Source: an uncultured delta proteobacterium (lineage in GTDB: Bacteria; Desulfobacterota; RBG-13-43-22). From it: a stretch of 64,000 bases of DNA. A model generated the notes under the pieces. The model did not search any database, was not told the DNA's origin, and worked only from the letters and a program-made list of their open reading frames with translations. Position 1 is the first letter of the stretch, and every line of letters starts with the position of its first letter. This document shows, piece after piece, positions 1 to 64,000 of the stretch. The stretch lies in NCBI GenBank assembly GCA_963843145.1, contig CAWJJC010000010.1:207823-271822 (forward strand), read 5' to 3'. The position numbers and the translations under genes were made by a program.

Positions 1-318
1 TGCGGTCACGCCGGTAAAAGTAATCGGGTTGGCGGGTGACCCGATCGCCACCAGGTTGCCCTGAACATAGAGTGTGCCTGGAGCGGTGAATTGTACGGTC
101 ACACCCGGATCGATGGTTAGCGTGACCCCACCGGGGATCGTGGCCCCGCCCGCGCAGACATCGTAGGGACTACCGGCTGGAGTCCAGGTGGTGGTGACGA
201 GCGATCCGCAGATGGCAGTCGGTGCTGCCTGGGCGGTTTGAATCATTTGGAGATGTTCGATCAAGAAGCATCCGATCAGGACCAGGATACCCAAGAAACA
301 AGCCTTTAATCCAGTCAT
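1..318 (-). CDS. Secreted parallel beta-helix repeat protein, N-terminal part (runs off window start)
   Basis: Translated by hand from ATG at 318: MTGLKACFLGILVLIGCFLIEHLQMIQTAQAAPTAICGSLVTTTWTPAGSPYDV...GVTLTIDPGVTVQF...LYVQGNLVAIGSPANPITFTG. Signal peptide (AQA/A) plus the WT..GSPY / LTIDPGV.V / L.A.G....PI.FT motifs of surface beta-helix proteins. Not in the ORF track because it has no stop in the window. Confidence 0.75.
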   Translation of the reverse strand, partial: MTGLKACFLGILVLIGCFLIEHLQMIQTAQAAPTAICGSLVTTTWTPAGSPYDVCAGGATIPGGVTLTIDPGVTVQFTAPGTLYVQGNLVAIGSPANPITFTGVTA

Positions 319-972
319 AAAATGAACCACCTCAACTTCGCCTGAAATAAAGAGTGCGATCCTCTTATGTAGGTTGAGCTATTCACCAGGGGAATTCTCC
401 CGGGCAGCATTATTAGCCCGGAGGTCTCCATTCCTATCCTCTACGCTTGTCCGGTATAATTTTATGCATTGAATAAAAAAGGATAAATAGGGTAAATACT
501 GCATTTTTAAGATGGAAACACAGTATTTTATGAAACAGGTTAGCCCCTAGTAATCCGGGAGGTAGCCTCCGGATAAACTGGAACAGAGCCGACAGATGCG
601 CTTTCGAGGAATATATGCGCGGACTGGCGCGGCCGGATGCTGCCGGGGCCCTCTTTTAGGTCATGGGCCGGAAGATTGAGGCTGGTTAGGATATTTAGAA
701 GGAAATTAGGCCGGGGAGAACTTCCTCGCGGATAATGGAAAGCCAAAGGCAAAGGGCCGAAAGAGACCGCAAGTCGTTTAGCGCCGGAAAGATTATCCGT
801 CCCCTACACCAGCCGGGACCATTCATCCGGTCGGCCTGACGAAATGGAATGTATTTCTTCTAAATTCCATGCAGAGGGGTCCCGGCCTCAACCTGCCCCG
901 GCGCCTCATCACGGATCAGCTTCTCACTTTTCTCCTCCGCGGCCCGGCCCACACGCATTGGTCCTTTCGTTA

Positions 973-1680
973 CTATCGATTGGCTACACCCAACCATTTT
1001 TCCAGTAGGCCGGGGTCGTCGGACAACGCGGCGCTGGAGCCAAAATGAACGATCCGTCCCCGCTCCAGTATTATCGCTTTATCGGTCAGTGGGAGTATTT
1101 GGCGGGCATGCTGCTCGACCAGGACTACCGCCATGCCGCCGGCTTGCATCATGGTTTGGACCGCGGCCAGCACCTCCTGGACGACAATGGGCGCCAGCCC
1201 TTCCAGCGGTTCGTCGAGCAACAGGAGCAGAGGATTAAGGACCAAGGCCCGGCCGATGGCTAACATTTGCTGTTCGCCCCCTGAAAGTTGATTGCCGAAA
1301 TTGCGCCGTGCCGCCTGCAGACGCGGGAATAGTTTGAACACGTCTCCCGGCGTCCAGGGACCCGGACGGGCCACCGCCGTCAGGTTTTCCTCGACGGTCA
1401 GCGAAGGAAAGATATCCCGTTCCTGGGGAACCCAGCCTAAGCCGGCCGCGGCCCGCTTGTGGCTCGGGACAAAAGTAATTTCCCGACCGCCAAACCAGAT
1501 CTGTCCGCCATGGACCTGGGTGGCGCCCATGAGGGTCGCCACCAGGGTGGTCTTGCCCATGCCGTTGCGGCCGAGAACGGCCACCGCCTCGCCCTCGGCC
1601 AGGGTCAACGACAGGGCCGAAAGCACCACGGACTGACCATACCCGGCGGAAAGGTCCTGGAGGCGTAACAGGTCACCCAT
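973..1680 (-). CDS. livF: Branched-chain amino acid type ABC transporter ATP-binding protein
   Basis: Walker A GRNGMGKT, LSGGEQQ signature, LLLDEP, VEQH. Confidence 0.92.
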   Translation of the reverse strand: MGDLLRLQDLSAGYGQSVVLSALSLTLAEGEAVAVLGRNGMGKTTLVATLMGATQVHGGQIWFGGREITFVPSHKRAAAGLGWVPQERDIFPSLTVEENLTAVARPGPWTPGDVFKLFPRLQAARRNFGNQLSGGEQQMLAIGRALVLNPLLLLLDEPLEGLAPIVVQEVLAAVQTMMQAGGMAVVLVEQHARQILPLTDKAIILERGRIVHFGSSAALSDDPGLLEKWLGVANR

Positions 1681-2425
1681 AGGCCGCCTCCCCTAAATAG
1701 ACCTTGCGCACCCGGGCGTCGGAGGCAATCACCTCGGGCGGGCCCTCGACGAGGACCGCCCCGGCGACCAGCACGGTAATCCGGCGGGCAAAGCGGAAGA
1801 CCAGATCCATGTCGTGCTCGATCAGCAACACCGCGACGGTGCTGGGCAGTTCGGCCAGGGTGCTATAAAGTTCAACCCCCTCCCCTTCGGGGATGCCGGC
1901 AGCCGGCTCGTCGAGCAGAAGCACGCGCGGGTGAAGGGCCAGGGCCAGGGCAATCTCGATCATTCGCTGCCGTCCGTAAGGCAAAGTCTTAGTGGGCCGG
2001 TGGGCACAATCGAGCAGGTGCAGACGATCCAAAAGCTCGGCGGCTTCGTCGATCGTTTCCGTATCCCCGGCCAGGCGAGACCACCAGCGGGCCGTGGTGC
2101 CACGCCGTTGGGCCACGGCTAAGGCGACACTTTCCAGGGGTGTCAGGCCCGGAAAAAGTTGATTGACCTGGAAAGTGCGTACGAGCCCGTGGGAGACCCG
2201 CTGATGTTGGGCTACTTCAGTGATGTCGACGCCGTTTAGGATCACCTTTCCGGCGTCCGGCCGGAGAACGCCGGTCAATAGGTTGACCAGAGTGGTCTTG
2301 CCGGCACCGTTGGGACCGATCAGCGCCTGGCGAGCGCCCTGTTCGACTGTCAGGGAAATGTCATGGGCGACCATCAAACCGCCGAATTGCTTTCTGAGAC
2401 CCTTGGTTTCCAAAGCCGACTGCAT
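1673..2425 (-). CDS. livG: Branched-chain amino acid type ABC transporter ATP-binding protein
   Basis: GPNGAGKT, LPYGRQR, LLDEPAAG, IEHDM, VRKVYLG; start reassigned to MQSALETK (2425), just after the livM stop. Confidence 0.9.
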   Translation of the reverse strand: MQSALETKGLRKQFGGLMVAHDISLTVEQGARQALIGPNGAGKTTLVNLLTGVLRPDAGKVILNGVDITEVAQHQRVSHGLVRTFQVNQLFPGLTPLESVALAVAQRRGTTARWWSRLAGDTETIDEAAELLDRLHLLDCAHRPTKTLPYGRQRMIEIALALALHPRVLLLDEPAAGIPEGEGVELYSTLAELPSTVAVLLIEHDMDLVFRFARRITVLVAGAVLVEGPPEVIASDARVRKVYLGEAAYG

Positions 2426-2427
2426 CT

Positions 2428-3483
2428 TCAATCTCCCGGGTGCCCGGCTTCGCCCGGCCCAGGCCGATGCAGAAAGGACAGGCCCCTTGAGGCCAGTCCC
2501 ATGAGTCCACCCCGGGCCAGGAAGACGAGGGCGATGAAGGCAATTCCGATCCAAAACTGCCAGTATTCGGGGCTGATGTCGGAGAGCCAATACTGGGCGA
2601 CGATCAGCGCCAGGCTTCCCACCAGGCCGCCGTAAAGCGTACCGGCTCCCCCGAGCACAACGACCAACAGTACCTCGGCCGATTTCCCGAAGGAGAGCAC
2701 GTCGAGGGAGACGAATTGCGTGGTCTGTGTCAGGAGGGCCCCGGCGATGCCGGCCAGGGCGGCCCCCAGGGTATACACGACCACCAGACGCCGGACCACG
2801 GGGGTGCCCAGGGCATGCATGCGTCGTTCATTTTCCTTGATGCCGCGCAAGGCCAGGCCGAAAGGAGAATGGACGAAGCGCCGGACCAGAAGAAACGAAA
2901 GGAAGAGAACGATCAGGCTGTAGAGGTACGCCGTGCGACCGTACAGACCGAAACCCCAGATCCCCAAGATGGGCCGGACCGTTACCCCCTGAAGTCCATC
3001 GGCGCCGCCGGTGAGCCCATGCAGCTTATTGGCCAACTCCAGCAACATGAGGCAGATACCGAGGGTCACCATAAGCCGGGTGAGATCCGAGCCGCGCAGG
3101 ACCAGGAAGCTGGTGGCAAAACCGACAAGGGCGGCCGCCAGACCCCCGATCACCAGCCCGCTGAGGGGTTCGCCCCAGCCCTGCTGGGCCAAGATCCCGG
3201 CCGCGTAGCCTCCCAGTCCGAAAAAGGCCGCGTGTCCCAGCGAAATGATGCCGGCATAACCGAGAATAAGGTCGAGGGAGAGGGCAAAGAGGCCCATAAT
3301 GGCCACACGACTCAGCAGGACCAGTTGCCGCGGAAAGAGGAAGTAAGCGGCTATCGTCAGAACCCAGAAGACGATCTCCAGGGGTCGCCAGGAAGCCGCG
3401 GCCTGAAGAGGCGCGGCTGCGGTCCGATACCGAATTCGGCGGCTCTGCGCCAGGGGCGACTCCCTGGGGTCTGAACCGGTCAA
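2428..3483 (-). CDS. livM: Branched-chain amino acid type ABC transporter permease
   Basis: GYAGIISLGHAAFFGLGGY, TGGADG, SPFGLALRGIKENE motifs; multiple TM segments. Confidence 0.92.
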   Translation of the reverse strand: MTGSDPRESPLAQSRRIRYRTAAAPLQAAASWRPLEIVFWVLTIAAYFLFPRQLVLLSRVAIMGLFALSLDLILGYAGIISLGHAAFFGLGGYAAGILAQQGWGEPLSGLVIGGLAAALVGFATSFLVLRGSDLTRLMVTLGICLMLLELANKLHGLTGGADGLQGVTVRPILGIWGFGLYGRTAYLYSLIVLFLSFLLVRRFVHSPFGLALRGIKENERRMHALGTPVVRRLVVVYTLGAALAGIAGALLTQTTQFVSLDVLSFGKSAEVLLVVVLGGAGTLYGGLVGSLALIVAQYWLSDISPEYWQFWIGIAFIALVFLARGGLMGLASRGLSFLHRPGPGEAGHPGD

Positions 3484-4343
3484 GACGTGGCTCTTCTGCC
3501 GAAGAGGCCCTGGGGCCGCCAGATGAGCATAACGACCATGACGGCATAGATGATAAAGGCCCCGATTTCGGGGATGTAGTACTTACCGGCCACATCGAAG
3601 ACGCCCAGGATGAGCGCCGCAGCCAACGGGCCGCCTACGGTACCGGTCCCGCCCACGGCGACGACGATCAAAAAATAGACCAGGAACTTTACCGGAAAAG
3701 TCGGGTCCAGGTTGAGGATTTCGATCCCCAGGGCTCCGGCCAATCCGGCCAGTCCCGATCCTAAGCCGAAGGTGATAGCGAAGAGACGATTGACATTGAT
3801 GCCCAGGCCCCGGGCGACACGTCCATTATCGACGGCGGCACGCAGCCGGCTGCCGAAGCGGGTCCGCATCAGGCCCAGGTGGAGGAACAGGGCGATGAGG
3901 CCGCAAAGCCCGATCAGGAAGAGGCGGTAGACTCCGACGTCGAAGCCGGAGAAGACGTGAAACTGCCCTTGCAGGAATGAGGGAACTTGAATGATCTGAT
4001 GTTGAGAGCCCATGAAATAGGCGGCGGCGGCCATGGAGGCAAAGACGATCCCAATGGTGAACAGCACCTGATCCAAGGGATGGGCATTGTACAGGCGAAC
4101 GTAGAGGGTGCGCTCCAGGATCACCCCGGCCAAGGCCGAAACGATGAAGGCTACGGGCAGACAAAAGAGGAAAGGCAGGCCCCAGTGGTTCAACAGCACC
4201 ACGGCCACATAACCGCCTAACATGGCGAACGAACCGTGGGCCAGATTGACGAAGTTCATGATGCCGAGGGTCACGCTTAACCCGAGGGCCAGCAGGAATA
4301 GCAAAGCCCCCGAGGAAACGCCATCAAAGAGGACGGTCAACAT
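3480..4343 (-). CDS. livH: Branched-chain amino acid type ABC transporter permease
   Basis: GIMNFVNLAHGSFAMLGGY, TRFG..LRA, RPQGLFG. Confidence 0.92.
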   Translation of the reverse strand: MLTVLFDGVSSGALLFLLALGLSVTLGIMNFVNLAHGSFAMLGGYVAVVLLNHWGLPFLFCLPVAFIVSALAGVILERTLYVRLYNAHPLDQVLFTIGIVFASMAAAAYFMGSQHQIIQVPSFLQGQFHVFSGFDVGVYRLFLIGLCGLIALFLHLGLMRTRFGSRLRAAVDNGRVARGLGINVNRLFAITFGLGSGLAGLAGALGIEILNLDPTFPVKFLVYFLIVVAVGGTGTVGGPLAAALILGVFDVAGKYYIPEIGAFIIYAVMVVMLIWRPQGLFGRRATS

Positions 4344-4373
4344 GGGATCGTCTGCTGTTTTGCCGATCGACGA

Positions 4374-5543
4374 TTACTTCCCGCTTGGGGGTACCGAGGC
4401 GATATGGTCGAACTCGACATTGAACAAATGACCGCCTACTCGCTTCACCTCGCGCATATAGACATCTTGGACGATATCGCGGGTCCGCGGATCGATGCTG
4501 ACCGGGCCGCGGGGGCTGACCCAGCTTAAGCCCTTGGCCGCGGCGATGAATTTGTCGCCTTCGGCCGAGCCATTGGTCTTCTTCAGGACCCGGTAAATCA
4601 AATCCATGCCATCCCAGCCACCGACGGCCATGAAGTTCGGCCGCATACCGGGGTTGGCTTTCTCGAAGGCGGCCACGTAGGCCTTGTTCTCGGGTGAAGG
4701 ATGGGCCGCGGAATAGTACTGCGAGGTAATCGTCCCGATAGCCGGATCCCCCATGGAGTCCAGGATGTCGTCATCCGTCATGTCGCCCGTGCCGATGAGC
4801 TTGATGCCGGCCTTGGACAGACCACGCTCGGCGAACTGCTTCATCACCGCGGCACCCTGGCCGGAGGGAACGAAGACAAACAGGGCCTGGGGTTTGGCAT
4901 CTTTGGCCCGTTGGACAAAGGGCGCATAGTCGGGATTCTGAAGGGGAACCCGGGCGCTGCCGACCACTTTCCCTCCGTTTTGTTCGAACACCCGCTTAAA
5001 GCTGGTCTCCGCGTCAATGCCCGGCGCGTAGTCGCTTATCAGCGTGAACACCGTCTTAATACCGTGCTGGGAAGCCCAAACCGCCAGCGGAGTGGAATTT
5101 TGGGGCAGCGTACCCGAAGTGCGTAAGATATAGGGAGACTTCTCCGGGATAACCAGGGTCATGGCCGACATAACGATCATGGGGGTCTTGGCGAGCGTGG
5201 CGATCGGGGCCGCCGCGAAGGCCAGCGGTGTCAGCCCAAATCCGGCCAGGATTTCGGCGTGATCATTGGTGACCAGTTCCTGGGCGAAACGTTTGGTGGT
5301 CTCCGGCACGCTGGTATCATCCCGCAGTAAGAGCTCGATCTTGCGGCCGGCCACCACATTGCCGTGCTCGGCCAGATAAAGCTTGACGGCCGCAACGACC
5401 TGCTTGCCGGTCGAGGCAAAAGGTCCGGTCATCGGGAGAATCAGACCGATCTTTAGGGGTTGTTGGGCCATGGCCCTTTCAGATAAAAAAACGGACGCGG
5501 ACAGAAAAACCAAAAATAAAGTGAAGAACAATCTTATTCTCAT
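4374..5543 (-). CDS. ABC transporter substrate-binding protein (Liv/Peripla_BP_6 family; resembles aromatic-acid binding subgroup)
   Basis: Signal peptide (AMA/QQ), LKIGLILPMTGPFA, SDYAPGID, SPRGPVSIDP.TRDIVQ; first gene of the liv operon. Confidence 0.88.
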   Translation of the reverse strand: MRIRLFFTLFLVFLSASVFLSERAMAQQPLKIGLILPMTGPFASTGKQVVAAVKLYLAEHGNVVAGRKIELLLRDDTSVPETTKRFAQELVTNDHAEILAGFGLTPLAFAAAPIATLAKTPMIVMSAMTLVIPEKSPYILRTSGTLPQNSTPLAVWASQHGIKTVFTLISDYAPGIDAETSFKRVFEQNGGKVVGSARVPLQNPDYAPFVQRAKDAKPQALFVFVPSGQGAAVMKQFAERGLSKAGIKLIGTGDMTDDDILDSMGDPAIGTITSQYYSAAHPSPENKAYVAAFEKANPGMRPNFMAVGGWDGMDLIYRVLKKTNGSAEGDKFIAAAKGLSWVSPRGPVSIDPRTRDIVQDVYMREVKRVGGHLFNVEFDHIASVPPSGK

Positions 5544-5697
5544 GACTCTCCTCTCTTTTGGTCAGCAATCATGACCGTCATGGTGAAAGTTGATTTAACA
5601 GAAGGTCTAGGATAAAAGAAACTCCCTAATCACGAGTGAACCGTCTTCGCCTTATTGGTGAAATTGGCCGGGGAAACAGTTCGTTTAAGCCGGGAAA

Positions 5698-5726
5698 AGT
5701 ATAGGAAAGGGGAAATAGAGAGTCAA
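5698..5726 (-). promoter_or_regulatory. Sigma70-type promoter for the ABC transporter operon
   Basis: Minus strand reads TTGACT-N17-TATACT about 150 nt upstream of the binding-protein start. Confidence 0.6.
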
Positions 5727-6020
5727 GGGGAAAAAAACGGACGGTTATTCGTCCTTTTTTGAAGCCCGGAGTACCTCTGGAAAACCCCTTTGTCGAGACC
5801 CGACGGCCATACCAGATAGGCGGGGGTACCCGCCCAAAAGGGCGAAGCGTTAAATAGACAGCCGCAAAACAGAAAGGATGCCCTTCAATAAAGTGGCTCT
5901 GACTGACCCGCCGCTAAATCGGGCTCGCCGCAATGGCGCCGGATTCGCGGCGAGAACCCACGAAGCCCAAGTCGATAACGGCTTACCCGGCTAGGTTCAG
6001 GCCGGGTGCTCCCTCCCCAG

Positions 6021-7734
6021 TTATTTCACCGGGGAGGCATCCCACTCCCCTTCCCGTCGCAATTGTTCCACGATGGGCTGGGCCAGCTTCTGCAGGGCCA
6101 GCTTGTCCACTTTGGTGCTGCGGGTGATTGGGAATTCCCGGCCGGCGGGCCAGAGCTCCACATGCTGGGGCCGCTTGTAGGAGGCGATTTCCCGGCAGTG
6201 GGCCAGCACTTCCTCGGCGGTCAGCGCCGCCCCCGGGAGGAGGCGCACAAAGGCAAAGATCCCCTCGTCAAAAAGCCGATGTTCCAGACCCACCACTTCG
6301 GCCACTTCCACCCCGGGCAGCCGGCCGATGTGGGCTTCGACCTCATCCGGAAAAACGTTATAACCTTTTTGTTTGATCACGAACTTCCGCCTCCCGGCCA
6401 GAAAGAGGGCCCGGTAGGTTCCCAGGTTTTTGAAGGAGCCGAGGTCCCCGGTATAGAGGATCCCTTCTCTGGAAATGGTTTTGGCCGTTTCCTGAGGCTG
6501 GTTGTAGTAGCCGAGGAACACCAGGGGTGGATGGTAGCAGATCTCCCCGATCTCCCCTTCAGGGAGTTCCTCCCCGGCGCTGCCGTCCGGGTTCATGGGC
6601 CTGCGGACCGTAACGGCCGCCAGGTCGGGGAAGGCCCGCCCCACCTGGCCGACCATTTCCTCCGGCGGAATATCCTTCGGGGTAAAGGTGGCGAAGCCGG
6701 CATTTTCGGTCATGCCGATACCGGTGCCGAAATGGGGAGCCATGCCGGAGAGTTTTTTCAGGAAGGCCAGATCCACCGCCGAACCGGCATAGGCCACGAA
6801 GCGCAGGCTGCTCAGATCGAGACCGGGATAGTCGGGATGATTCCAGAGCATCCGGTACTGGGTGGGGATCTGCCCGAGGACATTGACCCGGTGCTTGGGA
6901 ATGGCCTCCAGGGTCATCTTGACATCAAAGATGCGCAACAGGACGGTCGTGCCCCCCAGGGCCATGGTGGTCATGAAACATTCGGTCAGACAGCCCACGT
7001 GGCTGGGAGGCAGGTTGATCAGGATACGCAGGTCGCTGCCCAGTCCCACGTCCAATCCCCGGGCCAGGATCTCGTTCTGGGTGATGATGTTCTCGTGGCA
7101 GAGCAGGGCCGGTTTGGGATCGCCGGTTGTCCCGGTGGTATAGATGATCAAGGCCGGGGTCCGGGGTTTGACCTGTCGATAAGCCTTTTCCAGCCTCCGG
7201 GTGAAGAGGTCCTTGATTTTCAAAGCCAGGAGCTTCTTCTTGTCCATCATCCCGGTGATCGACCAGGCCCCGTCCAGGAGTTCCCCGGGCTTCGGGTCGG
7301 CCGTAAACTGCACCAGAAATTCGACGGAAGGGACAGTGCGCTTTTACCGCTTGGCCGACCTGGCGGAAATCTCGGACCGGGGTCTGTCCCAGGAAGAAAA
7401 AGACCTTGGGGTTGATTTTGTTCAGGTCCCGGACGACTTCTTCATCCTTGAGGCGCAGGTCCAGCGGGGAAACAATGGCTCCGATCTTAAAACAGGCGTA
7501 CATCAGCATCAGGTGTTCCGGAATCAAAACCAGTTGGGTGGCCACGCGGTCTCCCTCCCGGACACCCATATCCAGCAGACGCAGGGCGAAGAAGTCGATC
7601 AGGGAAAGAAACCGTTTATAGGATACGGTTTTGCCGTCCTCGTGCTGGATCATGGCCGGTTTATCCGGAAAGGTTTTCGCCCAGTGCTCGATATAGGAAT
7701 TGACCAAGGGTAATCTAACAAAAGGGGTGGTCAT
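6021..7734 (-). CDS. Acyl-CoA synthetase (AMP-forming), frameshifted near 7330
   Basis: N-part in ORF 6925..7734, C-part in ORF 6021..7313 with YTTGTTGDPK, GMTENAG, YTGDLG, GYNVFPDEVE, TKVDK. Removing one base in the CCCTT run restores HCPSVEFLVQF, so likely a sequencing error. Confidence 0.88.
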
Positions 7735-7816
7735 GTTTCCTCCTTATATTAACGGTCACGAAATAATATTGACAGGATTCCTTAACGCCGCCAGTCACAA
7801 CGTAAGACAAAAGACG

Positions 7817-8027
7817 ATCTCTCGCAGAGCGCACAGGGATCGCAGAGAATATATAATTTTTGATTGCCGCTGAGAGGCCGGCAATCAAAAAAAATCTCCC
7901 GCTCCGCGAATGAGACCCCGCCGGAGGCGTGAGTTTTTTTGAAAAATCGGCGTCTCAGCGATTTTTCAAAGACTAAAATCATCTTTCTCTGCGCCCTCTG
8001 AGAACTCGAGCGAAGCGGGCGAGAGAT
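7817..8027. repeat. Multi-hairpin palindromic element (MITE/REP-like or structured RNA)
   Basis: Outer IR ATCTCTCGC/GCGAGAGAT; second IR CGCAGAGAA/TTCTCTGCG; perfect 13-bp hairpin 7857-7891 and perfect 12-bp hairpin 7938-7970. Confidence 0.75.
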
Positions 8028-8121
8028 AAAAAGAACCCTCCCTGTAAATACAAGTCGAAAAACGACTTTCTGCGAGGCGGGACTCTCCCGCCACTTGAAG
8101 TAAATTCAAGTGGTCCCACCC

Positions 8122-9021
8122 TCACCCACTTTCGGTGAGTCCGTCATTTTTTATGAAGGCGTAGCCTTTGCTGATGGCCGGCTGCCCTTCCGCGTTCTGG
8201 ACGATAAAATACAGATCGGTCCCTTCGGGCCGGGGGAGTTTTCCGACTAGACCAATCCGAATGGAGGTCCCGGGCAGAACCATACCGCTGAACCGGCCGG
8301 AGAAGGCCCCGAGTCTCCGGGGATCCTTCCCGGCTTCCCGATTCAGGATCTCCCGGGCGGCCAGGGCCAATGTGGCGGTTCCCTGGAGGATGATCCCGGG
8401 CAGCCCGACCCGGCGGGCAAAGCTTCGCGAGGTATGGATGGGGAAGAAGATATTGGTACAGCCGTCGTAGAGGAAGGGCCGCAGGGTGTCGATGGGCAGG
8501 GTCGTTTCCCAGAGGGCTCGGTCCGCCTCCGGGACGGATGGGATCGCCGGGAGGGCCTCCTGCCCCTGCCCGTCCCCGGTGCAGGACACTCCCCGCATCA
8601 AGGCCCCGGTATGCTCGGTGAAAACCCGTTGGCCCTTCTGGTCCGAAGCCTCAAAGCAGATCACTACCCGGGTCCCGGCCCGATGGGGCAGGATGGCGGC
8701 GATCTTCCCCTGAACCGTCAAGTGATCTCCGGGCCGCGCGGGGCGATGGAAGACCAGGTGCTCGGTATGGTGGACCTGGGTGAAGAGGACCTCCGGTGGA
8801 AACCGCTCGCTGTCGATAAATTCCCAGATCCGCTCCAGGATGGGCCAGGTAACAGCCACGCTGAAAAGCGGTGGGGCGACAATCCCCGGATCGCGCTCGT
8901 CGTCAAAATACCAGGGATTGTCATCCCCCACGGCGGCAGCGTAATTCATCGTCTCCCGCCAGGTCACTTCCCGGTCATAGGGTTTCAGCATCGTTCCGAC
9001 CAGGTCTGAACTCAGGTTCAT
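8122..9021 (-). CDS. Double hot-dog MaoC/enoyl-CoA hydratase 2-like protein
   Basis: YAAAVGDDNPWYFDD, APPLF, H.EHLVFHRP, FPIH, GLPGIILQG, RFSGMVLPG. Confidence 0.82.
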   Translation of the reverse strand: MNLSSDLVGTMLKPYDREVTWRETMNYAAAVGDDNPWYFDDERDPGIVAPPLFSVAVTWPILERIWEFIDSERFPPEVLFTQVHHTEHLVFHRPARPGDHLTVQGKIAAILPHRAGTRVVICFEASDQKGQRVFTEHTGALMRGVSCTGDGQGQEALPAIPSVPEADRALWETTLPIDTLRPFLYDGCTNIFFPIHTSRSFARRVGLPGIILQGTATLALAAREILNREAGKDPRRLGAFSGRFSGMVLPGTSIRIGLVGKLPRPEGTDLYFIVQNAEGQPAISKGYAFIKNDGLTESG

Positions 9022-9127
9022 GAAGGTCTCCCATTGGTACGAAAAACCACTTCGTGATTTAAAATTCGGTGTTCGATATTCGAACTTCGTTTTTTCCTTT
9101 TCATATTAAACCGTTTTCCCTTGAGGC

Positions 9128-9916
9128 TCAGGATCGGCCTTCCTCGGCCAGGCAGGCGGCGCCAAGGGCGGCGGTGAGCCGAGGGGTCTCCGGAACCCGC
9201 ACCTCCAAACCCAGGGCCTCGCTGACGACCCGGACCAGGCCGGTGTCTTCGGCCCCGCCGCCAGTGAGAACCACCTCCGGCTCCATTTTCACCCTTTTGG
9301 CCAGCAGGGCCACTTTGGCGGCCATGGCGCGATGCACGCCGGCCAGCAGGTCTTCCGGACGGGCGCCTTCAGCCAATCGCGAGACGGTCTCCGATTCGGC
9401 AAAGACGGCGCAGTTGGTGGAAAATTCCACCGGCCTTTCCGATTTCAGGGAAAGTGGGCCGATGGCTTCCCATTCGATCTGCAGGATACGGGCTATGATC
9501 TTCAGGAAGCGGCCGGAGCCGGCGGCGCATTTTTCGCTGATCAGGAAATCGACCACCCGGCCCTCGTTGTTCAGCTTGGCGGCTTTGGTGAACTGCCCGC
9601 CGATATCGATCACGGTGCGGGCCGCTGGGAAGTGGAAACGGCAGCCCCTGGCCTGGCAGGATATGTCGGACACCGTCCGGGCCGAAAAGGGGGCGCTTTC
9701 CGCTCCGACACCGGTGACCACAATGCCGGCGAGTTGTTCCCGGTTCAGCCCGGCCCGGGCCAAGGCCGCCTCCAACACGCCTCGGGCCGTTTCCCGGTAG
9801 CGCCCCCCGGAAGGACACATTTCGGAAGCCAGGATTTTTTGACCGCTGAGCAGCACCGCCTTGATAAAGGCCGAACCGATATCCACTCCGGCAAAACAGG
9901 CGGGCGCTTTGCTCAT
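9128..9916 (-). CDS. Acyl-CoA dehydratase/reductase activase (ASKHA ATPase, [4Fe-4S]), degenerate nucleotide motifs
   Basis: GVDIGS, IDIGGQ, KCAAGSGRFL, CAVFAESE, TGGGA, AALGAA. Confidence 0.88.
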   Translation of the reverse strand: MSKAPACFAGVDIGSAFIKAVLLSGQKILASEMCPSGGRYRETARGVLEAALARAGLNREQLAGIVVTGVGAESAPFSARTVSDISCQARGCRFHFPAARTVIDIGGQFTKAAKLNNEGRVVDFLISEKCAAGSGRFLKIIARILQIEWEAIGPLSLKSERPVEFSTNCAVFAESETVSRLAEGARPEDLLAGVHRAMAAKVALLAKRVKMEPEVVLTGGGAEDTGLVRVVSEALGLEVRVPETPRLTAALGAACLAEEGRS

Positions 9917-10743
9917 TGGAAGAAGGTCACCCCTTCCAGTTTTCTGGCCCGGTTCGGGATCACCCCGCGGGCGGTGAAGTCCATTCCCAAGAGGGCCGCC
10001 CCCAACGCACCGGTGAGGAGGGGTTCATCGGGCACCAGCACCGGGAAACCGACCTGGTCTCCCACGGCCTGGATCAACCCGCTGTTCATGGCCCCGCCGC
10101 CGGTGACTGCCACGTCCTTTTGGATCCCCAGAGCGCGGACCAGATTGACCACCCGCCCGGCAATGGCCGCGTGCAACCCGGCGATGATTTCCGGGATACC
10201 CGCCCCCTCGGCCAGCCGGGAAGTCACCTCGTGTTCGGCAAAGACGGTGCAGGTATTGGAAATAGGGACGGCTTCCTTGGCCATCAGCGAAAGGCCGCCC
10301 ATTTCGGCCAGGGGGATCCCCAGGGTATCGGCGATCACCTCCAGGAAACGGCCGGTACCGGCGGCGCACTTATCGTTCATGACAAAGTTGATGACCTTGC
10401 CGCCGGCGTCCAGCTTGATACCCTTGGAGTCCTGCCCGCCGATATCGATAACCGTCCGGACCGTGGGAAAGAGGGCCCGAATGCCCCGGGCGTGGCAGGT
10501 GATCTCCGTAATCTGCTTGTCGGCGAAGGGGACGTTGATCCGTCCGTACCCGGTGGCCACGATAAAGTCCAGGCCCTCCAGGGCCAGGCCCGTTTTGTCC
10601 AGGATCCCGGCCAGCACTTGCAGGGCTAAATGGCGGTGTTCGGCGCCGGTAGGGCCGATGATTGATCCCAGAACTTTTCCTTCCCCGTCGGTGATAACCG
10701 CCTTGGTCATGGTGGAGCCGATGTCAATGCCGGCATAGGGCAT
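9913..10743 (-). CDS. Acyl-CoA dehydratase/reductase activase (HgdC/BzdQ-like ASKHA ATPase)
   Basis: GIDIGSTMTK, ATGYGR, EITCHARG, IDIGGQDSK, MNDKCAAGTGRFLE, CTVFAE. Confidence 0.92.
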   Translation of the reverse strand: MPYAGIDIGSTMTKAVITDGEGKVLGSIIGPTGAEHRHLALQVLAGILDKTGLALEGLDFIVATGYGRINVPFADKQITEITCHARGIRALFPTVRTVIDIGGQDSKGIKLDAGGKVINFVMNDKCAAGTGRFLEVIADTLGIPLAEMGGLSLMAKEAVPISNTCTVFAEHEVTSRLAEGAGIPEIIAGLHAAIAGRVVNLVRALGIQKDVAVTGGGAMNSGLIQAVGDQVGFPVLVPDEPLLTGALGAALLGMDFTARGVIPNRARKLEGVTFFQ

Positions 10744-10792
10744 AATTATCTTTTGTATACCGTCTCTTTATTGTATTTACCGGTAATCTCTC

Positions 10793-10875
10793 GTCATCCC
10801 CGAATGCCTTTATCGGGGATCCATTGTTCCTTGAGAAAGGCCTGGATTCCCGCTCAGAAGCGCTGCGGAAATGAC
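10793..10875. repeat. REP-like palindromic repeat (GTCATCCCC...GGATTCCCGC...GCGG(A/G)AATGAC family), copy 1
   Basis: Closely similar to 14404-14488; terminal GTCAT/ATGAC inverted repeat. Confidence 0.75.
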
Positions 10876-10895
10876 GCGCATTAATTCCGAGTAGT

Positions 10896-10967
10896 TTTTG
10901 TTTTGGTCATTTGGATTTGGGACTTTCGTGCTTGTTTCGAATTTCGTGCTTCGGATTTCGGATTTAA
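10896..10967. repeat. Degenerate heptamer tandem repeat (TTCGGAT/TTCGTGC-like)
   Basis: ...ttggatttgggactttcgtgcttgtttcgaatttcgtgcttcggatttcggattta; related tract at ~9050-9090. Confidence 0.6.
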
Positions 10968-11031
10968 AGATCGCGCCGGTTCAATACTATTATCGTACCT
11001 GGACCCTTTGCCCCTTTCTCCAACCTTCCAT

Positions 11032-12345
11032 TTACGCCCGCCCCGCCAGGGCCTCGATAAAGGCCCCGATCTGGGCCTTCCAGTGGGCCTCGGAGTAATC
11101 CCGGAGATCGACCATGTCGGAGACCAACTGCATCATGGGGATATCCGTGAATTGACCCAGGAGGTTTTTGATATGCACCTGGCCGACCGTGGTCGCCCGG
11201 CAGGAACGGCAGGCGTGGAAGACCACCCCGTCGATCCGGTAATCGTTGATCATCCCCAGCAGCTTTTCCACGATGGGATGGCCGCTGTGGGCCCGGGCCT
11301 GGTCGTGACGCTGCGTGAAGCGCAGAAAGGTCCGCCAGGCCAGGTATTCGACCGGGTCTTTGATCCGGGCCGGCACTTCCACGGGGTCGTAGCCCCGGTA
11401 AACGTTCTCAATTACGAATACGGCGCCGAAGCTTTCGAAGTAATTAAAGATCCAGAGGGTGTGCCAGGGGGGCAAGCCACCGCCGTAGAGCAGGCGGTAC
11501 TTTTCCTCGGGGATGACGCCGATCTTGTTTTCCGCCTTGGCCTTGACCTCATCGTAGAGCCCCTGGTAGAAATCCACCGCCACCTGGGTGCCGGAGAAAT
11601 AATGGCCGGCCACCATGACGCTGAAGTGGTCCTGGGTCGGCATGGGGCTGGGGACGGCGACGCGCAGTCGGTCGATCTCGTACCAGAGCCGCCAGGACTC
11701 ATCCCCCAGCCGGATGGTCTCCCAGAGCCTCTCTGGATCAAGCTTCTGGCCGGTCTGCTGCTCGAGAAACCCGATCAGACCCTGAAACTGCTCTTTTTGA
11801 TAGTGGATATAGTAGTCCCGCACCCGGTCCAGGTCCGCGTAAACCGGCGGCCCAACCACATCGATATTATAGGTAGGCACGTCCAGGTAGCGCCCCGCCG
11901 CCTGAAACCATTTGAAGCGGGGGTCGCAGACGGCGCTGCTGCCCAGCATCAGGTCTGGGACGGGCATCCCGCCGTCCGGGGCGTTTTCCGGCAGGCCGCC
12001 CAGCTCTTTTCGCAGGCTGTCGAAGCCCAGGCCGATCCGGGCATAGCTGCAAAGCACCTGGGAGTAGCCGTCCGCTTCCGCCTGGAGGAGAAAGCGGTCC
12101 ATGTCGCGCTTGGCGGCGCACAAGCCGGCATAGTTTTCCGTGGGCAGAGGCACGATATCCATGGCCCGCAGGATTTCGTCATACTGGGAAGCCACCATAA
12201 AATAGGCCACTTTCTGGCCCCGGGCCTTGGCTTCGTGGGCGTTCCGGTAGATGCTCTTCACCAGGGCCCGCACCTGCCGGGCCGTTTCCGTGCCTTTGAT
12301 CGCCGTGGTTTTTTGCTTTCCCTTCTCTTCCCTAACCATAACCAT
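11032..12345 (-). CDS. 2-hydroxyacyl-CoA dehydratase / class I aroyl-CoA reductase subunit (HgdA/FldB/BzdO-like)
   Basis: ENYAGLCAAK, LCSYAR, GGMPVPD, CDPRFKWF, FHACRSCR, SDMVDLR. Confidence 0.88.
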   Translation of the reverse strand: MVMVREEKGKQKTTAIKGTETARQVRALVKSIYRNAHEAKARGQKVAYFMVASQYDEILRAMDIVPLPTENYAGLCAAKRDMDRFLLQAEADGYSQVLCSYARIGLGFDSLRKELGGLPENAPDGGMPVPDLMLGSSAVCDPRFKWFQAAGRYLDVPTYNIDVVGPPVYADLDRVRDYYIHYQKEQFQGLIGFLEQQTGQKLDPERLWETIRLGDESWRLWYEIDRLRVAVPSPMPTQDHFSVMVAGHYFSGTQVAVDFYQGLYDEVKAKAENKIGVIPEEKYRLLYGGGLPPWHTLWIFNYFESFGAVFVIENVYRGYDPVEVPARIKDPVEYLAWRTFLRFTQRHDQARAHSGHPIVEKLLGMINDYRIDGVVFHACRSCRATTVGQVHIKNLLGQFTDIPMMQLVSDMVDLRDYSEAHWKAQIGAFIEALAGRA

Positions 12346-12350
12346 TCCCT

Positions 12351-13490
12351 TTAAGTCAGCATTTCCAGAAAGGCCTGGACCCGGGTACGGAGCTGGCCGC
12401 TGGCGGAGGTGGAGTAATCGTCCTCGATCATCAGCACCGGAAGCGGCATTCCCTCCAAGTATTCCCGCAAATCAGGCCCTTCCAGTTCACAGGTATCGCA
12501 GTAGCGAACGATCGTGCCGATGACCCCGTCGACCTTCCATTCCCTGACGAACCGGCCGATGTGCCCGAAGCGGTTTTCCAGATCCTCCTCCCGGGTCCCG
12601 GTCCGGGCCTCAAAGCTGCGGGGGCAGCGGGTTTGCAGGTATCGCCGGGCCAGGCCCTCCAGGGGATCGTCGGTTTCCGGCACGTCGTCCCAGAAGAAGC
12701 GGGTGCCGGTGCAGAGATCGTCCATCACCAGGGAGGCCCCGCTCTCCTCCACCAGTTGAATAAAGGCCGCGTCGTCTATCTCGCTGCCCCAGATGAAGAG
12801 GCGGGGAAGTTTCGGGGTCTGGGGCCGAGGGCGCGCCTGAATCTCGGCGACGGCTTCCTGGACGAGTTTCAGGTGCTCCGCCGTCGGCAGGCCCAGGCCG
12901 GCCACCAGGATCCGGGTGACCTCGGTTCCTGAAACCAGCGGCGGGTCGGCCTTTCGCAGGTCATACAGCTCCCGAAGGACGGCCCGCCGCCGGTTGGACA
13001 AGCGGACGACTTCCCGCAGCCGGTCCGGCTCCAGTTTCCGCCCCGACCACTGCTCCAGGCTGTGGATTAAGTACTCCAGCTCCCGGCGATAGAAAGTGTC
13101 GGAGTCTGGTCCCCGCATATGAGGCACGTTGAGGAGATGGTTGAAGGGAGACGGTTTATTGTGACGCCAGATATGGAACAGGCGCTCCACCGTATCGCAG
13201 CTATGGGGGGCCACGAACCCGTCCAAGAAATCATATTCCCCTTTCAGGGCCAGGTTGAAACAGCTTCGGGCAAAGGGGCAGGCCATGGGCTCGATGTAGG
13301 CATCCGCCTGATCGATGGGCTCACCGGGGCGGCCCTGGATGCGAAAGGGAAGCATCTCGAAAGCGGTGATGATCTCCTCGGGCACGAAGCAGCAAAGATA
13401 GCCGATGACCTTTTGGCCCGCCTCGTGCCATTCCCGGGCGCGCCGGCTTCTATCCTGATAGTAGATCTCTATCTGTTCGAAAGCGTTCAT
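12351..13490 (-). CDS. 2-hydroxyacyl-CoA dehydratase / class I aroyl-CoA reductase subunit (HgdB/FldC/BzdN-like)
   Basis: GYLCCFVPEEII, CPFARS, HSCD, DDLCTG.R, YCD, GQLRTRVQAFLEML. Confidence 0.9.
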   Translation of the reverse strand: MNAFEQIEIYYQDRSRRAREWHEAGQKVIGYLCCFVPEEIITAFEMLPFRIQGRPGEPIDQADAYIEPMACPFARSCFNLALKGEYDFLDGFVAPHSCDTVERLFHIWRHNKPSPFNHLLNVPHMRGPDSDTFYRRELEYLIHSLEQWSGRKLEPDRLREVVRLSNRRRAVLRELYDLRKADPPLVSGTEVTRILVAGLGLPTAEHLKLVQEAVAEIQARPRPQTPKLPRLFIWGSEIDDAAFIQLVEESGASLVMDDLCTGTRFFWDDVPETDDPLEGLARRYLQTRCPRSFEARTGTREEDLENRFGHIGRFVREWKVDGVIGTIVRYCDTCELEGPDLREYLEGMPLPVLMIEDDYSTSASGQLRTRVQAFLEMLT

Positions 13491-13543
13491 GGGATGTGTT
13501 CCTTAATACGAAAATAGAACCCGGCGCCACTCGGGCATTCATC

Positions 13544-13578
13544 AATAATTAATAATTAACAATTGATTATTAATTATT
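13544..13578. promoter_or_regulatory. AT-rich palindrome upstream of the dehydratase/reductase operon (possible operator)
   Basis: AATAATTAATAATTAA-CAA-TTGATTATTAATTATT, 15 of 16 positions complementary. Confidence 0.4.
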
Positions 13579-13610
13579 AATGTAAACCAGTTAGGCTTAT
13601 ATCGCCCCTT

Positions 13611-13648
13611 ATTTTCATGTTTCGGGGTGCCCGCCCCGGGCAGGGGGG
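13611..13648 (+). repeat. Dispersed ~38-bp repeat, copy 1
   Basis: ATTTTCATGTTTCGGGGTGCCCGCCCCGGGCAGGGGG; inverted near-identical copy at 35120-35157. Confidence 0.7.
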
Positions 13649-13906
13649 TTTAGTATGAAAATCCTTATCACCCTCTTCTATTTAAATCCATTACATTTTG
13701 TGTCTCCTGCAAAAATCCTAAGCCATCATTCCGGGGCAAATCGGCATCCAGGAACGCTAATCATTTCGGTTAACAATTTTCTACAAAAATGGTTACCGTT
13801 TTTAATCATCAAAAATCATTGATAAAATCTTCCTTGGGAGGGGTTATGGGCAGCCGGCCTTGGCAATCGGGTGTAAGAGACTCCCGCGGTCTTATGGGAT
13901 GATTTA

Positions 13907-14305
13907 TTGGCGTTTTTGATTTTCAGCCTGATCATAGATCTGGCCCAGCCTCAAGAACTCCCGGCGGCTTCGGATTGGACGATTGTGGACGCACCGAATG
14001 TTAAACGTCGTTTTCATACGGCCACGCTGCTGCCGGACAGGCGGGCGCTGGTAGTCGGGGGCTCCAATAATGGCTCTCTCGCCAGCACAGAAATTTTTAA
14101 CAGTGGTCTTGGATACAATTTCTTGTGGCGACCGAAGGTAACCCAAATCCCCTCGACATTAAGGCTCGGCAACGCGCTGACCTTAAATGGTTCTGGATTC
14201 AGGGGCTACGGTTTCAGCGAAGGATCGGGCGGGGGTACGAATAACTCCGCCGGCAATTACCCTATCGTCCAGGTCCTTCGCCTGGACAATGAGCAGATCG
14301 CTTGA
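13907..14305 (+). pseudogene. Remnant of a secreted kelch/galactose-oxidase-like beta-propeller protein
   Basis: Only one kelch repeat (RRFHTATLLPDRRALVVGG...STEIF), then the post-propeller segment (GLG...WRP...L.G.GFRG..SEGSGG...NYPIVQ), ending at a TGA in EQIA*LKPD. Confidence 0.65.
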
Positions 14306-14403
14306 TTAAAGCCGGACGGAGTCGGTCCCCGATTTCCGCCTCGGCCGGCTGATCGAAGGCCGCCCGGTTGAGCGTCTGCTTTTTGAATTTACTGGCATCG
14401 TCT

Positions 14404-14488
14404 CATCATCCCCAAAGGCCTTAATCGGGGATCCAATGTTCCTTAAGAAAAGCCTGGATTCCCGCTTAGAAATGCTGCGGGAATGATG
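14404..14488. repeat. REP-like palindromic repeat, copy 2
   Basis: CATCATCCCC...ATCGGGGATCCA...GCCTGGATTCCCGC...GCGGGAATGATG, matches 10793-10875. Confidence 0.75.
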
Positions 14489-14537
14489 ATTTATTATGTT
14501 GTTCCTATTTTGAGATCATTTATGATCCCTACGGTTT

Positions 14538-16480
14538 TTACCACCCGCCGCCGCCTCCACCGCCTCCTCCCCCCCGGACGACCCACCGCCTCCGGAACCC
14601 GACGAAGCCGAAGAGCTGGCCACGGCGCTCGATAGAGATTCCCCCAAGGTGGAGGCCAAGGCCCCCGCGCTGAAGGCGCTCACTGAACGACTGGAATACC
14701 AGTCCGGGGATCGGCCTTCCGCCGCCGCGGAGGAGAGGATCTCCGAAAATTGTTCGGCCCAGCGTTGCTCCACCCCCAGGGCCAGGGCGTAAGGTAAAAA
14801 TTTTTCGAAAAGTTCCGGGGTCTTTTCCGGGGAATTCAGGTAATTGAGCCGGTCTTTTTCGGCGGCCTCCAGAAAGACCCGAAATCCCTCGATCTCGTCC
14901 AGCCGCATCCGTCCCAGGGAGGTTACGGCCTTCAAAAGCTGGTAGAAGACCAAAGTGATGCCCACCGAAACGACATAAAGAACGGCCAGGGGGACCGAAG
15001 TGGCTTGAAAGGCCAGGACATACAGTCCCAGGACTTCCCCTCCGACGAAGGGCAGGGCAAACAGCGTCAGGAAAACTGTTCCGATTAATTTTCCGATTTT
15101 TCCGGGACCTCTGACCACCTCCAGCCAGGATTTGGCCAACGTCACCATTAGGAGGGCCACCCCGATACTCCAGACAGTCAGCCAGATGGAAATAAAAGAG
15201 AACAGGGGAAGACTGCCCTGATCCAGGGCCTCACGAATTCCGGAGAGGACCACCACCCCCAGTGTCAGGAGCAACCCGATGCCAAAGTACCAGCGATTAT
15301 GAACGAAATAGCTCTTTTCATACCCGTATTCCAGGTTTCGCTTCAGGGCGGAAACGGCACTTTGGATAATGGTCCGATTGGCCGGAATAAAAACCACTTC
15401 CTGCCGTTGATTGAAGAGGGCCCCGTAGACCTTCTCTTCGTCTGGGGACGCCGGGGCCTTCTTCTCTCCATCCCGCTTCCGGGCCGAATATTGGCCGAAC
15501 GTTTCTTTGATCGTCAGGTACCCCTTGACCGCCAGGTTAATGAGCGCGGCCGTAAAGGCCGGATCGTCATACCTCTGGTTCCAGACATAGCGCAGGGCCG
15601 CCGGACTCATTCCACCGGGCGGGGCATAGCGGGTGACAATGATGCCCTTTTCCGGGTCTTTCCCCACCCGAACCCAGACGATAAGATAATAAACCAGGAT
15701 GGCCAGGATCCCGGCCAGACCGAAGACGAAACCCCGATTATCGGAGGTGATGGCCCAAACCCCGGTCGGCTCCGTTGCCGTCACATAGCCTTTGGGCCAG
15801 GAAACGGCAATGGTCAGGCCCTCATTCAAGGCCAGGGGCCTGGTGGTAAAAAAGCGCACGGTGCCGGCCGACGGATCAACTTCTTTTTCAAAATCCAGGC
15901 CCCGGGCACCCTTCGGGCCGGTGTAACCGGCCGTGGATATGATTTCCCCCCCGCTCCCCTCCGGCAGATGCACCGTGGCCGAGACCTGATCGATGGGGAA
16001 TTTCCAGTCGTTACCGGTAACGTTCCAGTAAAGCTCATCAAACTCCGGGAATAAGCCGAGCTGCCGATCGGTCTCATAAACAAAGGTATAGGTATATTCC
16101 CCGGGGGGCAGAAGTACCTCTTTTCGGCCGAAATAGACCCGCTTCCCTATGGAAATTCCCTCGAAATGAAACGACTCGGGCTCTCCATCCCGAAGGAGCT
16201 GCCGGACCTCAAAACCCACCCGCCGAATCAGACCGTATTTCCCGCGATAGCGGGTAGGAAAATCACGGTAGATCCCGCGCTTGATCTGATTGTTTTCGGC
16301 CCGGACCCTGATGGTTTCGGTGACGGTCAGGGAGGCGTCGGAGTGAATCCTGATGTCACTCTGAAAGGAAAGGATTTTTTCTTCAGCCCGCGCCTGGACG
16401 GCCATGATCAGGAAGAAGCAATTCAACCCCAGCAGCAGGACGAGACCCGGCCCGTTTTTCCCCTTCATCCGGTTAATCAT
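14538..16480 (-). CDS. DUF2207 family membrane protein
   Basis: IKRGIYRDFP, DELYWNVTGNDW, FEKFLPYALALGV..W. Adding one G to the G-run near 14570 restores the canonical ...GGGGGGGGW* end (TAA at 14538-14540). Confidence 0.88.
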
Positions 16481-17480
16481 AATACCCCTTTAGCCAAAGA
16501 ATAAAAAAGGCAACCGATATTAGAGCGTGGGAGAGGATGAAAACCAGTATCCCGAGGGATAGCCTTCCCGAAGAATCCTTTTCGATAACCGCAGCCAACG
16601 CTTCACCTGTTCCCGGCCAGAGCTGTACCGCATCGGAGACTTTCCCGGGGTTGGGGATCAGTCCGCCGCGGGACGGCGAGTAGATCCCGAAGGCCGTCAC
16701 CTCCGCCCCGACCGGCACCACCCGCTCCGAACATTGCCGGCCTTCGAACCGGAAGTCTTCCGGGTCCAGGTCCGTTCCCCGACGGATATCGGCTCGCGCC
16801 TCCCCGTCGTCATCCACCGACCGCTCCAGGAGTTGGCCCAACCCTTTTTTAATATCCGCCTTCTTAATGGTTTCAAAGGCCGTGTTTTTCAAATAGGCCC
16901 TGATCCTTTTCCGACCCCCCTCCCCGACCACGGCCTCGTCAAACCGCTCCAGATCCGGGAATCCGAGCAGAAGCAGTTCTCCCCTGGCCGTTCGGATGAC
17001 CGCGGGCGTCAAAGCCCATCCCCAGGCATCGGACCCGGTCGTTCGGTTATCCCGCCCTATCTCGGCCACATCGTATTCATAGGCCACGCAGGAAACACCC
17101 TGAAAGGGAGAGATCAGGGCCATGCCCAGCGGATGGATGGCGCCGCCGGACGCCTCAAACCGCCCGTCTTTCTTGGGCCTCCCCGCCCAATCACGGCGGA
17201 TCGCCGCCCCCAATTTGCGGGAACGAAACAGACCCAGGAGACCCGCCACCAGGGCGCCGGTCCCTAGGGCGGTGAATAAAGCAAAGAAAAAGGGGGCCGC
17301 CGGATCAGGGATCAGCCGTAGGAAGAGGAGAACATAAAGGGCATAGATGAGCAAGAAACCCAGCAGGGGATAAAAACAGCCGCTTCTGAAAATGGTTTTT
17401 TTGGAAACCTTCGCTGAACCTATTTTAACCAAATCGAACCACATTGCGGCCGGCAGCTTTGGCTTGGTAAAGGGCCTCAT
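16473..17480 (-). CDS. Hypothetical membrane protein (two N-terminal and one C-terminal TM segments); true start uncertain
   Basis: Long ORF overlapping the DUF2207 start; SPF.G..CVAYEY motif. The first ~55 nt overlap the GGDEF remnant, so the start is probably further downstream. Confidence 0.7.
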   Translation of the reverse strand: MRPFTKPKLPAAMWFDLVKIGSAKVSKKTIFRSGCFYPLLGFLLIYALYVLLFLRLIPDPAAPFFFALFTALGTGALVAGLLGLFRSRKLGAAIRRDWAGRPKKDGRFEASGGAIHPLGMALISPFQGVSCVAYEYDVAEIGRDNRTTGSDAWGWALTPAVIRTARGELLLLGFPDLERFDEAVVGEGGRKRIRAYLKNTAFETIKKADIKKGLGQLLERSVDDDGEARADIRRGTDLDPEDFRFEGRQCSERVVPVGAEVTAFGIYSPSRGGLIPNPGKVSDAVQLWPGTGEALAAVIEKDSSGRLSLGILVFILSHALISVAFFILWLKGYYD

Positions 17481-17764
17481 CGGCCCGGAAAATCGTTTTG
17501 GACAAATCCTCGCTCAGCAGGTTCATCAGGTGCCGTCGATTAAATAAGCCGGTTAAATCGTCCCGAATGGCCATCTCCTAAAAGAAAATATAAGGACCTC
17601 GCCTCCATAATACCGAGCCCACTTTGAACAAAACCCAGGATAAAAGCCATGGCGTAGGTTCCGGCAGCCATAAAAAAGCGGCGAATACGCACGGCCTGCT
17701 CTTTATTATCTCGAGGGTAGAGGGAAAAACGGGCTAAAAAGGGTGCGGAACGATTATCGGACAT
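17425..17764 (-). pseudogene. Internally deleted membrane diguanylate cyclase (GGDEF) remnant
   Basis: N-terminal KEQAVRIRRFFMAAGTY TM start, then in another frame EMAIRDDLTGLFNRRHLMNLL joined directly to RADEALYQAKAAGRNVVRFG*; the GGDEF core is missing. Confidence 0.8.
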
Positions 17765-17895
17765 CGGGATTATTCGTTTCGATCCCAAAAAGGCTGGGTA
17801 TTTATTTCGGAAATATTCCGGGCCGCGAAGAGCGGCAAGCGCATTGTCTCGGCTTCCTGAGGCGGTCGACTGCGGAGTCACCCCCCGGGTGTCGA

Positions 17896-18468
17896 TCAGG
17901 GCGTTGCGGCCCGGCGGCCCAGTTCAAAGGCCTCGTTCTGGGCCGCTTCATTACCGGCAATCTCCCCGTTCTCCGTGGCCGAGGTCATGACGGCCCCGAT
18001 CCAGCGGAGTTTGGTAAAGTCCGCCGTGGTTTTAAAACTGTGCACCATAGGATCCGCCGTGTGAACGTTCACGTCCCCGCAGACGGTGATCAGTCCGATG
18101 CGTTTGCCCTTCATTCGGGGATAGTAGGCCTTATGCCAATTCCAGTCCGCATCAAAAAAGGCGCACCAGCGATCCAGGTAGGCCTTCATTTGCGAGGTCA
18201 TCGACCAGAAATAAATGGGTCCGCTGTGGAGGACGGCGTCGGCTTCCAGGATTTTCCGGTGAATCTTCGGCATGTCGTCCCGTAAGACGCAGAGACCGGT
18301 TTCATTGCATTGCTTGCAGTCCTGGCAGCCGGAAATTTTTTTTCGATTGAGGATGATTTTTTCTACCTCCGCGCCGGCTTCCCGGGCGCCGGCCAAGGCC
18401 CGGTCCAAGAGCAGATCGCTGTTTCCCCCGATTCGGGGACTTCCCATAATACCCAGCACTTTCATCAT
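17896..18468 (-). CDS. Iron-sulfur flavoprotein (flavodoxin/NADPH-dependent FMN reductase family)
   Basis: GSPRIGGNS, CQDCKQCNETGLC, DDM, PIYFW...QMKAYLDR. Confidence 0.88.
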   Translation of the reverse strand: MMKVLGIMGSPRIGGNSDLLLDRALAGAREAGAEVEKIILNRKKISGCQDCKQCNETGLCVLRDDMPKIHRKILEADAVLHSGPIYFWSMTSQMKAYLDRWCAFFDADWNWHKAYYPRMKGKRIGLITVCGDVNVHTADPMVHSFKTTADFTKLRWIGAVMTSATENGEIAGNEAAQNEAFELGRRAATP

Positions 18469-18584
18469 GGTCCTCCCGGTAGTTTTAGGGCAATTGTTCA
18501 CAAATTCGGGGATCAATCCGTTGGACTATAGGCCCAACGAATTGATCCCCGAAGCGTAGGGACGGTTTCTCACGTCCGCAAAGG

Positions 18585-20783
18585 TTATTTGGCCTTGATA
18601 GCCGCCAGGATGCGATCGGGGGTCAGCGGGATACGCCGGACCCGCGCGCCCGAAGCCTTAAAGACGGCATTGGCCACAGCCGGGGCCAGCGGGGGCACCC
18701 CCGGTTCGCCGATCCCGCCGAGCGGTTCTTTGCTGTTGATCAGTTGAACGTCGATGTCAGGGACCTGGCTCATGCGGATAATCCCGTAGTCATCGAAATT
18801 GGCGGATTTCACCCCGCCGTTGGCAAAGAGCACCTCCTCCTGGAAGACCGTGCTCAGGGCGTTGATGATGGCTCCTTCGATCTGCCTGACCGTGTTGTCC
18901 GGGCTCACCGCCATGCCGCAGTCCACGGCCGCCACCACCCGGTTAACTTTCAAGGCGCCCGTTTTTTCATCTACCGAGACTTCAGCCGCCTGGGCCACAA
19001 AAGTCCCGAAGCAGTGGTGCTGGGCGATTCCCAATCCTCGCCCCTTGGGCAGGGACTTGCCCCAGCCGATCTTTTCCGCCGCCACCTGGAGGACCTTCTG
19101 GGCCCGGGGGCTGCCTTTCAGAAGCCCTAGGCGAAAAGCCAGAGGGTCCTTTTTGGCAGCCAGGGACAGTTCATCAATGAAGCTTTCCACCACAAAGGCG
19201 TTAGGGCCGTTCTGGACCGAGCGCCAGGGGCACACCGGTATGGGCAATTGGGAAATGAGGAACTCCAGATAAAAATCCGGGATCTCATAAAGGATCTTAT
19301 TCCCATCCGGGGAACCCGGAAAGTCTACCAGCCCCCAGAGGCTCATGATGTCGACGCCGTTTTGCACCGCCTTGGGTTCGATGCGCTGCATGAGCGAACC
19401 GGCCACGGCCTTATGGGACCAGCCGGCTAGATTACCCTGGCTGTCCAGACCGGCTTCAATTCGCTGGGTAGTAGCGGCTCGGAAGAGACCGAACTTGATG
19501 TCTTCTTCCCGGGACCAGACCACTTTTACCGGTTTGCCCAGGACTTTGGCGACAACAACCGCCTCGGCCACGAAATCCGGATCGGCCCGCCGTCCCAGTC
19601 CGCAGCCCATATTGGTAGTATGGATATTGATCTTCTCCGGAGGAAGCCCGGAAATCTGGGAGGCCACGATTTGAGCCACGGTCTGCCCCTGCGTTGGGGC
19701 CCAGACGTCGCATTGATCCTTGGTAACATGGGCCGTGCAGTTCATGGGCTCCATGGTGGTGTGGGCCACGTAAGGCACATAATAGGTGGCCTTGACCTTT
19801 TGGGCCGAGCCGGCCAAGGCCTTGGCCGCGTCGCCATTGGCGGCAACCTTGGAACCCGGCTTGTCCAAATCCTCCAGCAAAGATTTTTCAACAAAGGCAG
19901 TGTCCATTTGGGGCAGAGCGCCGCCGTCCCATTTCACCTTCAGGGCCTCCCGGCCTTTCCAGGCGGCCTCCAGGGTCTTGGCACAAACCGCGATACCCAT
20001 CGGGATCGAAGCCACCTTAACTACTCCCTTGACCATTCCCGCCGCTTTTTCATCAAAGGAGATCGGCTTGGCCCCATAAGCCGGGGGACGGGCAATCACG
20101 GCATAGTGCAGATCCGGCAGGTCCACATCCAGCCCGTATATCGCCTTGCCGCGCACCTTGGCGGGTATATCCAGCCTGGGCATCGCCTTCCCTATATATC
20201 GGAATTCGCTTTCCTTCTTAAGCGGAGCCGTTTTCGGGACGGGAAGTTTGGCGGCCTCGAGGCAGACCTGCCCGTAGGTCAGGCTACGCCCACTTTTCCC
20301 ATGTTTGACCTTCCCCAATTCGGCCTGGCATTCATTTTCCGGGACCTTCCAGCGGGCCGCGGCGGCTTGGACCAGCATGGTCCGTCCGGCGGCGCCGGCC
20401 TGGCGCAAGATATCATAAAAGCCCCGAACGCTGGAGCTGCCCACGGTGATCTGGAGTTTGTAAAAGGGATTGAAAAATTCCTTGGCAGCCGGACCCTGCT
20501 GAACCCGCACCTGCTTCCAGTCGGCCTCCAGTTCATCGGCGAGGATCATGGACAAGGTGGTATGGGTGCCCTGCCCCATCTCCGAGCTGCCGATGACCGT
20601 GGTCAGCACATTATCCGGAGTGATCTTATACCAAACGCTCGGATTGAACCCCTTCAAGGCCTTGGGGTCCTGGGAAGCGTTGAGTAGCCGGGTGCCCAGC
20701 GGTCCTACGGAAACGGCAATGGTCAGGCCGCCGGCGGCCAGGGAGCTTTTCAGAAACGTTCGACGAGTGATACTGGTACTCAT
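18585..20783 (-). CDS. iorB: Xanthine dehydrogenase family molybdopterin-binding subunit (isoquinoline 1-oxidoreductase beta-like), Tat signal
   Basis: TRRTFLK, SEMGQG, HTTMEPMNC, WRSV, GGIGEPGVPP.APA. Confidence 0.88.
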   Translation of the reverse strand: MSTSITRRTFLKSSLAAGGLTIAVSVGPLGTRLLNASQDPKALKGFNPSVWYKITPDNVLTTVIGSSEMGQGTHTTLSMILADELEADWKQVRVQQGPAAKEFFNPFYKLQITVGSSSVRGFYDILRQAGAAGRTMLVQAAAARWKVPENECQAELGKVKHGKSGRSLTYGQVCLEAAKLPVPKTAPLKKESEFRYIGKAMPRLDIPAKVRGKAIYGLDVDLPDLHYAVIARPPAYGAKPISFDEKAAGMVKGVVKVASIPMGIAVCAKTLEAAWKGREALKVKWDGGALPQMDTAFVEKSLLEDLDKPGSKVAANGDAAKALAGSAQKVKATYYVPYVAHTTMEPMNCTAHVTKDQCDVWAPTQGQTVAQIVASQISGLPPEKINIHTTNMGCGLGRRADPDFVAEAVVVAKVLGKPVKVVWSREEDIKFGLFRAATTQRIEAGLDSQGNLAGWSHKAVAGSLMQRIEPKAVQNGVDIMSLWGLVDFPGSPDGNKILYEIPDFYLEFLISQLPIPVCPWRSVQNGPNAFVVESFIDELSLAAKKDPLAFRLGLLKGSPRAQKVLQVAAEKIGWGKSLPKGRGLGIAQHHCFGTFVAQAAEVSVDEKTGALKVNRVVAAVDCGMAVSPDNTVRQIEGAIINALSTVFQEEVLFANGGVKSANFDDYGIIRMSQVPDIDVQLINSKEPLGGIGEPGVPPLAPAVANAVFKASGARVRRIPLTPDRILAAIKAK

Positions 20784-21247
20784 GATTTCCGGCCCTCCTT
20801 TCCTTTCAATTGGACGGCGGTCTGAATGCCCTTCTTGATCCGCGGGTAGGTCCCGCAGCGGCAGATGACATCATCCATCTGGGCGACGATTTTTTCGGGA
20901 TCGGGTTTCTTCTCTCCGTCCACGAGGGCGGCTACCTGCATTATTATCCCCGGCTGGCAATAGCCACATTGCACTACCTGTTCCTTAATCCAGGCCCTTT
21001 TCACCGGATGGTCCTCCGGCAGCCCCTCAATGGTGGTGATCTTTTTCCCTTGGGCCTCCTTCACCGGGATGGTGCAGGAACGTTCGGCCCGGCCGTCGAT
21101 CAGCACTGTGCAGTTCCCGCATTCCCCGATTCCGCAGCCGAACTTGGTCCCGGTCAACTTGAGGTTGTCCCGGATCACCCAGAGCAACGGCGTGTCCGGG
21201 GGAACATCGAGTTTGTGTTTTTTACCATTGACCTTGAGCGCAATCAC
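20780..21247 (-). CDS. iorA: [2Fe-2S] subunit (isoquinoline 1-oxidoreductase alpha-like)
   Basis: GTKFGCGIGECGNCTV, QCGYCQPG, CRCGTY; overlaps the iorB start. Confidence 0.9.
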   Translation of the reverse strand: MIALKVNGKKHKLDVPPDTPLLWVIRDNLKLTGTKFGCGIGECGNCTVLIDGRAERSCTIPVKEAQGKKITTIEGLPEDHPVKRAWIKEQVVQCGYCQPGIIMQVAALVDGEKKPDPEKIVAQMDDVICRCGTYPRIKKGIQTAVQLKGKEGRKS

Positions 21248-21299
21248 AATTTCCTCCTTTCTGCTAGTGGGTTGATGGGTTCATAGCGAATTCCAAACG

Positions 21300-21445
21300 G
21301 TCATCCTAAGCCCTTCGCCGGCCGTCATCCTGAGTCCCGCCGCGGGATAAACTCCGCGAAGGATCTTGTCTTCCGGCTTAGGGTAAACTTTGCAAAGAAG
21401 CTTACCAACTACCTTCTGCAGATTCTTCGCCTTCGCTCCTGATGA
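21300..21445. repeat. REP-like element (GTCATCCTGAG...GAAGGATCT / AGATTCTTCG family)
   Basis: Two GTCATCCT starts, CGAAGGATCT and a complementary AGATTCTTCG downstream. Confidence 0.55.
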
Positions 21446-21493
21446 TTGGAGTGCCTTGACGGTCCCCTGGTGAACTCCTCAGCAGCCGCCAAA

Positions 21494-21787
21494 TTAGATG
21501 GAGGCCAGTTCCTGCAAAATGGTTATTTCCGGCTTACCGGCCAACAGTTCGCCGGCCTTGGCGAAAAAGGCATTAAAATGAGGGGTGGAGGAATGAAACT
21601 TGAAGGCCTCCTTATCCCGGTAGCGTTCCATGACCACCAAAGTCTGCGGGGCGTCTTTGGAAACGTTCAAGGTGTAATACAAGGTGCCCTCCTCTTTGGC
21701 CACTTCGGCTACCAACTCTTTGAAGGCTTCCACGGCTTCGTTAAACTTGTCTTCTTTAATCGGGATTTTGGCAATTACAGCGACCAT
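21494..21787 (-). CDS. Antibiotic biosynthesis monooxygenase (ABM) family protein
   Basis: EEGTLYY, VMERYRDKEAFKFHSSTPHF; strong SD GGAGG. Confidence 0.88.
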   Translation of the reverse strand: MVAVIAKIPIKEDKFNEAVEAFKELVAEVAKEEGTLYYTLNVSKDAPQTLVVMERYRDKEAFKFHSSTPHFNAFFAKAGELLAGKPEITILQELASI

Positions 21788-21907
21788 CGACTGTCCTCCT
21801 TAAGAATTATTTTTGGTACCCATTCAGCTTTAGAAAAAGCGCGGACCCCTATCAGGTCGGCCAGAGATAGATGCTCAGGTTAAGAAAACCCTGGTCCCAG
21901 GGCTGGT

Positions 21908-22228
21908 TCAATCACAATTACCGGAAGAAATATCATCCCCGTCCAGTGTCCAGACGTTGTTAATTTTCTTAAAGGTCAACACCACTTTTTTTCTGGTATT
22001 AAAATGATAATTGCCGCACTGCCAGGTCAGGATCCGGTATTCCGTTCCCACTCCCACTACCGTGTATTGGGTATCGTAGTCGGCATTGTGGGAGATACCC
22101 GTGCCCTCCACGTGATACGTCACGTTTTTTTCCGATTTCGCGCCTGAATGGGAATAATCGCAACTCCAAAAACCGACTGCCATGAGAAGGATGAGCGCTA
22201 CGGTCCATCCGGTTTTTTTGATTCGCAT
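21908..22228 (-). CDS. Hypothetical lipoprotein
   Basis: Basic N-terminus, hydrophobic core, lipobox-like FWSC; SD AAGGAGG. Confidence 0.65.
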   Translation of the reverse strand: MRIKKTGWTVALILLMAVGFWSCDYSHSGAKSEKNVTYHVEGTGISHNADYDTQYTVVGVGTEYRILTWQCGNYHFNTRKKVVLTFKKINNVWTLDGDDISSGNCD

Positions 22229-22251
22229 AATCCCCTCCTTTCTTTAATCGA

Positions 22252-23370
22252 TTACCCCTGATCCAAGGCCGCGGATATTTCCTCCAGCACCAGACCCTCG
22301 CTTTTGGGCCGGATATCGTTTAAAGCCTTCCGGGCTTCCCGGCCGCCGATACGTCCCAGGGCCCAGGCGAGCATGCCCAACACTCTTTCGTCTTGATTCT
22401 CTTCCCAGGCCCGGATCAGCTCCGGGACATAGCGGTCGTCCAGGCTGTTGCCCATGACCCGGGCCACATTCATTTTCCACCGCCAAAGTTCTTTATCCGA
22501 CATGTAGAACATGTGGGGCCAGACGCGGGCGTTGAAGTAGGGAACATCCATGCGCAGCAATTTATCGAGCCCGAAGTCCTCCACCATGGCGGCCACCTTT
22601 TGATTGACCGGCAGCCCCTTGGCCAGCCAGGGAAGGTTCCGGGGACAGACATTCTGGCAATGGTCGCAGCCATAGACCCACAGGCCCATGGGCTCCCGTA
22701 GTTCTCGCGGAGTCAGCCCCTGCCCAAAATAAGTCAGATAAGAAATACACTTATAAGGATCGATGTGTCGGGGTCCCTTCAAGGCACCGGTGGGGCAGGC
22801 TACCAGGCAGGTGTTCCGGCACCACTCGGGACAGCCGACGGTCAAGGTCGGTTCGTCGGGTTCAAATTCCCGGTTGACCACCACCGCGATGGGCAGGACC
22901 CAGGAGCCCCGACCGACCAGTTGATTGGAATAAAACAGACAGTTTTTGCCGAAAGTTCCCAGGCCGGCCCGTGCCGCGGCCACCCGGTGGGGCAGGTGAA
23001 AGGGGATTTGGGCCTGAATGCCCTGGTCCCGAAGAAAGGAACGAAAGGCCTTGATCCTTTTGGCCAACCGGTCTTTGGTAACCCGGTCGTCATCCAGGTA
23101 ACAGCGGCCGAAATGACGTTCCAGGGCCGGGGGATAGGACTCTCTGAAATAGTCCTCCATCAAGACCAGGATGGACCGGGCATCGGGAAGGATATTTTTC
23201 GGGTCGGTCCCGGCCATCAAGTCCAGGCCCGATCGAAAGGCCCATTGGTATTCTTTAGCGCGTTCCCGCAGGATTTCCTGTTGGTGCAAAAAAGGATCGG
23301 CCGTGGTAACCCCGAGGGCTCCAAAACCACAATTCCGGGCCTGGGCCATAATATCATCTTTAGAAAGCAT
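22252..23370 (-). CDS. Epoxyqueuosine reductase (QueG)-like cobalamin/4Fe-4S protein with HEAT-like tail
   Basis: DP...LP.ARS, AARAGLGTFGKN, CPEWCRNTCLVACPTGA, KCISY, GCDHCQNVCP, AWALGRIG. Confidence 0.8.
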   Translation of the reverse strand: MLSKDDIMAQARNCGFGALGVTTADPFLHQQEILRERAKEYQWAFRSGLDLMAGTDPKNILPDARSILVLMEDYFRESYPPALERHFGRCYLDDDRVTKDRLAKRIKAFRSFLRDQGIQAQIPFHLPHRVAAARAGLGTFGKNCLFYSNQLVGRGSWVLPIAVVVNREFEPDEPTLTVGCPEWCRNTCLVACPTGALKGPRHIDPYKCISYLTYFGQGLTPRELREPMGLWVYGCDHCQNVCPRNLPWLAKGLPVNQKVAAMVEDFGLDKLLRMDVPYFNARVWPHMFYMSDKELWRWKMNVARVMGNSLDDRYVPELIRAWEENQDERVLGMLAWALGRIGGREARKALNDIRPKSEGLVLEEISAALDQG

Positions 23371-23592
23371 TTTCTTCGCCTCACAGAAAAAATGCGGCTA
23401 TAGTACCGCAGAAGAATCTTCCCGTCCAGACCTTTTGATAAGGCGCTGGCCTAAGCCCGACAAGAAGGAGCTGCCTCCCGGCACGCTAAGAAATCGCTTG
23501 CTATCCGGACCGGCATTTATCTAAAGTTAGGAAGCGGCCATATGGAAAGACGGTTAAGTCCGGACTGGTTGGGCATTCGGGGAGGCAGGTGG

Positions 23593-24828
23593 TTAGAAAA
23601 GGTTTACTGTGGCCTTAATCTGGCTCTTGACTAGAGGAATCAGATTGTCCCAGATGCTGTTGGGCAGGCTGAGCAAATCAACAGCATAGGTTAGTTGGGG
23701 TGAAACCAGGCGCTCACCGCTGCTTCCGCATCCTAAGGCGTTGGCCAGGTTGTCCGCGACAAAAATGATGGCCGCCTCGGATTCGAGCGGGCGGGACCAG
23801 GGAGGGTGATGACCGCCGAGGGCCTGTTCCAGGCCTACCGGGAGCTTCCACTGGTCGGCCAGGGCCTTTCCAACCTGGGTGTGATCAAAGCCGATCATAT
23901 CCCGCTCGGTCTGATAATAGAAACAATCAGAATGTCGGACCTGACGCAAAACGGCCTTGGCCGGCCCGGGCAGGTTCTTAAAAATAACGAGTTTCCCCAA
24001 GTCATGAAGCAGTCCGGCGACAAAAAATGATTCCAGATTAGGGAATTTGCGGACACCGGCGATCCAGCGGGCACAGGTTCCGCAGGCCACACTATGCTCC
24101 CAGAAAAGATTCATGTTCATCAGGCTGGACGGGATTTCTCGGAAAAGGGCCATCACCGAAGTCCCCAGGACCAGATCGTTGATCTGGTTTTGGCCCACTA
24201 TGGTGACGGCCCGGGAGACGGTGTCGATTTTCTGCCTGAACCCATAAAAAGCGCTGTTTACGATTTTAAGAAGCTTGGCGGAAAGATTCGGGTCCTGGCT
24301 GATGATGGCGGCTATATGCCTGGCGGAACTGTTGGGGTCCTTGATGACCTCTTCAATCCGGAGATAGATGTCCGGAAGGGACATGAGCTCGCTGTCCGAT
24401 TTGATGAGGGTTCGAGGGTCGCTGCTCCAATCGCGGCCTTCGGGATTCGACCCTTCTCCCGCGGATTGGTCTGCTTTCAAATCTCCGGCGCCAGACAAGG
24501 TTGACGGGGAGAATTCCGTTTCATCCTCTAAAGATTCGATCACCCGGTAGATTTCCCGAAAAACCGGATGTTCAAGGTCGCACTGGGAAAAAACGGTTGA
24601 CAGGCGATCCCTGTTTATCAAGGTCGGTGTCCCGGTCGTCGGAAGGGGCAGGAGCGGCGGATCGAGGCCGGGCGGCTGACAGCCTGAACGCTGTCCCGAA
24701 AGGAGATCCAAGATGGGTCAAGGCCCAAGGTCTTATCCTTCCTGATAGACAGCCGGACTTCCTTAAGGGGGAAATCCCCGGCCAATGCCTTTCCGGGATT
24801 GCGGGCCTGGATATTGATTCTAACCATG
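23593..24828 (-). CDS. HDOD domain signalling protein, apparent frameshift in the N-terminal region
   Basis: SLPDIY, QDPNLSAKLLKIVNSAFYG, FWEHS, GLLHDLGK, GFDH, HH.P; N-terminal MVRINI...PG..LA.D lies in another frame (ORF 24618..24836). Confidence 0.82.
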
Positions 24829-24997
24829 AGCGGCAATTCACCTCACCGGTTAAGAAGGAATAATGCTAACTATTTCTATTTAGCTGAATCATTTACCCTA
24901 GAGGAGAAGAAAAATCAAGTCACTTTTTTGTTTTTGTATTAGGCTATTGACCCGACATCCTCAGAATAGAAACGATTAGACGAGGGAGGGGGAACCC

Positions 24998-25843
24998 ATG
25001 ATCCTGAAAACAACTATTCTAGCCGAAGGTTTTCTCTTTCCAGAGGGGCCTCGCTGGCATGAGGGGAAGCTCTGGGTGTCCGACATGCAGAGCCATTGGG
25101 TGACGACCGTCGATCTTCAGGGGAAGACGGAAAAGATAGTCGAGGTTCCGGGTTCGCCCTCCGGCCTGGGCTGGCTCCCGGACGGCCGGTTGCTGGTCGT
25201 CTCCATGACCGATCGCCGCCTGCTGCGAATCGACCCGGAAGGACTGGCCGAGGCGGCCGATTTAAGCCGACTGGCTTCCTTTCACTGCAACGACATGGTG
25301 GTCGACCGGAAGGGGCGGGCCTATATCGGCAACTTTGGTTTTGATTTTGCGGTGGGGGCCCCCGTATCCCCGGCGGAGATCGTGCTGGTAACTCCGGAAG
25401 GCCGGGCCCGTCGGGTCGGCGAAGGACTCCTTTTCCCGAACGGAACCGTCATTACGCCGGACAACCACACCCTCATCGTAGCCGAGACTTTCGGACACCG
25501 CCTGACCGCCTTTGATCTTGAACCCGACGGCGCCCTTTACAACCGCCGGGTTTGGGCCGACCTGGAAGGGGCCTTTCCCGACGGCCTCTGCCTGGATGCC
25601 GAGGGGGCGATCTGGGTGGCTGCCCCGGAGCCCGGCGAAGTGCTGCGGGTCCGGGAAGGAGGAAAAATCACCGACCGGGTGAACGTTTCAACCAGGCCTT
25701 ATGCCTGCATGCTGGGCGGTCCGGAACGACGCACCCTCTTCGTCTGCACGGCGGAATCGGCCGTTCCGGGCCGCGGGCGGAAAGGGACCGGCGGACGGAT
25801 TGAAATGGTGGACGTCGATGTCCCCGGGGACGGGCTCCCTTAA
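24998..25843 (+). CDS. SMP-30/gluconolactonase/LRE family protein
   Basis: FPEGPRW, CNDMVVD, FPNG, PDGLCLDAEGAIW. Confidence 0.92.
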   Translation: MILKTTILAEGFLFPEGPRWHEGKLWVSDMQSHWVTTVDLQGKTEKIVEVPGSPSGLGWLPDGRLLVVSMTDRRLLRIDPEGLAEAADLSRLASFHCNDMVVDRKGRAYIGNFGFDFAVGAPVSPAEIVLVTPEGRARRVGEGLLFPNGTVITPDNHTLIVAETFGHRLTAFDLEPDGALYNRRVWADLEGAFPDGLCLDAEGAIWVAAPEPGEVLRVREGGKITDRVNVSTRPYACMLGGPERRTLFVCTAESAVPGRGRKGTGGRIEMVDVDVPGDGLP

Positions 25844-25936
25844 TTACCGGATTAGTGAAATAGGCGGGGCCATTCGTGCGGCCTTCGCTAACGCCAGGAA
25901 AAAGTTTGTCGATCGTATTCGCCTTCAGGAGGGATC

Positions 25937-26635
25937 ATGAGCGCACCTTTGATTTCCATTTCCTATTTGTTTGATTTTGAAAATAATAATGTCAAAACTT
26001 TTGAAGCCCTGTTGAGTGCCTCGACCTTGTCTCTGGTTCTCCCTGAATCCTATGAAATTCCATCCTGGGCCCATGCCTTTCGCTGCTCGCAATATTCCCC
26101 TGAAATCGCCGATAGCCATTGTTGCAGTATTTGTATCAATATCTCCCATCTGATTGAAGAATTCAAAACGTTCGATTCCGTTACCCCCTGCACGATTACC
26201 GTTCGCACCAAGGAGCGTAATTATACCCTGAAATCCAATGTCCAACGGGGCCTTTCCTCCATATTGGGTCTCTATATGGCTACCAGTGATTGCCCCTTCC
26301 TGAGCTTCTTGCGTCCTATGGCGCGATTCCATCTACCCTTTGCTTCAACGGAAGAAACCATCTTCCGTTCGGCAGGTTCCTATTTGATCGGACAGTATTT
26401 TAAGGCAAAAAAAAACAACCGGGCTGACTTTGAATTAGGCCAGTTACCGGCGACTTACAGCAAGGTTTCCAGAATCAATCGTGATATTATTCGACACTTG
26501 CGCAATAATTATTATACCCATGATGCTTATGCCAATGCCCTGGCCATTCTCGACAACTTTGCCCAGATGATCTCGGCGTTTCTTCCCGAAGAACTCGACG
26601 AGTTTGCTCCATTTTACGATCAAATCATAGAATGA
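25937..26635 (+). CDS. Conserved hypothetical protein (DUF6901-like)
   Basis: GL.MATSDCP.L..LRPMARFHLPFASTEET.FR...YL..QYF motif; visibly AT-richer than its flanks. Confidence 0.7.
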   Translation: MSAPLISISYLFDFENNNVKTFEALLSASTLSLVLPESYEIPSWAHAFRCSQYSPEIADSHCCSICINISHLIEEFKTFDSVTPCTITVRTKERNYTLKSNVQRGLSSILGLYMATSDCPFLSFLRPMARFHLPFASTEETIFRSAGSYLIGQYFKAKKNNRADFELGQLPATYSKVSRINRDIIRHLRNNYYTHDAYANALAILDNFAQMISAFLPEELDEFAPFYDQIIE

Positions 26636-26787
26636 TAGCCGATAATGCCCAGAAAAAGAGAACCGAAGATCATCGTCAGGGCAATCAAGATATGGAGAAC
26701 CTGCCTCCGGACGTAGGCCTTGATTGTCAATAGGGGCTGAGGATGACCCTCATACCTGGCTTGATCTTCCCTCTTTTTCGATCGAAC

Positions 26788-27594
26788 TCAATTCCCCTCG
26801 CTGGACTCTAATTCAAATCGGATCATGCCCACCGGAAGCTCCGTTTCGATTAAAATCGGGGTTTTCTTTCCATCGGTCGTATACCAGAGGTGTATCAGCC
26901 CCTCCCGATCTCCAAAGGTCGAGAAAAAGGTTTTCGAATCCAGCCGCACGGCCTCCACTTCTCCAAACATTTTCGACTGAACCATCTCCTTTGTGGAACG
27001 GAAGACGATCTGTCGCAACCTCAGGCCGTCAAAGATGGACATGGGGACATCTTGCCCAGGGAGCAGTGTTCCTTTTAAATAGAAGCGGGCAAATAGGGCG
27101 AGTGGATCATAGGTACCGGGCGGAAGGGGTATCCCCTGACTCTCTTTGGCCTCTTTGTTTTCCACTACCACCCTTTGATGGAGGAGGTCGAAGGTGAAGG
27201 TCTGGCGATAATGCTTCTCTTTAATTAAAATCCCCCCCTGATCAATCTCCTTCACACTCGTCACCGGTGTGTAGGTCCCGGCTTCCAGGGTTGACGTGAA
27301 GCGGTTGTTCATTCGAAATAGGGTTTCAAGGGAGGGGTTCGATTGGAAAATGGCCTGGACCCTAATCATGGGCCGTCCTCTTTCTAAGGACCATTCCTCC
27401 ATAATCCTAATAGTCGCCTTGAGAATTGAAACACCGAACTTGGTCGCGGTGTAATTAAAAACCTTCCCCTTCCCGGAATTAGGTTGGCAAATCGGCGCCG
27501 GTTCAGCGGCATAGGCTGAGATCCCTATCGATAAAATTCCAATAACGAAAAGAACTTTGACCCTTATTTTCCAACCCTCTGTTCTCTGATCCAT
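26788..27594 (-). CDS. Exported DUF3108-like protein
   Basis: Signal peptide (AYA/AE), YDPL, G.V.A, LWYTTD..KTP; start set at MDQRTEG. Confidence 0.7.
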   Translation of the reverse strand: MDQRTEGWKIRVKVLFVIGILSIGISAYAAEPAPICQPNSGKGKVFNYTATKFGVSILKATIRIMEEWSLERGRPMIRVQAIFQSNPSLETLFRMNNRFTSTLEAGTYTPVTSVKEIDQGGILIKEKHYRQTFTFDLLHQRVVVENKEAKESQGIPLPPGTYDPLALFARFYLKGTLLPGQDVPMSIFDGLRLRQIVFRSTKEMVQSKMFGEVEAVRLDSKTFFSTFGDREGLIHLWYTTDGKKTPILIETELPVGMIRFELESSEGN

Positions 27595-27742
27595 TTTTGA
27601 AGTCAGCGCTAGACCATGGCTATTCATTAGCGAGCGGAAGTTGCGACTCGGACTCCGCCGGGGTTGGCGAAAGTCCGAGCCGCGAGGTAGGAGTGACGGG
27701 CTGTTCAATACATCTTTAAGCAACCGGCTCGGTAGCCGGGCG

Positions 27743-27952
27743 CTAGGCGGGTCTTTTCCCCTCCGATGGTTTTTCTTCCTTTTGATTATCCCCGGAATCC
27801 TTTCCTTCCAGTCCCGTATCCTCCAGGCCCTTCTTAAAGCCCGTAATGGCCTGGCCTAAACTTTTCCCCAGACTGGGTAAATTTTTTGCTCCGAAGACGA
27901 AAAAGGCTATAATCAGAATAATAATTAACTCTTGATTCCCGATGCCGAACAT
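27743..27952 (-). CDS. tatA: Twin-arginine translocase subunit TatA/E
   Basis: MFGIGNQELIIILIIAFFVFGAKNLPSLGKSLGQAITGFKKG; SD AGGAGG. Confidence 0.93.
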   Translation of the reverse strand: MFGIGNQELIIILIIAFFVFGAKNLPSLGKSLGQAITGFKKGLEDTGLEGKDSGDNQKEEKPSEGKRPA

Positions 27953-28015
27953 GGGTGACCTCCTTTTGGAAGATAACGATTATTTTGGTAATGTGGATGA
28001 GGGAAGGGTGGTCTT

Positions 28016-28315
28016 TTAACAGCGAAGGACGGGCAGTCTTTGGAGTGGGTTAAGGTGGAAAGGAAGTTCAAGAAGACGACAACCGGCAATTAATAGAGAA
28101 ACAGAAAAAGGCAGAAAAATAAAGCCCTCCCCTGCCAAACTACTCAGCCCCCCCGCACCGGGGAAATCTTGGGCCGGATCCTCCAAGGCCAGGTTACCCT
28201 TAAGAATATCCGAGTCCAACAGGCCGAAGTATATGCCTAAAATAGGAGCAAGGGTTATCCAGAACAATAATAGGATAATCCCCACTTTCCCTTGAATTTT
28301 CGGCTCGATTTTCAT
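28016..28315 (-). CDS. Small membrane-anchored protein upstream of tatA, ending in VLRC
   Basis: N-terminal hydrophobic segment; stop 63 nt before the tatA start. Confidence 0.55.
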   Translation of the reverse strand: MKIEPKIQGKVGIILLLFWITLAPILGIYFGLLDSDILKGNLALEDPAQDFPGAGGLSSLAGEGFIFLPFSVSLLIAGCRLLELPFHLNPLQRLPVLRC

Positions 28316-28670
28316 GATCTACATCTCTATATAGCCTAATATAGCATTTTTTTTAATCAAGTCAAGAAAGCAGACCTGGCACCAGATTACAAGTAAATGA
28401 CGCAATTTCAAATAGAATTTTTAACGTTATCGAGAAACGGAACGACTAATAGATTATTCGGGACTCCGCGGGGAAGGTCCCTCCGGGGCAAAAACCAGTT
28501 TGCGGGCGATAACGATCCGGAAAGAAGAGAAAAAGCGTTATCTGAAGCCCTCGTTGACAATGAGCAGCTAATACCTTATCTTGTTAATGGATCTAAATTA
28601 ATTAGAATTTCCGCTAATTTCCAAAAATCGAGTCTGGGGCTCGGACACCAACCAGAGAAATAGGTAAATA

Positions 28671-30062
28671 ATGTCTTCAAAAGCGATGCCCAAAACGAGC
28701 GCGGGAGGAAATATACTTCCGGCGAAAGCGATACCGGAAGAATCAACTGAACCCGGCAGGACTGTTGACTTGTTGGATTGGCTATTCGGGATTTTCATCC
28801 TGGCCGGCCTGGGGATCCTGGTCTATACCAGCCTCACCGGAGGCCTGCTTTCTCCGATCATCCGGGCTGCCAAAGCCGATCCCCGGGCCACCCTGATGGT
28901 CAGGCCCAGCTTGCTCTTGGCTGCCATGGGCAGTCTCTTCGTGGTATTTCGAACCATGCTTTGGTTCCAATACCGGCCTTTCCCCTCGGCGAATTTTCAA
29001 AACGCCCCGTCGCTCACCGTCATCATCCCGGCCTATAATGAGGGGCCAATGGTTGAAAAGTCCATTCACTCGGTCTTGGAAGCCGATTACCCCCGGGATC
29101 GCCTGGAAGTATTTGTGGTGGACGACGGGAGCAAGGATGATACCTGGATGCATATCAAGCGGGCCGTAAACAAACACCCGGGCCAGATCACGGCCATCCG
29201 CTTTCCGGTCAACCGGGGTAAAAGGGAAGCCCTGGCGGAAGCCTTTCAAAAGGCTCGGGGAGAAGTGGCTATTACCATTGATTCCGACAGCGTCATTACC
29301 AAAGGAACGCTGCTCTCCATGGCCGGTCCTTTTCATGATCCGAAGGTGGGCGCTGTGGCCGGAAAGGTCAAGGCCTACAATCGGCAGCAGGGCCTCATTC
29401 CTCGTATGTTGCATATCCGCTTCATCTTGTCCTTTGATTTCCTGCGGGCGGTGCAATCAACCTACCGGACGGTATACTGCTGTCCGGGGGCCCTGGCGGG
29501 CTACCGGGTTGAGGTGGTCAGGAGGGTCCTGGAATCCTGGCGGAGGCAAACCTTTTTAGGGGTTCCCTGTACCTATGGTGAAGACCGGGCCTTGACCAAT
29601 TTTATCCTGGCTCAAAATTTCGATACCGTCTACCAGGGATCGGCCGAGGTATACACGATTGTTCCCTGGACGTATAAGCGACTTTACCGGATGTACCTCC
29701 GTTGGGATCGAAGCTATATCCGCGAGAACATCCATTTTTTTCGCATCGTCTGGAAGCGGCCCTTCTGGTCCTGTTTGGTTTCGCTGTTCGATATGATCAT
29801 CACCAACCTCCGCTATCCGGTGGGCTGGGCCGCTTTGGGGATGTTGGTTTACCTTTCCTTTCAGGACCCGACCACCATTCTCCGCGTCTTCCTGGCCATC
29901 GGTATTTTTTCGTTTTTAAATACCTTATATTATGTTTACTGCGAGAGGCGGGGAGACTTCTTTTACGGGGTTATTTATGCCTATTTCTCCTTCCTGACCC
30001 TGTTCTGGGTCTTCCCCTATGCTCTGCTGACCGTTCGTTCGAAGTCCTGGATGACCCGCTGA
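28671..30062 (+). CDS. Processive GT2 glycosyltransferase (hyaluronan synthase/NodC/IcaA-like)
   Basis: IPAYNE, VDDGS, GKR, DSD, CCPG, GEDRALT, LRW; N- and C-terminal TM helices. Confidence 0.88.
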   Translation: MSSKAMPKTSAGGNILPAKAIPEESTEPGRTVDLLDWLFGIFILAGLGILVYTSLTGGLLSPIIRAAKADPRATLMVRPSLLLAAMGSLFVVFRTMLWFQYRPFPSANFQNAPSLTVIIPAYNEGPMVEKSIHSVLEADYPRDRLEVFVVDDGSKDDTWMHIKRAVNKHPGQITAIRFPVNRGKREALAEAFQKARGEVAITIDSDSVITKGTLLSMAGPFHDPKVGAVAGKVKAYNRQQGLIPRMLHIRFILSFDFLRAVQSTYRTVYCCPGALAGYRVEVVRRVLESWRRQTFLGVPCTYGEDRALTNFILAQNFDTVYQGSAEVYTIVPWTYKRLYRMYLRWDRSYIRENIHFFRIVWKRPFWSCLVSLFDMIITNLRYPVGWAALGMLVYLSFQDPTTILRVFLAIGIFSFLNTLYYVYCERRGDFFYGVIYAYFSFLTLFWVFPYALLTVRSKSWMTR

Positions 30063-30313
30063 ATCTGCCGCCGGGAAAACGATCCGAAAATGGGGCGCGG
30101 AGCGTTTTCTCCGCGCCGCTTTTATTTGTGGCCCTGATTCGGTAGATAATCTGAAGGCAACCGTCCAGGTCAAAGCAACCCCCTTCCCGCCCAGGTAGCC
30201 AGCCCCTCCGCCACAATTCCTTCTTTAGAATAAAGTTTTCTATTCAAATGCCGATCTTTTATCCAGGCGAAGCCCACCGACCCGCAGTTCAGGGGTACCG
30301 TCATGGAGGTCTT

Positions 30314-31786
30314 ATGGAAGTATTAAAGAAAAATATTCGGAAAAAAGCCATGGTGGCGATCCTGATCACCTGCGCGGTGACCGCTCTGGCCTCGGGAATT
30401 GCCCTCAACGCGGTTTGGCAAATAAATCAGGTCGTTACCCACGTCGTACCCCAGGCCGAAGCCATGCTTATCGGCGTCAAAGACCTTTATGGTCAGGGGC
30501 TCCAACAGGGTCAGGCCATCCGTAACATCATCCTGGACCCCGGCAACGCTACCGCCTATAAAAACCTGGAAAAGGCGGCGGAAGACTTCAATGCCGCCGG
30601 TCTGCGTTTAGCCGAGGTTACCAAGTCGGCGGGGGAGAACGGCTTCACCGCCAAAGTCCTGGAAATAGCCGATCTGGAGCGGGAAGATCTCAAGGTCCTT
30701 CGGGAAATTAGCGGGGTGGTCAAGGCCGGCCAGAAGGATCAGGCCGTAGAGATACTGAATAGCCGGGAAACACCGCTGTGGCGGAAAAATAAAAAGATCA
30801 TTCTCGACCTCAACAGTCAAATGGCGGAATACCGGAAACGGGTCTATGCCCAAACGGAGACCAAAGCCTATCGGCAGATGGTGGCTGTAGCCCTGGGTAC
30901 GGCCCTGCCCATTCTTTTCGCCCTGGGACTGGGGCTGGCACTGCAGGCGGCCCTGCGGCGGATCGACCACATCGGGAAGAACATCCGGGAAGAAATTCAA
31001 TCGGTATCCGCGGTCTCCGGACAAGTTTCCACCGCCAGCCAGTCCCTGGCGGAGGATGCCTCCCGCCAGGCCGCCGGCATAGAGGAGACTTCCGCGGCTA
31101 TCGAGGAGATGGCGGCGACGACCAGGCAGAACGCCGAAAACGCCGATCAAGCCAATAACTTCATGATCGAAGCCGGACACGTGTTGAAAGAGGCCAACCG
31201 CTCCATGAAGGGACTTATCCTGTCGATGGACCAGATTTCCTCCGCCAGTGAGGATACGGGAAAAATAGTAAAAACAATCGATGGCATCGCCTTCCAGACC
31301 AACCTGCTGGCCCTCAACGCCGCCGTGGAGGCGGCCCGGGCTGGAGAGGCCGGGGCCGGCTTTGCGGTGGTCGCCAACGAGGTAAGGAATCTGGCCAGGC
31401 GCGCAGCCGAGGCGGCCCAAAACACCTCCAGCCTGATTGAGGAAACCGTCCGCAAGGTCAGGGAGGGATCGGAACTGGTGACCCAGACCAACGAGGTTTT
31501 CAGAAAAGTGGGAGAGCGAGCGAAGCAGGGCGGAATGCTGGTGGCCGGAATCGCTGCGGCCTCGAATGAACAGTCCCGGGCCATCGACCAGATCCAGCGG
31601 GCGGTGGCCGAGATGGACCGCTTAACGCAGAAAAATGCGGCCAGCGCGGAAGAGTCATCTTCCGCCTCGGAGGATTTGTACGACCGGTCCGAGATGATGA
31701 GCAATCAAGTAAAAGAACTGGCGGACGTTATCGGTGGCAACGGCCGCCCCCTTATGATCGACCCGGAGGCGACGGTTTCTTGCTGA
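30314..31786 (+). CDS. Methyl-accepting chemotaxis protein
   Basis: Two TM segments flanking a periplasmic domain; [30 protein letters not shown]; start at ATG 30314 after GGAGG. Confidence 0.93.
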
Positions 31787-34026
31787 AAGCGGCGATAAAG
31801 GGATTGTTCACAAAAGTACTTTGAGCTTTCGGGTCCCGGCCCGGTCGCCCTTCACCCTTCTTCTCTTTTCCTTTGGTCTTCAAACCCGAGGAGGAAGATC
31901 CGCTCTTCAGGGAAAGGGAAATCCGCTTCCGGCTCAGGTCCACTTCCAGCACCCGGACCGTCACCTTTTGTTGTAAGGTGACCACCTCGGCCGGGTTTTT
32001 CACAAAACGGTCAGCCAGTTCGCTCACATGGACCAGGCCGTCTTGATGGACGCCAATGTCCACGAAGGCCCCGAAGGCAGTAATGTTGGTCACTACGCCG
32101 GGAAGCTTCATTCCCGGGCCGGACATCCTCGATCTTCTCCACCCCCTCGGCAAAATGGAAGGCCTCGAACTGCTCCCGGGGATCGCGACCGGGTTTGGAG
32201 AGTTCGACCAGAATATCCTCAAGGGTGGGCAGGCCCGCCTTCTCCGAGACGTAGCGGCTAAGATCGATTCGTCCACGGAGGAGCTCATCGCGGAGCAGAT
32301 CGCTCATCGAACAGCCCAGGTCCCGGGCCATGGCATCGACCAGGGGATAGCTCTCCGGATGGACGGCGCTTCCGTCCAGGGGGTTCTCGCCGTCGCGGAT
32401 GCGCAGAAAGCCGGCGGCCTGCTCAAAGGCCTTGGGGCCCAGCCGGGGCACCTGTTTCAACGCCTCCCGGGACCGGAAGGGGCCGTTCGTATTCCGGTAC
32501 TCCACGATCCCTTTAGCCAGTTGAGGTCCCAATCCGGAGACGTAGGTCAGCAGTTGTTTGCTGGCCGTGTTGACCTCCACGCCTACCCGGTTGACGCAGC
32601 TCACCACCACGTCATCCAGGCTGCGCTTCAAGGCGGTCGGATCCACGTCATGCTGGTACTGGCCGACCCCGATCGACTTGGGGTCGATTTTGACCAGTTC
32701 GGCCAGAGGATCCATCAGCCTCCGCCCGATGGAAACGCTCCCCCGGACGGTAACATCCTGATCGGGAAATTCCTCCCGGGCGACTTCAGAGGCCGAGTAG
32801 ATGGAGGCGCCGCTCTCATTGACCATGATCACCTGGATGCCCGGGGGCAAATCAAGACCGCGGATGAACGTTTCGGTCTCCCGGCCGGCCGTGCCGTTGC
32901 CGATGGCGATGGCCTCAATGCCGAAACGGTCGCACCATTCCCGAATGTGGGTGCCGGCCTGGACGGTGCTTTTCTCGGACAACAGAAAAATAGTTTCATG
33001 ATGGACCAGTTTCCCCTGGGGGTCGAGGCAGATCACCTTGCATCCGGTCCGGAATCCGGGATCGATGGCCAGGACCATTTTCCGGCCCAAAGGCGGGGTC
33101 AGGAGGAGCTGGCGGAGGTTCTCGGCAAAAACCCGGATGGCTTCCTGGTCGGCCTTTTTTTTCGTCTCCAGGCGGATTTCGGTCTCCATGGAGGAAGAAA
33201 GGAGCCGCTTATATCCATCCTGCGCAGCCAGTTGAACCTGCCGGGAGGCCGGCCCTTCCCCTTTGATGAAAAGATGTTCCAGGATCTCCAAAGCCCCCTC
33301 TTCCGGAGGGATGACCCGCAGGGTAAGAAAACCCTCCTTTTCCCCCCGACGCAGGGCCAGGATCCGGTGGGAGGGCGCGCTGGTCACGGGTTCCTCCCAG
33401 TCAAAATAATCCCGGTATTTGATCCCCGCCTCTTCCTGGCCCGTGATGATTTTCGATCGGAAAACCGCCTGCGAGGCGAAATAATCCCGCATCCGGGCCC
33501 GGGCGGTCTCATCCTCGCTGATCCATTCGGCGATAATGTCGCGGGCCCCGGCCAGGGCTTCTTCCGCTGATGCCACCCCTTTTTCCGAATCGATGTAGGC
33601 CGAAGCCTCGGTTTCGGGGTCCAGCTCGCCCTGATCGAAAAGTCCCCGGGCCAGCGGTTCCAGCCCTTTTTCCCTGGCGATGGTGGCCCGGGTCCGGCGT
33701 TTGGGCCGGAAGGGCAGATAAATATCTTCCAGGACGGTCAGGGTCTCGGCGGCCTGGATTTTCTCCTTCAAGGCCTCCGTGAGCTGTCCTCTTTCCTCCA
33801 TGGCTTTGAGAATGGACTCCCGGCGCTGATCTAACTCCAGGAGTTGCCCCATCCGGTCCCGAACCGCGGTGACCGCCACCTCGTCCAGGGACCCGGTGGC
33901 CTCCTTCCGGTAGCGGGAGATAAAGGGCACCGTGGCCCCTCCGTCCAGAAGGTCGGCCGTGGCCTCTACCTGTCCGGGTGCCAGGCCCAGTTCTTGGGCA
34001 ATTTTTGAACCATGGGTTTTATTCAT
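31752..34026 (-). CDS. tex: Tex family transcriptional accessory protein; S1 domain shifted by one extra base at ~32113
   Basis: [42 protein letters not shown]; S1 motif [24 protein letters not shown] in ORF 31752..32288. Confidence 0.93.
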
Positions 34027-34264
34027 CAGGGTTTTCTTTTGGGCTGCTTATCCGCCTTGTTTTTTGTTTTTTGTCTCTGTTTTTCGGTGTTCTGTTTCTG
34101 CCCCTTTTCCTTGTTTTTCTTGCCGCCCTTGTCTCCCATTAGGTCTCTCCTTTCCCGGTTGTTTAGAAGATCTTTTCACAGTGTGGCCTACTTTTCAAAA
34201 TCCGTCAATGCCCACTTTCAGGAAGTCTTCAAATCCTCAGGTTCGTCAGCCGTTTCCGAGTTAT

Positions 34265-35101
34265 TCAGGAATTAACCACAGCGTAGGCATTGCTCAGCAC
34301 GACCGCCCGGTCGGTGCGGGCCTGGATGAGATAACGACCTCCGGATTCCCGCCAGCCCTCGGTGGTGAGGGTCTCGCCCGGATAGACCGCGCCGGAGAAG
34401 CGGGCCTTGAATTCTTTAAAGCGCGTCACCTGCCCACCGCAGAGGCCGTGGAGGATGGCCCGGGTGGCGTAGCCGTAGGTGCAGAGTCCATGGAGAATGG
34501 GCCGGTCGAAGCCGCCGCGCCGGGCGAACTCCGGGTCCAGGTGTAGGGGGTTCAGGTCCCCGCTGAGGCGGTAGAGGGCGGCCTGGTTCTCGGGAATGGG
34601 GTAAGTGACGCTGAAATCGGGCGCGACGCCCTCGGGAGGGTTCAAAGAAACGGCTTTAGGCCCCGGGTCGCCTCCAAAGCCCCCGGCGCCCACATGAAAG
34701 GCGATATGCTCCACATCAAAGAGAGGGTCCCCTTTTTCGGTCCGGCCCGCGGTCAGAAAACGAATGACCGCGGCTTTGCCTTTGTCATAGACGTCGGCTA
34801 TTCGGCTGGCGGCCATGATTCTCCCCTCGGGGGGGATCGGCCGATACAGGCGAATTCCCTGCTCGCCGTGCAGAAACCGAAAGCCCTCCACCTGCCGGCT
34901 CAACTCGATGAGGAGTTTTCCGGAGGCCTTGGTCGCGAAGCTGGGAAAGACCTGCAGGCCTCCCGGGGTATTTTCGTAAAGGAAAGGAAGCTCGTCCACC
35001 TGGGCGCCGATGCCCAAGGCGTAGAGGACCACATCTTTCCAGGTATAGGTGAACACAAATTCCTGCGGCTCCCGGGACACTGTTTTCCAATCGATGGTCA
35101 T
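34265..35101 (-). CDS. (R)-specific enoyl-CoA hydratase 2 (MaoC double hot-dog)
   Basis: LYALGIG, LHGEQ, YDKGK, GGFGG, canonical ALYRLSGDLNPLH, ILHGLCTYG. Confidence 0.9.
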   Translation of the reverse strand: MTIDWKTVSREPQEFVFTYTWKDVVLYALGIGAQVDELPFLYENTPGGLQVFPSFATKASGKLLIELSRQVEGFRFLHGEQGIRLYRPIPPEGRIMAASRIADVYDKGKAAVIRFLTAGRTEKGDPLFDVEHIAFHVGAGGFGGDPGPKAVSLNPPEGVAPDFSVTYPIPENQAALYRLSGDLNPLHLDPEFARRGGFDRPILHGLCTYGYATRAILHGLCGGQVTRFKEFKARFSGAVYPGETLTTEGWRESGGRYLIQARTDRAVVLSNAYAVVNS

Positions 35102-35119
35102 TGGTTTCTCCTTATTAAG

Positions 35120-35157
35120 TCCTCATGCCCGGGGCGGGAACCCCGAAGCATGAATAT
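35120..35157 (-). repeat. Dispersed ~38-bp repeat, copy 2
   Basis: Reverse complement ATATTCATGCTTCGGGGTTCCCGCCCCGGGCATGAGG matches 13611-13648. Confidence 0.7.
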
Positions 35158-35334
35158 AATGCAATAAAGGCAGTAAATCAGCTCGTCCTTCCGGCCCCAT
35201 CTTAAAAGCGGGTAAACTCCATCCGGAATCTTGGGCAGCGAAGATCTTGGGTCACCCGGATGCCGGATCAGGTCCGGCATGACGGCAACGGCAACTACCT
35301 GAAAACGGTGATCGGTTTTATTCTCGTATTGGAT

Positions 35335-36105
35335 TTACTCCCCGGTGAATACCGGTTTCCGCTTTTCCAGGAAGGCCTGGAATCCTTCCGTCCGATCTTT
35401 GGTTTCCCGCACGGCGGCGGAACCCTCGGCCTCGGCCCGCAGCCCGGCATCGATCCCCTCATACGTCCCCTCGGTTAAGGCCTTCAGGACCCAGCTCACG
35501 GCAATGGGCGGCCGTTCCGCCAGTTTCCGGGCCAGTTCCAGGGTGTCTTCCATCAGTTTTCCGGGCTCAGCCAGCCGGTTGACCAGCCCGATCTCCAGGG
35601 CCTCCCGGGGGCCGATCCGTTGGCTGAAGAGAATCATCTCCAAGGCCCTGGCCCGACCCACCAGACGGGGCAGGCGCTGGGTCCCGCCCCAGCCGGGGAT
35701 AATCCCCAGGTTGAGCTCGGTCAGGCCGACGGAGGCCTTGGGGTCATCCACCATGATCCGGAAATGACAGGTCAGGGCCAGCTCCAACCCGCCGCCCAGC
35801 GCGTGGCCGTTCAAGGCGGCAATCGTCGGCTTGGGAAAACGATCCAGCCGCCTCCAGAGTTCCCGACCCAGGGGGCTGGTCTTCGGGGCGTTGGCCGCAT
35901 CCGAGACATCGAACCCCGAAGAAAAAATCTTTTCGCCGGCCCCGGTCAGGATCACCACCCGTGTCTGCCGGTCGTTTTCCAGGTAGTCCAATCGTTCCTT
36001 CAACTCCTCCATGGCCGCCAGGTTCCAGGCATTGGCCGGAGGGTGGTCGATGGTCAGGATACTGATGTGTTCTTTCTGCTCCAGAAGGATATGCTGAAAG
36101 GACAT
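35335..36105 (-). CDS. Enoyl-CoA hydratase/isomerase (crotonase)
   Basis: [53 protein letters not shown]. Confidence 0.92.
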
Positions 36106-36149
36106 GGATCACTCCTTTTCGGTGAATGAATCAAAGGGATATTCTTAAA

Positions 36150-36964
<815 letters not shown>

Positions 36965-37033
36965 CTAAAAATTAGACCTTGTTTATAGCAAGCCGGGCAA
37001 TTTTTTGAAACAAGAAATATCAGCTATTTTTTC

Positions 37034-37068
37034 TTGCAATAAATAAACTGGTTTAATAAACTGGTTTA
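37034..37068 (+). promoter_or_regulatory. Promoter with tandem palindromic operator for the phd-vapC pair
   Basis: TTGCAA-N17-TAAACT overlapped by two copies of TAAAC-TG-GTTTA (37044-37055, 37057-37068). Confidence 0.7.
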
Positions 37069-37099
37069 ATAGATGAATACTTTCAGAAGAGGGGAACTC

Positions 37100-37342
37100 A
37101 TGGAAAGAGTCAACGCCTTCGAAGCAAAAACACACCTTTCCGGATTGTTGCGGGAAACCGAAAAGGGAAAGAGTTTCATCATTTGCCGGCGAGGGAAGGA
37201 AGTAGCCCGACTTATCCCCCCAGAGTCATCGGGAGGGGGCAAAGGATTTCAATCCATTGCCGAAGAATTTCAAAAAATCCGTAAAAAGGTGGTGGGAACG
37301 GTCAATATTCGGGAGCTGATTGAAGAAGGGCGACGGTATTAA
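37100..37342 (+). CDS. Phd/YefM family antitoxin
   Basis: VNAFEAKTHLSGLL...G....I.RRGK.VARL.P; ends in EEGRRY; overlaps the toxin start. Confidence 0.9.
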   Translation: MERVNAFEAKTHLSGLLRETEKGKSFIICRRGKEVARLIPPESSGGGKGFQSIAEEFQKIRKKVVGTVNIRELIEEGRRY

Positions 37343-37758
37343 TGGAGTGGGTATTGGATTCCTCCTTCGCCCTTTCCTGGGTCCTCCCGGAGGAGTACTC
37401 CGATCAGTCCGATGCTTTTCTCCAACAAAGGTCATCTGAAGACACCTTTTGGGTACCGGCCCTCTGGTGGTACGAAATTTCGAACGCCTTGTTGACGGCT
37501 CAAAAACGGAACCGGGTCACCGAAGCCGATCGGATTCAAATGGTGGCCTTATACGGCTCCCTCCCCATTCAAACCGATACCCCCTTCCATTTCGAAGCCA
37601 TCAGCCGGTTCCAGGAACTGGCCCTGGCCTATTCACTGACCGCCTATGACGCCGCTTATCTGGAACTGGCCCTTCGCAAAGGGCTGGCCATCGCCACCTT
37701 TGATCAACGGCTTAAACAAGCGGCCCAAAAAGCCGGACTGAGCACCATCCCAAACTGA
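37342..37758 (+). CDS. vapC: VapC/PIN domain toxin
   Basis: VLDSS, VPALWWYEISNAL, LTAYDAAYLELA, ATFD. Confidence 0.9.
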   Translation: MEWVLDSSFALSWVLPEEYSDQSDAFLQQRSSEDTFWVPALWWYEISNALLTAQKRNRVTEADRIQMVALYGSLPIQTDTPFHFEAISRFQELALAYSLTAYDAAYLELALRKGLAIATFDQRLKQAAQKAGLSTIPN

Positions 37759-37876
37759 GATTAGATTTTTACAGCCAAAAAAGATTTCAAATTTTTTTGG
37801 CTAGATTTGATCTAATTTTGAAGAAACCGGGAAACGGATCTTGTATGTCTATTTTTTACCCGACTAAAAAATGGCC

Positions 37877-37904
37877 TTGACTGTTTTGGAATAAGGTCTA
37901 AAAT
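37877..37904 (+). promoter_or_regulatory. Promoter giving a probable leaderless transcript
   Basis: TTGACT-N16-TAAAAT, then 6 nt to ATG 37911; no SD. Confidence 0.55.
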
Positions 37905-37910
37905 AGCCAT

Positions 37911-39035
37911 ATGCGTTATATCGCACCTTATGTGCTGAAAGATCTTCAGTCCAAAATGGTCTTTGTCGGCGGTCCCCGCCAGGTGGGCAAGACCACCATG
38001 GCCAAGGAGGTTTTAAACGGGTTTCCCAGCGGACGATATTTCAACTGGGATTTTGACGACGACCGTCAGGATATTCTAAAAAAACGGTGGGCGGCGGAGA
38101 ACACCCTGTTGATCTTCGACGAACTGCACAAGTTCCCCCGCTGGAAAAACTGGATCAAAGGCCTTTATGACGTATCCCATTCAAAGCATTCTTTCCTGGT
38201 CACCGGGTCCGCCCGCCTCGACCTCTACCGGCGGGGAGGGGATTCCCTTTTAGGCCGTTATCACTATTGGCGCCTGCATCCCTTCAGCCTCGATGAAATA
38301 CCCAAGGGCCTGACCGCCCGAGAAACCTTCCAACGGTTGATGTCCGTAGGCGGTTTCCCGGAACCTTTTCTGGATAACGATGAACGGGCGGCCCGCCGCT
38401 GGCGGCGCGAGCGCTTCGACCGGGTCCTGCGGGAGGATATCCGGGACCTGTCTCCCATCCGGAACATCCAGTTGCTGAGTCTTTTCCTCGACCTCCTCCG
38501 CCAGCGGGTGGGCGGCCTGGTCACCTTGTCCAACCTGGCGGCCGACATCCAGGTGTCACCCAAAACCGCCGCCTCCTGGTTGGAGGTGCTGGAACGGATG
38601 TACCTGGTGTTTGCCGTCCGACCCTTCACCCGGTCTTTGCCCCGGGCCGTCCTCAAACCCCCCAAGGTCTATTTTTTCGATACCGGCGACCCGCTGGTGG
38701 ATGAAGGGGAGCGTTTTGAAAACCTGGTGGCGGCCTCCCTGCTGAAAAGACTGCAATTCCTGGAGGACCGAGACGGGTACCGCTACGAATTGCGTTATAT
38801 CCGGGATAAGGAAGGCCGGGAAGTGGATTTTGTTATCCTGAAGGATAATCGTATCGAGGAACTGATCGAAGTAAAATGGGCCGACGAAAACATTTCCAGG
38901 TCCCTCCTCTATTATGCGGAGAAGCTTCGTCCGCACAAAGCCACCCAGGTGGTAGCCCGTTTAAAAAGGCCCTACGACCAGGGAAAAATTCAAGTTCGGG
39001 ACCCTTTCTCTTATTTCCATTCCGATCTTTTTTAA
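37911..39035 (+). CDS. AAA_14 ATPase with C-terminal DUF4143 domain
   Basis: GPRQVGKTT, IFDELH, VTGSA, L.GR, GGFPE, KVYFFDTG, FENLV, EVDF...IEVK. Confidence 0.9.
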   Translation: MRYIAPYVLKDLQSKMVFVGGPRQVGKTTMAKEVLNGFPSGRYFNWDFDDDRQDILKKRWAAENTLLIFDELHKFPRWKNWIKGLYDVSHSKHSFLVTGSARLDLYRRGGDSLLGRYHYWRLHPFSLDEIPKGLTARETFQRLMSVGGFPEPFLDNDERAARRWRRERFDRVLREDIRDLSPIRNIQLLSLFLDLLRQRVGGLVTLSNLAADIQVSPKTAASWLEVLERMYLVFAVRPFTRSLPRAVLKPPKVYFFDTGDPLVDEGERFENLVAASLLKRLQFLEDRDGYRYELRYIRDKEGREVDFVILKDNRIEELIEVKWADENISRSLLYYAEKLRPHKATQVVARLKRPYDQGKIQVRDPFSYFHSDLF

Positions 39036-39941
39036 GATCATCTGACTGCCCGGACCCAGCCGTTTCCAAAAAACCCCGAAGACCCCGGTAAGGATCAGGG
39101 TCGTCCCCAGGACGGTCGATAAGGTAATGCGCTCTCCCAGCACCAGCCAGCCCAAGAGGACGGCGATGACCGGATTGATATAGGCGTAGGTCATGACCAC
39201 GGAGAGAGGAAGGCTGCGCACGGCGGTGACGAAGGCGGTGAAGCTGATCAGCGATCCGAAAATCACCAGGTAGATCCAACCGATCCAGGCCATCGGCGCC
39301 GGGTGCGGCCAGGGTTCACCGGAAAGCAGCATCAGGGCGATCAGGCCCAGGCTCCCGAAAAATTGCTGATAGGCGGAGGTTAAAATCGGTGCGGCCTTGG
39401 GCGGCCGGCGCTGCAGGAGAAGAGAGCCCCCTGACCAGGCCATGGCGGCCAGCAGGAGAGCCGCGGTGGAGGAGGCATCGGCCCAAAGGCCCTGCTTCAG
39501 GACCGGCGTCACCAGGACGGCCAGACCCGAAAAACCGATCAATAGCGAAAGCACTAATAGAAAAGAGGGCGCCTTCCGCTCAAGGATGGATTCCACCATA
39601 ACCGGCCACAGGGGGGTAGTGCCGACGACCAGCGCGGCATAACCGGAGTTGGCGTGGCGCTCGGCGTAGGTGACCAGCCCGTTTCCTCCGAGCCACAACA
39701 GGAGGCCGGAAACGATCAGAACCCGCAGTTCAGGGCCTGAAGGCCGAGACCAATGGCCGAAACTCTTGGCCAGGACAAAAAGGATCGCGGAAGCACACAG
39801 GGTTCGACTGGCGGCCATGGCGAAGGGAGGAAAGCCGCTTCCTTCATGGACGGTCAAACGGATGAAAAGATAGGTGCTGCCCCAGACCAGGTAGACCACG
39901 ATCAGGTTCAGCATCCCCTTGGCTGAAATGGATAAGGGCAT
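38961..39941 (-). CDS. EamA/DMT family transporter
   Basis: VYLVWGSTYL, TYAYINPVIAVLLG; about 10 TM segments. Confidence 0.9.
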   Translation of the reverse strand: MPLSISAKGMLNLIVVYLVWGSTYLFIRLTVHEGSGFPPFAMAASRTLCASAILFVLAKSFGHWSRPSGPELRVLIVSGLLLWLGGNGLVTYAERHANSGYAALVVGTTPLWPVMVESILERKAPSFLLVLSLLIGFSGLAVLVTPVLKQGLWADASSTAALLLAAMAWSGGSLLLQRRPPKAAPILTSAYQQFFGSLGLIALMLLSGEPWPHPAPMAWIGWIYLVIFGSLISFTAFVTAVRSLPLSVVMTYAYINPVIAVLLGWLVLGERITLSTVLGTTLILTGVFGVFWKRLGPGSQMILKKIGMEIRERVPNLNFSLVVGPF

Positions 39942-40038
39942 GGTGCTCGGCCTCGGTTAAAATCGGGGTAGCCTACACAAATGCGCTAAAATAGGTCAAG
40001 TCATATTATCTTTGTAAAATGGAAGAGGATATCCCGAA

Positions 40039-41217
40039 ATGCAAGGATATATTGATCGACATCTTTCCGGGGAGCTGAAAAAATCCCTGACCCACAACCC
40101 GGTAACGGCGCTTATCGGGCCGAGGCAGTGTGGAAAATCGACGCTGGCCCGACATATTTTGAAAGACCGCCCGGAGGCCCTGTTTCTGGATCTGGAGCTT
40201 CCTTCAGACCTGCGGAAACTGGCTGATCCCGAATTTTTCCTCAGGGAACATGCAGCCAACATGGTTTGCATCGATGAGGTCCAGCAAAGACCTGATCTTT
40301 TTCCCGTCCTCCGGGCCTTGGTGGACCTGGACCGGCGGCCGGGCCGGTTCCTGCTCCTCGGCTTTGCCTCGCGCGATCTGATCCGCCGAGGGGGCGAAAC
40401 GTTGGCCGGACGTATTCGTTACCTGGAGTTGACCCCCTTTGCCTGGTCTGAGTTGCAACCCGAAGCGGAACGAAAAGGGTGGGATTTCAAAAGACATTGG
40501 TGGCGGGGCGGCTTTCCTCCGGCCTTTCTCTCCGAAGAAAAGGCCCAGAGCGCTGCCTGGCGGCGAGATTTGATCCAGGATTATCTGAGCCGGGATATCC
40601 CGTAATCCGAATTTGCCATCCCGGCCCCGACCATGAGACGTTTCTGGCAAATGCTGGCCCATTATCACGGCGGACTGCTGAATGCCTCTAAACTAGGCCA
40701 GGCCTTGGACGTGTCCAATAAAACCGTTCGAAAGTACCTGGATATTCTGAAAGAAACCTTTATGGTCCGGGTGCTGCCGCCCTCAGAAGTCAACTTGAAA
40801 AAACGCCTGGTGAAATCTCCCAAGGTTTATCTGCGCGACAGCGGATTGCTGCACACCCTCCTAGAAATTGAAACTGCCACCGATCTTTACGGACACCCGG
40901 TCTTCGGCGCCTCCTGGGAAGGCTGGTGCCTGGAGCAGATTGTCACCGCCCTGCCCCTCTGGCAGCCCGCCTTCTACCGGTCCTCATCGGGCGAAGAAAT
41001 CGACCTGATCCTGGACAAAGGGCGTCGGCGCCTGGCCTTTGAATTCAAGGCCTCCCTTTCCCCCCACCTAACCCGGGGCTTTCCCGGGACCCTCGAGGCG
41101 CTGCAACCGGAAAAGACCTGGGTCGTCTGCCCCATGAGCGAGGCCGGCTACAACTTACGCCCAGGCGTCCGGGTAATCGGCATCGAGGAATGTTTGAAGG
41201 ATGTAAAAAAGGCATAA
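40039..41217 (+). pseudogene. AAA_14-DUF4143 ATPase with an in-frame TAA at 40603-40605
   Basis: GPRQCGKST, IDEVQ, GGFP, SPKVYLRDSGLLH, GASWEG, EIDL...FEFK; both halves share one frame separated by a single stop; GFAS stands where the family usually has GS. Confidence 0.8.
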
Positions 41218-41318
41218 TTTGTTCCATGATTTGTTGACACCTTCAATAATTTTAGTAGGATAATACCGAGAAACCAGAATGGAGATGGTATTTTCTTGTT
41301 TAGCCGGGTATATAAAAT

Positions 41319-41561
41319 ATGAGTCCTTCAATTTTTAGAGCAAAAGGGTACCGATTCTATTTTCTGTCAAACGAAGAAGAGCGCATCCATATTCACGTGA
41401 TGAGCGAAAGCGGAGAAGCGAAATTCTGGTTGGAACCCATTATCTCCTTGGCTGTCCATCACAAGCTGACTCCGAAAAAACTTGGTGAAATCCAGGGTAT
41501 TATTGAGGAACATAAGGATGAAATCGTCCAAGCATGGCGAAAACATTTTGGTAAGCGTTGA
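41319..41561 (+). CDS. DUF4160 family protein
   Basis: P.IFR..GYRFYFLSNE...HIHV...GEAKFWL...AW..HF. Confidence 0.88.
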   Translation: MSPSIFRAKGYRFYFLSNEEERIHIHVMSESGEAKFWLEPIISLAVHHKLTPKKLGEIQGIIEEHKDEIVQAWRKHFGKR

Positions 41562-41835
41562 GAACATTACACCTTTTGGCATTTGGCTTTTCGTCAAGGG
41601 AAGGGAGTACTTTCTCAGCTATAAGGATTATCCTTACTTCAAGGATCAAACCCTGAAATCGATACAGGCTGTTCAGTTGCTTCAGGGGTACCACTTATAT
41701 TGGCCGGAACTGGATGTGGACTTGGAAATTGATAATCTCGAAAACCCGGAAAAATATCCCTTGAAATGGAAAGCCGCCAAAACTAAACGTATGAGACAAT
41801 CCGACGAAACGGGCAAAAAGATGGCCTCCCGCTGA
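41518..41835 (+). CDS. DUF2442 family protein
   Basis: VENITPFGIWL, FLSY.DYPYF, LYWPELDVDL....LENPEKYPL; overlaps the DUF4160 gene. Confidence 0.85.
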   Translation: MKSSKHGENILVSVENITPFGIWLFVKGREYFLSYKDYPYFKDQTLKSIQAVQLLQGYHLYWPELDVDLEIDNLENPEKYPLKWKAAKTKRMRQSDETGKKMASR

Positions 41836-41942
41836 TTTGGTTGCTATGCGCTGGGGTGGATCATCCAGGGATTGTCCTTTTTCGATTTAAAACAACCGAA
41901 TAGAATGATGTCCCGCTTCGCTTTATGAGAGTCCCCCTCCTT

Positions 41943-42030
41943 GTCATTGTGGGCGAAGCGAAGCAATCCCCCCATGGAGCTTATAAACTGTTCGTGAGAT
42001 TGCTTCGTCGCTTCGTCCCCCGCAAAGACA
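41943..42030. repeat. REP-like element (GTCATTG...CGAAGCAATC / GAGATTGCTTCG...CGCAA.GAC family)
   Basis: CGAAGCAATC and GATTGCTTCG are complementary; related GTCATCCCG...CGGGATCC at ~42318-42346 and GGATGCCGGA...TCCGGCATGAC at ~35258-35284. Confidence 0.65.
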
Positions 42031-42793
42031 GTCCGGAGGACTTTTTGTGAAACCTTCCTAATTGAGGTCGACCAAAACCAATTCCTTTGATCAAAGGCTT
42101 ACCCCGGCCGCCCCAAAAGCCGGGCTGAGCACAATCCAAACTGAGATAACTTATTCGGAAGGTTTTTGGCCCGGCTTCCGGCTGGGGCAAAATATCCTGT
42201 TCATCCTGTCAATCCTATCCTTGTCTTTTCACCTCACCCCTTACTCCTCACCCCTACTGCCCTTGGGTTGCCTGACCTAAGACCCTCAAACAACCCTCAT
42301 AGGTATTTGTTTTCGCTGTCATCCCGAACCCGATTCGGGATCCAGGACCTTTAAACTACCCTGTCCTGGTCGCTTCCCGAGAAGAAGATATGTAGCACTG
42401 CCGCCCCCGGCTGCGCCTATTCAACTAAATTTACAGCAAAAACCCTTGACAACCCTATTTTTTCGAAATAAAGTCGAACGAAATTTCCTTTCTTAGCTAA
42501 CCCGGTCCTTCATTTATTTTGCCGCTTTGCCAGCGCAAATGGGAGTCGAGAATGCCAGCATTCGTTCCCAATTTGTCCTCCAGGGGGCTCTCCCCTTCTG
42601 ACATTTACTCATTATACGAACGCAGGGCTTATCTAAATGGCCTTTATAATGACCACTTTCGGAAGGCTCAAGGGCCTTATCGCCGGCATTTCAATCCTGA
42701 AAAAGAAAGGTTTAAGCCTTGGCCCAAACTAGACAAATTGAATGAAGTGAACAACGTTCCGCTTTATTAAAATAGGGCAAGAGAATCGAGACA

Positions 42794-44296
42794 ATGGCAA
42801 AAAAAACAAGATCTCCGGCATCGTTTTTCAGTTACGTTCAATTAAATGATAAGCATGATAGTGGAAGGCTCACGAAATTGCGAGAACGGCTTGAAAAGGA
42901 AGTGGAAGTTCACACTGGCGAACCCTTTCCCATTTTTCAAGACCGAAACGATATAAGCTGGGGTCAGGCATGGAAGGAGCGAATTGAAGATGCCATTGAT
43001 TCTTCTACCTTCCTGATTGTTATCGTTACCCCGAGTTACCTCAAAAGTCCGGCCTGCCGCAAGGAATTTGATCTGTTTCTTAAGCGTGAGAAGAAACTCA
43101 GAAGAAATGACCTTATTCTGCCTTTAATCTATATTGAAACCCCCGCTATTATAAAAAAAGAAGGGAAAGAAAAGAATCCTATCGCATGTGAAATCGCAAA
43201 ACGTCAGTGGGCGGACTGGCGAGACCTAAGATTCGAACCGTGGACCAGTCCGGAGGTTGGCAAACGATTAGCTACGCTGGCGATGACGATCCGTGATGCA
43301 ATATATAGTAGCAGTAACCTTTCAATTTATCCAAAAGGAAAAAGGAAAGGTGGGAAAAGACAAACAAGGATAGACATCTTTGAAAAGTCTCACAGGTTAT
43401 TGTTGGAAGATAAACAAATAGCTCCAATATCTAAGTCACATGAAGATGAGATACCACTTAGACACACGGCATACGTAGAACCGACAACCCTGATTGTCGA
43501 TTCGATTCCTTCAAGTGGCAATTTCAAAACAATCACTGAGGCAATTAACAAAGCCCAAGCTGGTTACCGTCTCATCATCCGGCCAGGAATATACAGAGAG
43601 AGTGTTATCATTCAAAAACCACCTGAGATAATTGGGGATGGTAACATGGAAGTTATTGTTATTGAATCGAAAGGTAGAAATGCTCTCTTCTTTAATACCG
43701 GATTCGGAAGAGTAGCAAACCTTACGATACGTCTGAACGAAGGTGGCGATAGTTCCGCGGTAGATATAGCCCAGGGGAAATTTGAATTGGAAGGCTGTGA
43801 TATATCGAGCCAGTCCTGGGGTTGTGTGGCGATTCATGGTGGTGCAGATCCACGCCTGAGACGGAACCAAATTCATGGCAGTGAGAGAAACGGTATAATC
43901 GTGTACGAGAATGGCAAGGGCACAATAGAAGACAACGATATATATGAAAATAGTTTTTCATGCGTTATGATTAAAGGAGATGGCGATCCAGTTTTACGAC
44001 GGAATCGAATCCGGCTAGGTAAAGTAAGTGGTGTATTCGTGGCTATGGATGGGAAAGGGACACTGGAGGAAAACGAAATTTACAGGAATGTTTTTTCAGG
44101 TGTTTCCATTGCAAAAGATGGAAACCCTATCCTGAGACGGAATAGGATTTCTCATAATGGTCGTTATGGAATATGGATCGGGAAAGGGGCAGGTGGTATT
44201 TTCGAAAGCAACACTCTCACGAGTAATGATGTGAGCCCTTGGAGAATTGATGAGAAGAACCCGGATAGGATAGTCCGAAAAGATAATATTGAGTGA
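42794..44296 (+). CDS. TIR domain fused to right-handed parallel beta-helix (PbH1/CASH-like) repeats
   Basis: FFSY...IFQD..DI.WG..W...I...I....FLI.IVTPSY..S..CRKEF (TIR with conserved Glu); C-terminal TI.EAI...G..I.PG.Y.E followed by ~23-residue G..I....P.L..N.I repeats; AT-rich. Confidence 0.85.
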   Translation: MAKKTRSPASFFSYVQLNDKHDSGRLTKLRERLEKEVEVHTGEPFPIFQDRNDISWGQAWKERIEDAIDSSTFLIVIVTPSYLKSPACRKEFDLFLKREKKLRRNDLILPLIYIETPAIIKKEGKEKNPIACEIAKRQWADWRDLRFEPWTSPEVGKRLATLAMTIRDAIYSSSNLSIYPKGKRKGGKRQTRIDIFEKSHRLLLEDKQIAPISKSHEDEIPLRHTAYVEPTTLIVDSIPSSGNFKTITEAINKAQAGYRLIIRPGIYRESVIIQKPPEIIGDGNMEVIVIESKGRNALFFNTGFGRVANLTIRLNEGGDSSAVDIAQGKFELEGCDISSQSWGCVAIHGGADPRLRRNQIHGSERNGIIVYENGKGTIEDNDIYENSFSCVMIKGDGDPVLRRNRIRLGKVSGVFVAMDGKGTLEENEIYRNVFSGVSIAKDGNPILRRNRISHNGRYGIWIGKGAGGIFESNTLTSNDVSPWRIDEKNPDRIVRKDNIE

Positions 44297-44489
44297 GAAA
44301 GGGGACATCCTACGTAAAGCGGGACTTTGTCCACTACATTCAATAACTCCATTTGTGCCCTCCCCCCGGCCCTCTCCAACTCACCTAGGGAATGGGTTGT
44401 GCCGGACTATAAATGGAACATGAATTGGCCATGAGCCGACCACGAACCGTATCCAATTGAGCCATCGTCGTTACCTATGGCGCTCATCC

Positions 44490-44788
44490 TTCCAGCCATT
44501 TGGCGCTTTTGTAGAAGTAGCGGTCGGGCACAAGGGCCCGTACCGGGCCCCCGTGCTCCTTCGGAAGCTTCTCACCAAAAAAACTGTGGGCGAGGATAAA
44601 CATTTTCCTTGCGTGCCTCTGTTATTGGGATGTTGGTGGTATATAACCGGCGGCGGCCTCGAAGATAACAAAATTTGCCTCTTTTCGCGGTTTCACCAGA
44701 CGCATTAGGGTGCTCAGGCGGACCCCGGTCCAATGGGAATCCAAGAGCGTCCAGCCCGTAACGCAATGCACATCGCCGGTCAACCTGA
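44490..44788 (-). pseudogene. Decayed partial duplicate of the molybdopterin oxidoreductase at 52338-53042
   Basis: DNA aligns by eye with ~52432-52730 (DVHCVTGWTLLDSHWTGVRL...EHG...[15 protein letters not shown]) with substitutions and indels. Confidence 0.85.
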
Positions 44789-45232
44789 TTAGGCGGCCTT
44801 TGGGGAATGGAGCACTTCCCAGCCAAGGCAGGCGAGTTTAATGTAGTAGGGTATCGGTTTGTGCCCTCCGTGATAGTAGAGGATCGTTCGGCGGGAAATG
44901 CCCAGTGCCTTGGCCGCGGCGCTTAAAGATAGTCCATTCCGCTCCAGCCACGCATTGAACTCGGTCACCGGATATGCGGCGCCGGTTTGCTCTTTGCCCA
45001 AACGATACAAAGAATCCGCATCGATACCGATCTCACCATCGGCCCACTCCACACCATGTCCCCATTCCTCCACGGCCACCCCGGCAAAAAAGCTTGATTT
45101 TTTCAGCCGTTCATATCCGGGGGAATGGAGATAGTCGGACAGGTCGACCTTGGTCTGTTTACCGCTGCGCCAGACAATGGTCAGAAGAGCCGGCGCTTCC
45201 GCCGTAACAGAATCTATTCGTTGTTGATTCAT
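44789..45232 (-). CDS. DUF2442 domain protein with C-terminal HTH
   Basis: VDL...V.EWGHGVEW....IDADSL, then F.AW....GLSL..AAKALGISRRTI.YY..G..PIP. Confidence 0.85.
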   Translation of the reverse strand: MNQQRIDSVTAEAPALLTIVWRSGKQTKVDLSDYLHSPGYERLKKSSFFAGVAVEEWGHGVEWADGEIGIDADSLYRLGKEQTGAAYPVTEFNAWLERNGLSLSAAAKALGISRRTILYYHGGHKPIPYYIKLACLGWEVLHSPKAA

Positions 45233-45238
45233 ACTAAT

Positions 45239-45469
45239 TCACCTCCCATTCAATTCGTGCCAGGCCGTCCACAGCCGCCCCTTGTTGGCCTCCGCCCATT
45301 GGCGAGCCTCGATCAGGATAGTGGCCGGCGTGCGTCCAATGATGACCTCGAGCGTTTCAATGGATATTGATGCCCTTCCCTCAGGCCACCGCAGATGAAA
45401 ATGCGGTAGGCCATGCTCCTGACCAAATACCTCAATTTTCCAATTGCGGTTATAATGAATACGGGTCAT
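45239..45469 (-). CDS. DUF4160 family protein
   Basis: EHGLPHFH, ASISI.TL..I.G, A..WA..N...L...W..LN; start at MTRIHY. Confidence 0.85.
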   Translation of the reverse strand: MTRIHYNRNWKIEVFGQEHGLPHFHLRWPEGRASISIETLEVIIGRTPATILIEARQWAEANKGRLWTAWHELNGR

Positions 45470-45475
45470 GAGGGA

Positions 45476-45504
45476 AGTATAGGGAATAATATTCTCTATG
45501 TCAA
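45476..45504 (-). promoter_or_regulatory. Near-consensus promoter with palindromic operator; leaderless start
   Basis: TTGACA-N17-TATACT, then 6 nt to ATG 45469; ATAGGGAATA-A-TATTCTCTAT palindrome covers the spacer. Confidence 0.72.
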
Positions 45505-45704
45505 TAATAGGTTCTGTTTCCGGTTTCAGGGGGTCGATTGTAAAGGGGGATGTAGTCCATTTCATTCAAAAACCGTTTCTGGAAAGAGCAAAATAGGGGA
45601 AGAACGGTGCGGGCCTCGGACAGCCTCGGAGCTTGAATGGACCCAAGAACAAGAAGCCCAAGCGGATTCGAATTCGAATAAGATGAGCGGGTAATTTGAT
45701 GGCC

Positions 45705-46151
45705 CTATTTGGGAATGGCGGGCGTGTAGCTTTTTAAATCCTGAAAATATTTACGGAAAATTCCCCGGTCCCTGGTTAAAAGGGCATCGCACCGACTCAG
45801 GGCGAAGCCGCCTATATAAAAATCGGAAAGTACATGGCCTTTATGCGGCAATGGTTTCCGGCAATGGGGGCAGATAACCTTGCCTTTCTTCTTTAGGTAT
45901 TTCATCCAGCGTTGGGCGGCTACAGAAGCTGCCTCCTGATCCAGGCTTTCAACCCGGATGGAATGATCCTCCAGAAATTGCGACGCTTCCTGGATGTTTC
46001 CCTGAAACTGGGGAAGGAGTTCGGCGAACACTATGGAAGGTATCACCAGAACTTCTCCTGCTGATAGGGCGGCATAAAAAACTTCCTGGTATTCCCGAAA
46101 TTCGTCTTTCAATACATCGATCAGGATCGAGGTATCCACACAGACCCGCAT
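45705..46151 (-). CDS. vapC: VapC/PIN domain toxin with CxxC insert
   Basis: VCVDTSILID, IVFAEL, CPHC, SDFYIG, LLTRD. Confidence 0.88.
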   Translation of the reverse strand: MRVCVDTSILIDVLKDEFREYQEVFYAALSAGEVLVIPSIVFAELLPQFQGNIQEASQFLEDHSIRVESLDQEAASVAAQRWMKYLKKKGKVICPHCRKPLPHKGHVLSDFYIGGFALSRCDALLTRDRGIFRKYFQDLKSYTPAIPK

Positions 46152-46369
46152 CAAACGGCCCCTCGGATTTCTTCGATATATTGATCGGTCGTTTGATGAC
46201 CCCGATATTTTCCGCACCATTTCTTTTTGAGCCGTTCCAAAGGATCGGCCACCAGAACGAATTGATTTCCTTGACGAACCAGATCGACTCTGGTTCCGGG
46301 AATGATTCCCAGGGATTTGCGAACCTGGGGCGGAATCGTAATTTGGTATTTTGCGGTTACTCTGGTCAT
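46151..46369 (-). CDS. AbrB/MazE family antitoxin
   Basis: VTAKYQITIPPQVRKSLGIIPG; stop overlaps the toxin start. Confidence 0.9.
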   Translation of the reverse strand: MTRVTAKYQITIPPQVRKSLGIIPGTRVDLVRQGNQFVLVADPLERLKKKWCGKYRGHQTTDQYIEEIRGAV

Positions 46370-46489
46370 AGGCTTTTTTCTCCTGAGGTATACTGTTTAT
46401 GTATATTAAGCATACTTATTTATTGCGGCGGTGTCAATCCAAAGTCTCCAAACTTCTCCCTAAGAACATCTTGTTGCCCTATGCGTCTA

Positions 46490-46921
46490 TCACGGCCCCC
46501 CTACCCAATGAACCTGAGGGAATGATTTCCTGGCCGAATTATAGAAGCGTCGGTCCCCGGTCCAGAGAAGACAATTATGCCAGAGGGCCAAAGCCAGGTA
46601 GTGGGCGTCATAGGTCGCCGGCTGACCGAGTTGCAGGGACAGTTCCAGTGCCCGGCTGTGAAGGCCGCCCTCCTCCTGGATTTCAATTCCAAAGGCCATG
46701 ATCACTTCCAGGGCTTCCTGCGCTTGAAGCAAATTCATTTCCTTGCGCCTGACCCGTTTGTACAGGGCGTTGGTAACCTCGGTTAACAGCGGGCAGGGGG
46801 CCAGCAGGCCGGTATCTTCCTTACCCCAGAGTTCAGCCAAGCGGAGGGCCTGTTCGGAATAGCTTTCCGGAACGGCCCACATGACGGCCAGGCTGGCATC
46901 GATCACTAGGTACCTTTCCAT
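46490..46921 (-). CDS. vapC: VapC/PIN domain toxin
   Basis: LVIDAS, EVTNAL, YDAHYLALA, LWTGD. Confidence 0.9.
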   Translation of the reverse strand: MERYLVIDASLAVMWAVPESYSEQALRLAELWGKEDTGLLAPCPLLTEVTNALYKRVRRKEMNLLQAQEALEVIMAFGIEIQEEGGLHSRALELSLQLGQPATYDAHYLALALWHNCLLWTGDRRFYNSARKSFPQVHWVGGP

Positions 46922-46930
46922 GAAGCTTCC

Positions 46931-47209
46931 CTACCTTCGGGCCTGGCGGATCAAATCGGCTGAATTGACCTGGAAAACCTTCCCCCCGAAGGTCTTCCGC
47001 TGGAAGTTCCGGGCTCGATCCACGGCCTGGCTCAATCGGGAACCCAGGTCAGGGGCATTATTCCCCGTAGAAAGCTGAGCCTGAACGGCCTGAAGACAGA
47101 ACTGAGAGAGGGTAAGATTCCGTTCGGCGGCCATCAATTTGATCCGCCTGCGGGTAACCTGATCCGGAAGATAGATGTTCAAACGTACCGGGGAATTTTC
47201 CTTTCGCAT
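46931..47209 (-). CDS. Putative ribbon-helix-helix type antitoxin
   Basis: RLNIYL....RRRIKL.AA....TLSQFC..A; C-terminal NSADLIRQARR; directly upstream of vapC; SD GGAGG. Confidence 0.75.
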   Translation of the reverse strand: MRKENSPVRLNIYLPDQVTRRRIKLMAAERNLTLSQFCLQAVQAQLSTGNNAPDLGSRLSQAVDRARNFQRKTFGGKVFQVNSADLIRQARR

Positions 47210-47235
47210 GGTTCACCTCCTGGTAATTGATAATA

Positions 47236-47255
47236 GCACTAAAGCACTTTAGTGC
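47236..47255. promoter_or_regulatory. Perfect palindromic operator upstream of the antitoxin
   Basis: GCACTAAAG-CA-CTTTAGTGC. Confidence 0.65.
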
Positions 47256-47400
47256 CAAAATATAAGTCCTCCGACTAAAGTTCCTTCGCCTAATACCGAA
47301 AACAAAATCAAGCCCGACTCGGACATGGCTATCATCCTCAACCCTTGAGGAGAATCCACGTTGGAAAAAAGCGCGGCAACTTCACAGGGAGAATTGAAAC

Positions 47401-49393
47401 ATGGATTTCAAAAAAACAAATAGAATTAGTGAGTTGGGTAATTCCGGGGCCATCACCCGGCGGGCATTTTTGACCTATTCGGCCGGGGCATTCGGTGCGC
47501 TGACGCTGAATTCATTGGCTTGGGGGGATGTCGGCGCTGCCCCAAGGCAGTACCGAAATACCGCAATACCCGATTAGGCCTAAAGTCACTACGACGCTTC
47601 AGGAGATGATTACCTTTCCCAGGACTTTGCCGGGTCTGACCATAACTCAAATTTCCCAGGTCGAACAATACGACAAGTTTGGCTATGGCCACTGGACGCT
47701 CGGTTCGCCGCTTCCGTTGATGCCGAGAACGGACCTCATGCCCAAAAACTACAGCCGGCCGTCGCCGGCCCGAAAAGCCAAACTCATCCACTTCTTCACT
47801 TTTTCCGATATTCACATTACGGACAAGGAAGCGCCGAATCAACTGATCCATTTTCAACAGGCTGAACGATTCGCCTATAACAACACTTCCATCTACTCGC
47901 CGGTGATGATGCGCACCACGCACGTGTTGGATGCCGCCGTTCAGACGGTTAATGCCCTGCACCGGCAGAACCCCTTCGATTTCGGCCTCTCGCTCGGCGA
48001 CACCTGCAACAGCACCTCGTACAACGAGCTCAGGTGGTATCTCGACGTCTTCGACGGCAAGGTCATTACACCCAGTTCCGGCGCCCATCTCGGCGCGGAC
48101 AGCCTGGACTACCAAAAACCCTACCGGGCCGCCGGACTGGACAAGTCCATCCCCTGGTATCAGGCGATGGGCAACCATGATCATTTCTATATTGGATCGT
48201 TTCCCGTGGATGCGAACCCGGCGCTGGGCATTCGGCAGTCGTACCTTTCCGCTTCCGTCTGGGCCATGGCCGACATTCTGGCCCCCAACCTGCGGACCTT
48301 TCCCGTTTTGTTCAACATGGCCAGGATGACCGCCAAGCCGCAGTTCTACACGGGCGTGATCGACGGTTCGAACCCCTACGGGAAAATCATCCACGCCGGG
48401 CCGGCCGACGATCCGGCTTTTGCCGCCGGCGCGCCCAAGGTCGTCGCCGATCCGGATCGCCGCTCACTGCTGAGGACCGAGTGGATAGAAGAATTTTTCA
48501 AGACGACGACCCAACCGGTCGGCCACGGCTTCCATCTGGTCGACAAAAACAGTCCCTCTGGTTTTACCTGTTACAGCTTCGTTCCCAACCCAAAGATACC
48601 GCTCAAGGTGATCGTGCTGGACGATACCCAAAGGGAAGACGACGGCTCGACCGATATCCATGGCCATGGTTATCTGGACGCGCAGCGCTGGGCCTGGCTG
48701 CAAGCCGAACTGGCCAAGGGTCAGGCCGACAACCAGTTGATGATTATCGCCGCCCATGTCCCCATCGGTGTTGCGCCCGTGGGCTCGGAAATGGAATGGT
48801 GGGGCGAGACGACTACTATCGCGCCCCAGCACCGGAACGCCGTGAGCCTCGCTGACTTGGTCAAGACGCTGCAGAACACGCCGAATCTGCTCATGTGGAT
48901 TGCCGGACATCGGCATTTGAACACCGTCAAGGCCTTTCCCTCGGCGGATCCCGCCAAACCGGAGCAAGGCTTCTGGCAGGTGGAAACCTCGTCGCTGAGG
49001 GATTTTCCCCAACAGTTTCGGACTTTCGAAATCTATCTGAACGGCGACTATACCGTTTCCATGGTCACGGTTAACGTTGATCCGGCGGTCGCGGAGGGCA
49101 CGCCTGCCGCCACATCGCGCCGGCACGCCATCGCTGTGCAGCAGATCGTCCAGAATGAATTGAATCAGAATTCCCTGAACAATTTGACGGCCGGCGGTAC
49201 CGGTAAGCTCCCCGTGCCCAGCATGGATCCAACCCGGCCACAGAGCGACGCCCCCCAGACCAACGATCCGACGATCCAGTATGTGGATCTGAGCAAGGCC
49301 GCCGTTCCCGTACCGTGCCACGGTTCGTACAACGCGGAACTGTTCAAGCAGTTGAGTCCGCAAATGATCAGCGTGCTGAAAAAGACCATGTAA
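47401..49393 (+). CDS. TIGR03768-like metallophosphoesterase with Tat signal; frameshift in G6 at 47522-47527
   Basis: ATG 47401 gives MDFKK...ITRRAFLTYSAGAFGAL..LAWG; removing one G joins it to ORF 47528..49393 with SDIHITDKE, LGD, GNHDH, AAH.P, GHRH, VETSSLRDFPQ. Confidence 0.85.
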
Positions 49394-49674
49394 GCCAGAA
49401 CCTGATTTCGCTCAACTTGATAGAATCCGCCGGGGTCCTTTTTGACGTTTCAGGGCTAATGGATCGGAATCCCCCATCCCTCCAGAGGTATCCTGAAACC
49501 TACCGGTCAAAGGGAGTGGCGATCCCCAATCGCCGGTAAACCGGGTAGGCGACCGCCTCCGTCTCAAATTCCCCCTTTCAGAATTTCCCCTAATGTATTT
49601 CGAGGATATGCCGATAGTATATAGATTAAATCAAACCTCCGAATCCTATCGAATCGGTTAAAGGAGATTCAGTC

Positions 49675-51483
49675 ATGGTCAATAAATTTCGTAAACCGTT
49701 TATTAAACTTTCCTTCTCGGTCCTATGCTTGTTTTTGTCCGGCCTCTGCCTGCCGTTTGAACCCTTGGGAATTAACTCGGCGCAGGCCCAACCCCCCTTG
49801 GGGTTGTCAATGAAAACCTATCTTCCTCTGGTGCTTAGCCCTTGGGCTTTCTCCTGGCCGATCGCCACCGAGGTTTTCACTACGGCGGAACAGCAGGTCC
49901 ACCCTCTTGGATTATCTACAGAAACGCCGCAGATTCCCCCGGCAGACGTGCCGCTTTACGCCCAATACGGTTACAGCGCCTGGTACGCAGGGGACGGCTT
50001 ACCGCACGTGAAGCGGACTGAACTGGCACCCGGATACAACACGAACGCAACCCCTGCCGCGCGTCTGTTGTCATTCTTTACCATTTCCGACATTCACATC
50101 GCCGACAAGGAATCTCCGGCCCAGGTGAATTACGCCGCCTGGAAGGCACCCTTTGGTACCGGCAATTCGTCAGCCTGGTCGCCGGTCGTTAATTCGACGA
50201 CCCAGGTCCTGGATGCCGCCGTCCAGACGATTAATGCCTTACATAAAAAAACACCTTTCGATTTAGGCATTGCCCTGGGTGACGCGATCAACAACACCCA
50301 GTATAACGAGCTGCGCTGGTATATCGATGTCCTGGACGGTAATCTCATTATTCCCAGCTCCGGCGCTCATGTCGGAGCCGACACCATCGATTATCAGAAA
50401 CCTTTCCGGGCCTTCGGGCTCGATAAAGCGATCCCCTGGTATCAGGTCATCGGCAACCACGATCAGTTCTGGATGGGTTCGGCCTATGAGAGCCCCAAGT
50501 TCCTACAGGCTCATGTGGGGAATACCGTCCTCGACCAGGGAATCGATCCCAATATTAATATTGCCATCAATGAGACCGGTTTTTATATGGGCGTGGTCGA
50601 CGGCTCAACACTTTATGGGGATATCATCAAATCAGGGCCGGAGGCTGACTTTCCCACGCCGCCAACGGTCATTGCCGACGCCAATCGCCATTCACTAGCG
50701 ACCGCCGCTTCCTCCAGCCAGAATTGGATGCGCGAATTCTTTACAACGACGTCGAACCCGGTCGGTCACGGTTTCGCCCAGACCAACGTGGATAACGACC
50801 TTACCTCGTATAGCTTCCAGCCGAAGTCGGGTATACCGATCAAGGTTATCGCCCTCGATGATACGTGCAAGGGAGAGGGCCAGCCAAATTATGCCGCCGG
50901 CTGTCTCGACCAGACCCGGATCGACTGGCTCAAAGGCGAACTCCAGCAGGGTCAGGACGAAAACCAGCTCATGATTATCGCGGCCCATATCCCGGTCAAC
51001 CCGCAAACGGTCCTCATCGACGATGGAACGCGCATGCGTGTCTTTGACACCCCGGCCGATGCCTCGTTGATCGCCATCCTCCACAACTATCCGAATCTCA
51101 TCCTCTGGATCTCGGGACATCGTCACCTGAACACCGTTAGCGCTCAACCGTATGATTCGACGATAGTAGGTCAAGGTCCGGAAAACAGCTTCTGGGAGGT
51201 CGAAACGTCCTCGCTCCGGGATTTTCCCCAGGAGTTCAGGACCTTCGACATCCGCCGCAACAGTGACAACACCCTTTCCATTATCGTTACCAATGTGGAT
51301 CCCGCGGTGGTCGCCGGCTCGCCCGCGGAAAAATCGAGGGGTTATGCCATCGGCGCCGCGCGCGTCTTTGGTACCTACCCCCTCTCGAGTACGGCTTCCC
51401 AGGCTTACAATGCCGAACTGGTGAAACAATTGACCCCCGCCATGCAGGCGATCATCGCCAACTATGGATCGCCGCTGGAGTAG
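49675..51483 (+). CDS. TIGR03768-like metallophosphoesterase (paralog), Sec signal followed by YLPLV motif
   Basis: SDIHIADKE, LGD, GNHDQ, AAHIP, GHRH, VETSSLRDFPQ, YNAEL.KQL. Confidence 0.88.
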   Translation: MVNKFRKPFIKLSFSVLCLFLSGLCLPFEPLGINSAQAQPPLGLSMKTYLPLVLSPWAFSWPIATEVFTTAEQQVHPLGLSTETPQIPPADVPLYAQYGYSAWYAGDGLPHVKRTELAPGYNTNATPAARLLSFFTISDIHIADKESPAQVNYAAWKAPFGTGNSSAWSPVVNSTTQVLDAAVQTINALHKKTPFDLGIALGDAINNTQYNELRWYIDVLDGNLIIPSSGAHVGADTIDYQKPFRAFGLDKAIPWYQVIGNHDQFWMGSAYESPKFLQAHVGNTVLDQGIDPNINIAINETGFYMGVVDGSTLYGDIIKSGPEADFPTPPTVIADANRHSLATAASSSQNWMREFFTTTSNPVGHGFAQTNVDNDLTSYSFQPKSGIPIKVIALDDTCKGEGQPNYAAGCLDQTRIDWLKGELQQGQDENQLMIIAAHIPVNPQTVLIDDGTRMRVFDTPADASLIAILHNYPNLILWISGHRHLNTVSAQPYDSTIVGQGPENSFWEVETSSLRDFPQEFRTFDIRRNSDNTLSIIVTNVDPAVVAGSPAEKSRGYAIGAARVFGTYPLSSTASQAYNAELVKQLTPAMQAIIANYGSPLE

Positions 51484-51507
51484 GTGTTAAATTTGGCCTG
51501 AGGATGA

Positions 51508-52326
51508 ATGAAAAACTGCCACTTCCTGATCCCGGGGATAAAACGCACCTCGCCCTGGTGGACAGGTCCCGGAGTTGTTCTGCTGCTGGCATTGGCGATA
51601 GGGCCCGGGATCCGGCCCGCTTACGGGCAGGCCGAACCGGGCTACCACGTCTGGCTGCCGATGGTGATTTCTAACCGGACCGAGCCCAATCCGGTTCATC
51701 AAGGTATCGCCACGTATTACCAGGCCACCGGCGAGGGCGCCTGTATGTTTGATCCGTCTCCGGATGACCTGATGGTTGCGGCCATGAACGCCGAGGAATA
51801 TGGCCAGGCGGGGGTCTGCGGCGCTTATCTGGCGGTCAACGGCCCCCAGGGCGCCGTCACCGTCCGCATCGTCGACCTCTGTCCGGAGTGTCAGGCCGGC
51901 CACCTCGATCTGAGCCGGGAGGCCTTCAGCCGGATAGGCGATCTTCCGGAGGGTGTGGTAGCGATTACCTGGCAGGTGGTCAGCCCGGCCCTGTCCGGTC
52001 CCATTGGCTATCACTTCAAAGACGGCAGCAACCCCTGGTGGACGGCCGTGCAGATACGCAACCATCGCAATCCGGTAGCTAAGCTGGAGTACCGCCTGGG
52101 TGACGGTCCCTGGGCGGTTATTCCGCGGACGGACTACAACTACTTCGTCCAGACTAACCCCGGCATGGGACCAGGCCCCTATAGTTTTCGGGTCACGGAC
52201 AGTTACGGGAACAGCCTCATCGACAACGGCATCACTCACCTCGAGAACGTCACCATCCCAGGGGCCGGCCAGTTCCCGCCGGGACCTGTTTTCGGCCACG
52301 CGCCGACCCCGAACCGCAACCAATAG
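51508..52326 (+). CDS. Bacterial expansin (EXLX1/YoaJ-like)
   Basis: G.ATYY, GAC, AAMN, CGAYL.V.GP.G.VTV.IVDLCPEC..GHLDLS..AF, then CBM63-like KDGSN.WW.AVQ.RNH, R.DYNYF. Confidence 0.9.
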   Translation: MKNCHFLIPGIKRTSPWWTGPGVVLLLALAIGPGIRPAYGQAEPGYHVWLPMVISNRTEPNPVHQGIATYYQATGEGACMFDPSPDDLMVAAMNAEEYGQAGVCGAYLAVNGPQGAVTVRIVDLCPECQAGHLDLSREAFSRIGDLPEGVVAITWQVVSPALSGPIGYHFKDGSNPWWTAVQIRNHRNPVAKLEYRLGDGPWAVIPRTDYNYFVQTNPGMGPGPYSFRVTDSYGNSLIDNGITHLENVTIPGAGQFPPGPVFGHAPTPNRNQ

Positions 52327-52337
52327 CGCCGTCGTCG

Positions 52338-53042
52338 TTACTTATAACGCTCTTCCTTCCAGGGATCGGCCGAATTGCTGTATCCATTACGCTCCCAATA
52401 GCCCGGCTCGTCTTCAACTGTAAATTTAATTACTTCCAGCCATTTGGCGCTTTTGTAAAAGTAGCGGTCGGGCACCAGGGCCCGGATAGGGGCGCCGTGC
52501 TCCTTCGGGAGCTTCCGGCCGAAGAAACTATGGGCGAGGATGACATTTTCCTTGCGGGCCTCTGTTATCGGGATGTTGGCGGAATAACCGGTGGCGGCCC
52601 CAAAGATAACAAAATTGGCCCCTTTTCGCGGTTTCGCCAGACGCATGATGGTGCTCAGGCGGACCCCGGTCCAATGGGAATCTAAGAGCGTCCAGCCCGT
52701 AACGCAATGCACGTCGCAGGTTAATTGAACTTGTTCCAATGCCAGCAGCTCCTTATAGGAGAGAACCAGAGGTTTTTCCACCTCGCCTTGGATGTGGAGC
52801 GTAAAGTTGTCCACTGTGGCCGTCCCCGGCTGACCGCCCATATCCAAAATCTTTTTTATCGCTTCCTGACCCGGGGGTATACGCGGCCTGCCGTCGGGCC
52901 TGGTTTGGCTCGCCAGCGCCTGTTGCTCAAGATCAAGGAGTTTCATAAAAGTCCCCGGCAGGCCGATAGTGATCATGGTGCCGCCGGCTGCTGCCAGGAA
53001 GGTGCGTCGGGAGATATGGATATCTTTGGGCATGGCTCTCAT
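52338..53042 (-). CDS. Molybdopterin-dependent oxidoreductase (sulfite oxidase/MsrP/YuiH-like), Tat signal
   Basis: [42 protein letters not shown]. Confidence 0.9.
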   Translation of the reverse strand: MRAMPKDIHISRRTFLAAAGGTMITIGLPGTFMKLLDLEQQALASQTRPDGRPRIPPGQEAIKKILDMGGQPGTATVDNFTLHIQGEVEKPLVLSYKELLALEQVQLTCDVHCVTGWTLLDSHWTGVRLSTIMRLAKPRKGANFVIFGAATGYSANIPITEARKENVILAHSFFGRKLPKEHGAPIRALVPDRYFYKSAKWLEVIKFTVEDEPGYWERNGYSNSADPWKEERYK

Positions 53043-53297
53043 TCCTTTTATTTGTATTCAAAATAATCATGCCGGCCAGATTTTTCAAGATTGGCAGACG
53101 GTTTTCTTCGCCTGTCAAGGGAGCACGTCCCCTTTCATTATATTCGCTAAATTCCATTTGACCCGTGTCCCGTGACACGATAATATCGGAGAGAAATTTC
53201 TCTCCCTGGTAGACCGGGATGAAAACCATTGTTTTTGGGGCTAGTGCTTAACCCAAAAAATTTGGGAGAGATTTTTTGCCACAGACAAAGGCGGGAC

Positions 53298-53348
53298 AGG
53301 GTGGCGGCATGCGGCGAGCTCAGCCGAGCGGCGACTTGCCGCCACCCT
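53298..53348. repeat. GC-rich hairpin (REP-like) between divergent genes
   Basis: AGGGTGGCGGCA / TGCCGCCACCCT perfect 12-bp inverted repeat. Confidence 0.55.
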
Positions 53349-53452
53349 AACCGTCTGGCCCTTCGGGCACTAAAAATAGTCTCCAGTGGTCTGCGTGCGG
53401 CTTCGGCTAATTAAGAGTTGAGCACTCATTCTATAGCTACAGGACCAAAAAG

Positions 53453-53983
53453 ATGGCTAAACTATACTCCATTGATGGAAAGGCACCCGCCGTTGACCCC
53501 ACCGCTTTCGTCCACCCCGAGGCGGTGCTGATCGGCGACGTCCGTATCGGGCCGGGCTGCTATATCGGTCCCTGCGCCTGCCTGCGGGGAGACTTCGGGC
53601 GCATCCGGCTGGAGGCCGGGGCCACTGTCCAGGATACCTGCGTGATCCATACCTTCCCCAACCAAGAGGTCATTATCGAAACCGGCGGTCTCCTGGGACA
53701 CGGGGCCGTGATTCACGGCTGCACCATAAGAAAGAACGCCCTGGTGGGGATCAACGCCGTGGTGCTGGACAAGGCCGTGGTGGGCGAAAACTCCCTGGTC
53801 GCCGCCGGGGCCCTGGTGCCGGCAGGCAAGGAGATCCCGGCCAACAAACTGGTCGCCGGCGTCCCCGCCAAAGTCCTCCGTAGCCTTACCGAGGCGGAGA
53901 TCGCCGGAAAACTGGAGGGAATCCGCCTGTACCAGACACTGGCGGTGCGGTCCCTTAAATCCCTGCGCCCCGTGGAACAATAA
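53453..53983 (+). CDS. Gamma-carbonic anhydrase family hexapeptide protein (PaaY/CaiE-like)
   Basis: P.VDPTAFVHP.AVLIGDV, LRGDFG, QD.CVIH, GHGAVIHGC. Confidence 0.9.
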   Translation: MAKLYSIDGKAPAVDPTAFVHPEAVLIGDVRIGPGCYIGPCACLRGDFGRIRLEAGATVQDTCVIHTFPNQEVIIETGGLLGHGAVIHGCTIRKNALVGINAVVLDKAVVGENSLVAAGALVPAGKEIPANKLVAGVPAKVLRSLTEAEIAGKLEGIRLYQTLAVRSLKSLRPVEQ

Positions 53984-54556
53984 ATGCCCGCAGCGCCGGA
54001 ATACGGACGGAGATCGTCTTTGGATAAAATCAAGTTGCCACGTCCGGGGTTCGGAACGGGAGCCCTGCTTATTATTTTGCTGCTATTCTCTTCCGCCTGT
54101 TCCCGGGAAGATGAAGTGGTCAGGATTCAGGCCTTAATCAAAAAAGGGGGTTCCCTGGCGGAAAAGCATGATATCCGGGGACTCCTGGCCCTGACTTCCG
54201 GAGATTTTACGGCCTTCCCTGGCCGTCACGATCGCCAGGGGGTGAAGGGAATACTCTGGATGGCTTTCCAGCATTACGGCCCGCTCCGGGTGCTGTTTCC
54301 CCGACCGAGCATCGACCTGGACCCCGCGAAACAATCCGCCCTGGGAACCGTTTATTTCATGATCGTCAAAAAAGAGCTGTCCTATCCCGGCCTCGAAGCA
54401 CTCTATCAGGACCCGACGGCCTGGCTGGCCAAAGCCGGTGAAAATGGGGCCCTCTACCGCTTGACGCTGGAATTTAAAAAAACCAAAGGGGAGTGGTTCG
54501 TCTCCAGTGCCCGGCTGGACCCCTTCCGGGGGCTCGGATTTGCAGGCGGATATTGA
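53984..54556 (+). CDS. Hypothetical lipoprotein (NTF2-like fold possible)
   Basis: Hydrophobic stretch with lipobox-like SSAC; K..GEW.V..A C-terminal pattern; start uncertain. Confidence 0.65.
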   Translation: MPAAPEYGRRSSLDKIKLPRPGFGTGALLIILLLFSSACSREDEVVRIQALIKKGGSLAEKHDIRGLLALTSGDFTAFPGRHDRQGVKGILWMAFQHYGPLRVLFPRPSIDLDPAKQSALGTVYFMIVKKELSYPGLEALYQDPTAWLAKAGENGALYRLTLEFKKTKGEWFVSSARLDPFRGLGFAGGY

Positions 54557-54605
54557 CAGCCGGTGGGCGGACTGGTAGATTTAGCAACGTCAGGGAAAAC
54601 GGTAA

Positions 54606-54622
54606 AAGTTGATAATCAACTT
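54606..54622. promoter_or_regulatory. Fur/PerR-box-like palindrome upstream of the ferritin-like gene
   Basis: AAGTTGAT-A-ATCAACTT perfect IR containing the TGATAATCA core. Confidence 0.6.
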
Positions 54623-54640
54623 ATTCGAAAGGAGAAAACC

Positions 54641-54970
54641 ATGCCGGAATTTTCTAACCCTTTTGCGGGCCTGAAAAACGGACGAAAACTCACCCGGGAA
54701 GAACTGGTCCGCGCGGTCCGCTTTATGATTGCCGCCGAATACGAAGCCATCCAACTTTATCAACAAACGGCGGAAAGCACGGACAATCCCTTGGCCCGGG
54801 ACGTTCTCCTCGATATCGCCAACGAGGAAAAAGAACATGCCGGGGAGTTCCTCCGCCTGTTGCGGGAATTGGAACCGGAAGAAGAGAAATTTTACCAAAC
54901 CGGCTATGAAGAGGTTGAGGAGATCATCGAAAAGCTAGGGAAACGCGCCTCCCGATCCCGCCGACGTTAA
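54641..54970 (+). CDS. Small ferritin-like protein (rubrerythrin/encapsulated-ferritin-like)
   Basis: AEYEAIQLYQQ and IANEEKEHAGEF di-iron motifs; SD AAGGAG. Confidence 0.88.
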   Translation: MPEFSNPFAGLKNGRKLTREELVRAVRFMIAAEYEAIQLYQQTAESTDNPLARDVLLDIANEEKEHAGEFLRLLRELEPEEEKFYQTGYEEVEEIIEKLGKRASRSRRR

Positions 54971-54992
54971 GGCGCGGACCCCTGCTTCCTGT

Positions 54993-55253
54993 TTAGGTAT
55001 AAATAAACACATAATCAGCGCTGCCAACGATAAACTTCATTCGTCCCCCATGATGCCGGCCGTATTCTTCCCAATCCGAAATTCCTTCGGCGGCGCATTC
55101 GAATCGGGAAGGTGAATATTTGCCTCTCTTTTTATCGGACCAGGCCGCCAGGGAGGTTCCCGGATTATAGATTTTGGCCAGAAACCAGGAAATTCCCCAG
55201 GCCAACTCCAGGCTTATGTTCTCCTCTTTCATCGGAATGGTAATTGTTTCCAT
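54993..55253 (-). CDS. AF1514-like small protein
   Basis: LAAW.D.....SP...C.......WE.YG..HGG......V....YVF. Confidence 0.65.
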   Translation of the reverse strand: METITIPMKEENISLELAWGISWFLAKIYNPGTSLAAWSDKKRGKYSPSRFECAAEGISDWEEYGRHHGGRMKFIVGSADYVFIYT

Positions 55254-55575
55254 AGGATGCCTCCTTTCCCCCATAAATAGTGGACAGGGAATAGACCCCG
55301 GGAAGAAGAGATGGTTTCATCTAGGATGACGCCCGAAATTCAGGCAAACCTCCAAACGTCGCTCCTATCCTTTAAAAAATAAAATATATAAGGAAATAAG
55401 AAATAAATAGGGTGAATCCGTGATTTTAAACGAATATCTACGGTATTTTTCATGGTACAGGGACCCTACTTTGGCGGGAATGGACCTGCCGCCTGCTATC
55501 CGCCAGGACCCCGCCTTCCAATTTTACTTCAGCAGTTAGGGCGGAGGGAGATGACAGGGATAGATGTTGCGGCCT

Positions 55576-58500
55576 TTAGAGCCGCGGCTCCCCCAGACGG
55601 ACGACCACCCGATGCTTGATCAGCGTCCGTTCCAGTGGAATCAGCCCCTCCGGTAGACGCTGCCCGTCCAGCTCGACCCAGGCCACGCCTCGTTCCAGAC
55701 CTTCCGGATTCTCGACCTGAATGTCGTAGACCGCTTCACCGTGACGATAGCGCAAATGGAAGCCTTCCCAATTCCCGGGGATGACCGGATTCAGTTGCAG
55801 GCTATCTCCGCGTATTTTCAAACCCAGGACCTCTTCCACCCAGGCCCGGTACATCCAGGCGGCCGAACCGGTATACCAGGACCAACCGCCCTGGCCGATC
55901 CGTCCGGGCAAGCGGTAAATATCCGCCGCCACCACGTAAGGTTCCAACCCGTAGCGCCAAAGGGTTTCCGGGTCACGGGCCCGCTCAATCGGGTTGAGCA
56001 GACGCAACAGTTCTACCGCCCGGCGGCCATCCCCTCGCCGCGCCAGGGCCATGGCCAACCACAGGGCGGCCTGGGTGTATTGGCCTCCATTCTCCCTCAC
56101 TCCCGGAGGGTAGGCCTGGATATAACCGGGCGAGGGCTCCGATCGGTCAAAAGGTGGGTCGAAAAGCAGGACCAGGCCTTCCTCCTCCTTAACCAGATAT
56201 TTCCAGCCGGAGTCTAAAGCCCGGCCCGCGCGATCGGGGTCGGCGGCGCCGCTCAGCCAGGCCCACGATTGCGGTAGGGAATCGATCTTCGCCTCCTGAC
56301 TGGACGATGACCCGAGGAGGGTGCCCTGATCGAAGATCGCCCGAAGATACCACTCCCCATCCCAGGCGGATCGTTCCACCCGCTCAATCAGGGCTTTCCT
56401 CTCCTGCTGATAGGTCCGGCTCAATTCGGCCTGATCCAGCACCTCAGACAACTCCACCATGCCCTGCAGCACATCCACCAGGAACCAGGCCAGCCAAACG
56501 CTCTCCCCCCGACCTCCGGCTCCCACCAGATTCATCCCATCATTCCAATCCCCGGCCCCCATGAGGGGCAACCCATGAGGCCCAAAATTCAGGCTGCACT
56601 GAACGGCACGCCGGCAGTGCTCAAACAGAGTGGCCCGTTCCGAGGCGATCTCCGGTGTGCCGAAGCTTTCGGGCTGTCCGCTTTTTAGCAGCGGCCCCTC
56701 GAGAAAAGGGACCTCCCGGTTGAGCAGGTCCACATCGCCGCTGCTGCGGATGTAATGAGCGACGACGTAGGGCAGCCAGAGGGGATCATCGGAGATCCGC
56801 GTCCGGGTCCCCGCGCCACTCGGCGGATGCCACCAATGCTGGACATCGCCTTCCTTGAACTGACGGCTCGCCGCGAGCAACAGGTGCCGGCGCGCCAACT
56901 GGGGGGCGGCGTAGATCAGCGCCATAACGTCCTGCAGTTGATCTCGAAAGCCGAAGGCTCCCCCGGACTGGTAAAAGGCGGACCGTCCCCAGATGCGACA
57001 GCTCAGGCTCTGGTAGAGGAGCCAGCGGTTGATCAGAAAGTCCGTGGCGCGTTCGGGAGTCCGCACTTCGATCGTCCCTAAGAGATCATCCCACCAGGCT
57101 TTCGTCCGGCTAAGGGCGGCCTCCCAGGCCAGGCCTTCCCGGTAGGTTGAAACCAGTTGATGGGCCTCATCCAGAGACTCCGCCTGGCCGAGCAGGCAGG
57201 TAATCTCCGCCCGCCCGCCGGGAGACAGTTCCAAGGTGACCCGCAACGCCGCGCAGGGGTCGAGACCCGCCCCCGTCCGAGAGGAGAGCCGGATCCGTCC
57301 CATGGCCGCCGGGTTTCCCAGCGATCGATTGCGGCCGATGAACGCGGTGCGGTCGCCGCTATAGGAATCCGCCGGCGGATTGATAGCGGCGAAGGCGACC
57401 CGGTCCCCGTACTCGGGGTGATAGCGATTCCGGGCGATCAAGGCCTGGATTTCGTCATCCCAGTGGGTCACGACCTGCATTTGAGACGCTTCGCGGTTCT
57501 CCCCCAGGGTCCACTCCAGATAATACGTTAGCGACAATTTGCGCGGCCTGGCGGAGTCGTTTCGTATCCGCAGTCGCTGCAGCTTGACCGGGTCTCCACC
57601 GTTTTCATCCACGGGAACAAAGACCGTCAGCTCCTGTTCGATCCCCTGGCTGTTGTGCTCGAAAACCGTGTACCCCGCTCCATGCCGAACCCGGTAGGCG
57701 GTCTCCTCGCGGATCGGTGCAGCGGTCGGCGTCCAAGTCACACCGGTCTCCTCGTCCCGAAGGTAGAGGGCCTCGGCCGGGGGATCCGTGACCGGGTCGT
57801 TCGACCAGGGCGTCAGACGATTGCGTTGGCTGTTGCCAAACCAGGTAAAGCCGGAGCCCGTCTCGCTGACCAGGGTCCCGAAGTTCGGGTTGGCCATGAC
57901 GTTCACCCAGGGCGCCGGGGTATGGGTCCCGGGGCCGAGATAGATGGCGTATTCCCGACCATCCGGGGTAAACCCGCCGAGGCTGTTGAAGTAGGGCAGC
58001 TCCAGGAAAGGCAGCGCCGCCGAAGGCTCCCGCGGGGCGCGCTTTTTGACCTGAGGTTCCGGCGTCTCGGCGACCTCTGCCGGCAATCCTAACTGTTGGG
58101 GGAGGAGGCCTCGGGCCGCCACCAGCACCACCGCGGCCGCGGTCAAGAGGAGCGTCAGGTCTTCCGCCGGAATTTGATCCGTGCTGCGCAGAAAGATCCC
58201 ACCCGGCTGATCTCTGCCGGTTACCGTGGAATGGGCCTGGATCAACCCCTCGAGGCGTTCCCGCAACGGCTGCTCATAGCCGCCGGCTTCCTCGTTGAGG
58301 ATCACCAGGTCGGCCAGCAATCCGTGCCGTCGCCAATAGGTATGGGCCTGAAGCATCTGGCGGACCAGGTTGACCTCCCGCGCCTCGCCTATGGTCACCA
58401 CGACCATGGGCAAGTCGCCCGAAATTCCATAGGGCCATAAGCCGGCCTGGCCCTTGCGGTTCTCTTGGAGACGCTCGGCGGAAGGGCGCAGGCGGGGATT

Positions 58501-61500
58501 GGGAAAAAGCAGGTGCCCGGCGAGTTCCTGGAAGCGACGGGCTTCATCGGGCTGGAGGCGCATGACCCGCAATTCAAGCTGGGCCGAGGCCCAGGCAAAG
58601 TCCAGGGCCCGATCGATGGCGTGGGATTCGCTGTACTTGCCCATCAGCCCCAAGACCTGTTGGCGGGTCTCGCCGGCGGCGAGAATCAGGGAAACCTGGA
58701 CCACCTCCCCCGGCTTCAGCGTCAGGTTCCGGCGCAGGCTGAGGATCGGGTCCAGGACAAAACCCTGGCTGTTGCTGAGCCCCTGGAAGACCCCCATCGG
58801 ATTGGCGAGCGTCCGCCCCCGGCCGATGAATCGGCGCCGGTCGGTCTCGAACTGCCAGGGTTGGTCCTCGGTTCGATTAAGCGTCAGGCGGTGGGCCACA
58901 AAGATGGGGGGATCGTCGGTCCCGCGAAGGCGACGGTGCGCCAGGAGGGCTTGCTGCTGAGCGACCGCCTCGGTATGGATGAACAGTTTATTGAAGGCCG
59001 GATGCTGCCGGTCGGCGTTGTGCGGCGCCAGCGAGAGTTCCACATAGCTGGTGAGACTAAGTCGGCGGGTGCGCAGGGAACGGTTGGTCAGGGTGACCCG
59101 CCGGATCTCCACGTCGTCTTCCGGTGAGACGACCACTTCGGTTTTGGTTTGAATTCCGTGATCCGTGCGCAGAAAAACGGCCCGGTCCAGGGCGAAGTTG
59201 ACCGAATAGGCCTCCACCTTCCCGCCCACTGGCCCATAGGTGTTGGACCAGACCCGATCCGCGTCGGCCTCTTGGAGGTAGCAAAAGGTCCCCCAGGGAT
59301 CCTGGGTCCGATCCGACCGCCAGCGGGTGATCTCCCGGTTGTCCCAGCGGCTGTAGCCGCCGCCGGCGTTCGTGATCATCAAACCATACCGACCGTTGCA
59401 GAGGAGTTGGGTTTTGGGCGTCCGGGTATGGGGGGTATCGAACTTGCTCGCCGAGGGCGCGACTTCGCCGACGCTTTTGGCCGCAGGCGCTCCTTCACGG
59501 GTGGAGATCTGGTGCAGCGGAGGCGAAGAGGGGATCCGTTCCTGGAGCAAGGCCTCAACGGCCCGCACCCGGGGGTCGCCGTGAAAACGACGCCGGATCG
59601 CATTGCCCTGAAGGAAATTGGTCAACGACAGGAAACTCATGCCTTGATGATGGGCCATGTAGGCCTGGACGACTACTCCCCGCTTCGCGTTCGCGACCCG
59701 ATAATCGACTGAAGTCAATCGCTTCGTAGTAGCCATAATCCTGAAGGAGTCCCAAGCCGGCCAGTCGTTTCAGATTCCGCACCGTCTCTCGTGGCGCCAT
59801 GGACACCGCCAGCAGGGAGGCATAGGGTGCCACGACGACTTGTTCCTCCAAACCGCGTTTCAATCCCAGCTCCGGAACGCCAAAAGCCTTGTATTGGTAG
59901 GTCTGGTTGAGGTCCAGATCGCTGTAGGCCGACTCCGAGATCCCCCAGGGCACTTGTCGCCGCCGGCCATAGGCCATCTGGACCGCCACCGCTTCCCGGG
60001 CCGCTTCATCCAGAAGGGTGTTTGCCAGGGATTGTTGAAAAATCAGGGGCATCAGATATTCGAACATCGTCCCGGTCCAACTCAGCAGCACCCGTCGCCG
60101 ACCGATCAGGCCGTAGGGGCGACTCAGGGAAAACCAGTGCTCCACGGGCACATCCCCCCGGGCGATGGCGACAAAACTCCCCAGCCGCGCCTCGCTCGCC
60201 AGGAGGTCATAGTAGGAGCCGTCCAAGCGGCCTTCGGAAACGTTGAAGCCGATGGAGAACAACCGCCGTTCGGAGTCATATAAAAAACGCATGGTGATCG
60301 ATTCGGACAACCGGCGTCCGTCCTGGATGAGCCCTTCGATCAAACCCAGGACTTCACCGGCCAGCCATCTCGAGTTGGCGAAAGCTTCCAGCAGACGGTC
60401 AAGCCATTCCACGAGAGGGCCGACGGCCGGCGCTGCCTGGGCCCGGATCGATTGAAGGATCGAAATACAGTCGACGCGCCCCTGGGCCAAGTCAAGGAGT
60501 GAAGGCGCCTGAGATAGGGCCCGACGAATGGCCGGCAGGGCTTCCGGGCCCAGTGGGACGAGTTCCTCTGCCCCTTTTTCAGCGAGGATTTCGATCCAGC
60601 CAAGATAACGATCCGCGATTTTGCGCCAAGCCCGGACCTGCTGGTCCATCTGCCCGGCCCAATAAACCGCTTCCCCCTCCCTGGCGGCGGACTCCGGCGC
60701 TTCCCCGGACGTGCTTTCAGGGCTACCCCCCCACCGCCTCAACAGACGGAGCGCGTCGGCGAGCTGAGCCGGCGGGTACTCCCCGGCGCGCCCTAGTTCT
60801 TCAAAGGTCTGAACCCTGGGGACCGACAGGCCTTCCGCGGCGAACATCCGGTTCAAAATTTCGTCGGTGTCCCGCAGGCCCTCAAAGGCTTTCCCATCCA
60901 GGACAGGTCCCCGAAGGAGTTCCAAAAGTCCCTGCTCCAGAGACCAGAGGGCGCCCAAAAGGTTTCCGCTGTCCACGGCGGAGACGTATCGGGGTTCGAG
61001 AGGGGACAAGGTCTGAATATCGTACCAATTTAATAGATGCCCCTCATAACGCTCCAGCCTATCGATCGTTTTCATGGTCCGGGTCAGCTTGTCGATGACC
61101 TCATCCACCGTCAGGTATCCAAAATCGGCGGCAGCCAGCGTGCTGACCATCCAGAGACCAATGTTGGTTGGACTGGTCCGCATGGCCAGGTGGTTCCGGG
61201 GGGAGACCTGGTAGTTGTCGGGTGGAAGCCAGGACGTCTCTTCGTTGACCAAGTCCGAAAAATAGCGCCAGGTTCGTCGGGCCACCTGCCTCAGGAAGCG
61301 GCGATCCTTTTCAGACAGCAGACCTTGCGGTGGCAGCACCGGCGGCCGAAGGTTCAAGAGCCAGCCGATCAGGGGGGATAAAAACCATAAGAAGAGCCAG
61401 GGGCTCGCCGGGGCCAGGCTCGAGGGCATCCGAGACCACAGCGCCCAACCCACCAGCCCGCTGAAGACACTTGCCAGGCCCATGGCGAGCACGAAGCGGG

Positions 61501-64000
61501 GCAGTCGATCGCTGCCCCGCCCTGACAGGGTCTGGGCCGAAGTCCACTGGAGCAACCCCCGGTGAGAGAAGAGGCGGCGATACCCGACCCGGAGAATGGC
61601 GTCCAGGGCCAGCCCGGCCTGGTGCGGAAGCAGTGCCCCCTCCACCACTGCCCGCCGCAGATCATGGCCCATTTTCGAGAAGGAAAATCCCTTACAGCCC
61701 CGGCGGGTGGTCGCCATGGTCAAGGGCGACGCCAAAGGCTGGCAGAGCAGTTGCGTGGCGACCAGCAGCGCGGCGATCCATCCGAGCTGAGGAGAAATCA
61801 GCCAGGAGGTGACCAGCAAACCTACAATAGTCACGGGCAACAAGCTCCGTCGCAAGTTGTCGAAAATCTTCCAGCGGTTGAATCCGGAGAGCGGGTTCGG
61901 CACCCACCCCCCTCCCGGCAGAGGAACGCGGGGGAAAATCCAATCCACGATCTGCCAGTCCCCTCGAATCCAGCGATGCTGCCGGCCGATATAGCTTTCA
62001 TATCCTCGGGGAAATTCATCATAAAGTTCGATATCGCTGGCCAGCCCCACCCGGACATGGGCCCCCTCGATCAGGTCGTGGCTCAGCACCCGTCCTTCGG
62101 GAAACCGGCCCGTCAGCACCCGGCTGAAGGCGCGGATATCATAAATCCCTTTGCCATGGTAGAGCCTTCACCGGTGAGATCCTGATGAACATCGGAAACG
62201 GCCTTCGTATAGGGGTCGATTCCCACCGCATCCGCGAAAAGCCGGCTGAAGGGCGAGACGTTCGTACTGGGGAGAGAGGGGCTCACCCGCGGTTGGATAA
62301 TGGTATAGCCGGCGATGATTCTTCCTTCCGCATCAAAGCGCGGCCGATTGAGAGGATGCGCCAGGGTTTCGATCATCCGGCGGGCCGTGCCGGGGGGCAA
62401 TTGCGTGTCGCTGTCCAGGGTGATGACGAAGCTGACCTTGGCCAGTCGGCCCGGATCGCCTACATATACCAGACGATCGGCGCCTTCCGGCCGCGTTCCA
62501 TCCAGCAGGCGATTGAGTTCCTCCAGCTTGCCGCGTTTACGCTCCCAACCGATGAATTTTTGCTCGGATTCACTCCAGGTGCGGTCACGATGAAAAAGGT
62601 AGAAACGGCCACTCGCCATGCCGTTGATTGAGTGCCGCCAGACCTTCAGTCGCCATCCGCAGGAATCGGCTGTCGTCCTCACCCTGGGCTTGATCCGCAT
62701 CGCCGTAATCCGTAAAGAGGCTGAAGAGCAGATGATCTTCAGGGTTGGCCAGATACCGGATCTCCAGCTTCTACACCTCGGCCCGGATGGTTTCCGCATC
62801 CGACAGCATCATGGGCACAACGACCAAAGTCTGAAAAGTATCGGGAATGCCCGCAGCCTCGAAGTCCATCTTGGGCAGGGTTAGCGGCGGAAGCAGCCGG
62901 GTGACAAGATAATTCAGCACTTCCAGCGCCAGTTGGCTGGCGGGAATCAAGATCAAAGGAGGAGGGCGATCACCACTCGGGTACGGGGGGTCTGTCCCTT
63001 CAGACCCAGCCAGGAGATCAAGCCGACGAGGAAAGCGGTCAGGAAACAAAGCCCCAGTAGTAGACGGCTGAATGCCAGGCTTCAACCCAGCGCCGGAGAC
63101 GGAACCGCAGCCCCTCCCGGCCCCCGATAACCCGCGCCAGCTTCCGCTTTCCTTCACCAATCAGATAGGTCCCGACATGGGTCCCCAGGTCATCGTCCGC
63201 CCCTCCCGGGACCTCGTCCCGGGCCAGGTCAACGGCCTTTTGGGCGACCTGGTCTTCCGCCAGACCGGACCCGCGGGACAGCTCTTCAATCTTCCTGCGA
63301 TAGCGATCCCGGGTTTCAAAATCCATCTGGTAATAGACGCCGGCAGGATCCAGACGCAGGATCCGCTCCACCCGGCTGAGATGCTCGAAGATCTTCCGCC
63401 AATCCAGCAGGGTGAGTTGCCGCAGGCTGGTAAAGGCATTGCCGATGGCGATCTGGTCCTTCGTCTGCCGGTTTTGCTCGCGCAGGTTGAGTTCGCACAA
63501 GGGTTTGCGGTAGAGGCGTTCCAGCCAACTCTGAACGGGCGCCAGGGCCGCTTCTTCATCGTAGAGGTGATCGACCAGTTGGGCCGCGAAATAGGGGCTC
63601 GGATCGGGCCGGCTTTCGGCCAGTTCCGCCAGGATCGAAAAGAGTTGGGTGGGATCGCGCCGGTTGGCCGTCAGAAGCCGGTTGGCCCAAAAGCCGGCCA
63701 CCTCCCGTTCCCGCATTTCGCTCAGCGCTCCGGCGGCCAGGTTTTGAATGGCCTCGATCAGGGCGATGCGCAGCATCTGAGGGATCGCCCAGAGTTCGCC
63801 GATGGTCAGCGTTTGCACGGACTGATAGGCCTCGCCAAAGGCCAGGATGTTCTCCCGGTCCAGGCGCAATTCCGTATGGGAGACGAGGGCCTTGGCCAGG
63901 CCGTAAATGCGGGGCAGGCCCCGGTAGGGCTCGTTGGCCAATACCGGCAGTTGCTGGTAGTAGCGTCGAGGAAGGTTTCTCTGAACGTCCCGCGCCTGGC
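55576..64000 (-). CDS. ndvB: Cyclic beta-1,2-glucan synthase (Cgs/NdvB/ChvB) with C-terminal GH94 phosphorylase; 5' end outside the window; several frameshifts
   Basis: Pieces 63039..64000, 62771..63160, 62113..62799, 59555..62119, 55576..59736: LPRIY, ELWAIP.MLR, GWERKRGKLEELN, TLDSDT, SHDLIEG, HRWIRGDWQ, LPPDNYQ, RTSPTNIG, YDLLASEARL, YQSGGAFGFRDQLQD, GDWNDGMN, RENGGQYT, GGWSWYTGSA. Confidence 0.92.

What the first reader, a model, noticed from the sequence alone, without database searches (positions are those of the whole stretch)
7817..8027. Nested palindromic element with two perfect hairpins whose loops are complementary (kissing-loop candidate)
Seen: hairpin A TTTTTGATTGCCG-[CTGAGAGGC]-CGGCAATCAAAAA (7857-7891) and hairpin B TTTGAAAAATCG-[GCGTCTCAG]-CGATTTTTCAAA (7938-7970). 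The stems differ in sequence but each pairs perfectly. The two 9-nt loops are reverse-complementary at 8 of 9 positions. A weaker hairpin lies between them (CTCCCGCTCCG...CGGAGGCGTGAG), and both sit inside outer IRs. Inference: conserved loops on unrelated perfect stems point to selection on structure. This could be a loop-loop RNA pseudoknot, or two inverted hairpin recognition sites for an ssDNA recombinase/transposase acting on a non-autonomous element. It lies between the hot-dog and CoA-ligase genes and matches no Rfam family I recognise.
Basis: partly seen in the sequence, partly recalled or inferred. Interest (0 to 1): 0.72.

Follow-up and report, generated by a model that had tools for sequence, protein, structure and literature searches.

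The report
Composite miniature transposon with paired hairpins
The two hairpins are the core of a small gene-less jumping element, present at about 54 places in this genome, that has landed between two genes of an operon; the vehicle is an ordinary kind of miniature transposon, but its conserved hairpins with matching loops remain unexplained.

Summary
Both perfect hairpins, the 8-of-9 loop complementarity and the outer inverted repeats are in the sequence as described.

It is one copy of a dispersed repeat, found at 54 loci in this genome. Window 7747-8053 is a roughly 325-nt miniature transposon (MITE). Its ends match an IS630-family insertion sequence found intact in a congener, and complete copies are flanked by TA. 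In three congeners this site is empty and the two flanking genes abut.

A covariance model finds it in 21 of 21 genomes of this bacterial family, and 83 of 99 sampled elements lack the IS630 ends. The same arm units and hairpin types bracket a GxxExxY (PD-(D/E)XK-fold) gene at some loci, so the core is probably a gene-less miniature of that cassette.

Stems A and B stay 96-98% Watson-Crick through many compensatory changes. Loop complementarity is conserved, and two loop types switch together. Only 2-4 independent switches exist, so a kissing interaction is plausible but unproven.

I found no link to HUH/RAYT genes and no Rfam match. The scan had met gene-less heptamer-arm cassettes on other DNA before.

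The parts
7747..7748 (.). TA abutting the left end (target dinucleotide of the IS630-type shell)
   Evidence: Complete copies start TA|TTAAC and end GTTAA|TA. Seven of 11 complete copies have TA at both outer ends. The orthologous empty sites in G001 and G002 carry a TA after CCTCCT.
7749..7776 (+). Left terminal inverted repeat of the MITE shell (TTAACGGTCACGAAATAATATTGACAGG)
   Evidence: It differs at 2 positions from the family consensus. It resembles the ends of the IS630-family element of G002 and of its relatives in many phyla.
7777..7816 (+). Left inner part of the shell, between the terminal repeat and the core
   Evidence: Conserved in the 15 aligned copies. Absent from core copies that lack the shell.
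7817..8027 (.). Palindromic core: outer arms, hairpin A, central hairpin C, hairpin B
   Evidence: Inverted repeats. RNAalifold consensus. Covariance model R1 matches window 7839-7995 at 179.4 bits.
7841..7849 (+). P1, 5' strand (CGCAGAGAA); pairs with 7985-7993
   Evidence: 88.8% of cells paired, and 8 of 9 pairs show changes on both sides. It is the innermost of the tandem 8-9-nt arm units.
7857..7891 (+). Hairpin A (13-bp perfect stem, loop CTGAGAGGC at 7870-7878)
   Evidence: 96.0% paired across 150 rows; 12 of 13 pairs changed on both sides.
7893..7937 (+). Central GC-rich hairpin C, flanked by an A-run and a T-run; it stands where the ORF lies in full-length cassettes
   Evidence: 72-81% paired. 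The pattern scan found only a small terminator-like site, on the minus strand at 7910-7898.
7938..7970 (+). Hairpin B (12-bp perfect stem, loop GCGTCTCAG at 7950-7958)
   Evidence: 98.6% paired; 11 of 12 pairs changed on both sides.
7985..7993 (+). P1, 3' strand (TTCTCTGCG)
8028..8053 (+). Right inner part of the shell and the first 13 nt of the right terminal repeat; the last ~17 nt (TTATGAGACTGTTAATA in other copies) are missing
   Evidence: Alignment of 15 copies. The nhmmer match ends at model position 310 of 325.
8052..8146 (+). A second, unrelated gene-less multi-hairpin repeat. It lacks its first ~10 nt and an internal piece, and ends ...GAGTCCGTCA.
   Evidence: 35 BLAST matches in the genome, the best 26 aligned. 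Also present in G001-G003. It supplies the last 8 codons and the stop codon of the upstream gene.
8122..9021 (-). MaoC-like dehydratase (hot-dog) gene. Its 3' end now lies in the second repeat.
   Evidence: Pfam PF01575 and PF13452. Homology to relatives stops near 8147.
6925..7734 (-). 5' part of the AMP-binding (CoA-ligase) gene. Start codon and ribosome-binding site lie directly beside the element. The reading frame is broken near 7333.
   Evidence: Pfam PF00501. One extra base relative to G002.

Best explanation
Window 7747-8053 is one copy of a non-autonomous transposon built in two layers.

The outer layer is an IS630-type MITE shell: roughly 28-30-nt terminal inverted repeats flanked by TA. 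It is presumably moved in trans, by cut-and-paste into TA, by an IS630-family transposase such as the one found intact in congener G002.

It is a separately evolving palindromic module. Arms made of tandem 8-9-nt units form stem P1. Inside lie hairpin A (loop TGAGRGG), a GC-rich central hairpin C and hairpin B (loop CCTCTCA). This module is abundant throughout the bacterial family, mostly without the IS630 shell. It is most likely the ORF-less miniature of a cassette that carries a GxxExxY (TIGR04256, PD-(D/E)XK-fold) gene between hairpins A and B.

Shown: copy number, ends, empty sites, the structure kept by compensatory changes, and the link to the ORF-bearing copies.

Inferred: the mobilising enzyme; that the single-stranded fold (RNA or DNA) is what is being preserved; and that the copy, sitting inside an operon transcript, acts there only as a bulky stem-loop (a processing, pausing or termination site).
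For: Copy number and extent. nhmmer finds 88 hits at 54 loci in the genome, and 52 of the 54 are not spanned by an ORF of 120 aa or more.

Ends. The terminal repeats are visible in 15 aligned copies. Seven of 11 complete copies have TA at both ends; the other 4 differ by one base at one end.

Empty sites. G002 lacks the copy present at G000 C20:453084-453409, and the lengths fit a 2-bp duplication. At the window's own site G001, G002 and G003 lack the whole 7747-8146 block. There the two genes abut, and in G003 they overlap as ATGA.

Partner. G002 holds two identical 1.1-kb elements with TA|TTAAC...GTTAA|TA ends and a 342-aa ORF. The ORF scores 125.7 bits on DDE_3 and 236.7 bits on NF033545, IS630 family transposase, cut-off 100. 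In 65 of 80 relatives of that IS from many phyla the same end motif is found.

Core. Model R1 matches in 21 of 21 family genomes. Sixteen of 99 sampled elements have IS630-like ends within 170 nt. The whole structure is 90.2% paired against 69.1% in shuffles (0 of 500 reach it) and 44-54% when slid.

ORF link. G000 C27:220190-220582 encodes a GxxExxY protein (147.5 bits, cut-off 35) between arms of CGCAAAG-type units and perfect hairpins. A decayed GxxExxY ORF sits between a full and a half core on C19. Nine of 25 family GxxExxY genes have at least 2 such arm units on both sides. Several have a TGAGRGG-loop hairpin upstream or a CCTCTCA-loop hairpin downstream.
Against: No intact IS630 partner lies in the window's own assembly. 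There is only a 30%-identical HTH piece and a DDE_3 fragment; the genome is 97.9% complete.

This copy lacks its right end, so its second TA cannot be seen. Only one clean empty site supports the 2-bp duplication.

How the 83 of 99 shell-less cores move is unknown. Their empty sites could not be resolved, because the intergenic DNA of the compared species does not align.

The ORF link is partial. Sixteen of 25 family GxxExxY genes lack these arm units. Only 10 of 25 have perfect hairpins within 150 nt on both sides. Among 80 metagenomic GxxExxY genes only 3 have such hairpins on both sides.

No transposition, transcript end or cleavage has been observed.
Confidence: 0.8

Rival explanations
1. 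The core is above all a structured RNA: a four-way junction whose A and B loops form a 6-9-bp kissing helix. It would serve the cassette's own life cycle or the host, for example by clamping the ends of the GxxExxY transcript or by controlling processing or translation.
For: Loop complementarity is kept across the family: 84.3% of cells paired against 78.9% in shuffles (0 of 500) and 34-56% when slid, with a covariation score of 0.187 against 0.119.

Own partners pair at 6.43 of 7 positions against 5.82 for non-partners (0 of 10,000 permutations reach it).

Two loop types (TGAGRGG/CCTCTCA and GGAGATAC/GYATCTCC) switch together: TA 54 / GC 20 at one position and GC 43 / TA 20 at another.

At one position G-T occurs 32 times and A-C twice on the strand that is the sense strand of the ORF in full-length copies.

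Contigs of two metatranscriptome libraries cover the core, for example 7804-8005 with 12 differences; this is weak, because DNA can be present in such libraries.
Against: On a tree of the elements the type switch amounts to 2 and 4 changes, and the independent-pairs test has no power.

G-U pairs make up only about 1% of stems A and B, 26 of about 2,440 cells. That fits palindromes kept at the DNA level on both strands, not a one-strand RNA.

Elements lie in either orientation relative to co-directional neighbours, 13 same and 12 opposite.

The window's own subfamily has a G-G mismatch in the middle of the loop helix (10 of 86).

Five copies have loop A replaced by a GC-rich insert.

In ORF-bearing loci, loop complementarity is clear in only 3-4 of 10.
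Confidence: 0.3
2. The hairpins are recognition or cleavage sites for a structure-specific DNA enzyme acting on extruded hairpins or single-stranded DNA. The candidate is the GxxExxY PD-(D/E)XK-fold protein, or failing that an HUH/RAYT transposase. The loops match because each strand must present the same loop motif at its own 5'-side hairpin.
For: The stems are almost purely Watson-Crick, 95.9% and 98.1% paired with about 1% G-T, as expected if both strands must fold.

Every element matches the model on both strands.

The only gene found inside related full-length copies has a nuclease fold.

There is no orientation preference.
Against: No activity is known for GxxExxY proteins. A search for GxxExxY, PDDEXK_3, PF13366 and TIGR04256 found 5 papers holding any of these terms, none in title or abstract.

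Only 3 of 80 metagenomic GxxExxY genes have hairpins on both sides.

None of the 11 Y1-transposase genes is flanked by A/B-type hairpins.

The 32:2 excess of G-T over A-C in the loops is not predicted by this model.
Confidence: 0.2
3. The stems stay perfect without any selection. Short-loop quasi-palindromes are corrected by intrastrand template switching during replication, so a change in one arm is copied into the other. The element is then pure selfish DNA, and its loops are conserved for unrelated reasons.
For: The short-loop hairpins A and B are far cleaner (96-98% paired) than the long-range P1 (87-89%) or C (72-81%). G-T intermediates are almost absent. Internal deletions in partial copies are centred on the dyad axis, as seen for unstable palindromes.
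Against: This does not explain why the loops of two different hairpins stay complementary and switch type together. It also does not explain why the upper stem and loop sequences are conserved across genera while the lower stems vary. Quasi-palindrome correction is named here from general knowledge and was not tested.
Confidence: 0.15

Closest known systems
RUP of Streptococcus pneumoniae and other IS630/Tc1-mariner-derived MITEs
   Same: A small gene-less element with terminal inverted repeats like those of an IS630-family IS, inserted at TA, with many intergenic copies. This is what PMC2229807 says of RUP and IS630-Spn1 (passages read). The TA duplication by an IS630-family transposase was shown in vitro for ISY100 (PMC2170065, passages read).
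   Different: This element is three times longer (325 against 107 bp). Its interior is a separately evolving structured module that is more widespread than the shell. No partner IS lies in the same assembly.
GxxExxY (TIGR04256 / PF13366 PDDEXK_3) gene cassettes and S23p-type 23S rRNA intervening sequences (Coxiella, Leptospira)
   Same: Inverted arms made of short tandem units enclose a small ORF, and gene-less versions are dispersed between genes. A GxxExxY ORF with the same type of arms and hairpins lies at G000 C27:220190-220582. S23p genes of this genome each sit between unit-repeat arms. For the Coxiella IVS paper (PMC4990558) I saw only the search listing and the start of the abstract.
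   Different: The window copy has no ORF and is not in rRNA. None of the 37 S23p loci I looked at has CGCAGAG-type arms. The A/B hairpin pair is not a general trait of GxxExxY genes (3 of 80). RNase III processing is known for IVSs and is only assumed here.
REP / REPIN elements with RAYT transposases
   Same: Dispersed extragenic palindromes that may be transcribed. Pairs in inverted orientation can fold into larger structures (PMC3733652, abstract read).
   Different: No GTAG or CGTC tag lies beside the stems (read). The two hairpins are not inverted copies of each other. No Y1 transposase is flanked by them.
Kissing-loop junction RNAs such as the purine riboswitch aptamer
   Same: A closing stem and hairpins whose terminal loops are complementary would give a compact junction. 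This comparison is from recall; for the adenine-riboswitch paper (PMC3683926) I saw only the search listing.
   Different: There is no sequence or Rfam similarity. This is a four-way, not a three-way, junction. Both DNA strands fold alike, there are hundreds of copies, and no ligand or regulated gene is known.

Membership tests
IS630-derived MITE | Terminal inverted repeats resembling those of an IS630-family insertion sequence | tested here: met
   MITE ends: TTAACGGTCTCAAAATAATATTGAC and TTAACAGTCTCATAATTGTATTTAC. G002 IS ends: TTAACTGTCTCATAATAGTATTGAC and TTAACCGTCTCATAATAGTATGGAC. The motif is found in 65 of 80 related IS loci.
IS630-derived MITE | Insertion into TA with duplication of the TA | tested here: met
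   Seven of 11 complete copies have TA at both ends. One filled/empty pair fits a 2-bp gain. The window copy shows only its left TA because its right end is cut off.
IS630-derived MITE | Small, without a transposase gene, many copies | tested here: met
   Consensus of 325 nt, no ORF of 60 aa or more that is conserved, 54 loci.
IS630-derived MITE | Cognate autonomous IS in the same genome | tested here: not met
   tblastn finds only a 30%-identical HTH piece. DDE_3 matches only a fragment at C28:185295-185743. The partner exists in congener G002.
IS630 family transposase (the partner in G002) | Score above the curated cut-off of NF033545, with a DDE_3 domain | tested here: met
   236.7 bits against a cut-off of 100. 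PF13358 scores 125.7 bits.
Gene-less miniature of a GxxExxY cassette | The same arm units and hairpin types bracket a GxxExxY ORF in related copies | tested here: met
   G000 C27 locus. Nine of 25 family loci have at least 2 arm units on both sides. A-type hairpins lie upstream or B-type hairpins downstream in L295, L296, L303, L306 and L318. Partial: 16 of 25 lack the arms.
S23p-type intervening-sequence cassette | A PF05635 ORF between arms of the same unit sequence | tested here: not met
   There are 17 PF05635 matches in G000. In the 8 G000 loci and 29 family loci I inspected, each has its own units and none has CGCAGAG-type units.
REP/REPIN mobilised by RAYT | GTAG or CGTC tag beside the palindrome, and a RAYT gene flanked by the repeats | tested here: not met
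   No tag beside stems A or B. None of the 11 Y1_Tnp genes has A/B-type hairpins within -900/+1300 nt.
IS200/IS605-type miniature (PATE) | Subterminal hairpins at both ends on one strand, with no terminal inverted repeats and no target duplication | tested here: not met
   The hairpins lie 110 and 83 nt inside the ends, and the element has terminal inverted repeats and flanking TA.
Any Rfam RNA family | Score at or above the family's gathering threshold | tested here: not met
   Eight matches at E up to 10, all far below threshold; the best is 19.9 bits against 60.
Intrinsic (bidirectional) terminator | GC-rich stem followed directly by a U-run on both strands | tested here: inconclusive
   Hairpin C is flanked by A8 and T7. 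The pattern scan reports only a 5-bp site on the minus strand, no more than the shuffles give (1 found, mean 0.9).

The most novel reading that the evidence does not exclude
Hairpins A and B form a conserved loop-loop (kissing) contact that closes a four-way junction. This contact would be a working part of a so far undescribed mobile cassette family built around the uncharacterised GxxExxY nuclease-fold protein. It could act in the cassette's RNA (end-clamping, processing, translation control) or as the single-stranded DNA substrate of that protein. IS630-type shells would then have captured and spread this module secondarily.
Probability: 0.3. Interest if true: 0.7.

Novelty: new variant of a known kind. 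Interest (0 to 1): 0.5.

Why it matters
The vehicle is ordinary: a MITE mobilised by an IS630-family transposase. Three aspects go beyond that.

First, it shows one selfish element carrying another. An IS630 shell has picked up the miniature of a different, poorly understood cassette.

Second, that cassette family (GxxExxY, PD-(D/E)XK fold) has no known function. The core described here offers a concrete, testable nucleic-acid partner: two hairpins with complementary loops, kept by many compensatory changes in hundreds of copies.

Third, the insertion sits exactly in the junction of two translationally coupled genes of a fatty-acid/CoA operon. It rewrote the last residues of the upstream protein, and the downstream gene is frameshifted. 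This is a natural experiment on what such elements do to operons.

Tried and rejected
1. Chance palindrome or single copy: rejected (54 loci).

2. Loop complementarity as a by-product of one long palindrome: rejected. Stems A and B are unrelated, and each covaries on its own. In the window copy alone, however, the RNA minimum-energy fold does use a long-range loopA-loopB helix, while DNA parameters give the cloverleaf.

3. Phylogenetically corrected test of loop covariation: only 1-3 independent pairs on supported branches, so no power.

4. Generalising the hairpin pair to all GxxExxY genes: not supported. Three of 80 metagenomic loci have hairpins on both sides. In the bacterial family, 10 of 25 have hairpins on both sides, with mean best loop pairing of 3.3 against 2.79 for non-partners.

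5. S23p as the cargo gene: none of 37 loci inspected has matching arms.

6. HUH/RAYT link: none.

7. Outward promoter in the ends: no sigma-70-like site found.

8. Empty sites of shell-less cores: flanks were found in G016 and G017, but the intergenic DNA does not align, so insertion site and duplication are unresolved.

9. RNA evidence: only contigs of two metatranscriptome libraries, which cannot show strand, ends or true transcription. The DNA runs held small shares only, and no habitat is claimed.

10. A first metagenome scan with a 17-sequence alignment was not accepted as conserved enough. It was repeated with 7 sequences.

Full report
**1. The observation**

- Hairpin A is 7857-7891, with a 13-bp perfect stem and loop CTGAGAGGC.
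- Hairpin B is 7938-7970, with a 12-bp perfect stem and loop GCGTCTCAG.
- The loops are complementary at 8 of 9 positions.
- A weaker GC-rich hairpin lies between them.
- The outer inverted repeats are 7817-7825/8019-8027 and 7827-7849/7985-8007.

The intergenic stretch folds better than all 100 shuffles on either strand (z -3.87 and -5.45). No Rfam family comes near its threshold: 8 matches at E up to 10, the best 19.9 bits against a gathering score of 60.

**2. It is a dispersed repeat, and longer than reported**

BLAST and nhmmer against the window's own genome (5.35 Mb, 32 contigs) give 88 hits at 54 loci. The consensus is 325 nt, and the window copy spans 7747-8053.

Fifty-two of the 54 loci are not spanned by an ORF of 120 aa or more. 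The flanking-gene arrangement of the 54 loci is:

| Arrangement | Loci |
|---|---|
| Between divergent ORFs | 11 |
| Between convergent ORFs | 16 |
| Co-directional, element on the same strand | 13 |
| Co-directional, element on the opposite strand | 12 |
| No ORF found on one side | 2 |

Partial copies often lack a central piece centred on the dyad axis.

**3. The outer layer is an IS630-type MITE**

Fifteen aligned copies show terminal inverted repeats: TATTAACGGTCTCAAAATAATATTGACAGG at the left end and CCGTGTAAATACAATTATGAGACTGTTAATA at the right. Of 11 copies with both ends, 7 have TA at both outer ends. The other 4 differ by one base at one end.

In congener G002 two identical 1.1-kb elements carry closely similar ends, again flanked by TA. 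They encode a 342-aa protein with a DDE_3 domain (125.7 bits) that scores 236.7 bits on NCBIfam NF033545, IS630 family transposase, cut-off 100.

Relatives of this IS occur in MAGs labelled Nitrospirota, delta proteobacterium, Acidobacteriota and others. In 65 of the 80 loci kept, the end motif TTAACnGTCTCAwAAT is found, preceded by TA at the expected ends.

The window's own assembly has no intact copy, only a 30%-identical HTH piece and a DDE_3 fragment.

IS630-family elements insert into TA and duplicate it. This was shown in vitro for ISY100 (PMC2170065). The pneumococcal RUP element is the classic MITE ascribed to such a transposase (PMC2229807). For both papers I read passages.

**4. The insertion is recent and sits in an operon junction**

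The copy at G000 C20:453084-453409 is absent from the orthologous site of G002. The distances between the conserved flanks agree if the element plus one TA is removed.

At the window's own site, G001, G002 and G003 lack the whole block 7747-8146. There the MaoC-like dehydratase gene (window 8122-9021, minus strand) and the AMP-binding CoA-ligase gene (start at 7734, minus strand) abut. In G003 they overlap as ATGA, with the ribosome-binding site inside the upstream gene.

In the window the block consists of two elements:
- the MITE, whose right end repeat is cut off after 13 nt;
- a second, unrelated multi-hairpin repeat (8052-8146), which has 35 BLAST matches in this genome (best 26 aligned) and lacks its own first ~10 nt.

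The second repeat now supplies the last eight codons and the stop of the dehydratase gene...FIKKEEI* in G003 against ...FIKNDGLTESG* here.

The downstream CoA-ligase gene has one extra base near 7333 relative to G002, which breaks its frame. I cannot tell whether that is real or an assembly error.

**5.

Several copies in the genome have the core (model positions about 72-285, window 7817-8027) but no IS630 ends.

RNAalifold on 21 copies predicts a closing stem P1 and three local hairpins A, C and B. I built a covariance model of 156 positions and 44 base pairs. It finds full-length matches in 21 of 21 genomes of this bacterial family, four genera. That call lists 150 matches and says 484 more are not listed, with both strands counted. 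Examples are 56 in G000, 93 in G020 and 76 in G013.

A BLAST search with a whole element found it in 20 of 20 other genomes of the family and in 0 of 20 genomes of 20 other families of the phylum.

In 100 fetched loci there are 99 distinct elements, and every one also matches on its reverse strand. Only 16 of the 99 have an IS630-like end within 170 nt.

In the shell-less copies the arms are tandem 8-9-nt units (CACCGCAGAG ACGCAGAG AACGCAGAGAA on one side, TTCTCTGCGTT CTTTGCGT CTTTGCGGTGAA on the other). Further inverted repeats lie outside them.

**6. Structure is conserved**

These counts are on the 150-row alignment, which is 99 elements plus 51 reverse-strand readings and so is not independent. 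The whole structure is 90.2% paired against 69.1% in shuffles (0 of 500 reach it) and 44-54% when partners are slid.

| Helix | Cells paired | Pairs changed on both sides |
|---|---|---|
| Stem A | 96.0% | 12 of 13 |
| Stem B | 98.6% | 11 of 12 |
| P1 | 88.8% | 8 of 9 |
| C | 72-81% | 9 of 10 |

On the 99 best-strand rows G-T pairs make up only about 1% of stems A and B. These stems are Watson-Crick palindromes. That fits folding on both strands, or templated correction of short quasi-palindromes, better than a one-strand RNA.

**7. The loops**

There are two loop types:
- Type I: TGAGRGG in hairpin A with CCTCTCA in hairpin B.
- Type II: GGAGATAC in hairpin A with GYATCTCC in hairpin B.

In 86 usable elements (13 of 99 were set aside for odd loops, listed), the flanking positions switch together: TA 54 / GC 20 at one position and GC 43 / TA 20 at another. 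GG occurs 10 times, in the window's own subfamily. Own partners pair at 6.43 of 7 positions against 5.82 for non-partners, and 0 of 10,000 permutations reach that.

The tool's count for the loop helix alone is 84.3% paired against 78.9% in shuffles (0 of 500) and 34-56% when slid. The covariation score is 0.187 against 0.119.

At one position G-T occurs 32 times and A-C twice.

Against this, on a tree built without the loop columns the type switch needs only 2 and 4 changes. The independent-pairs test has 1-3 pairs on supported branches, so it has no power. Five copies have loop A replaced by a GC-rich insert. I therefore rate the kissing-loop idea as plausible (about 0.3), not shown.

**8. 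A full-length form**

Earlier notes of this scan described gene-less palindromes with heptamer arms whose full forms carry an S23p or a GxxExxY gene. I used them as leads.

S23p. The genome has 17 PF05635 matches, each between its own unit-repeat arms. None of the 8 G000 loci and 29 family loci I inspected has CGCAGAG-type units.

GxxExxY. G000 C27:220190-220582 encodes a TIGR04256 GxxExxY / PF13366 protein (147.5 bits, cut-off 35). It lies between the arm TTTACCGCAAAGACGCAAAGGACGCGAAGAGG and its complement on the other side. Perfect hairpins stand next to the ORF, and the downstream one matches the hairpin-A part of the model (19 bits, E 2e-4).

On C19 a decayed GxxExxY ORF lies between a complete core and a half core.

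The family search found 34 GxxExxY matches in 15 of 21 genomes, and I inspected 25:
- Nine have at least 2 such arm units on both sides.
- L295, L296, L303 and L306 have a TGAGRGG-like hairpin upstream (TGAAAGA in L296).
- L295, L296 and L318 have a CCTCTCA hairpin downstream.

The model's forward strand is thus the sense strand of the ORF, and hairpin C stands where the ORF was.

The link is partial:
- Sixteen of the 25 lack the arms.
- With a nearest-hairpin rule, 10 of 25 have hairpins on both sides. Their best loop pairings are 1, 1, 2, 2, 3, 3, 4, 5, 5 and 7, mean 3.3 against 2.79 for non-partners.
- Of 80 metagenomic GxxExxY genes, only 3 have perfect hairpins on both sides.

Searching GxxExxY, PDDEXK_3, PF13366 and TIGR04256 found 5 papers holding any of these terms, none in title or abstract.

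**9. Other checks**

- None of the 11 Y1-transposase (HUH) genes is flanked by A/B-type hairpins. One lies 131 nt from an internally deleted copy.
- No sigma-70-like promoter is found in 7600-8250. Only one small terminator-like site is found, no more than the shuffles give.
- Contigs of two metatranscriptome libraries cover the core, and some RNA-library contigs join 7710/7738 to 8147, which is the empty-site form of relatives. Such contigs show neither strand nor ends and may stem from DNA.
- Searching 'miniature inverted-repeat' together with kissing and loop-loop terms gave no paper that combines them among the 8 listed of 70.

**10. Verdict**

The feature is real. It is the core of a composite gene-less mobile element:
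- The shell is an IS630-type MITE, a known kind of which this is a new member.
- The core is an ORF-less miniature of a GxxExxY-type cassette. That kind is barely described in print, although this scan has met it on other DNA.

The stems are clearly maintained. The loop-loop contact is a reasonable but unproven reading.

Its most likely effect at this site is passive: a large stem-loop wedged into a formerly coupled gene pair.

Noticed in passing
window 8052-8146: A second gene-less repeat family. The full form is about 190 nt with several hairpins, running CCTCGCAAAAAGTC ... GAGTCCGTCA. It has 35 BLAST matches in the genome (best 26 aligned), and its left flank usually ends TGATAA or TGATGA. 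Here it is truncated, abuts the truncated MITE end, and provides the stop codon of the upstream gene.
   Followed up: partly
window about 7333 (gene 6021-7734, minus strand): The AMP-binding CoA-ligase gene downstream of the insertion has one extra base relative to G002 and is split into two overlapping ORFs (6925-7734 and 6021-7313). This is either a pseudogene or an assembly error.
   Followed up: partly
G000 C27:34107-36439: One element copy is split at model position 80/81 by a roughly 2-kb insertion that holds a 451-aa ORF (34902-36254, minus strand). The ORF was not identified.
   Followed up: no
G000 C27:5944-6333 and C28:776437-776825: Two copies carry an extra ~66 nt exactly at the centre of the palindrome (model position 168/169).
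   Followed up: no
G000 C28:632916-633240, C17:203198-203531, C5:151532-151648; L173, L156: In five copies the loop of hairpin A is replaced by a GC-rich palindromic insert (for example CCCCGCCTAGGCGGGG), so these copies lack the loop that would pair with loop B.
   Followed up: no
G000 C22:499720-499787: A minimal element of about 66 nt that consists only of the two IS630-type end repeats flanked by TA. It is either the empty shell or a complete internal deletion.
   Followed up: no
G000 C19:61000-84000 and C3:1700-38100: Clusters of element fragments lie together with three S23p (PF05635) genes and a decayed GxxExxY gene, which suggests islands of nested mobile cassettes.
   Followed up: partly
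G000 C5:156103-156268, C28:610348-610513; G005 (about 50 end-motif matches): Other MITE families share the same IS630-type end motif but have different interiors: 166-nt elements in G000 and roughly 270-nt elements in G005. The shell therefore carries interchangeable cargo.
   Followed up: no
L319 (G012 C165:21262-21600) and L305 (G001 C31:42680-42997): GxxExxY genes of other subfamilies are flanked by perfect hairpins whose loops are again complementary, with different sequences: CCAGAAG with CTTCTGG, and AAAAGCA with GTCTTTTT.
   Followed up: partly

Follow-up and report, generated by a model that had tools for sequence, protein, structure and literature searches.

Bacterial TIR domains of the AbTir type, and ThsB, cleave NAD+ when they self-associate. 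In TIR-NLR, bacterial NACHT, Avs, TIR-SAVED and SPARTA proteins, an N-terminal TIR effector is combined with a C-terminal recognition module, and single-chain immune proteins with TIR heads exchange their effector heads across homologous sensors. The same order of parts occurs in a protein, P0001, encoded in a 64,000-nucleotide stretch of DNA from an uncultured delta proteobacterium, which we analysed as a whole and call the window. Its C-terminal half is a right-handed parallel β-helix of the type found in FBXO11. We put the probability at roughly 0.5 that P0001 is a ligand-gated TIR NADase with the β-helix as its receptor, a putative sensor and effector in one protein. We found no description of a TIR plus β-helix architecture in the literature on bacterial TIR domains, CASH domains, FBXO11 or anti-phage systems; in the passages searched, one paper (PMC8195603) names LRR, WD, TPR, pentapeptide and HEAT repeats, and in them the terms beta-helical, pectin, PbH1, right-handed and FBXO11 do not occur.

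The gene lies on the forward strand at positions 42794..44296, including the stop codon, and encodes 500 amino acids without internal stops; the assignment draws on the open reading frame list, the translation, Pfam and full-length homologues of 41–54% identity. Pfam places TIR_2 at residues 21–144 with 54.2 bits (cut-off 28), and a TIR match of 35.4 bits (cut-off 21.3) puts the domain within the TIR superfamily. The C-terminal half scores 86.8 bits with Beta_helix (cut-off 25.9), 55.1 bits with NosD and, over four repeats, 60.2 bits with the NCBIfam model para_beta_helix (TIGR03804). No further domain was detected by Pfam, NCBIfam or PADLOC scans, nor does the AF2 model contain a third one. 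Hydropathy gave no sign of a signal peptide or transmembrane segment (maximum 19-residue Kyte–Doolittle mean 1.01; average over the first 30 residues −0.92), and the protein is predicted to be cytoplasmic. Between the two domains, residues 177–229 (43322..43480, forward strand) form a linker, predicted to be disordered by AF2 (pLDDT below 50 at 177–192 and 205–224), whose sequence and length differ between homologues and whose first 20 residues, 177–196, include seven lysines or arginines. The first-pass annotation, made from the letters of the DNA, had described an N-terminal TIR with a conserved glutamate, a basic linker, about 270 residues of β-helix and the lack of a signal peptide; each of these features is borne out here and below.

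The TIR domain spans residues 9–176 (42818..43321, forward strand), as delimited by AF2, Foldseek and a profile match to PDB 7uxr. Its model has the flavodoxin-like order of strands and helices, with a pLDDT of about 90 except in the 52–58 loop, and a TIR-only model reached a pTM of 0.81. Foldseek matched the TIR domains of L6, TLR15, SPARTA TIR-APAZ, Cat1, AbTir and SARM1, and gave a probability of 1.00 to those of L6, TLR15, SPARTA, AbTir and SARM1, with TM scores of 0.5–0.7 on the target; structural similarity extends, then, to the TIRs of SPARTA and plant NLRs. The best PDB profile match is the bacterial TIR 7uxr (E = 8.7e-07), and AbTir (7uwg/7uxu) appears lower in the same list. Residues 88–92 form the CRKEF motif, in which Glu91 (A87-C88-R89-K90-E91; codon 43064..43066, forward strand) is the putative catalytic residue by alignment. 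It is invariant in 40/40 aligned homologues and in 28/28 TIR-only sequences, and aligns to the glutamate of the WxxxE helix in bacterial and plant TIR structures (WTEYEL in 7uxr, WCLMEL in L6), where this residue is catalytic. P0001 has the fold of AbTir-type TIRs and ThsB and their conserved glutamate on the αC helix; it differs from them in carrying a 270-residue β-helix that those proteins lack and in having alanine, as does the whole TIR-β-helix family, in place of the WxxxE tryptophan four residues before Glu91. We count this substitution against the NADase-receptor reading. P0001 is probably an NAD-cleaving TIR enzyme.

The protein fits none of the named systems, in line with the earlier statement that no such system has this architecture. 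The PADLOC-DB v2 models gave no full-length system match: the best, PDC-S66 (E = 1.6e-08), covers residues 45–111 only, and the SAVED_TIR and Aga TIR models are likewise confined to the TIR core, at residues 45–112. Unlike STAND or NLR-like proteins (bNACHT, Avs, TIR-NLR), P0001 lacks a central P-loop NTPase, and it has none of the SAVED, STING, cNMP-binding, APAZ, Argonaute or cyclase components of CBASS, Pycsar and SPARTA. With ThsB_TIR it scores 20.3 bits, below the 21.2 cut-off, and there is no ThsA partner, which sets it apart from Thoeris.

Another reading is a dispersed version of Thoeris, in which the TIR, once a ligand binds, would make a cADPR-type isomer for a SIR2, SLOG or Macro receptor encoded elsewhere. 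The closest PDB match, 7uxr, comes from a deposition set of TIRs producing cADPR isomers; moreover, contig C6 of the source genome holds an adjacent TIR_2 and SIR2_2 pair, so that a responsive effector type is present in the cell. That SIR2_2 protein is, however, already paired with a TIR of its own, the ThsB_TIR score falls short, no partner is conserved at 80 homologous loci, and a mobile single gene in need of an unlinked partner would seldom work after transfer. Such a division of labour is improbable in our estimate. Within the window there is no SIR2 or SLOG neighbour and no cyclase or Argonaute gene near P0001, and no cyclase, ThsA-like or STAND gene adjoins it, as had been claimed at the outset.

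The β-helix occupies residues 230–500 (43481..44293, forward strand), as judged by AF2, Pfam, TIGR03804 and Foldseek. It begins with an N-cap, continues with 23-residue coils that alternate between A and B types, giving a 46-residue unit, and ends in a conserved C-terminal cap; the number of units ranges from 1 to 9 among 184 proteins. The model is of high confidence (pLDDT 94–98, about 96 over the domain), with three short strands in each coil that build the three sheets of a right-handed parallel β-helix. Among solved structures, Foldseek retrieved the alginate epimerases AlgE and AlgG, pectin esterases and tailspikes, and the AlgG/AlgE and pectin esterase/lyase fold supplies the best structural matches for this half of the protein. 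A carbohydrate-active or envelope β-helix (epimerase, lyase or esterase-like) with an incidental TIR-like domain, or a secreted TIR toxin, could be read from these matches, since alginate epimerases and pectin esterases are the nearest solved β-helices, in sequence as in fold, and weak Pectinesterase and DUF1565 matches fall over the N-cap. The resemblance is nonetheless distant: identity is 9–17%, TM scores are 0.2–0.4 over the whole model, Pectinesterase reaches 17.1 bits against a cut-off of 27 and the epimerase_AlgG model 17.6 bits against 700. The AlgG segment GIDPHD aligns to GIIVYE in P0001, showing that the DPHD motif is not conserved, and the protein has no export signal. No polysaccharide or secretion genes are conserved among the immediate neighbours of homologues, and the proteins far more closely related to it are cytoplasmic multi-domain and FBXO11-like ones. 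We regard this explanation as highly improbable, and rejected the epimerase or lyase and secreted-toxin readings on these grounds.

Those closer relatives include eukaryotic proteins. The β-helix aligns at 38% identity over 201 residues, N-cap included, with an F-box and zf-UBR protein of Chromosphaera perkinsii (E = 3e-34), and an F-box protein of Balamuthia also matches it. P0001 is homologous to FBXO11 through this domain without being its orthologue: it is prokaryotic, has a TIR head instead of an F-box or zf-UBR, and has far fewer coils. JGI annotation labels many bacterial members of the family 'F-box protein 11'. Within the 46-residue unit, the positions of highest entropy (4, 8, 10, 11, 27, 28, 31, 33 and 37) lie in or beside the first strand of each coil, with hardly any variation in the remaining two strands. 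These nine positions account for 34% of the differences between repeats of one protein against 20% expected, a comparison that is circular because the same data served to choose them. Homogenisation of repeats is modest (mean identity 0.577 within and 0.528 between proteins; maximum 0.83, in P0007), and we do not claim strong concerted evolution. Since DPHD is not conserved, a substrate receptor is homologous and the variable positions fall on one strand face, the β-helix looks like a binding module rather than an enzyme, and the earlier suggestion that it binds is retained for a putative binder.

In its genome the gene is a low-GC insertion of a single gene's length. At 0.428, its GC content is below the 0.569 of the window, consistent with the higher AT content first reported relative to the flanks. 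A gene-sized segment, 42752..44310, had no match in three genomes of the same genus in a 16-kb DNA search, with the flanks conserved: matches abut it exactly, ending at 42751 in G002 and starting at 44311 in G003, and no direct repeats flank it. The segment belongs to a variable low-GC stretch, 41210-44310 (GC 0.442), whose place is taken by different DNA in G003 and G001; cargo at this site in relatives consists of a pentapeptide-repeat protein with an IS630-type transposase, or of a HicB gene. We considered a TIR fusion at the G002 site and ruled it out, as an 85-residue open reading frame and a 464-residue pentapeptide-repeat protein without a TIR are found there. Upstream, a consensus scan located a promoter-like site, TTGACA-17-TAAAGT (42446..42474, forward strand; 10/12 matches), ahead of a small open reading frame (42519-42770) and the TIR-β-helix gene, in DNA shared with G002, where 42416-42751 is conserved. 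The call is weak, because the region holds six such sites and shuffling predicts 3.6.

Toxin–antitoxin-type pairs flank the gene, namely Phd/PIN, DUF4160/DUF2442 twice, MazE/PIN, and PIN preceded by a small open reading frame. One DUF4160/DUF2442 pair, identified by Pfam, lies inside the low-GC stretch (41319..41835, forward strand); three small pairs, DUF2442-HTH/DUF4160, MazE/PIN and PIN with an upstream 92-residue open reading frame, follow on the reverse strand (44789..47209; Pfam) and are partly conserved in genomes of the same genus. An AAA_14/DUF4143 ATPase, the PADLOC candidate PDC-S01, is encoded 3.8 kb upstream, and another copy, which is split, lies 1.6 kb upstream; neither is linked to the TIR-β-helix family at other loci.

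To place this setting in the context of the family, we clustered the neighbours of homologues at 80 genome loci; of the genes called there, 74 fell into the cluster of the query. Gene calling followed a crude longest-ORF rule, and the scan of neighbours covered ±3 open reading frames in 50–74 loci. The largest neighbour family occurs at only 8 of the 80 loci, all by synteny within one taxon, and beyond such synteny no partner gene is conserved. As no neighbour family is common to these loci, the TIR-β-helix gene is a single-gene unit, as the first-pass annotation had proposed. Enrichment near defence genes, which that annotation had named as a check, is not supported. Of 116 immediate neighbours scanned, 59 had a Pfam match, about 52 of them metabolic, translational or envelope-related and only 6–7 defence- or mobile-like; PADLOC matched 5/116 immediate neighbours and, at 50 loci, 10/139 genes at positions ±2/3, both raw counts without a background control, and mostly through generic families (methyltransferase, ABC ATPase, cysteine desulfurase, Lon-like). 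A few homologues clearly sit in defence islands: at locus L001 the gene has a TIR-STING effector on one side and a bSEFIR gene on the other, and at L046 it adjoins PDC-S70 and a UvrD/GajB-like helicase. With homologues mostly among housekeeping genes and few loci with defence genes, the toxin–antitoxin island is local to the source genome; the pairs do surround the gene as described, in a setting peculiar to this one genome. Conserved housekeeping contexts, held at the outset to speak against an immune role, are found in part: the neighbours are mostly housekeeping genes, but synteny is conserved in some lineages only. Seven Pyrinomonadaceae-type loci carry the gene behind a dihydroorotate-dehydrogenase-like gene and three SAR202/Dehalococcoidia loci carry it between RNase III and FtsY, which suggests stable retention rather than rapid turnover.

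The family is large and scattered. More than 1,300 homologues have the TIR-β-helix architecture, in at least 12 phyla and including archaea, and relatives at E ≤ 1e-3 number 11,078 in a library of 50%-identity representatives. The source genome has one copy; no homologue was detected in the 3/3 other genomes of the genus or in 17 genomes of the family, and no full-length homologue in 20 genomes of the phylum. Full-length matches are also rare around other carriers, with 3/41 in the Pyrinomonadaceae family of G041 and 1/41 in Streptomyces, the genus of G042. The tree places archaeal members among the bacterial sequences and requires at least four origins for the Acidobacteriota. The phage collection contained no TIR-β-helix member, and no plasmid record reached a coverage of 80%, with partial matches only, to the TIR alone or the β-helix alone; we weigh this against the NADase-receptor reading. 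Given the single copy, the absence from relatives, the gene-sized gap, the low GC content, the sparse occurrence and the tree, the gene is accessory and mobile, patchily distributed and horizontally spread.

Both halves of the protein also occur in other combinations. N-terminal heads on 54 non-TIR relatives of the β-helix include Pkinase, Peptidase_C14, CHAT, SIR2_2, PNP_UDP_1, HSP70, SEFIR and Lipase_3, and eukaryotic FBXO11-like proteins bear an F-box head on the same β-helix. A repertoire of this kind is that of the effector heads in NLR-like systems. Conversely, the same TIR subtype (53–55% identity) is present in TIR-TIR-AAA_35 NTPase, triple-TIR and TIR-vWA proteins, so that it sits elsewhere on an NTPase. 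Swapping of effectors, together with patchy horizontal occurrence, fits a gene of biological conflict. Kinase and Hsp70 heads are not death effectors, so the β-helix module may instead be a general substrate adaptor: in ordinary cell regulation it would recruit an endogenous protein, as the CASH domain of FBXO11 recruits substrates for ubiquitination, and the head would act on that protein or close to it; the TIR version would provide local NAD+ turnover, a signalling nucleotide or a scaffold with which prokaryotes of complex organisation control stress responses or development. In favour, the kinase, Hsp70 and F-box heads modify bound substrates without killing, homologues reside mostly among housekeeping genes with synteny conserved in some lineages, and many hosts are filamentous or otherwise complex (Streptomyces, cable bacteria, Chloroflexota, Methanothrix). 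An endogenous conserved substrate should, however, be reflected in a partner that is conserved too, or in a distribution typical of core genes, and the occurrence is sparse (1/4 in the own genus, 3/41 and 1/41); transfer across domains, the low-GC gene-sized insertion and the co-occurrence of typical death-effector heads (caspase, CHAT, SIR2, PNP) also speak against this account, which we judge somewhat unlikely.

For the ligand-gated NADase that we prefer, we propose the following sequence of events. The C-terminal FBXO11/CASH-type β-helix would be the receptor for a ligand, most likely a protein, contacted probably through the exposed face of the first β-sheet (PB1) and the turn after it. 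The N-terminal TIR, an NAD+-consuming enzyme, would stay inactive while monomeric on its flexible linker. Once it had bound a ligand of foreign or stress origin, TIR domains would come together, and their assembly would complete a composite active site around Glu91, leading to NAD+ cleavage; the cell would then stop growing or die, or a nucleotide signal would possibly result. The NADase activity, its activation through oligomerisation, the identity of the ligand and the opponent concerned, which may be phage or another agent, are inferred. A wider proposal, which we advance tentatively as a possibility, is that P0001 belongs to a large, hitherto unrecognised class of NTPase-free, single-chain innate immune receptors in bacteria and archaea, in which an FBXO11-type β-helix would sense invader proteins on its variable PB1 face and drive swappable TIR, SIR2, PNP, caspase, CHAT, SEFIR, kinase and Hsp70 heads, and from which the FBXO11 receptor would descend.

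Should the β-helix turn out to serve as a general adaptor for substrates, these proteins would still form a regulatory system awaiting characterisation in Streptomyces, Acidobacteriota, Chloroflexota, cable bacteria and methanogens. The family is large and found in both bacteria and archaea, and kinase, caspase, SIR2 and PNP heads are attached to the same sensor, so that characterising a single member would allow thousands of proteins to be annotated. If the receptor reading is true, recognition would be coupled to a TIR enzyme in a new manner, with a rigid β-helix in the role that NTPase hubs, cyclic-nucleotide sensors or Argonautes play in other systems. It would also provide a prokaryotic model for substrate binding by the unsolved CASH domain of FBXO11, and would add one more case of a eukaryotic signalling module with bacterial roots.

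P0001, the 500-residue TIR–β-helix protein, is encoded by an intact open reading frame at 42794–44296 (+). Pfam places TIR_2 on residues 21–144 (54.2 bits; cut-off 28) and also matches Beta_helix (86.8 bits; cut-off 25.9) and NosD-type repeats, while NCBIfam finds four para_beta_helix repeats. An AlphaFold2 model, built with a 40-sequence alignment (mean pLDDT 86.5), has the strands and helices of the TIR domain at residues 9–176, with a low-confidence loop at 52–58, a disordered linker at 177–224 and a β-helix at 230–500 (pLDDT 94–98). The first 20 residues of the linker include 7 Lys/Arg. Hydropathy stays at or below 1.01 in every 19-residue window, so we see no signal peptide or membrane segment. 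The N-terminal TIR, basic linker, regular β-helix repeats and missing signal peptide of the first-pass annotation thus all stand.

The TIR-only model (pTM 0.81) matches structures of plant L6 and RPS4, chicken TLR15, SPARTA TIR-APAZ, Cat1, AbTir and SARM1. With a profile built from 28 TIRs of the family, that is, of homologues with the same two-domain architecture, the best solved relative is the bacterial TIR 7uxr (E 8.7e-07), followed by flax L6. Glu91, in the motif A-C-R-K-E, aligns with the Glu of 'WTEYEL' in 7uxr and 'WCLMEL' in L6, the position of the catalytic glutamate in NADase-type TIRs. It is invariant in 40/40 full-length homologues and 28/28 TIR segments, in line with its earlier description as conserved. 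Conservation extends to Cys88, Trp56-Gly57 in the loop and Asp50, and in place of the WxxxE Trp the family has Ala. Our leading reading, at a probability of about one half, is that P0001 is a ligand-gated TIR NADase.

The β-helix coils are 23 residues long and of two alternating types, giving a 46-residue unit. Among solved structures the nearest folds, at only 9–17% identity, are those of alginate epimerases, pectin esterases and phage tailspikes. These folds would recall a glycan enzyme or secreted toxin, which we consider a very improbable identity for P0001: where the epimerase AlgG has its catalytic 'DPHD', P0001 has 'IVYE', and the much closer β-helix relatives are cytoplasmic multidomain proteins. 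The latter include eukaryotic FBXO11-type F-box/UBR proteins, one of which, from Chromosphaera perkinsii, has a β-helix 38% identical to that of P0001 over 201 residues (E 3e-34); no FBXO11-like chain occurs among the PDB matches. The 184 TIR-bearing relatives examined yielded 800 ungapped 46-residue units, with 1 to 9 in each protein. The strands with 'P-x-L-R-R-N-R-I' and 'G-T-L-E-D-N-D-I' are near-invariant, and entropy is highest at unit positions 4, 8, 10, 11, 27, 28, 31, 33 and 37, within the first strand of each coil or immediately behind it. Parallel β-helices usually bind their ligands on the face formed by this strand. These nine positions hold 34% of within-protein repeat differences versus 20% expected, a comparison that is descriptive only, since they were picked from the same data.

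Both modules recur in other combinations. We scanned the heads of 54 of 65 β-helix relatives without a P0001-type TIR, leaving out ten short proteins, mostly without an N-terminal region, and the 2,617-residue P0262. Protein kinase heads were found in 19, divergent TIR_2 in 6, caspase (Peptidase_C14) in 5, CHAT, HSP70 and F-box in 2 each (both F-box proteins being eukaryotic), and SIR2_2, PNP_UDP_1, SEFIR and Lipase_3 in 1 each; no head was recognised in the rest of the 54. P0001-type TIRs (53–55% identity) occur elsewhere in triple-TIR proteins, in TIR-TIR-AAA_35 NTPases and with a vWA domain. NLR-like conflict systems use heads such as TIR, SIR2, PNP, caspase and CHAT as their effectors; kinase and Hsp70 heads suit a broader logic in which a bound protein is recruited to an enzyme.

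Of 8,000 candidates scored in a word-indexed search, 1,331 were relatives of P0001 at E ≤ 1e-3; the best 120 all carry TIR_2 and Beta_helix (41–54% identity, 90–100% of P0001 covered). Exhaustive searching of 50%-identity representatives gave 11,078 relatives at E ≤ 1e-3, with 1,392 at E ≤ 1e-30, and phmmer found a P0001-type TIR in 85 of the best 150 representatives. In one-genome-per-species data a relative was encoded in 263 stretches, and 80 loci were kept. By record title they belong to Acidobacteriota (23), Actinomycetota (18, including nine Streptomyces), Chloroflexota (9), archaea (6: Methanosarcinales, Methanoperedens, Methanothrix and relatives), Desulfobulbaceae/cable bacteria (5) and several other phyla. 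Streptomyces sp. NPDC002889 has three copies on separate contigs (L017, L071, L077), two of them close in the tree, indicating a putative local expansion. When 1,169 products from all 80 loci, called by a simple longest-ORF rule, were clustered, the family formed one cluster of 74 loci; the next largest neighbour clusters reached only 8, 8 and 7 loci, all same-taxon synteny. No co-travelling partner gene emerged, which upholds the proposed single-gene organisation. We find it unlikely that P0001 is a TIR making a signal for an unlinked effector.

Enrichment near defence genes, proposed as a check, does not emerge from the neighbours, although it may exist. Among 116 distinct immediate neighbours, 59 have a Pfam match at E ≤ 1e-5; about 52 of these have ordinary cellular roles (tRNA synthetases, dihydroorotate dehydrogenase-like, RNase III, FtsY, GatB and peptidases among them), and only 6–7 resemble defence or mobile genes (TIR-STING, resolvase, transposase, DUF3368, SLATT/DUF4231, DUF222-HNH, HTH). 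From crude ORF calls and without a background control, PADLOC matched 5/116 immediate neighbours and 10/139 further ones (positions ±2/3, 50 loci), mostly through generic domains. The clear defence contexts are few. At L001 (Verrucomicrobiae MAG, 6788–12553), clearly a defence island, the homologue lies between TIR-STING (CAP12-PCTIR_TIR + prok_STING) and bSEFIR genes, making three TIR/SEFIR-type genes in a row; at L046 it adjoins PADLOC candidate PDC-S70 and a UvrD/GajB-like helicase. Synteny kept in Pyrinomonadaceae-type and SAR202 loci shows that the gene can be retained over long times. Such retention and the ordinary neighbours would accommodate an adaptor with a non-immune role, and the conflict-system heads sit less easily with it; we regard it as a possible but doubtful alternative to the ligand-gated NADase.

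The gene itself lies amid TA modules, as first described (Phd/PIN, DUF4160/DUF2442 twice, MazE/PIN, and a PIN gene with a small partner), and at 42.8% GC is indeed AT-richer than the window (56.9%). This TA-rich island is a trait of its own genome, not of the family. The absence of an adjacent cyclase, ThsA-like or STAND gene also agrees with the first description. Nearby are an intact AAA_14/DUF4143 ATPase gene (37911–39035, 374 aa; PADLOC candidate PDC-S01, E 1e-54) and, at 40039–41217, a second split into ORFs of 188 aa (AAA_14) and 194 aa (DUF4143 + HTH_11), probably a frameshifted copy of the first. Tandem paralogous ORFs of 621 and 602 aa (47528–49393 and 49675–51483), the latter with a hydrophobic N-terminus, have long identical motifs in common, such as 'FFT.SD.HI.DKE.P'. 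Elsewhere in the genome, a TIR_2 match (C6, 153063–154156 (−); 91.7 bits, 140-aa frame) directly upstream of a SIR2_2 match (1,014-aa frame) may form with it a defence pair of Thoeris-like or TIR+SIR2 type, and a third TIR_2 gene lies at C20:675800–676111.

P0001 is encoded once in its own genome (5.35 Mb, 97.9% complete, 6.9% contamination). The protein had no match in three same-genus genomes (77–94% complete) or 17 same-family genomes, and only marginal ones (E ~1e-5) in two of 20 same-phylum genomes. A 16-kb DNA query located its flanks in same-genus genomes at 81–96% identity, with no counterpart there of 42752–44310: similarity to G002 ends at 42751, 43 nt 5′ of the start codon, and to G003 resumes at 44311, 15 nt 3′ of the stop. 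The equivalent site holds a HicB gene in G003 and, in G002 (L086; C11, 15644–17271 (−)), an 85-aa ORF, a 464-aa pentapeptide-repeat protein, which is another β-helical repeat type, and then an IS630-type transposase. The insertion site is a variable cargo spot, around which we found no target-site duplication. Just upstream, short dispersed repeats occur at 41934–42066 and 42301–42350, and also at ~35110–35160; the ~120-nt element contains the inverted repeat 'GGGCGAAGCGAAGCAATC ... GATTGCTTCGTCGCTTCGTCCC', has dozens of matches on many contigs of the three same-genus genomes (73–81% identity) and looks like a REP/MITE-type element.

Sampling within lineages gave full-length matches in 3/41 genomes of the family of the L011 genome (titled Pyrinomonadaceae), with β-helix-only matches in seven more, a sample that includes two unpublished genomes (G057, G076), and in 1/41 Streptomyces genomes, with a β-helix fragment in one more. 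In a quick maximum-likelihood tree of 75 sequences, 16 of 17 Actinomycetota group together, six archaeal sequences are nested among bacterial ones, Acidobacteriota require at least four origins, and P0001 joins an unclassified bacterium and two Anaerolineae sequences (SH-aLRT 97). This distribution is typical of accessory genes that move between genomes, with some stretches of vertical inheritance.

No model in PADLOC-DB v2 covers the full length of P0001, and homologues carry only generic names in their source annotations ('right-handed parallel beta-helix repeat-containing protein' or 'F-box protein 11'). The literature searched, which covered few subscription journals and excluded supplements, held no description of a TIR–β-helix protein, consistent with the initial view that no named system has this architecture. 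The domains, fold, conserved Glu, single-gene organisation, mobility and head swapping rest on the observations above; the activity of P0001, the way it is activated, its ligand and its opponent are inferred. As a ligand-gated NADase, it would bind a protein ligand through the variable face of its β-helix; ligand-dependent clustering would gather the TIR domains, which the flexible linker tethers, and head-to-tail contacts between them would complete the active site at Glu91, where NAD+ would then be consumed. TIR heads on sensor modules are already known; what is new is a β-helix sensor without an NTPase.
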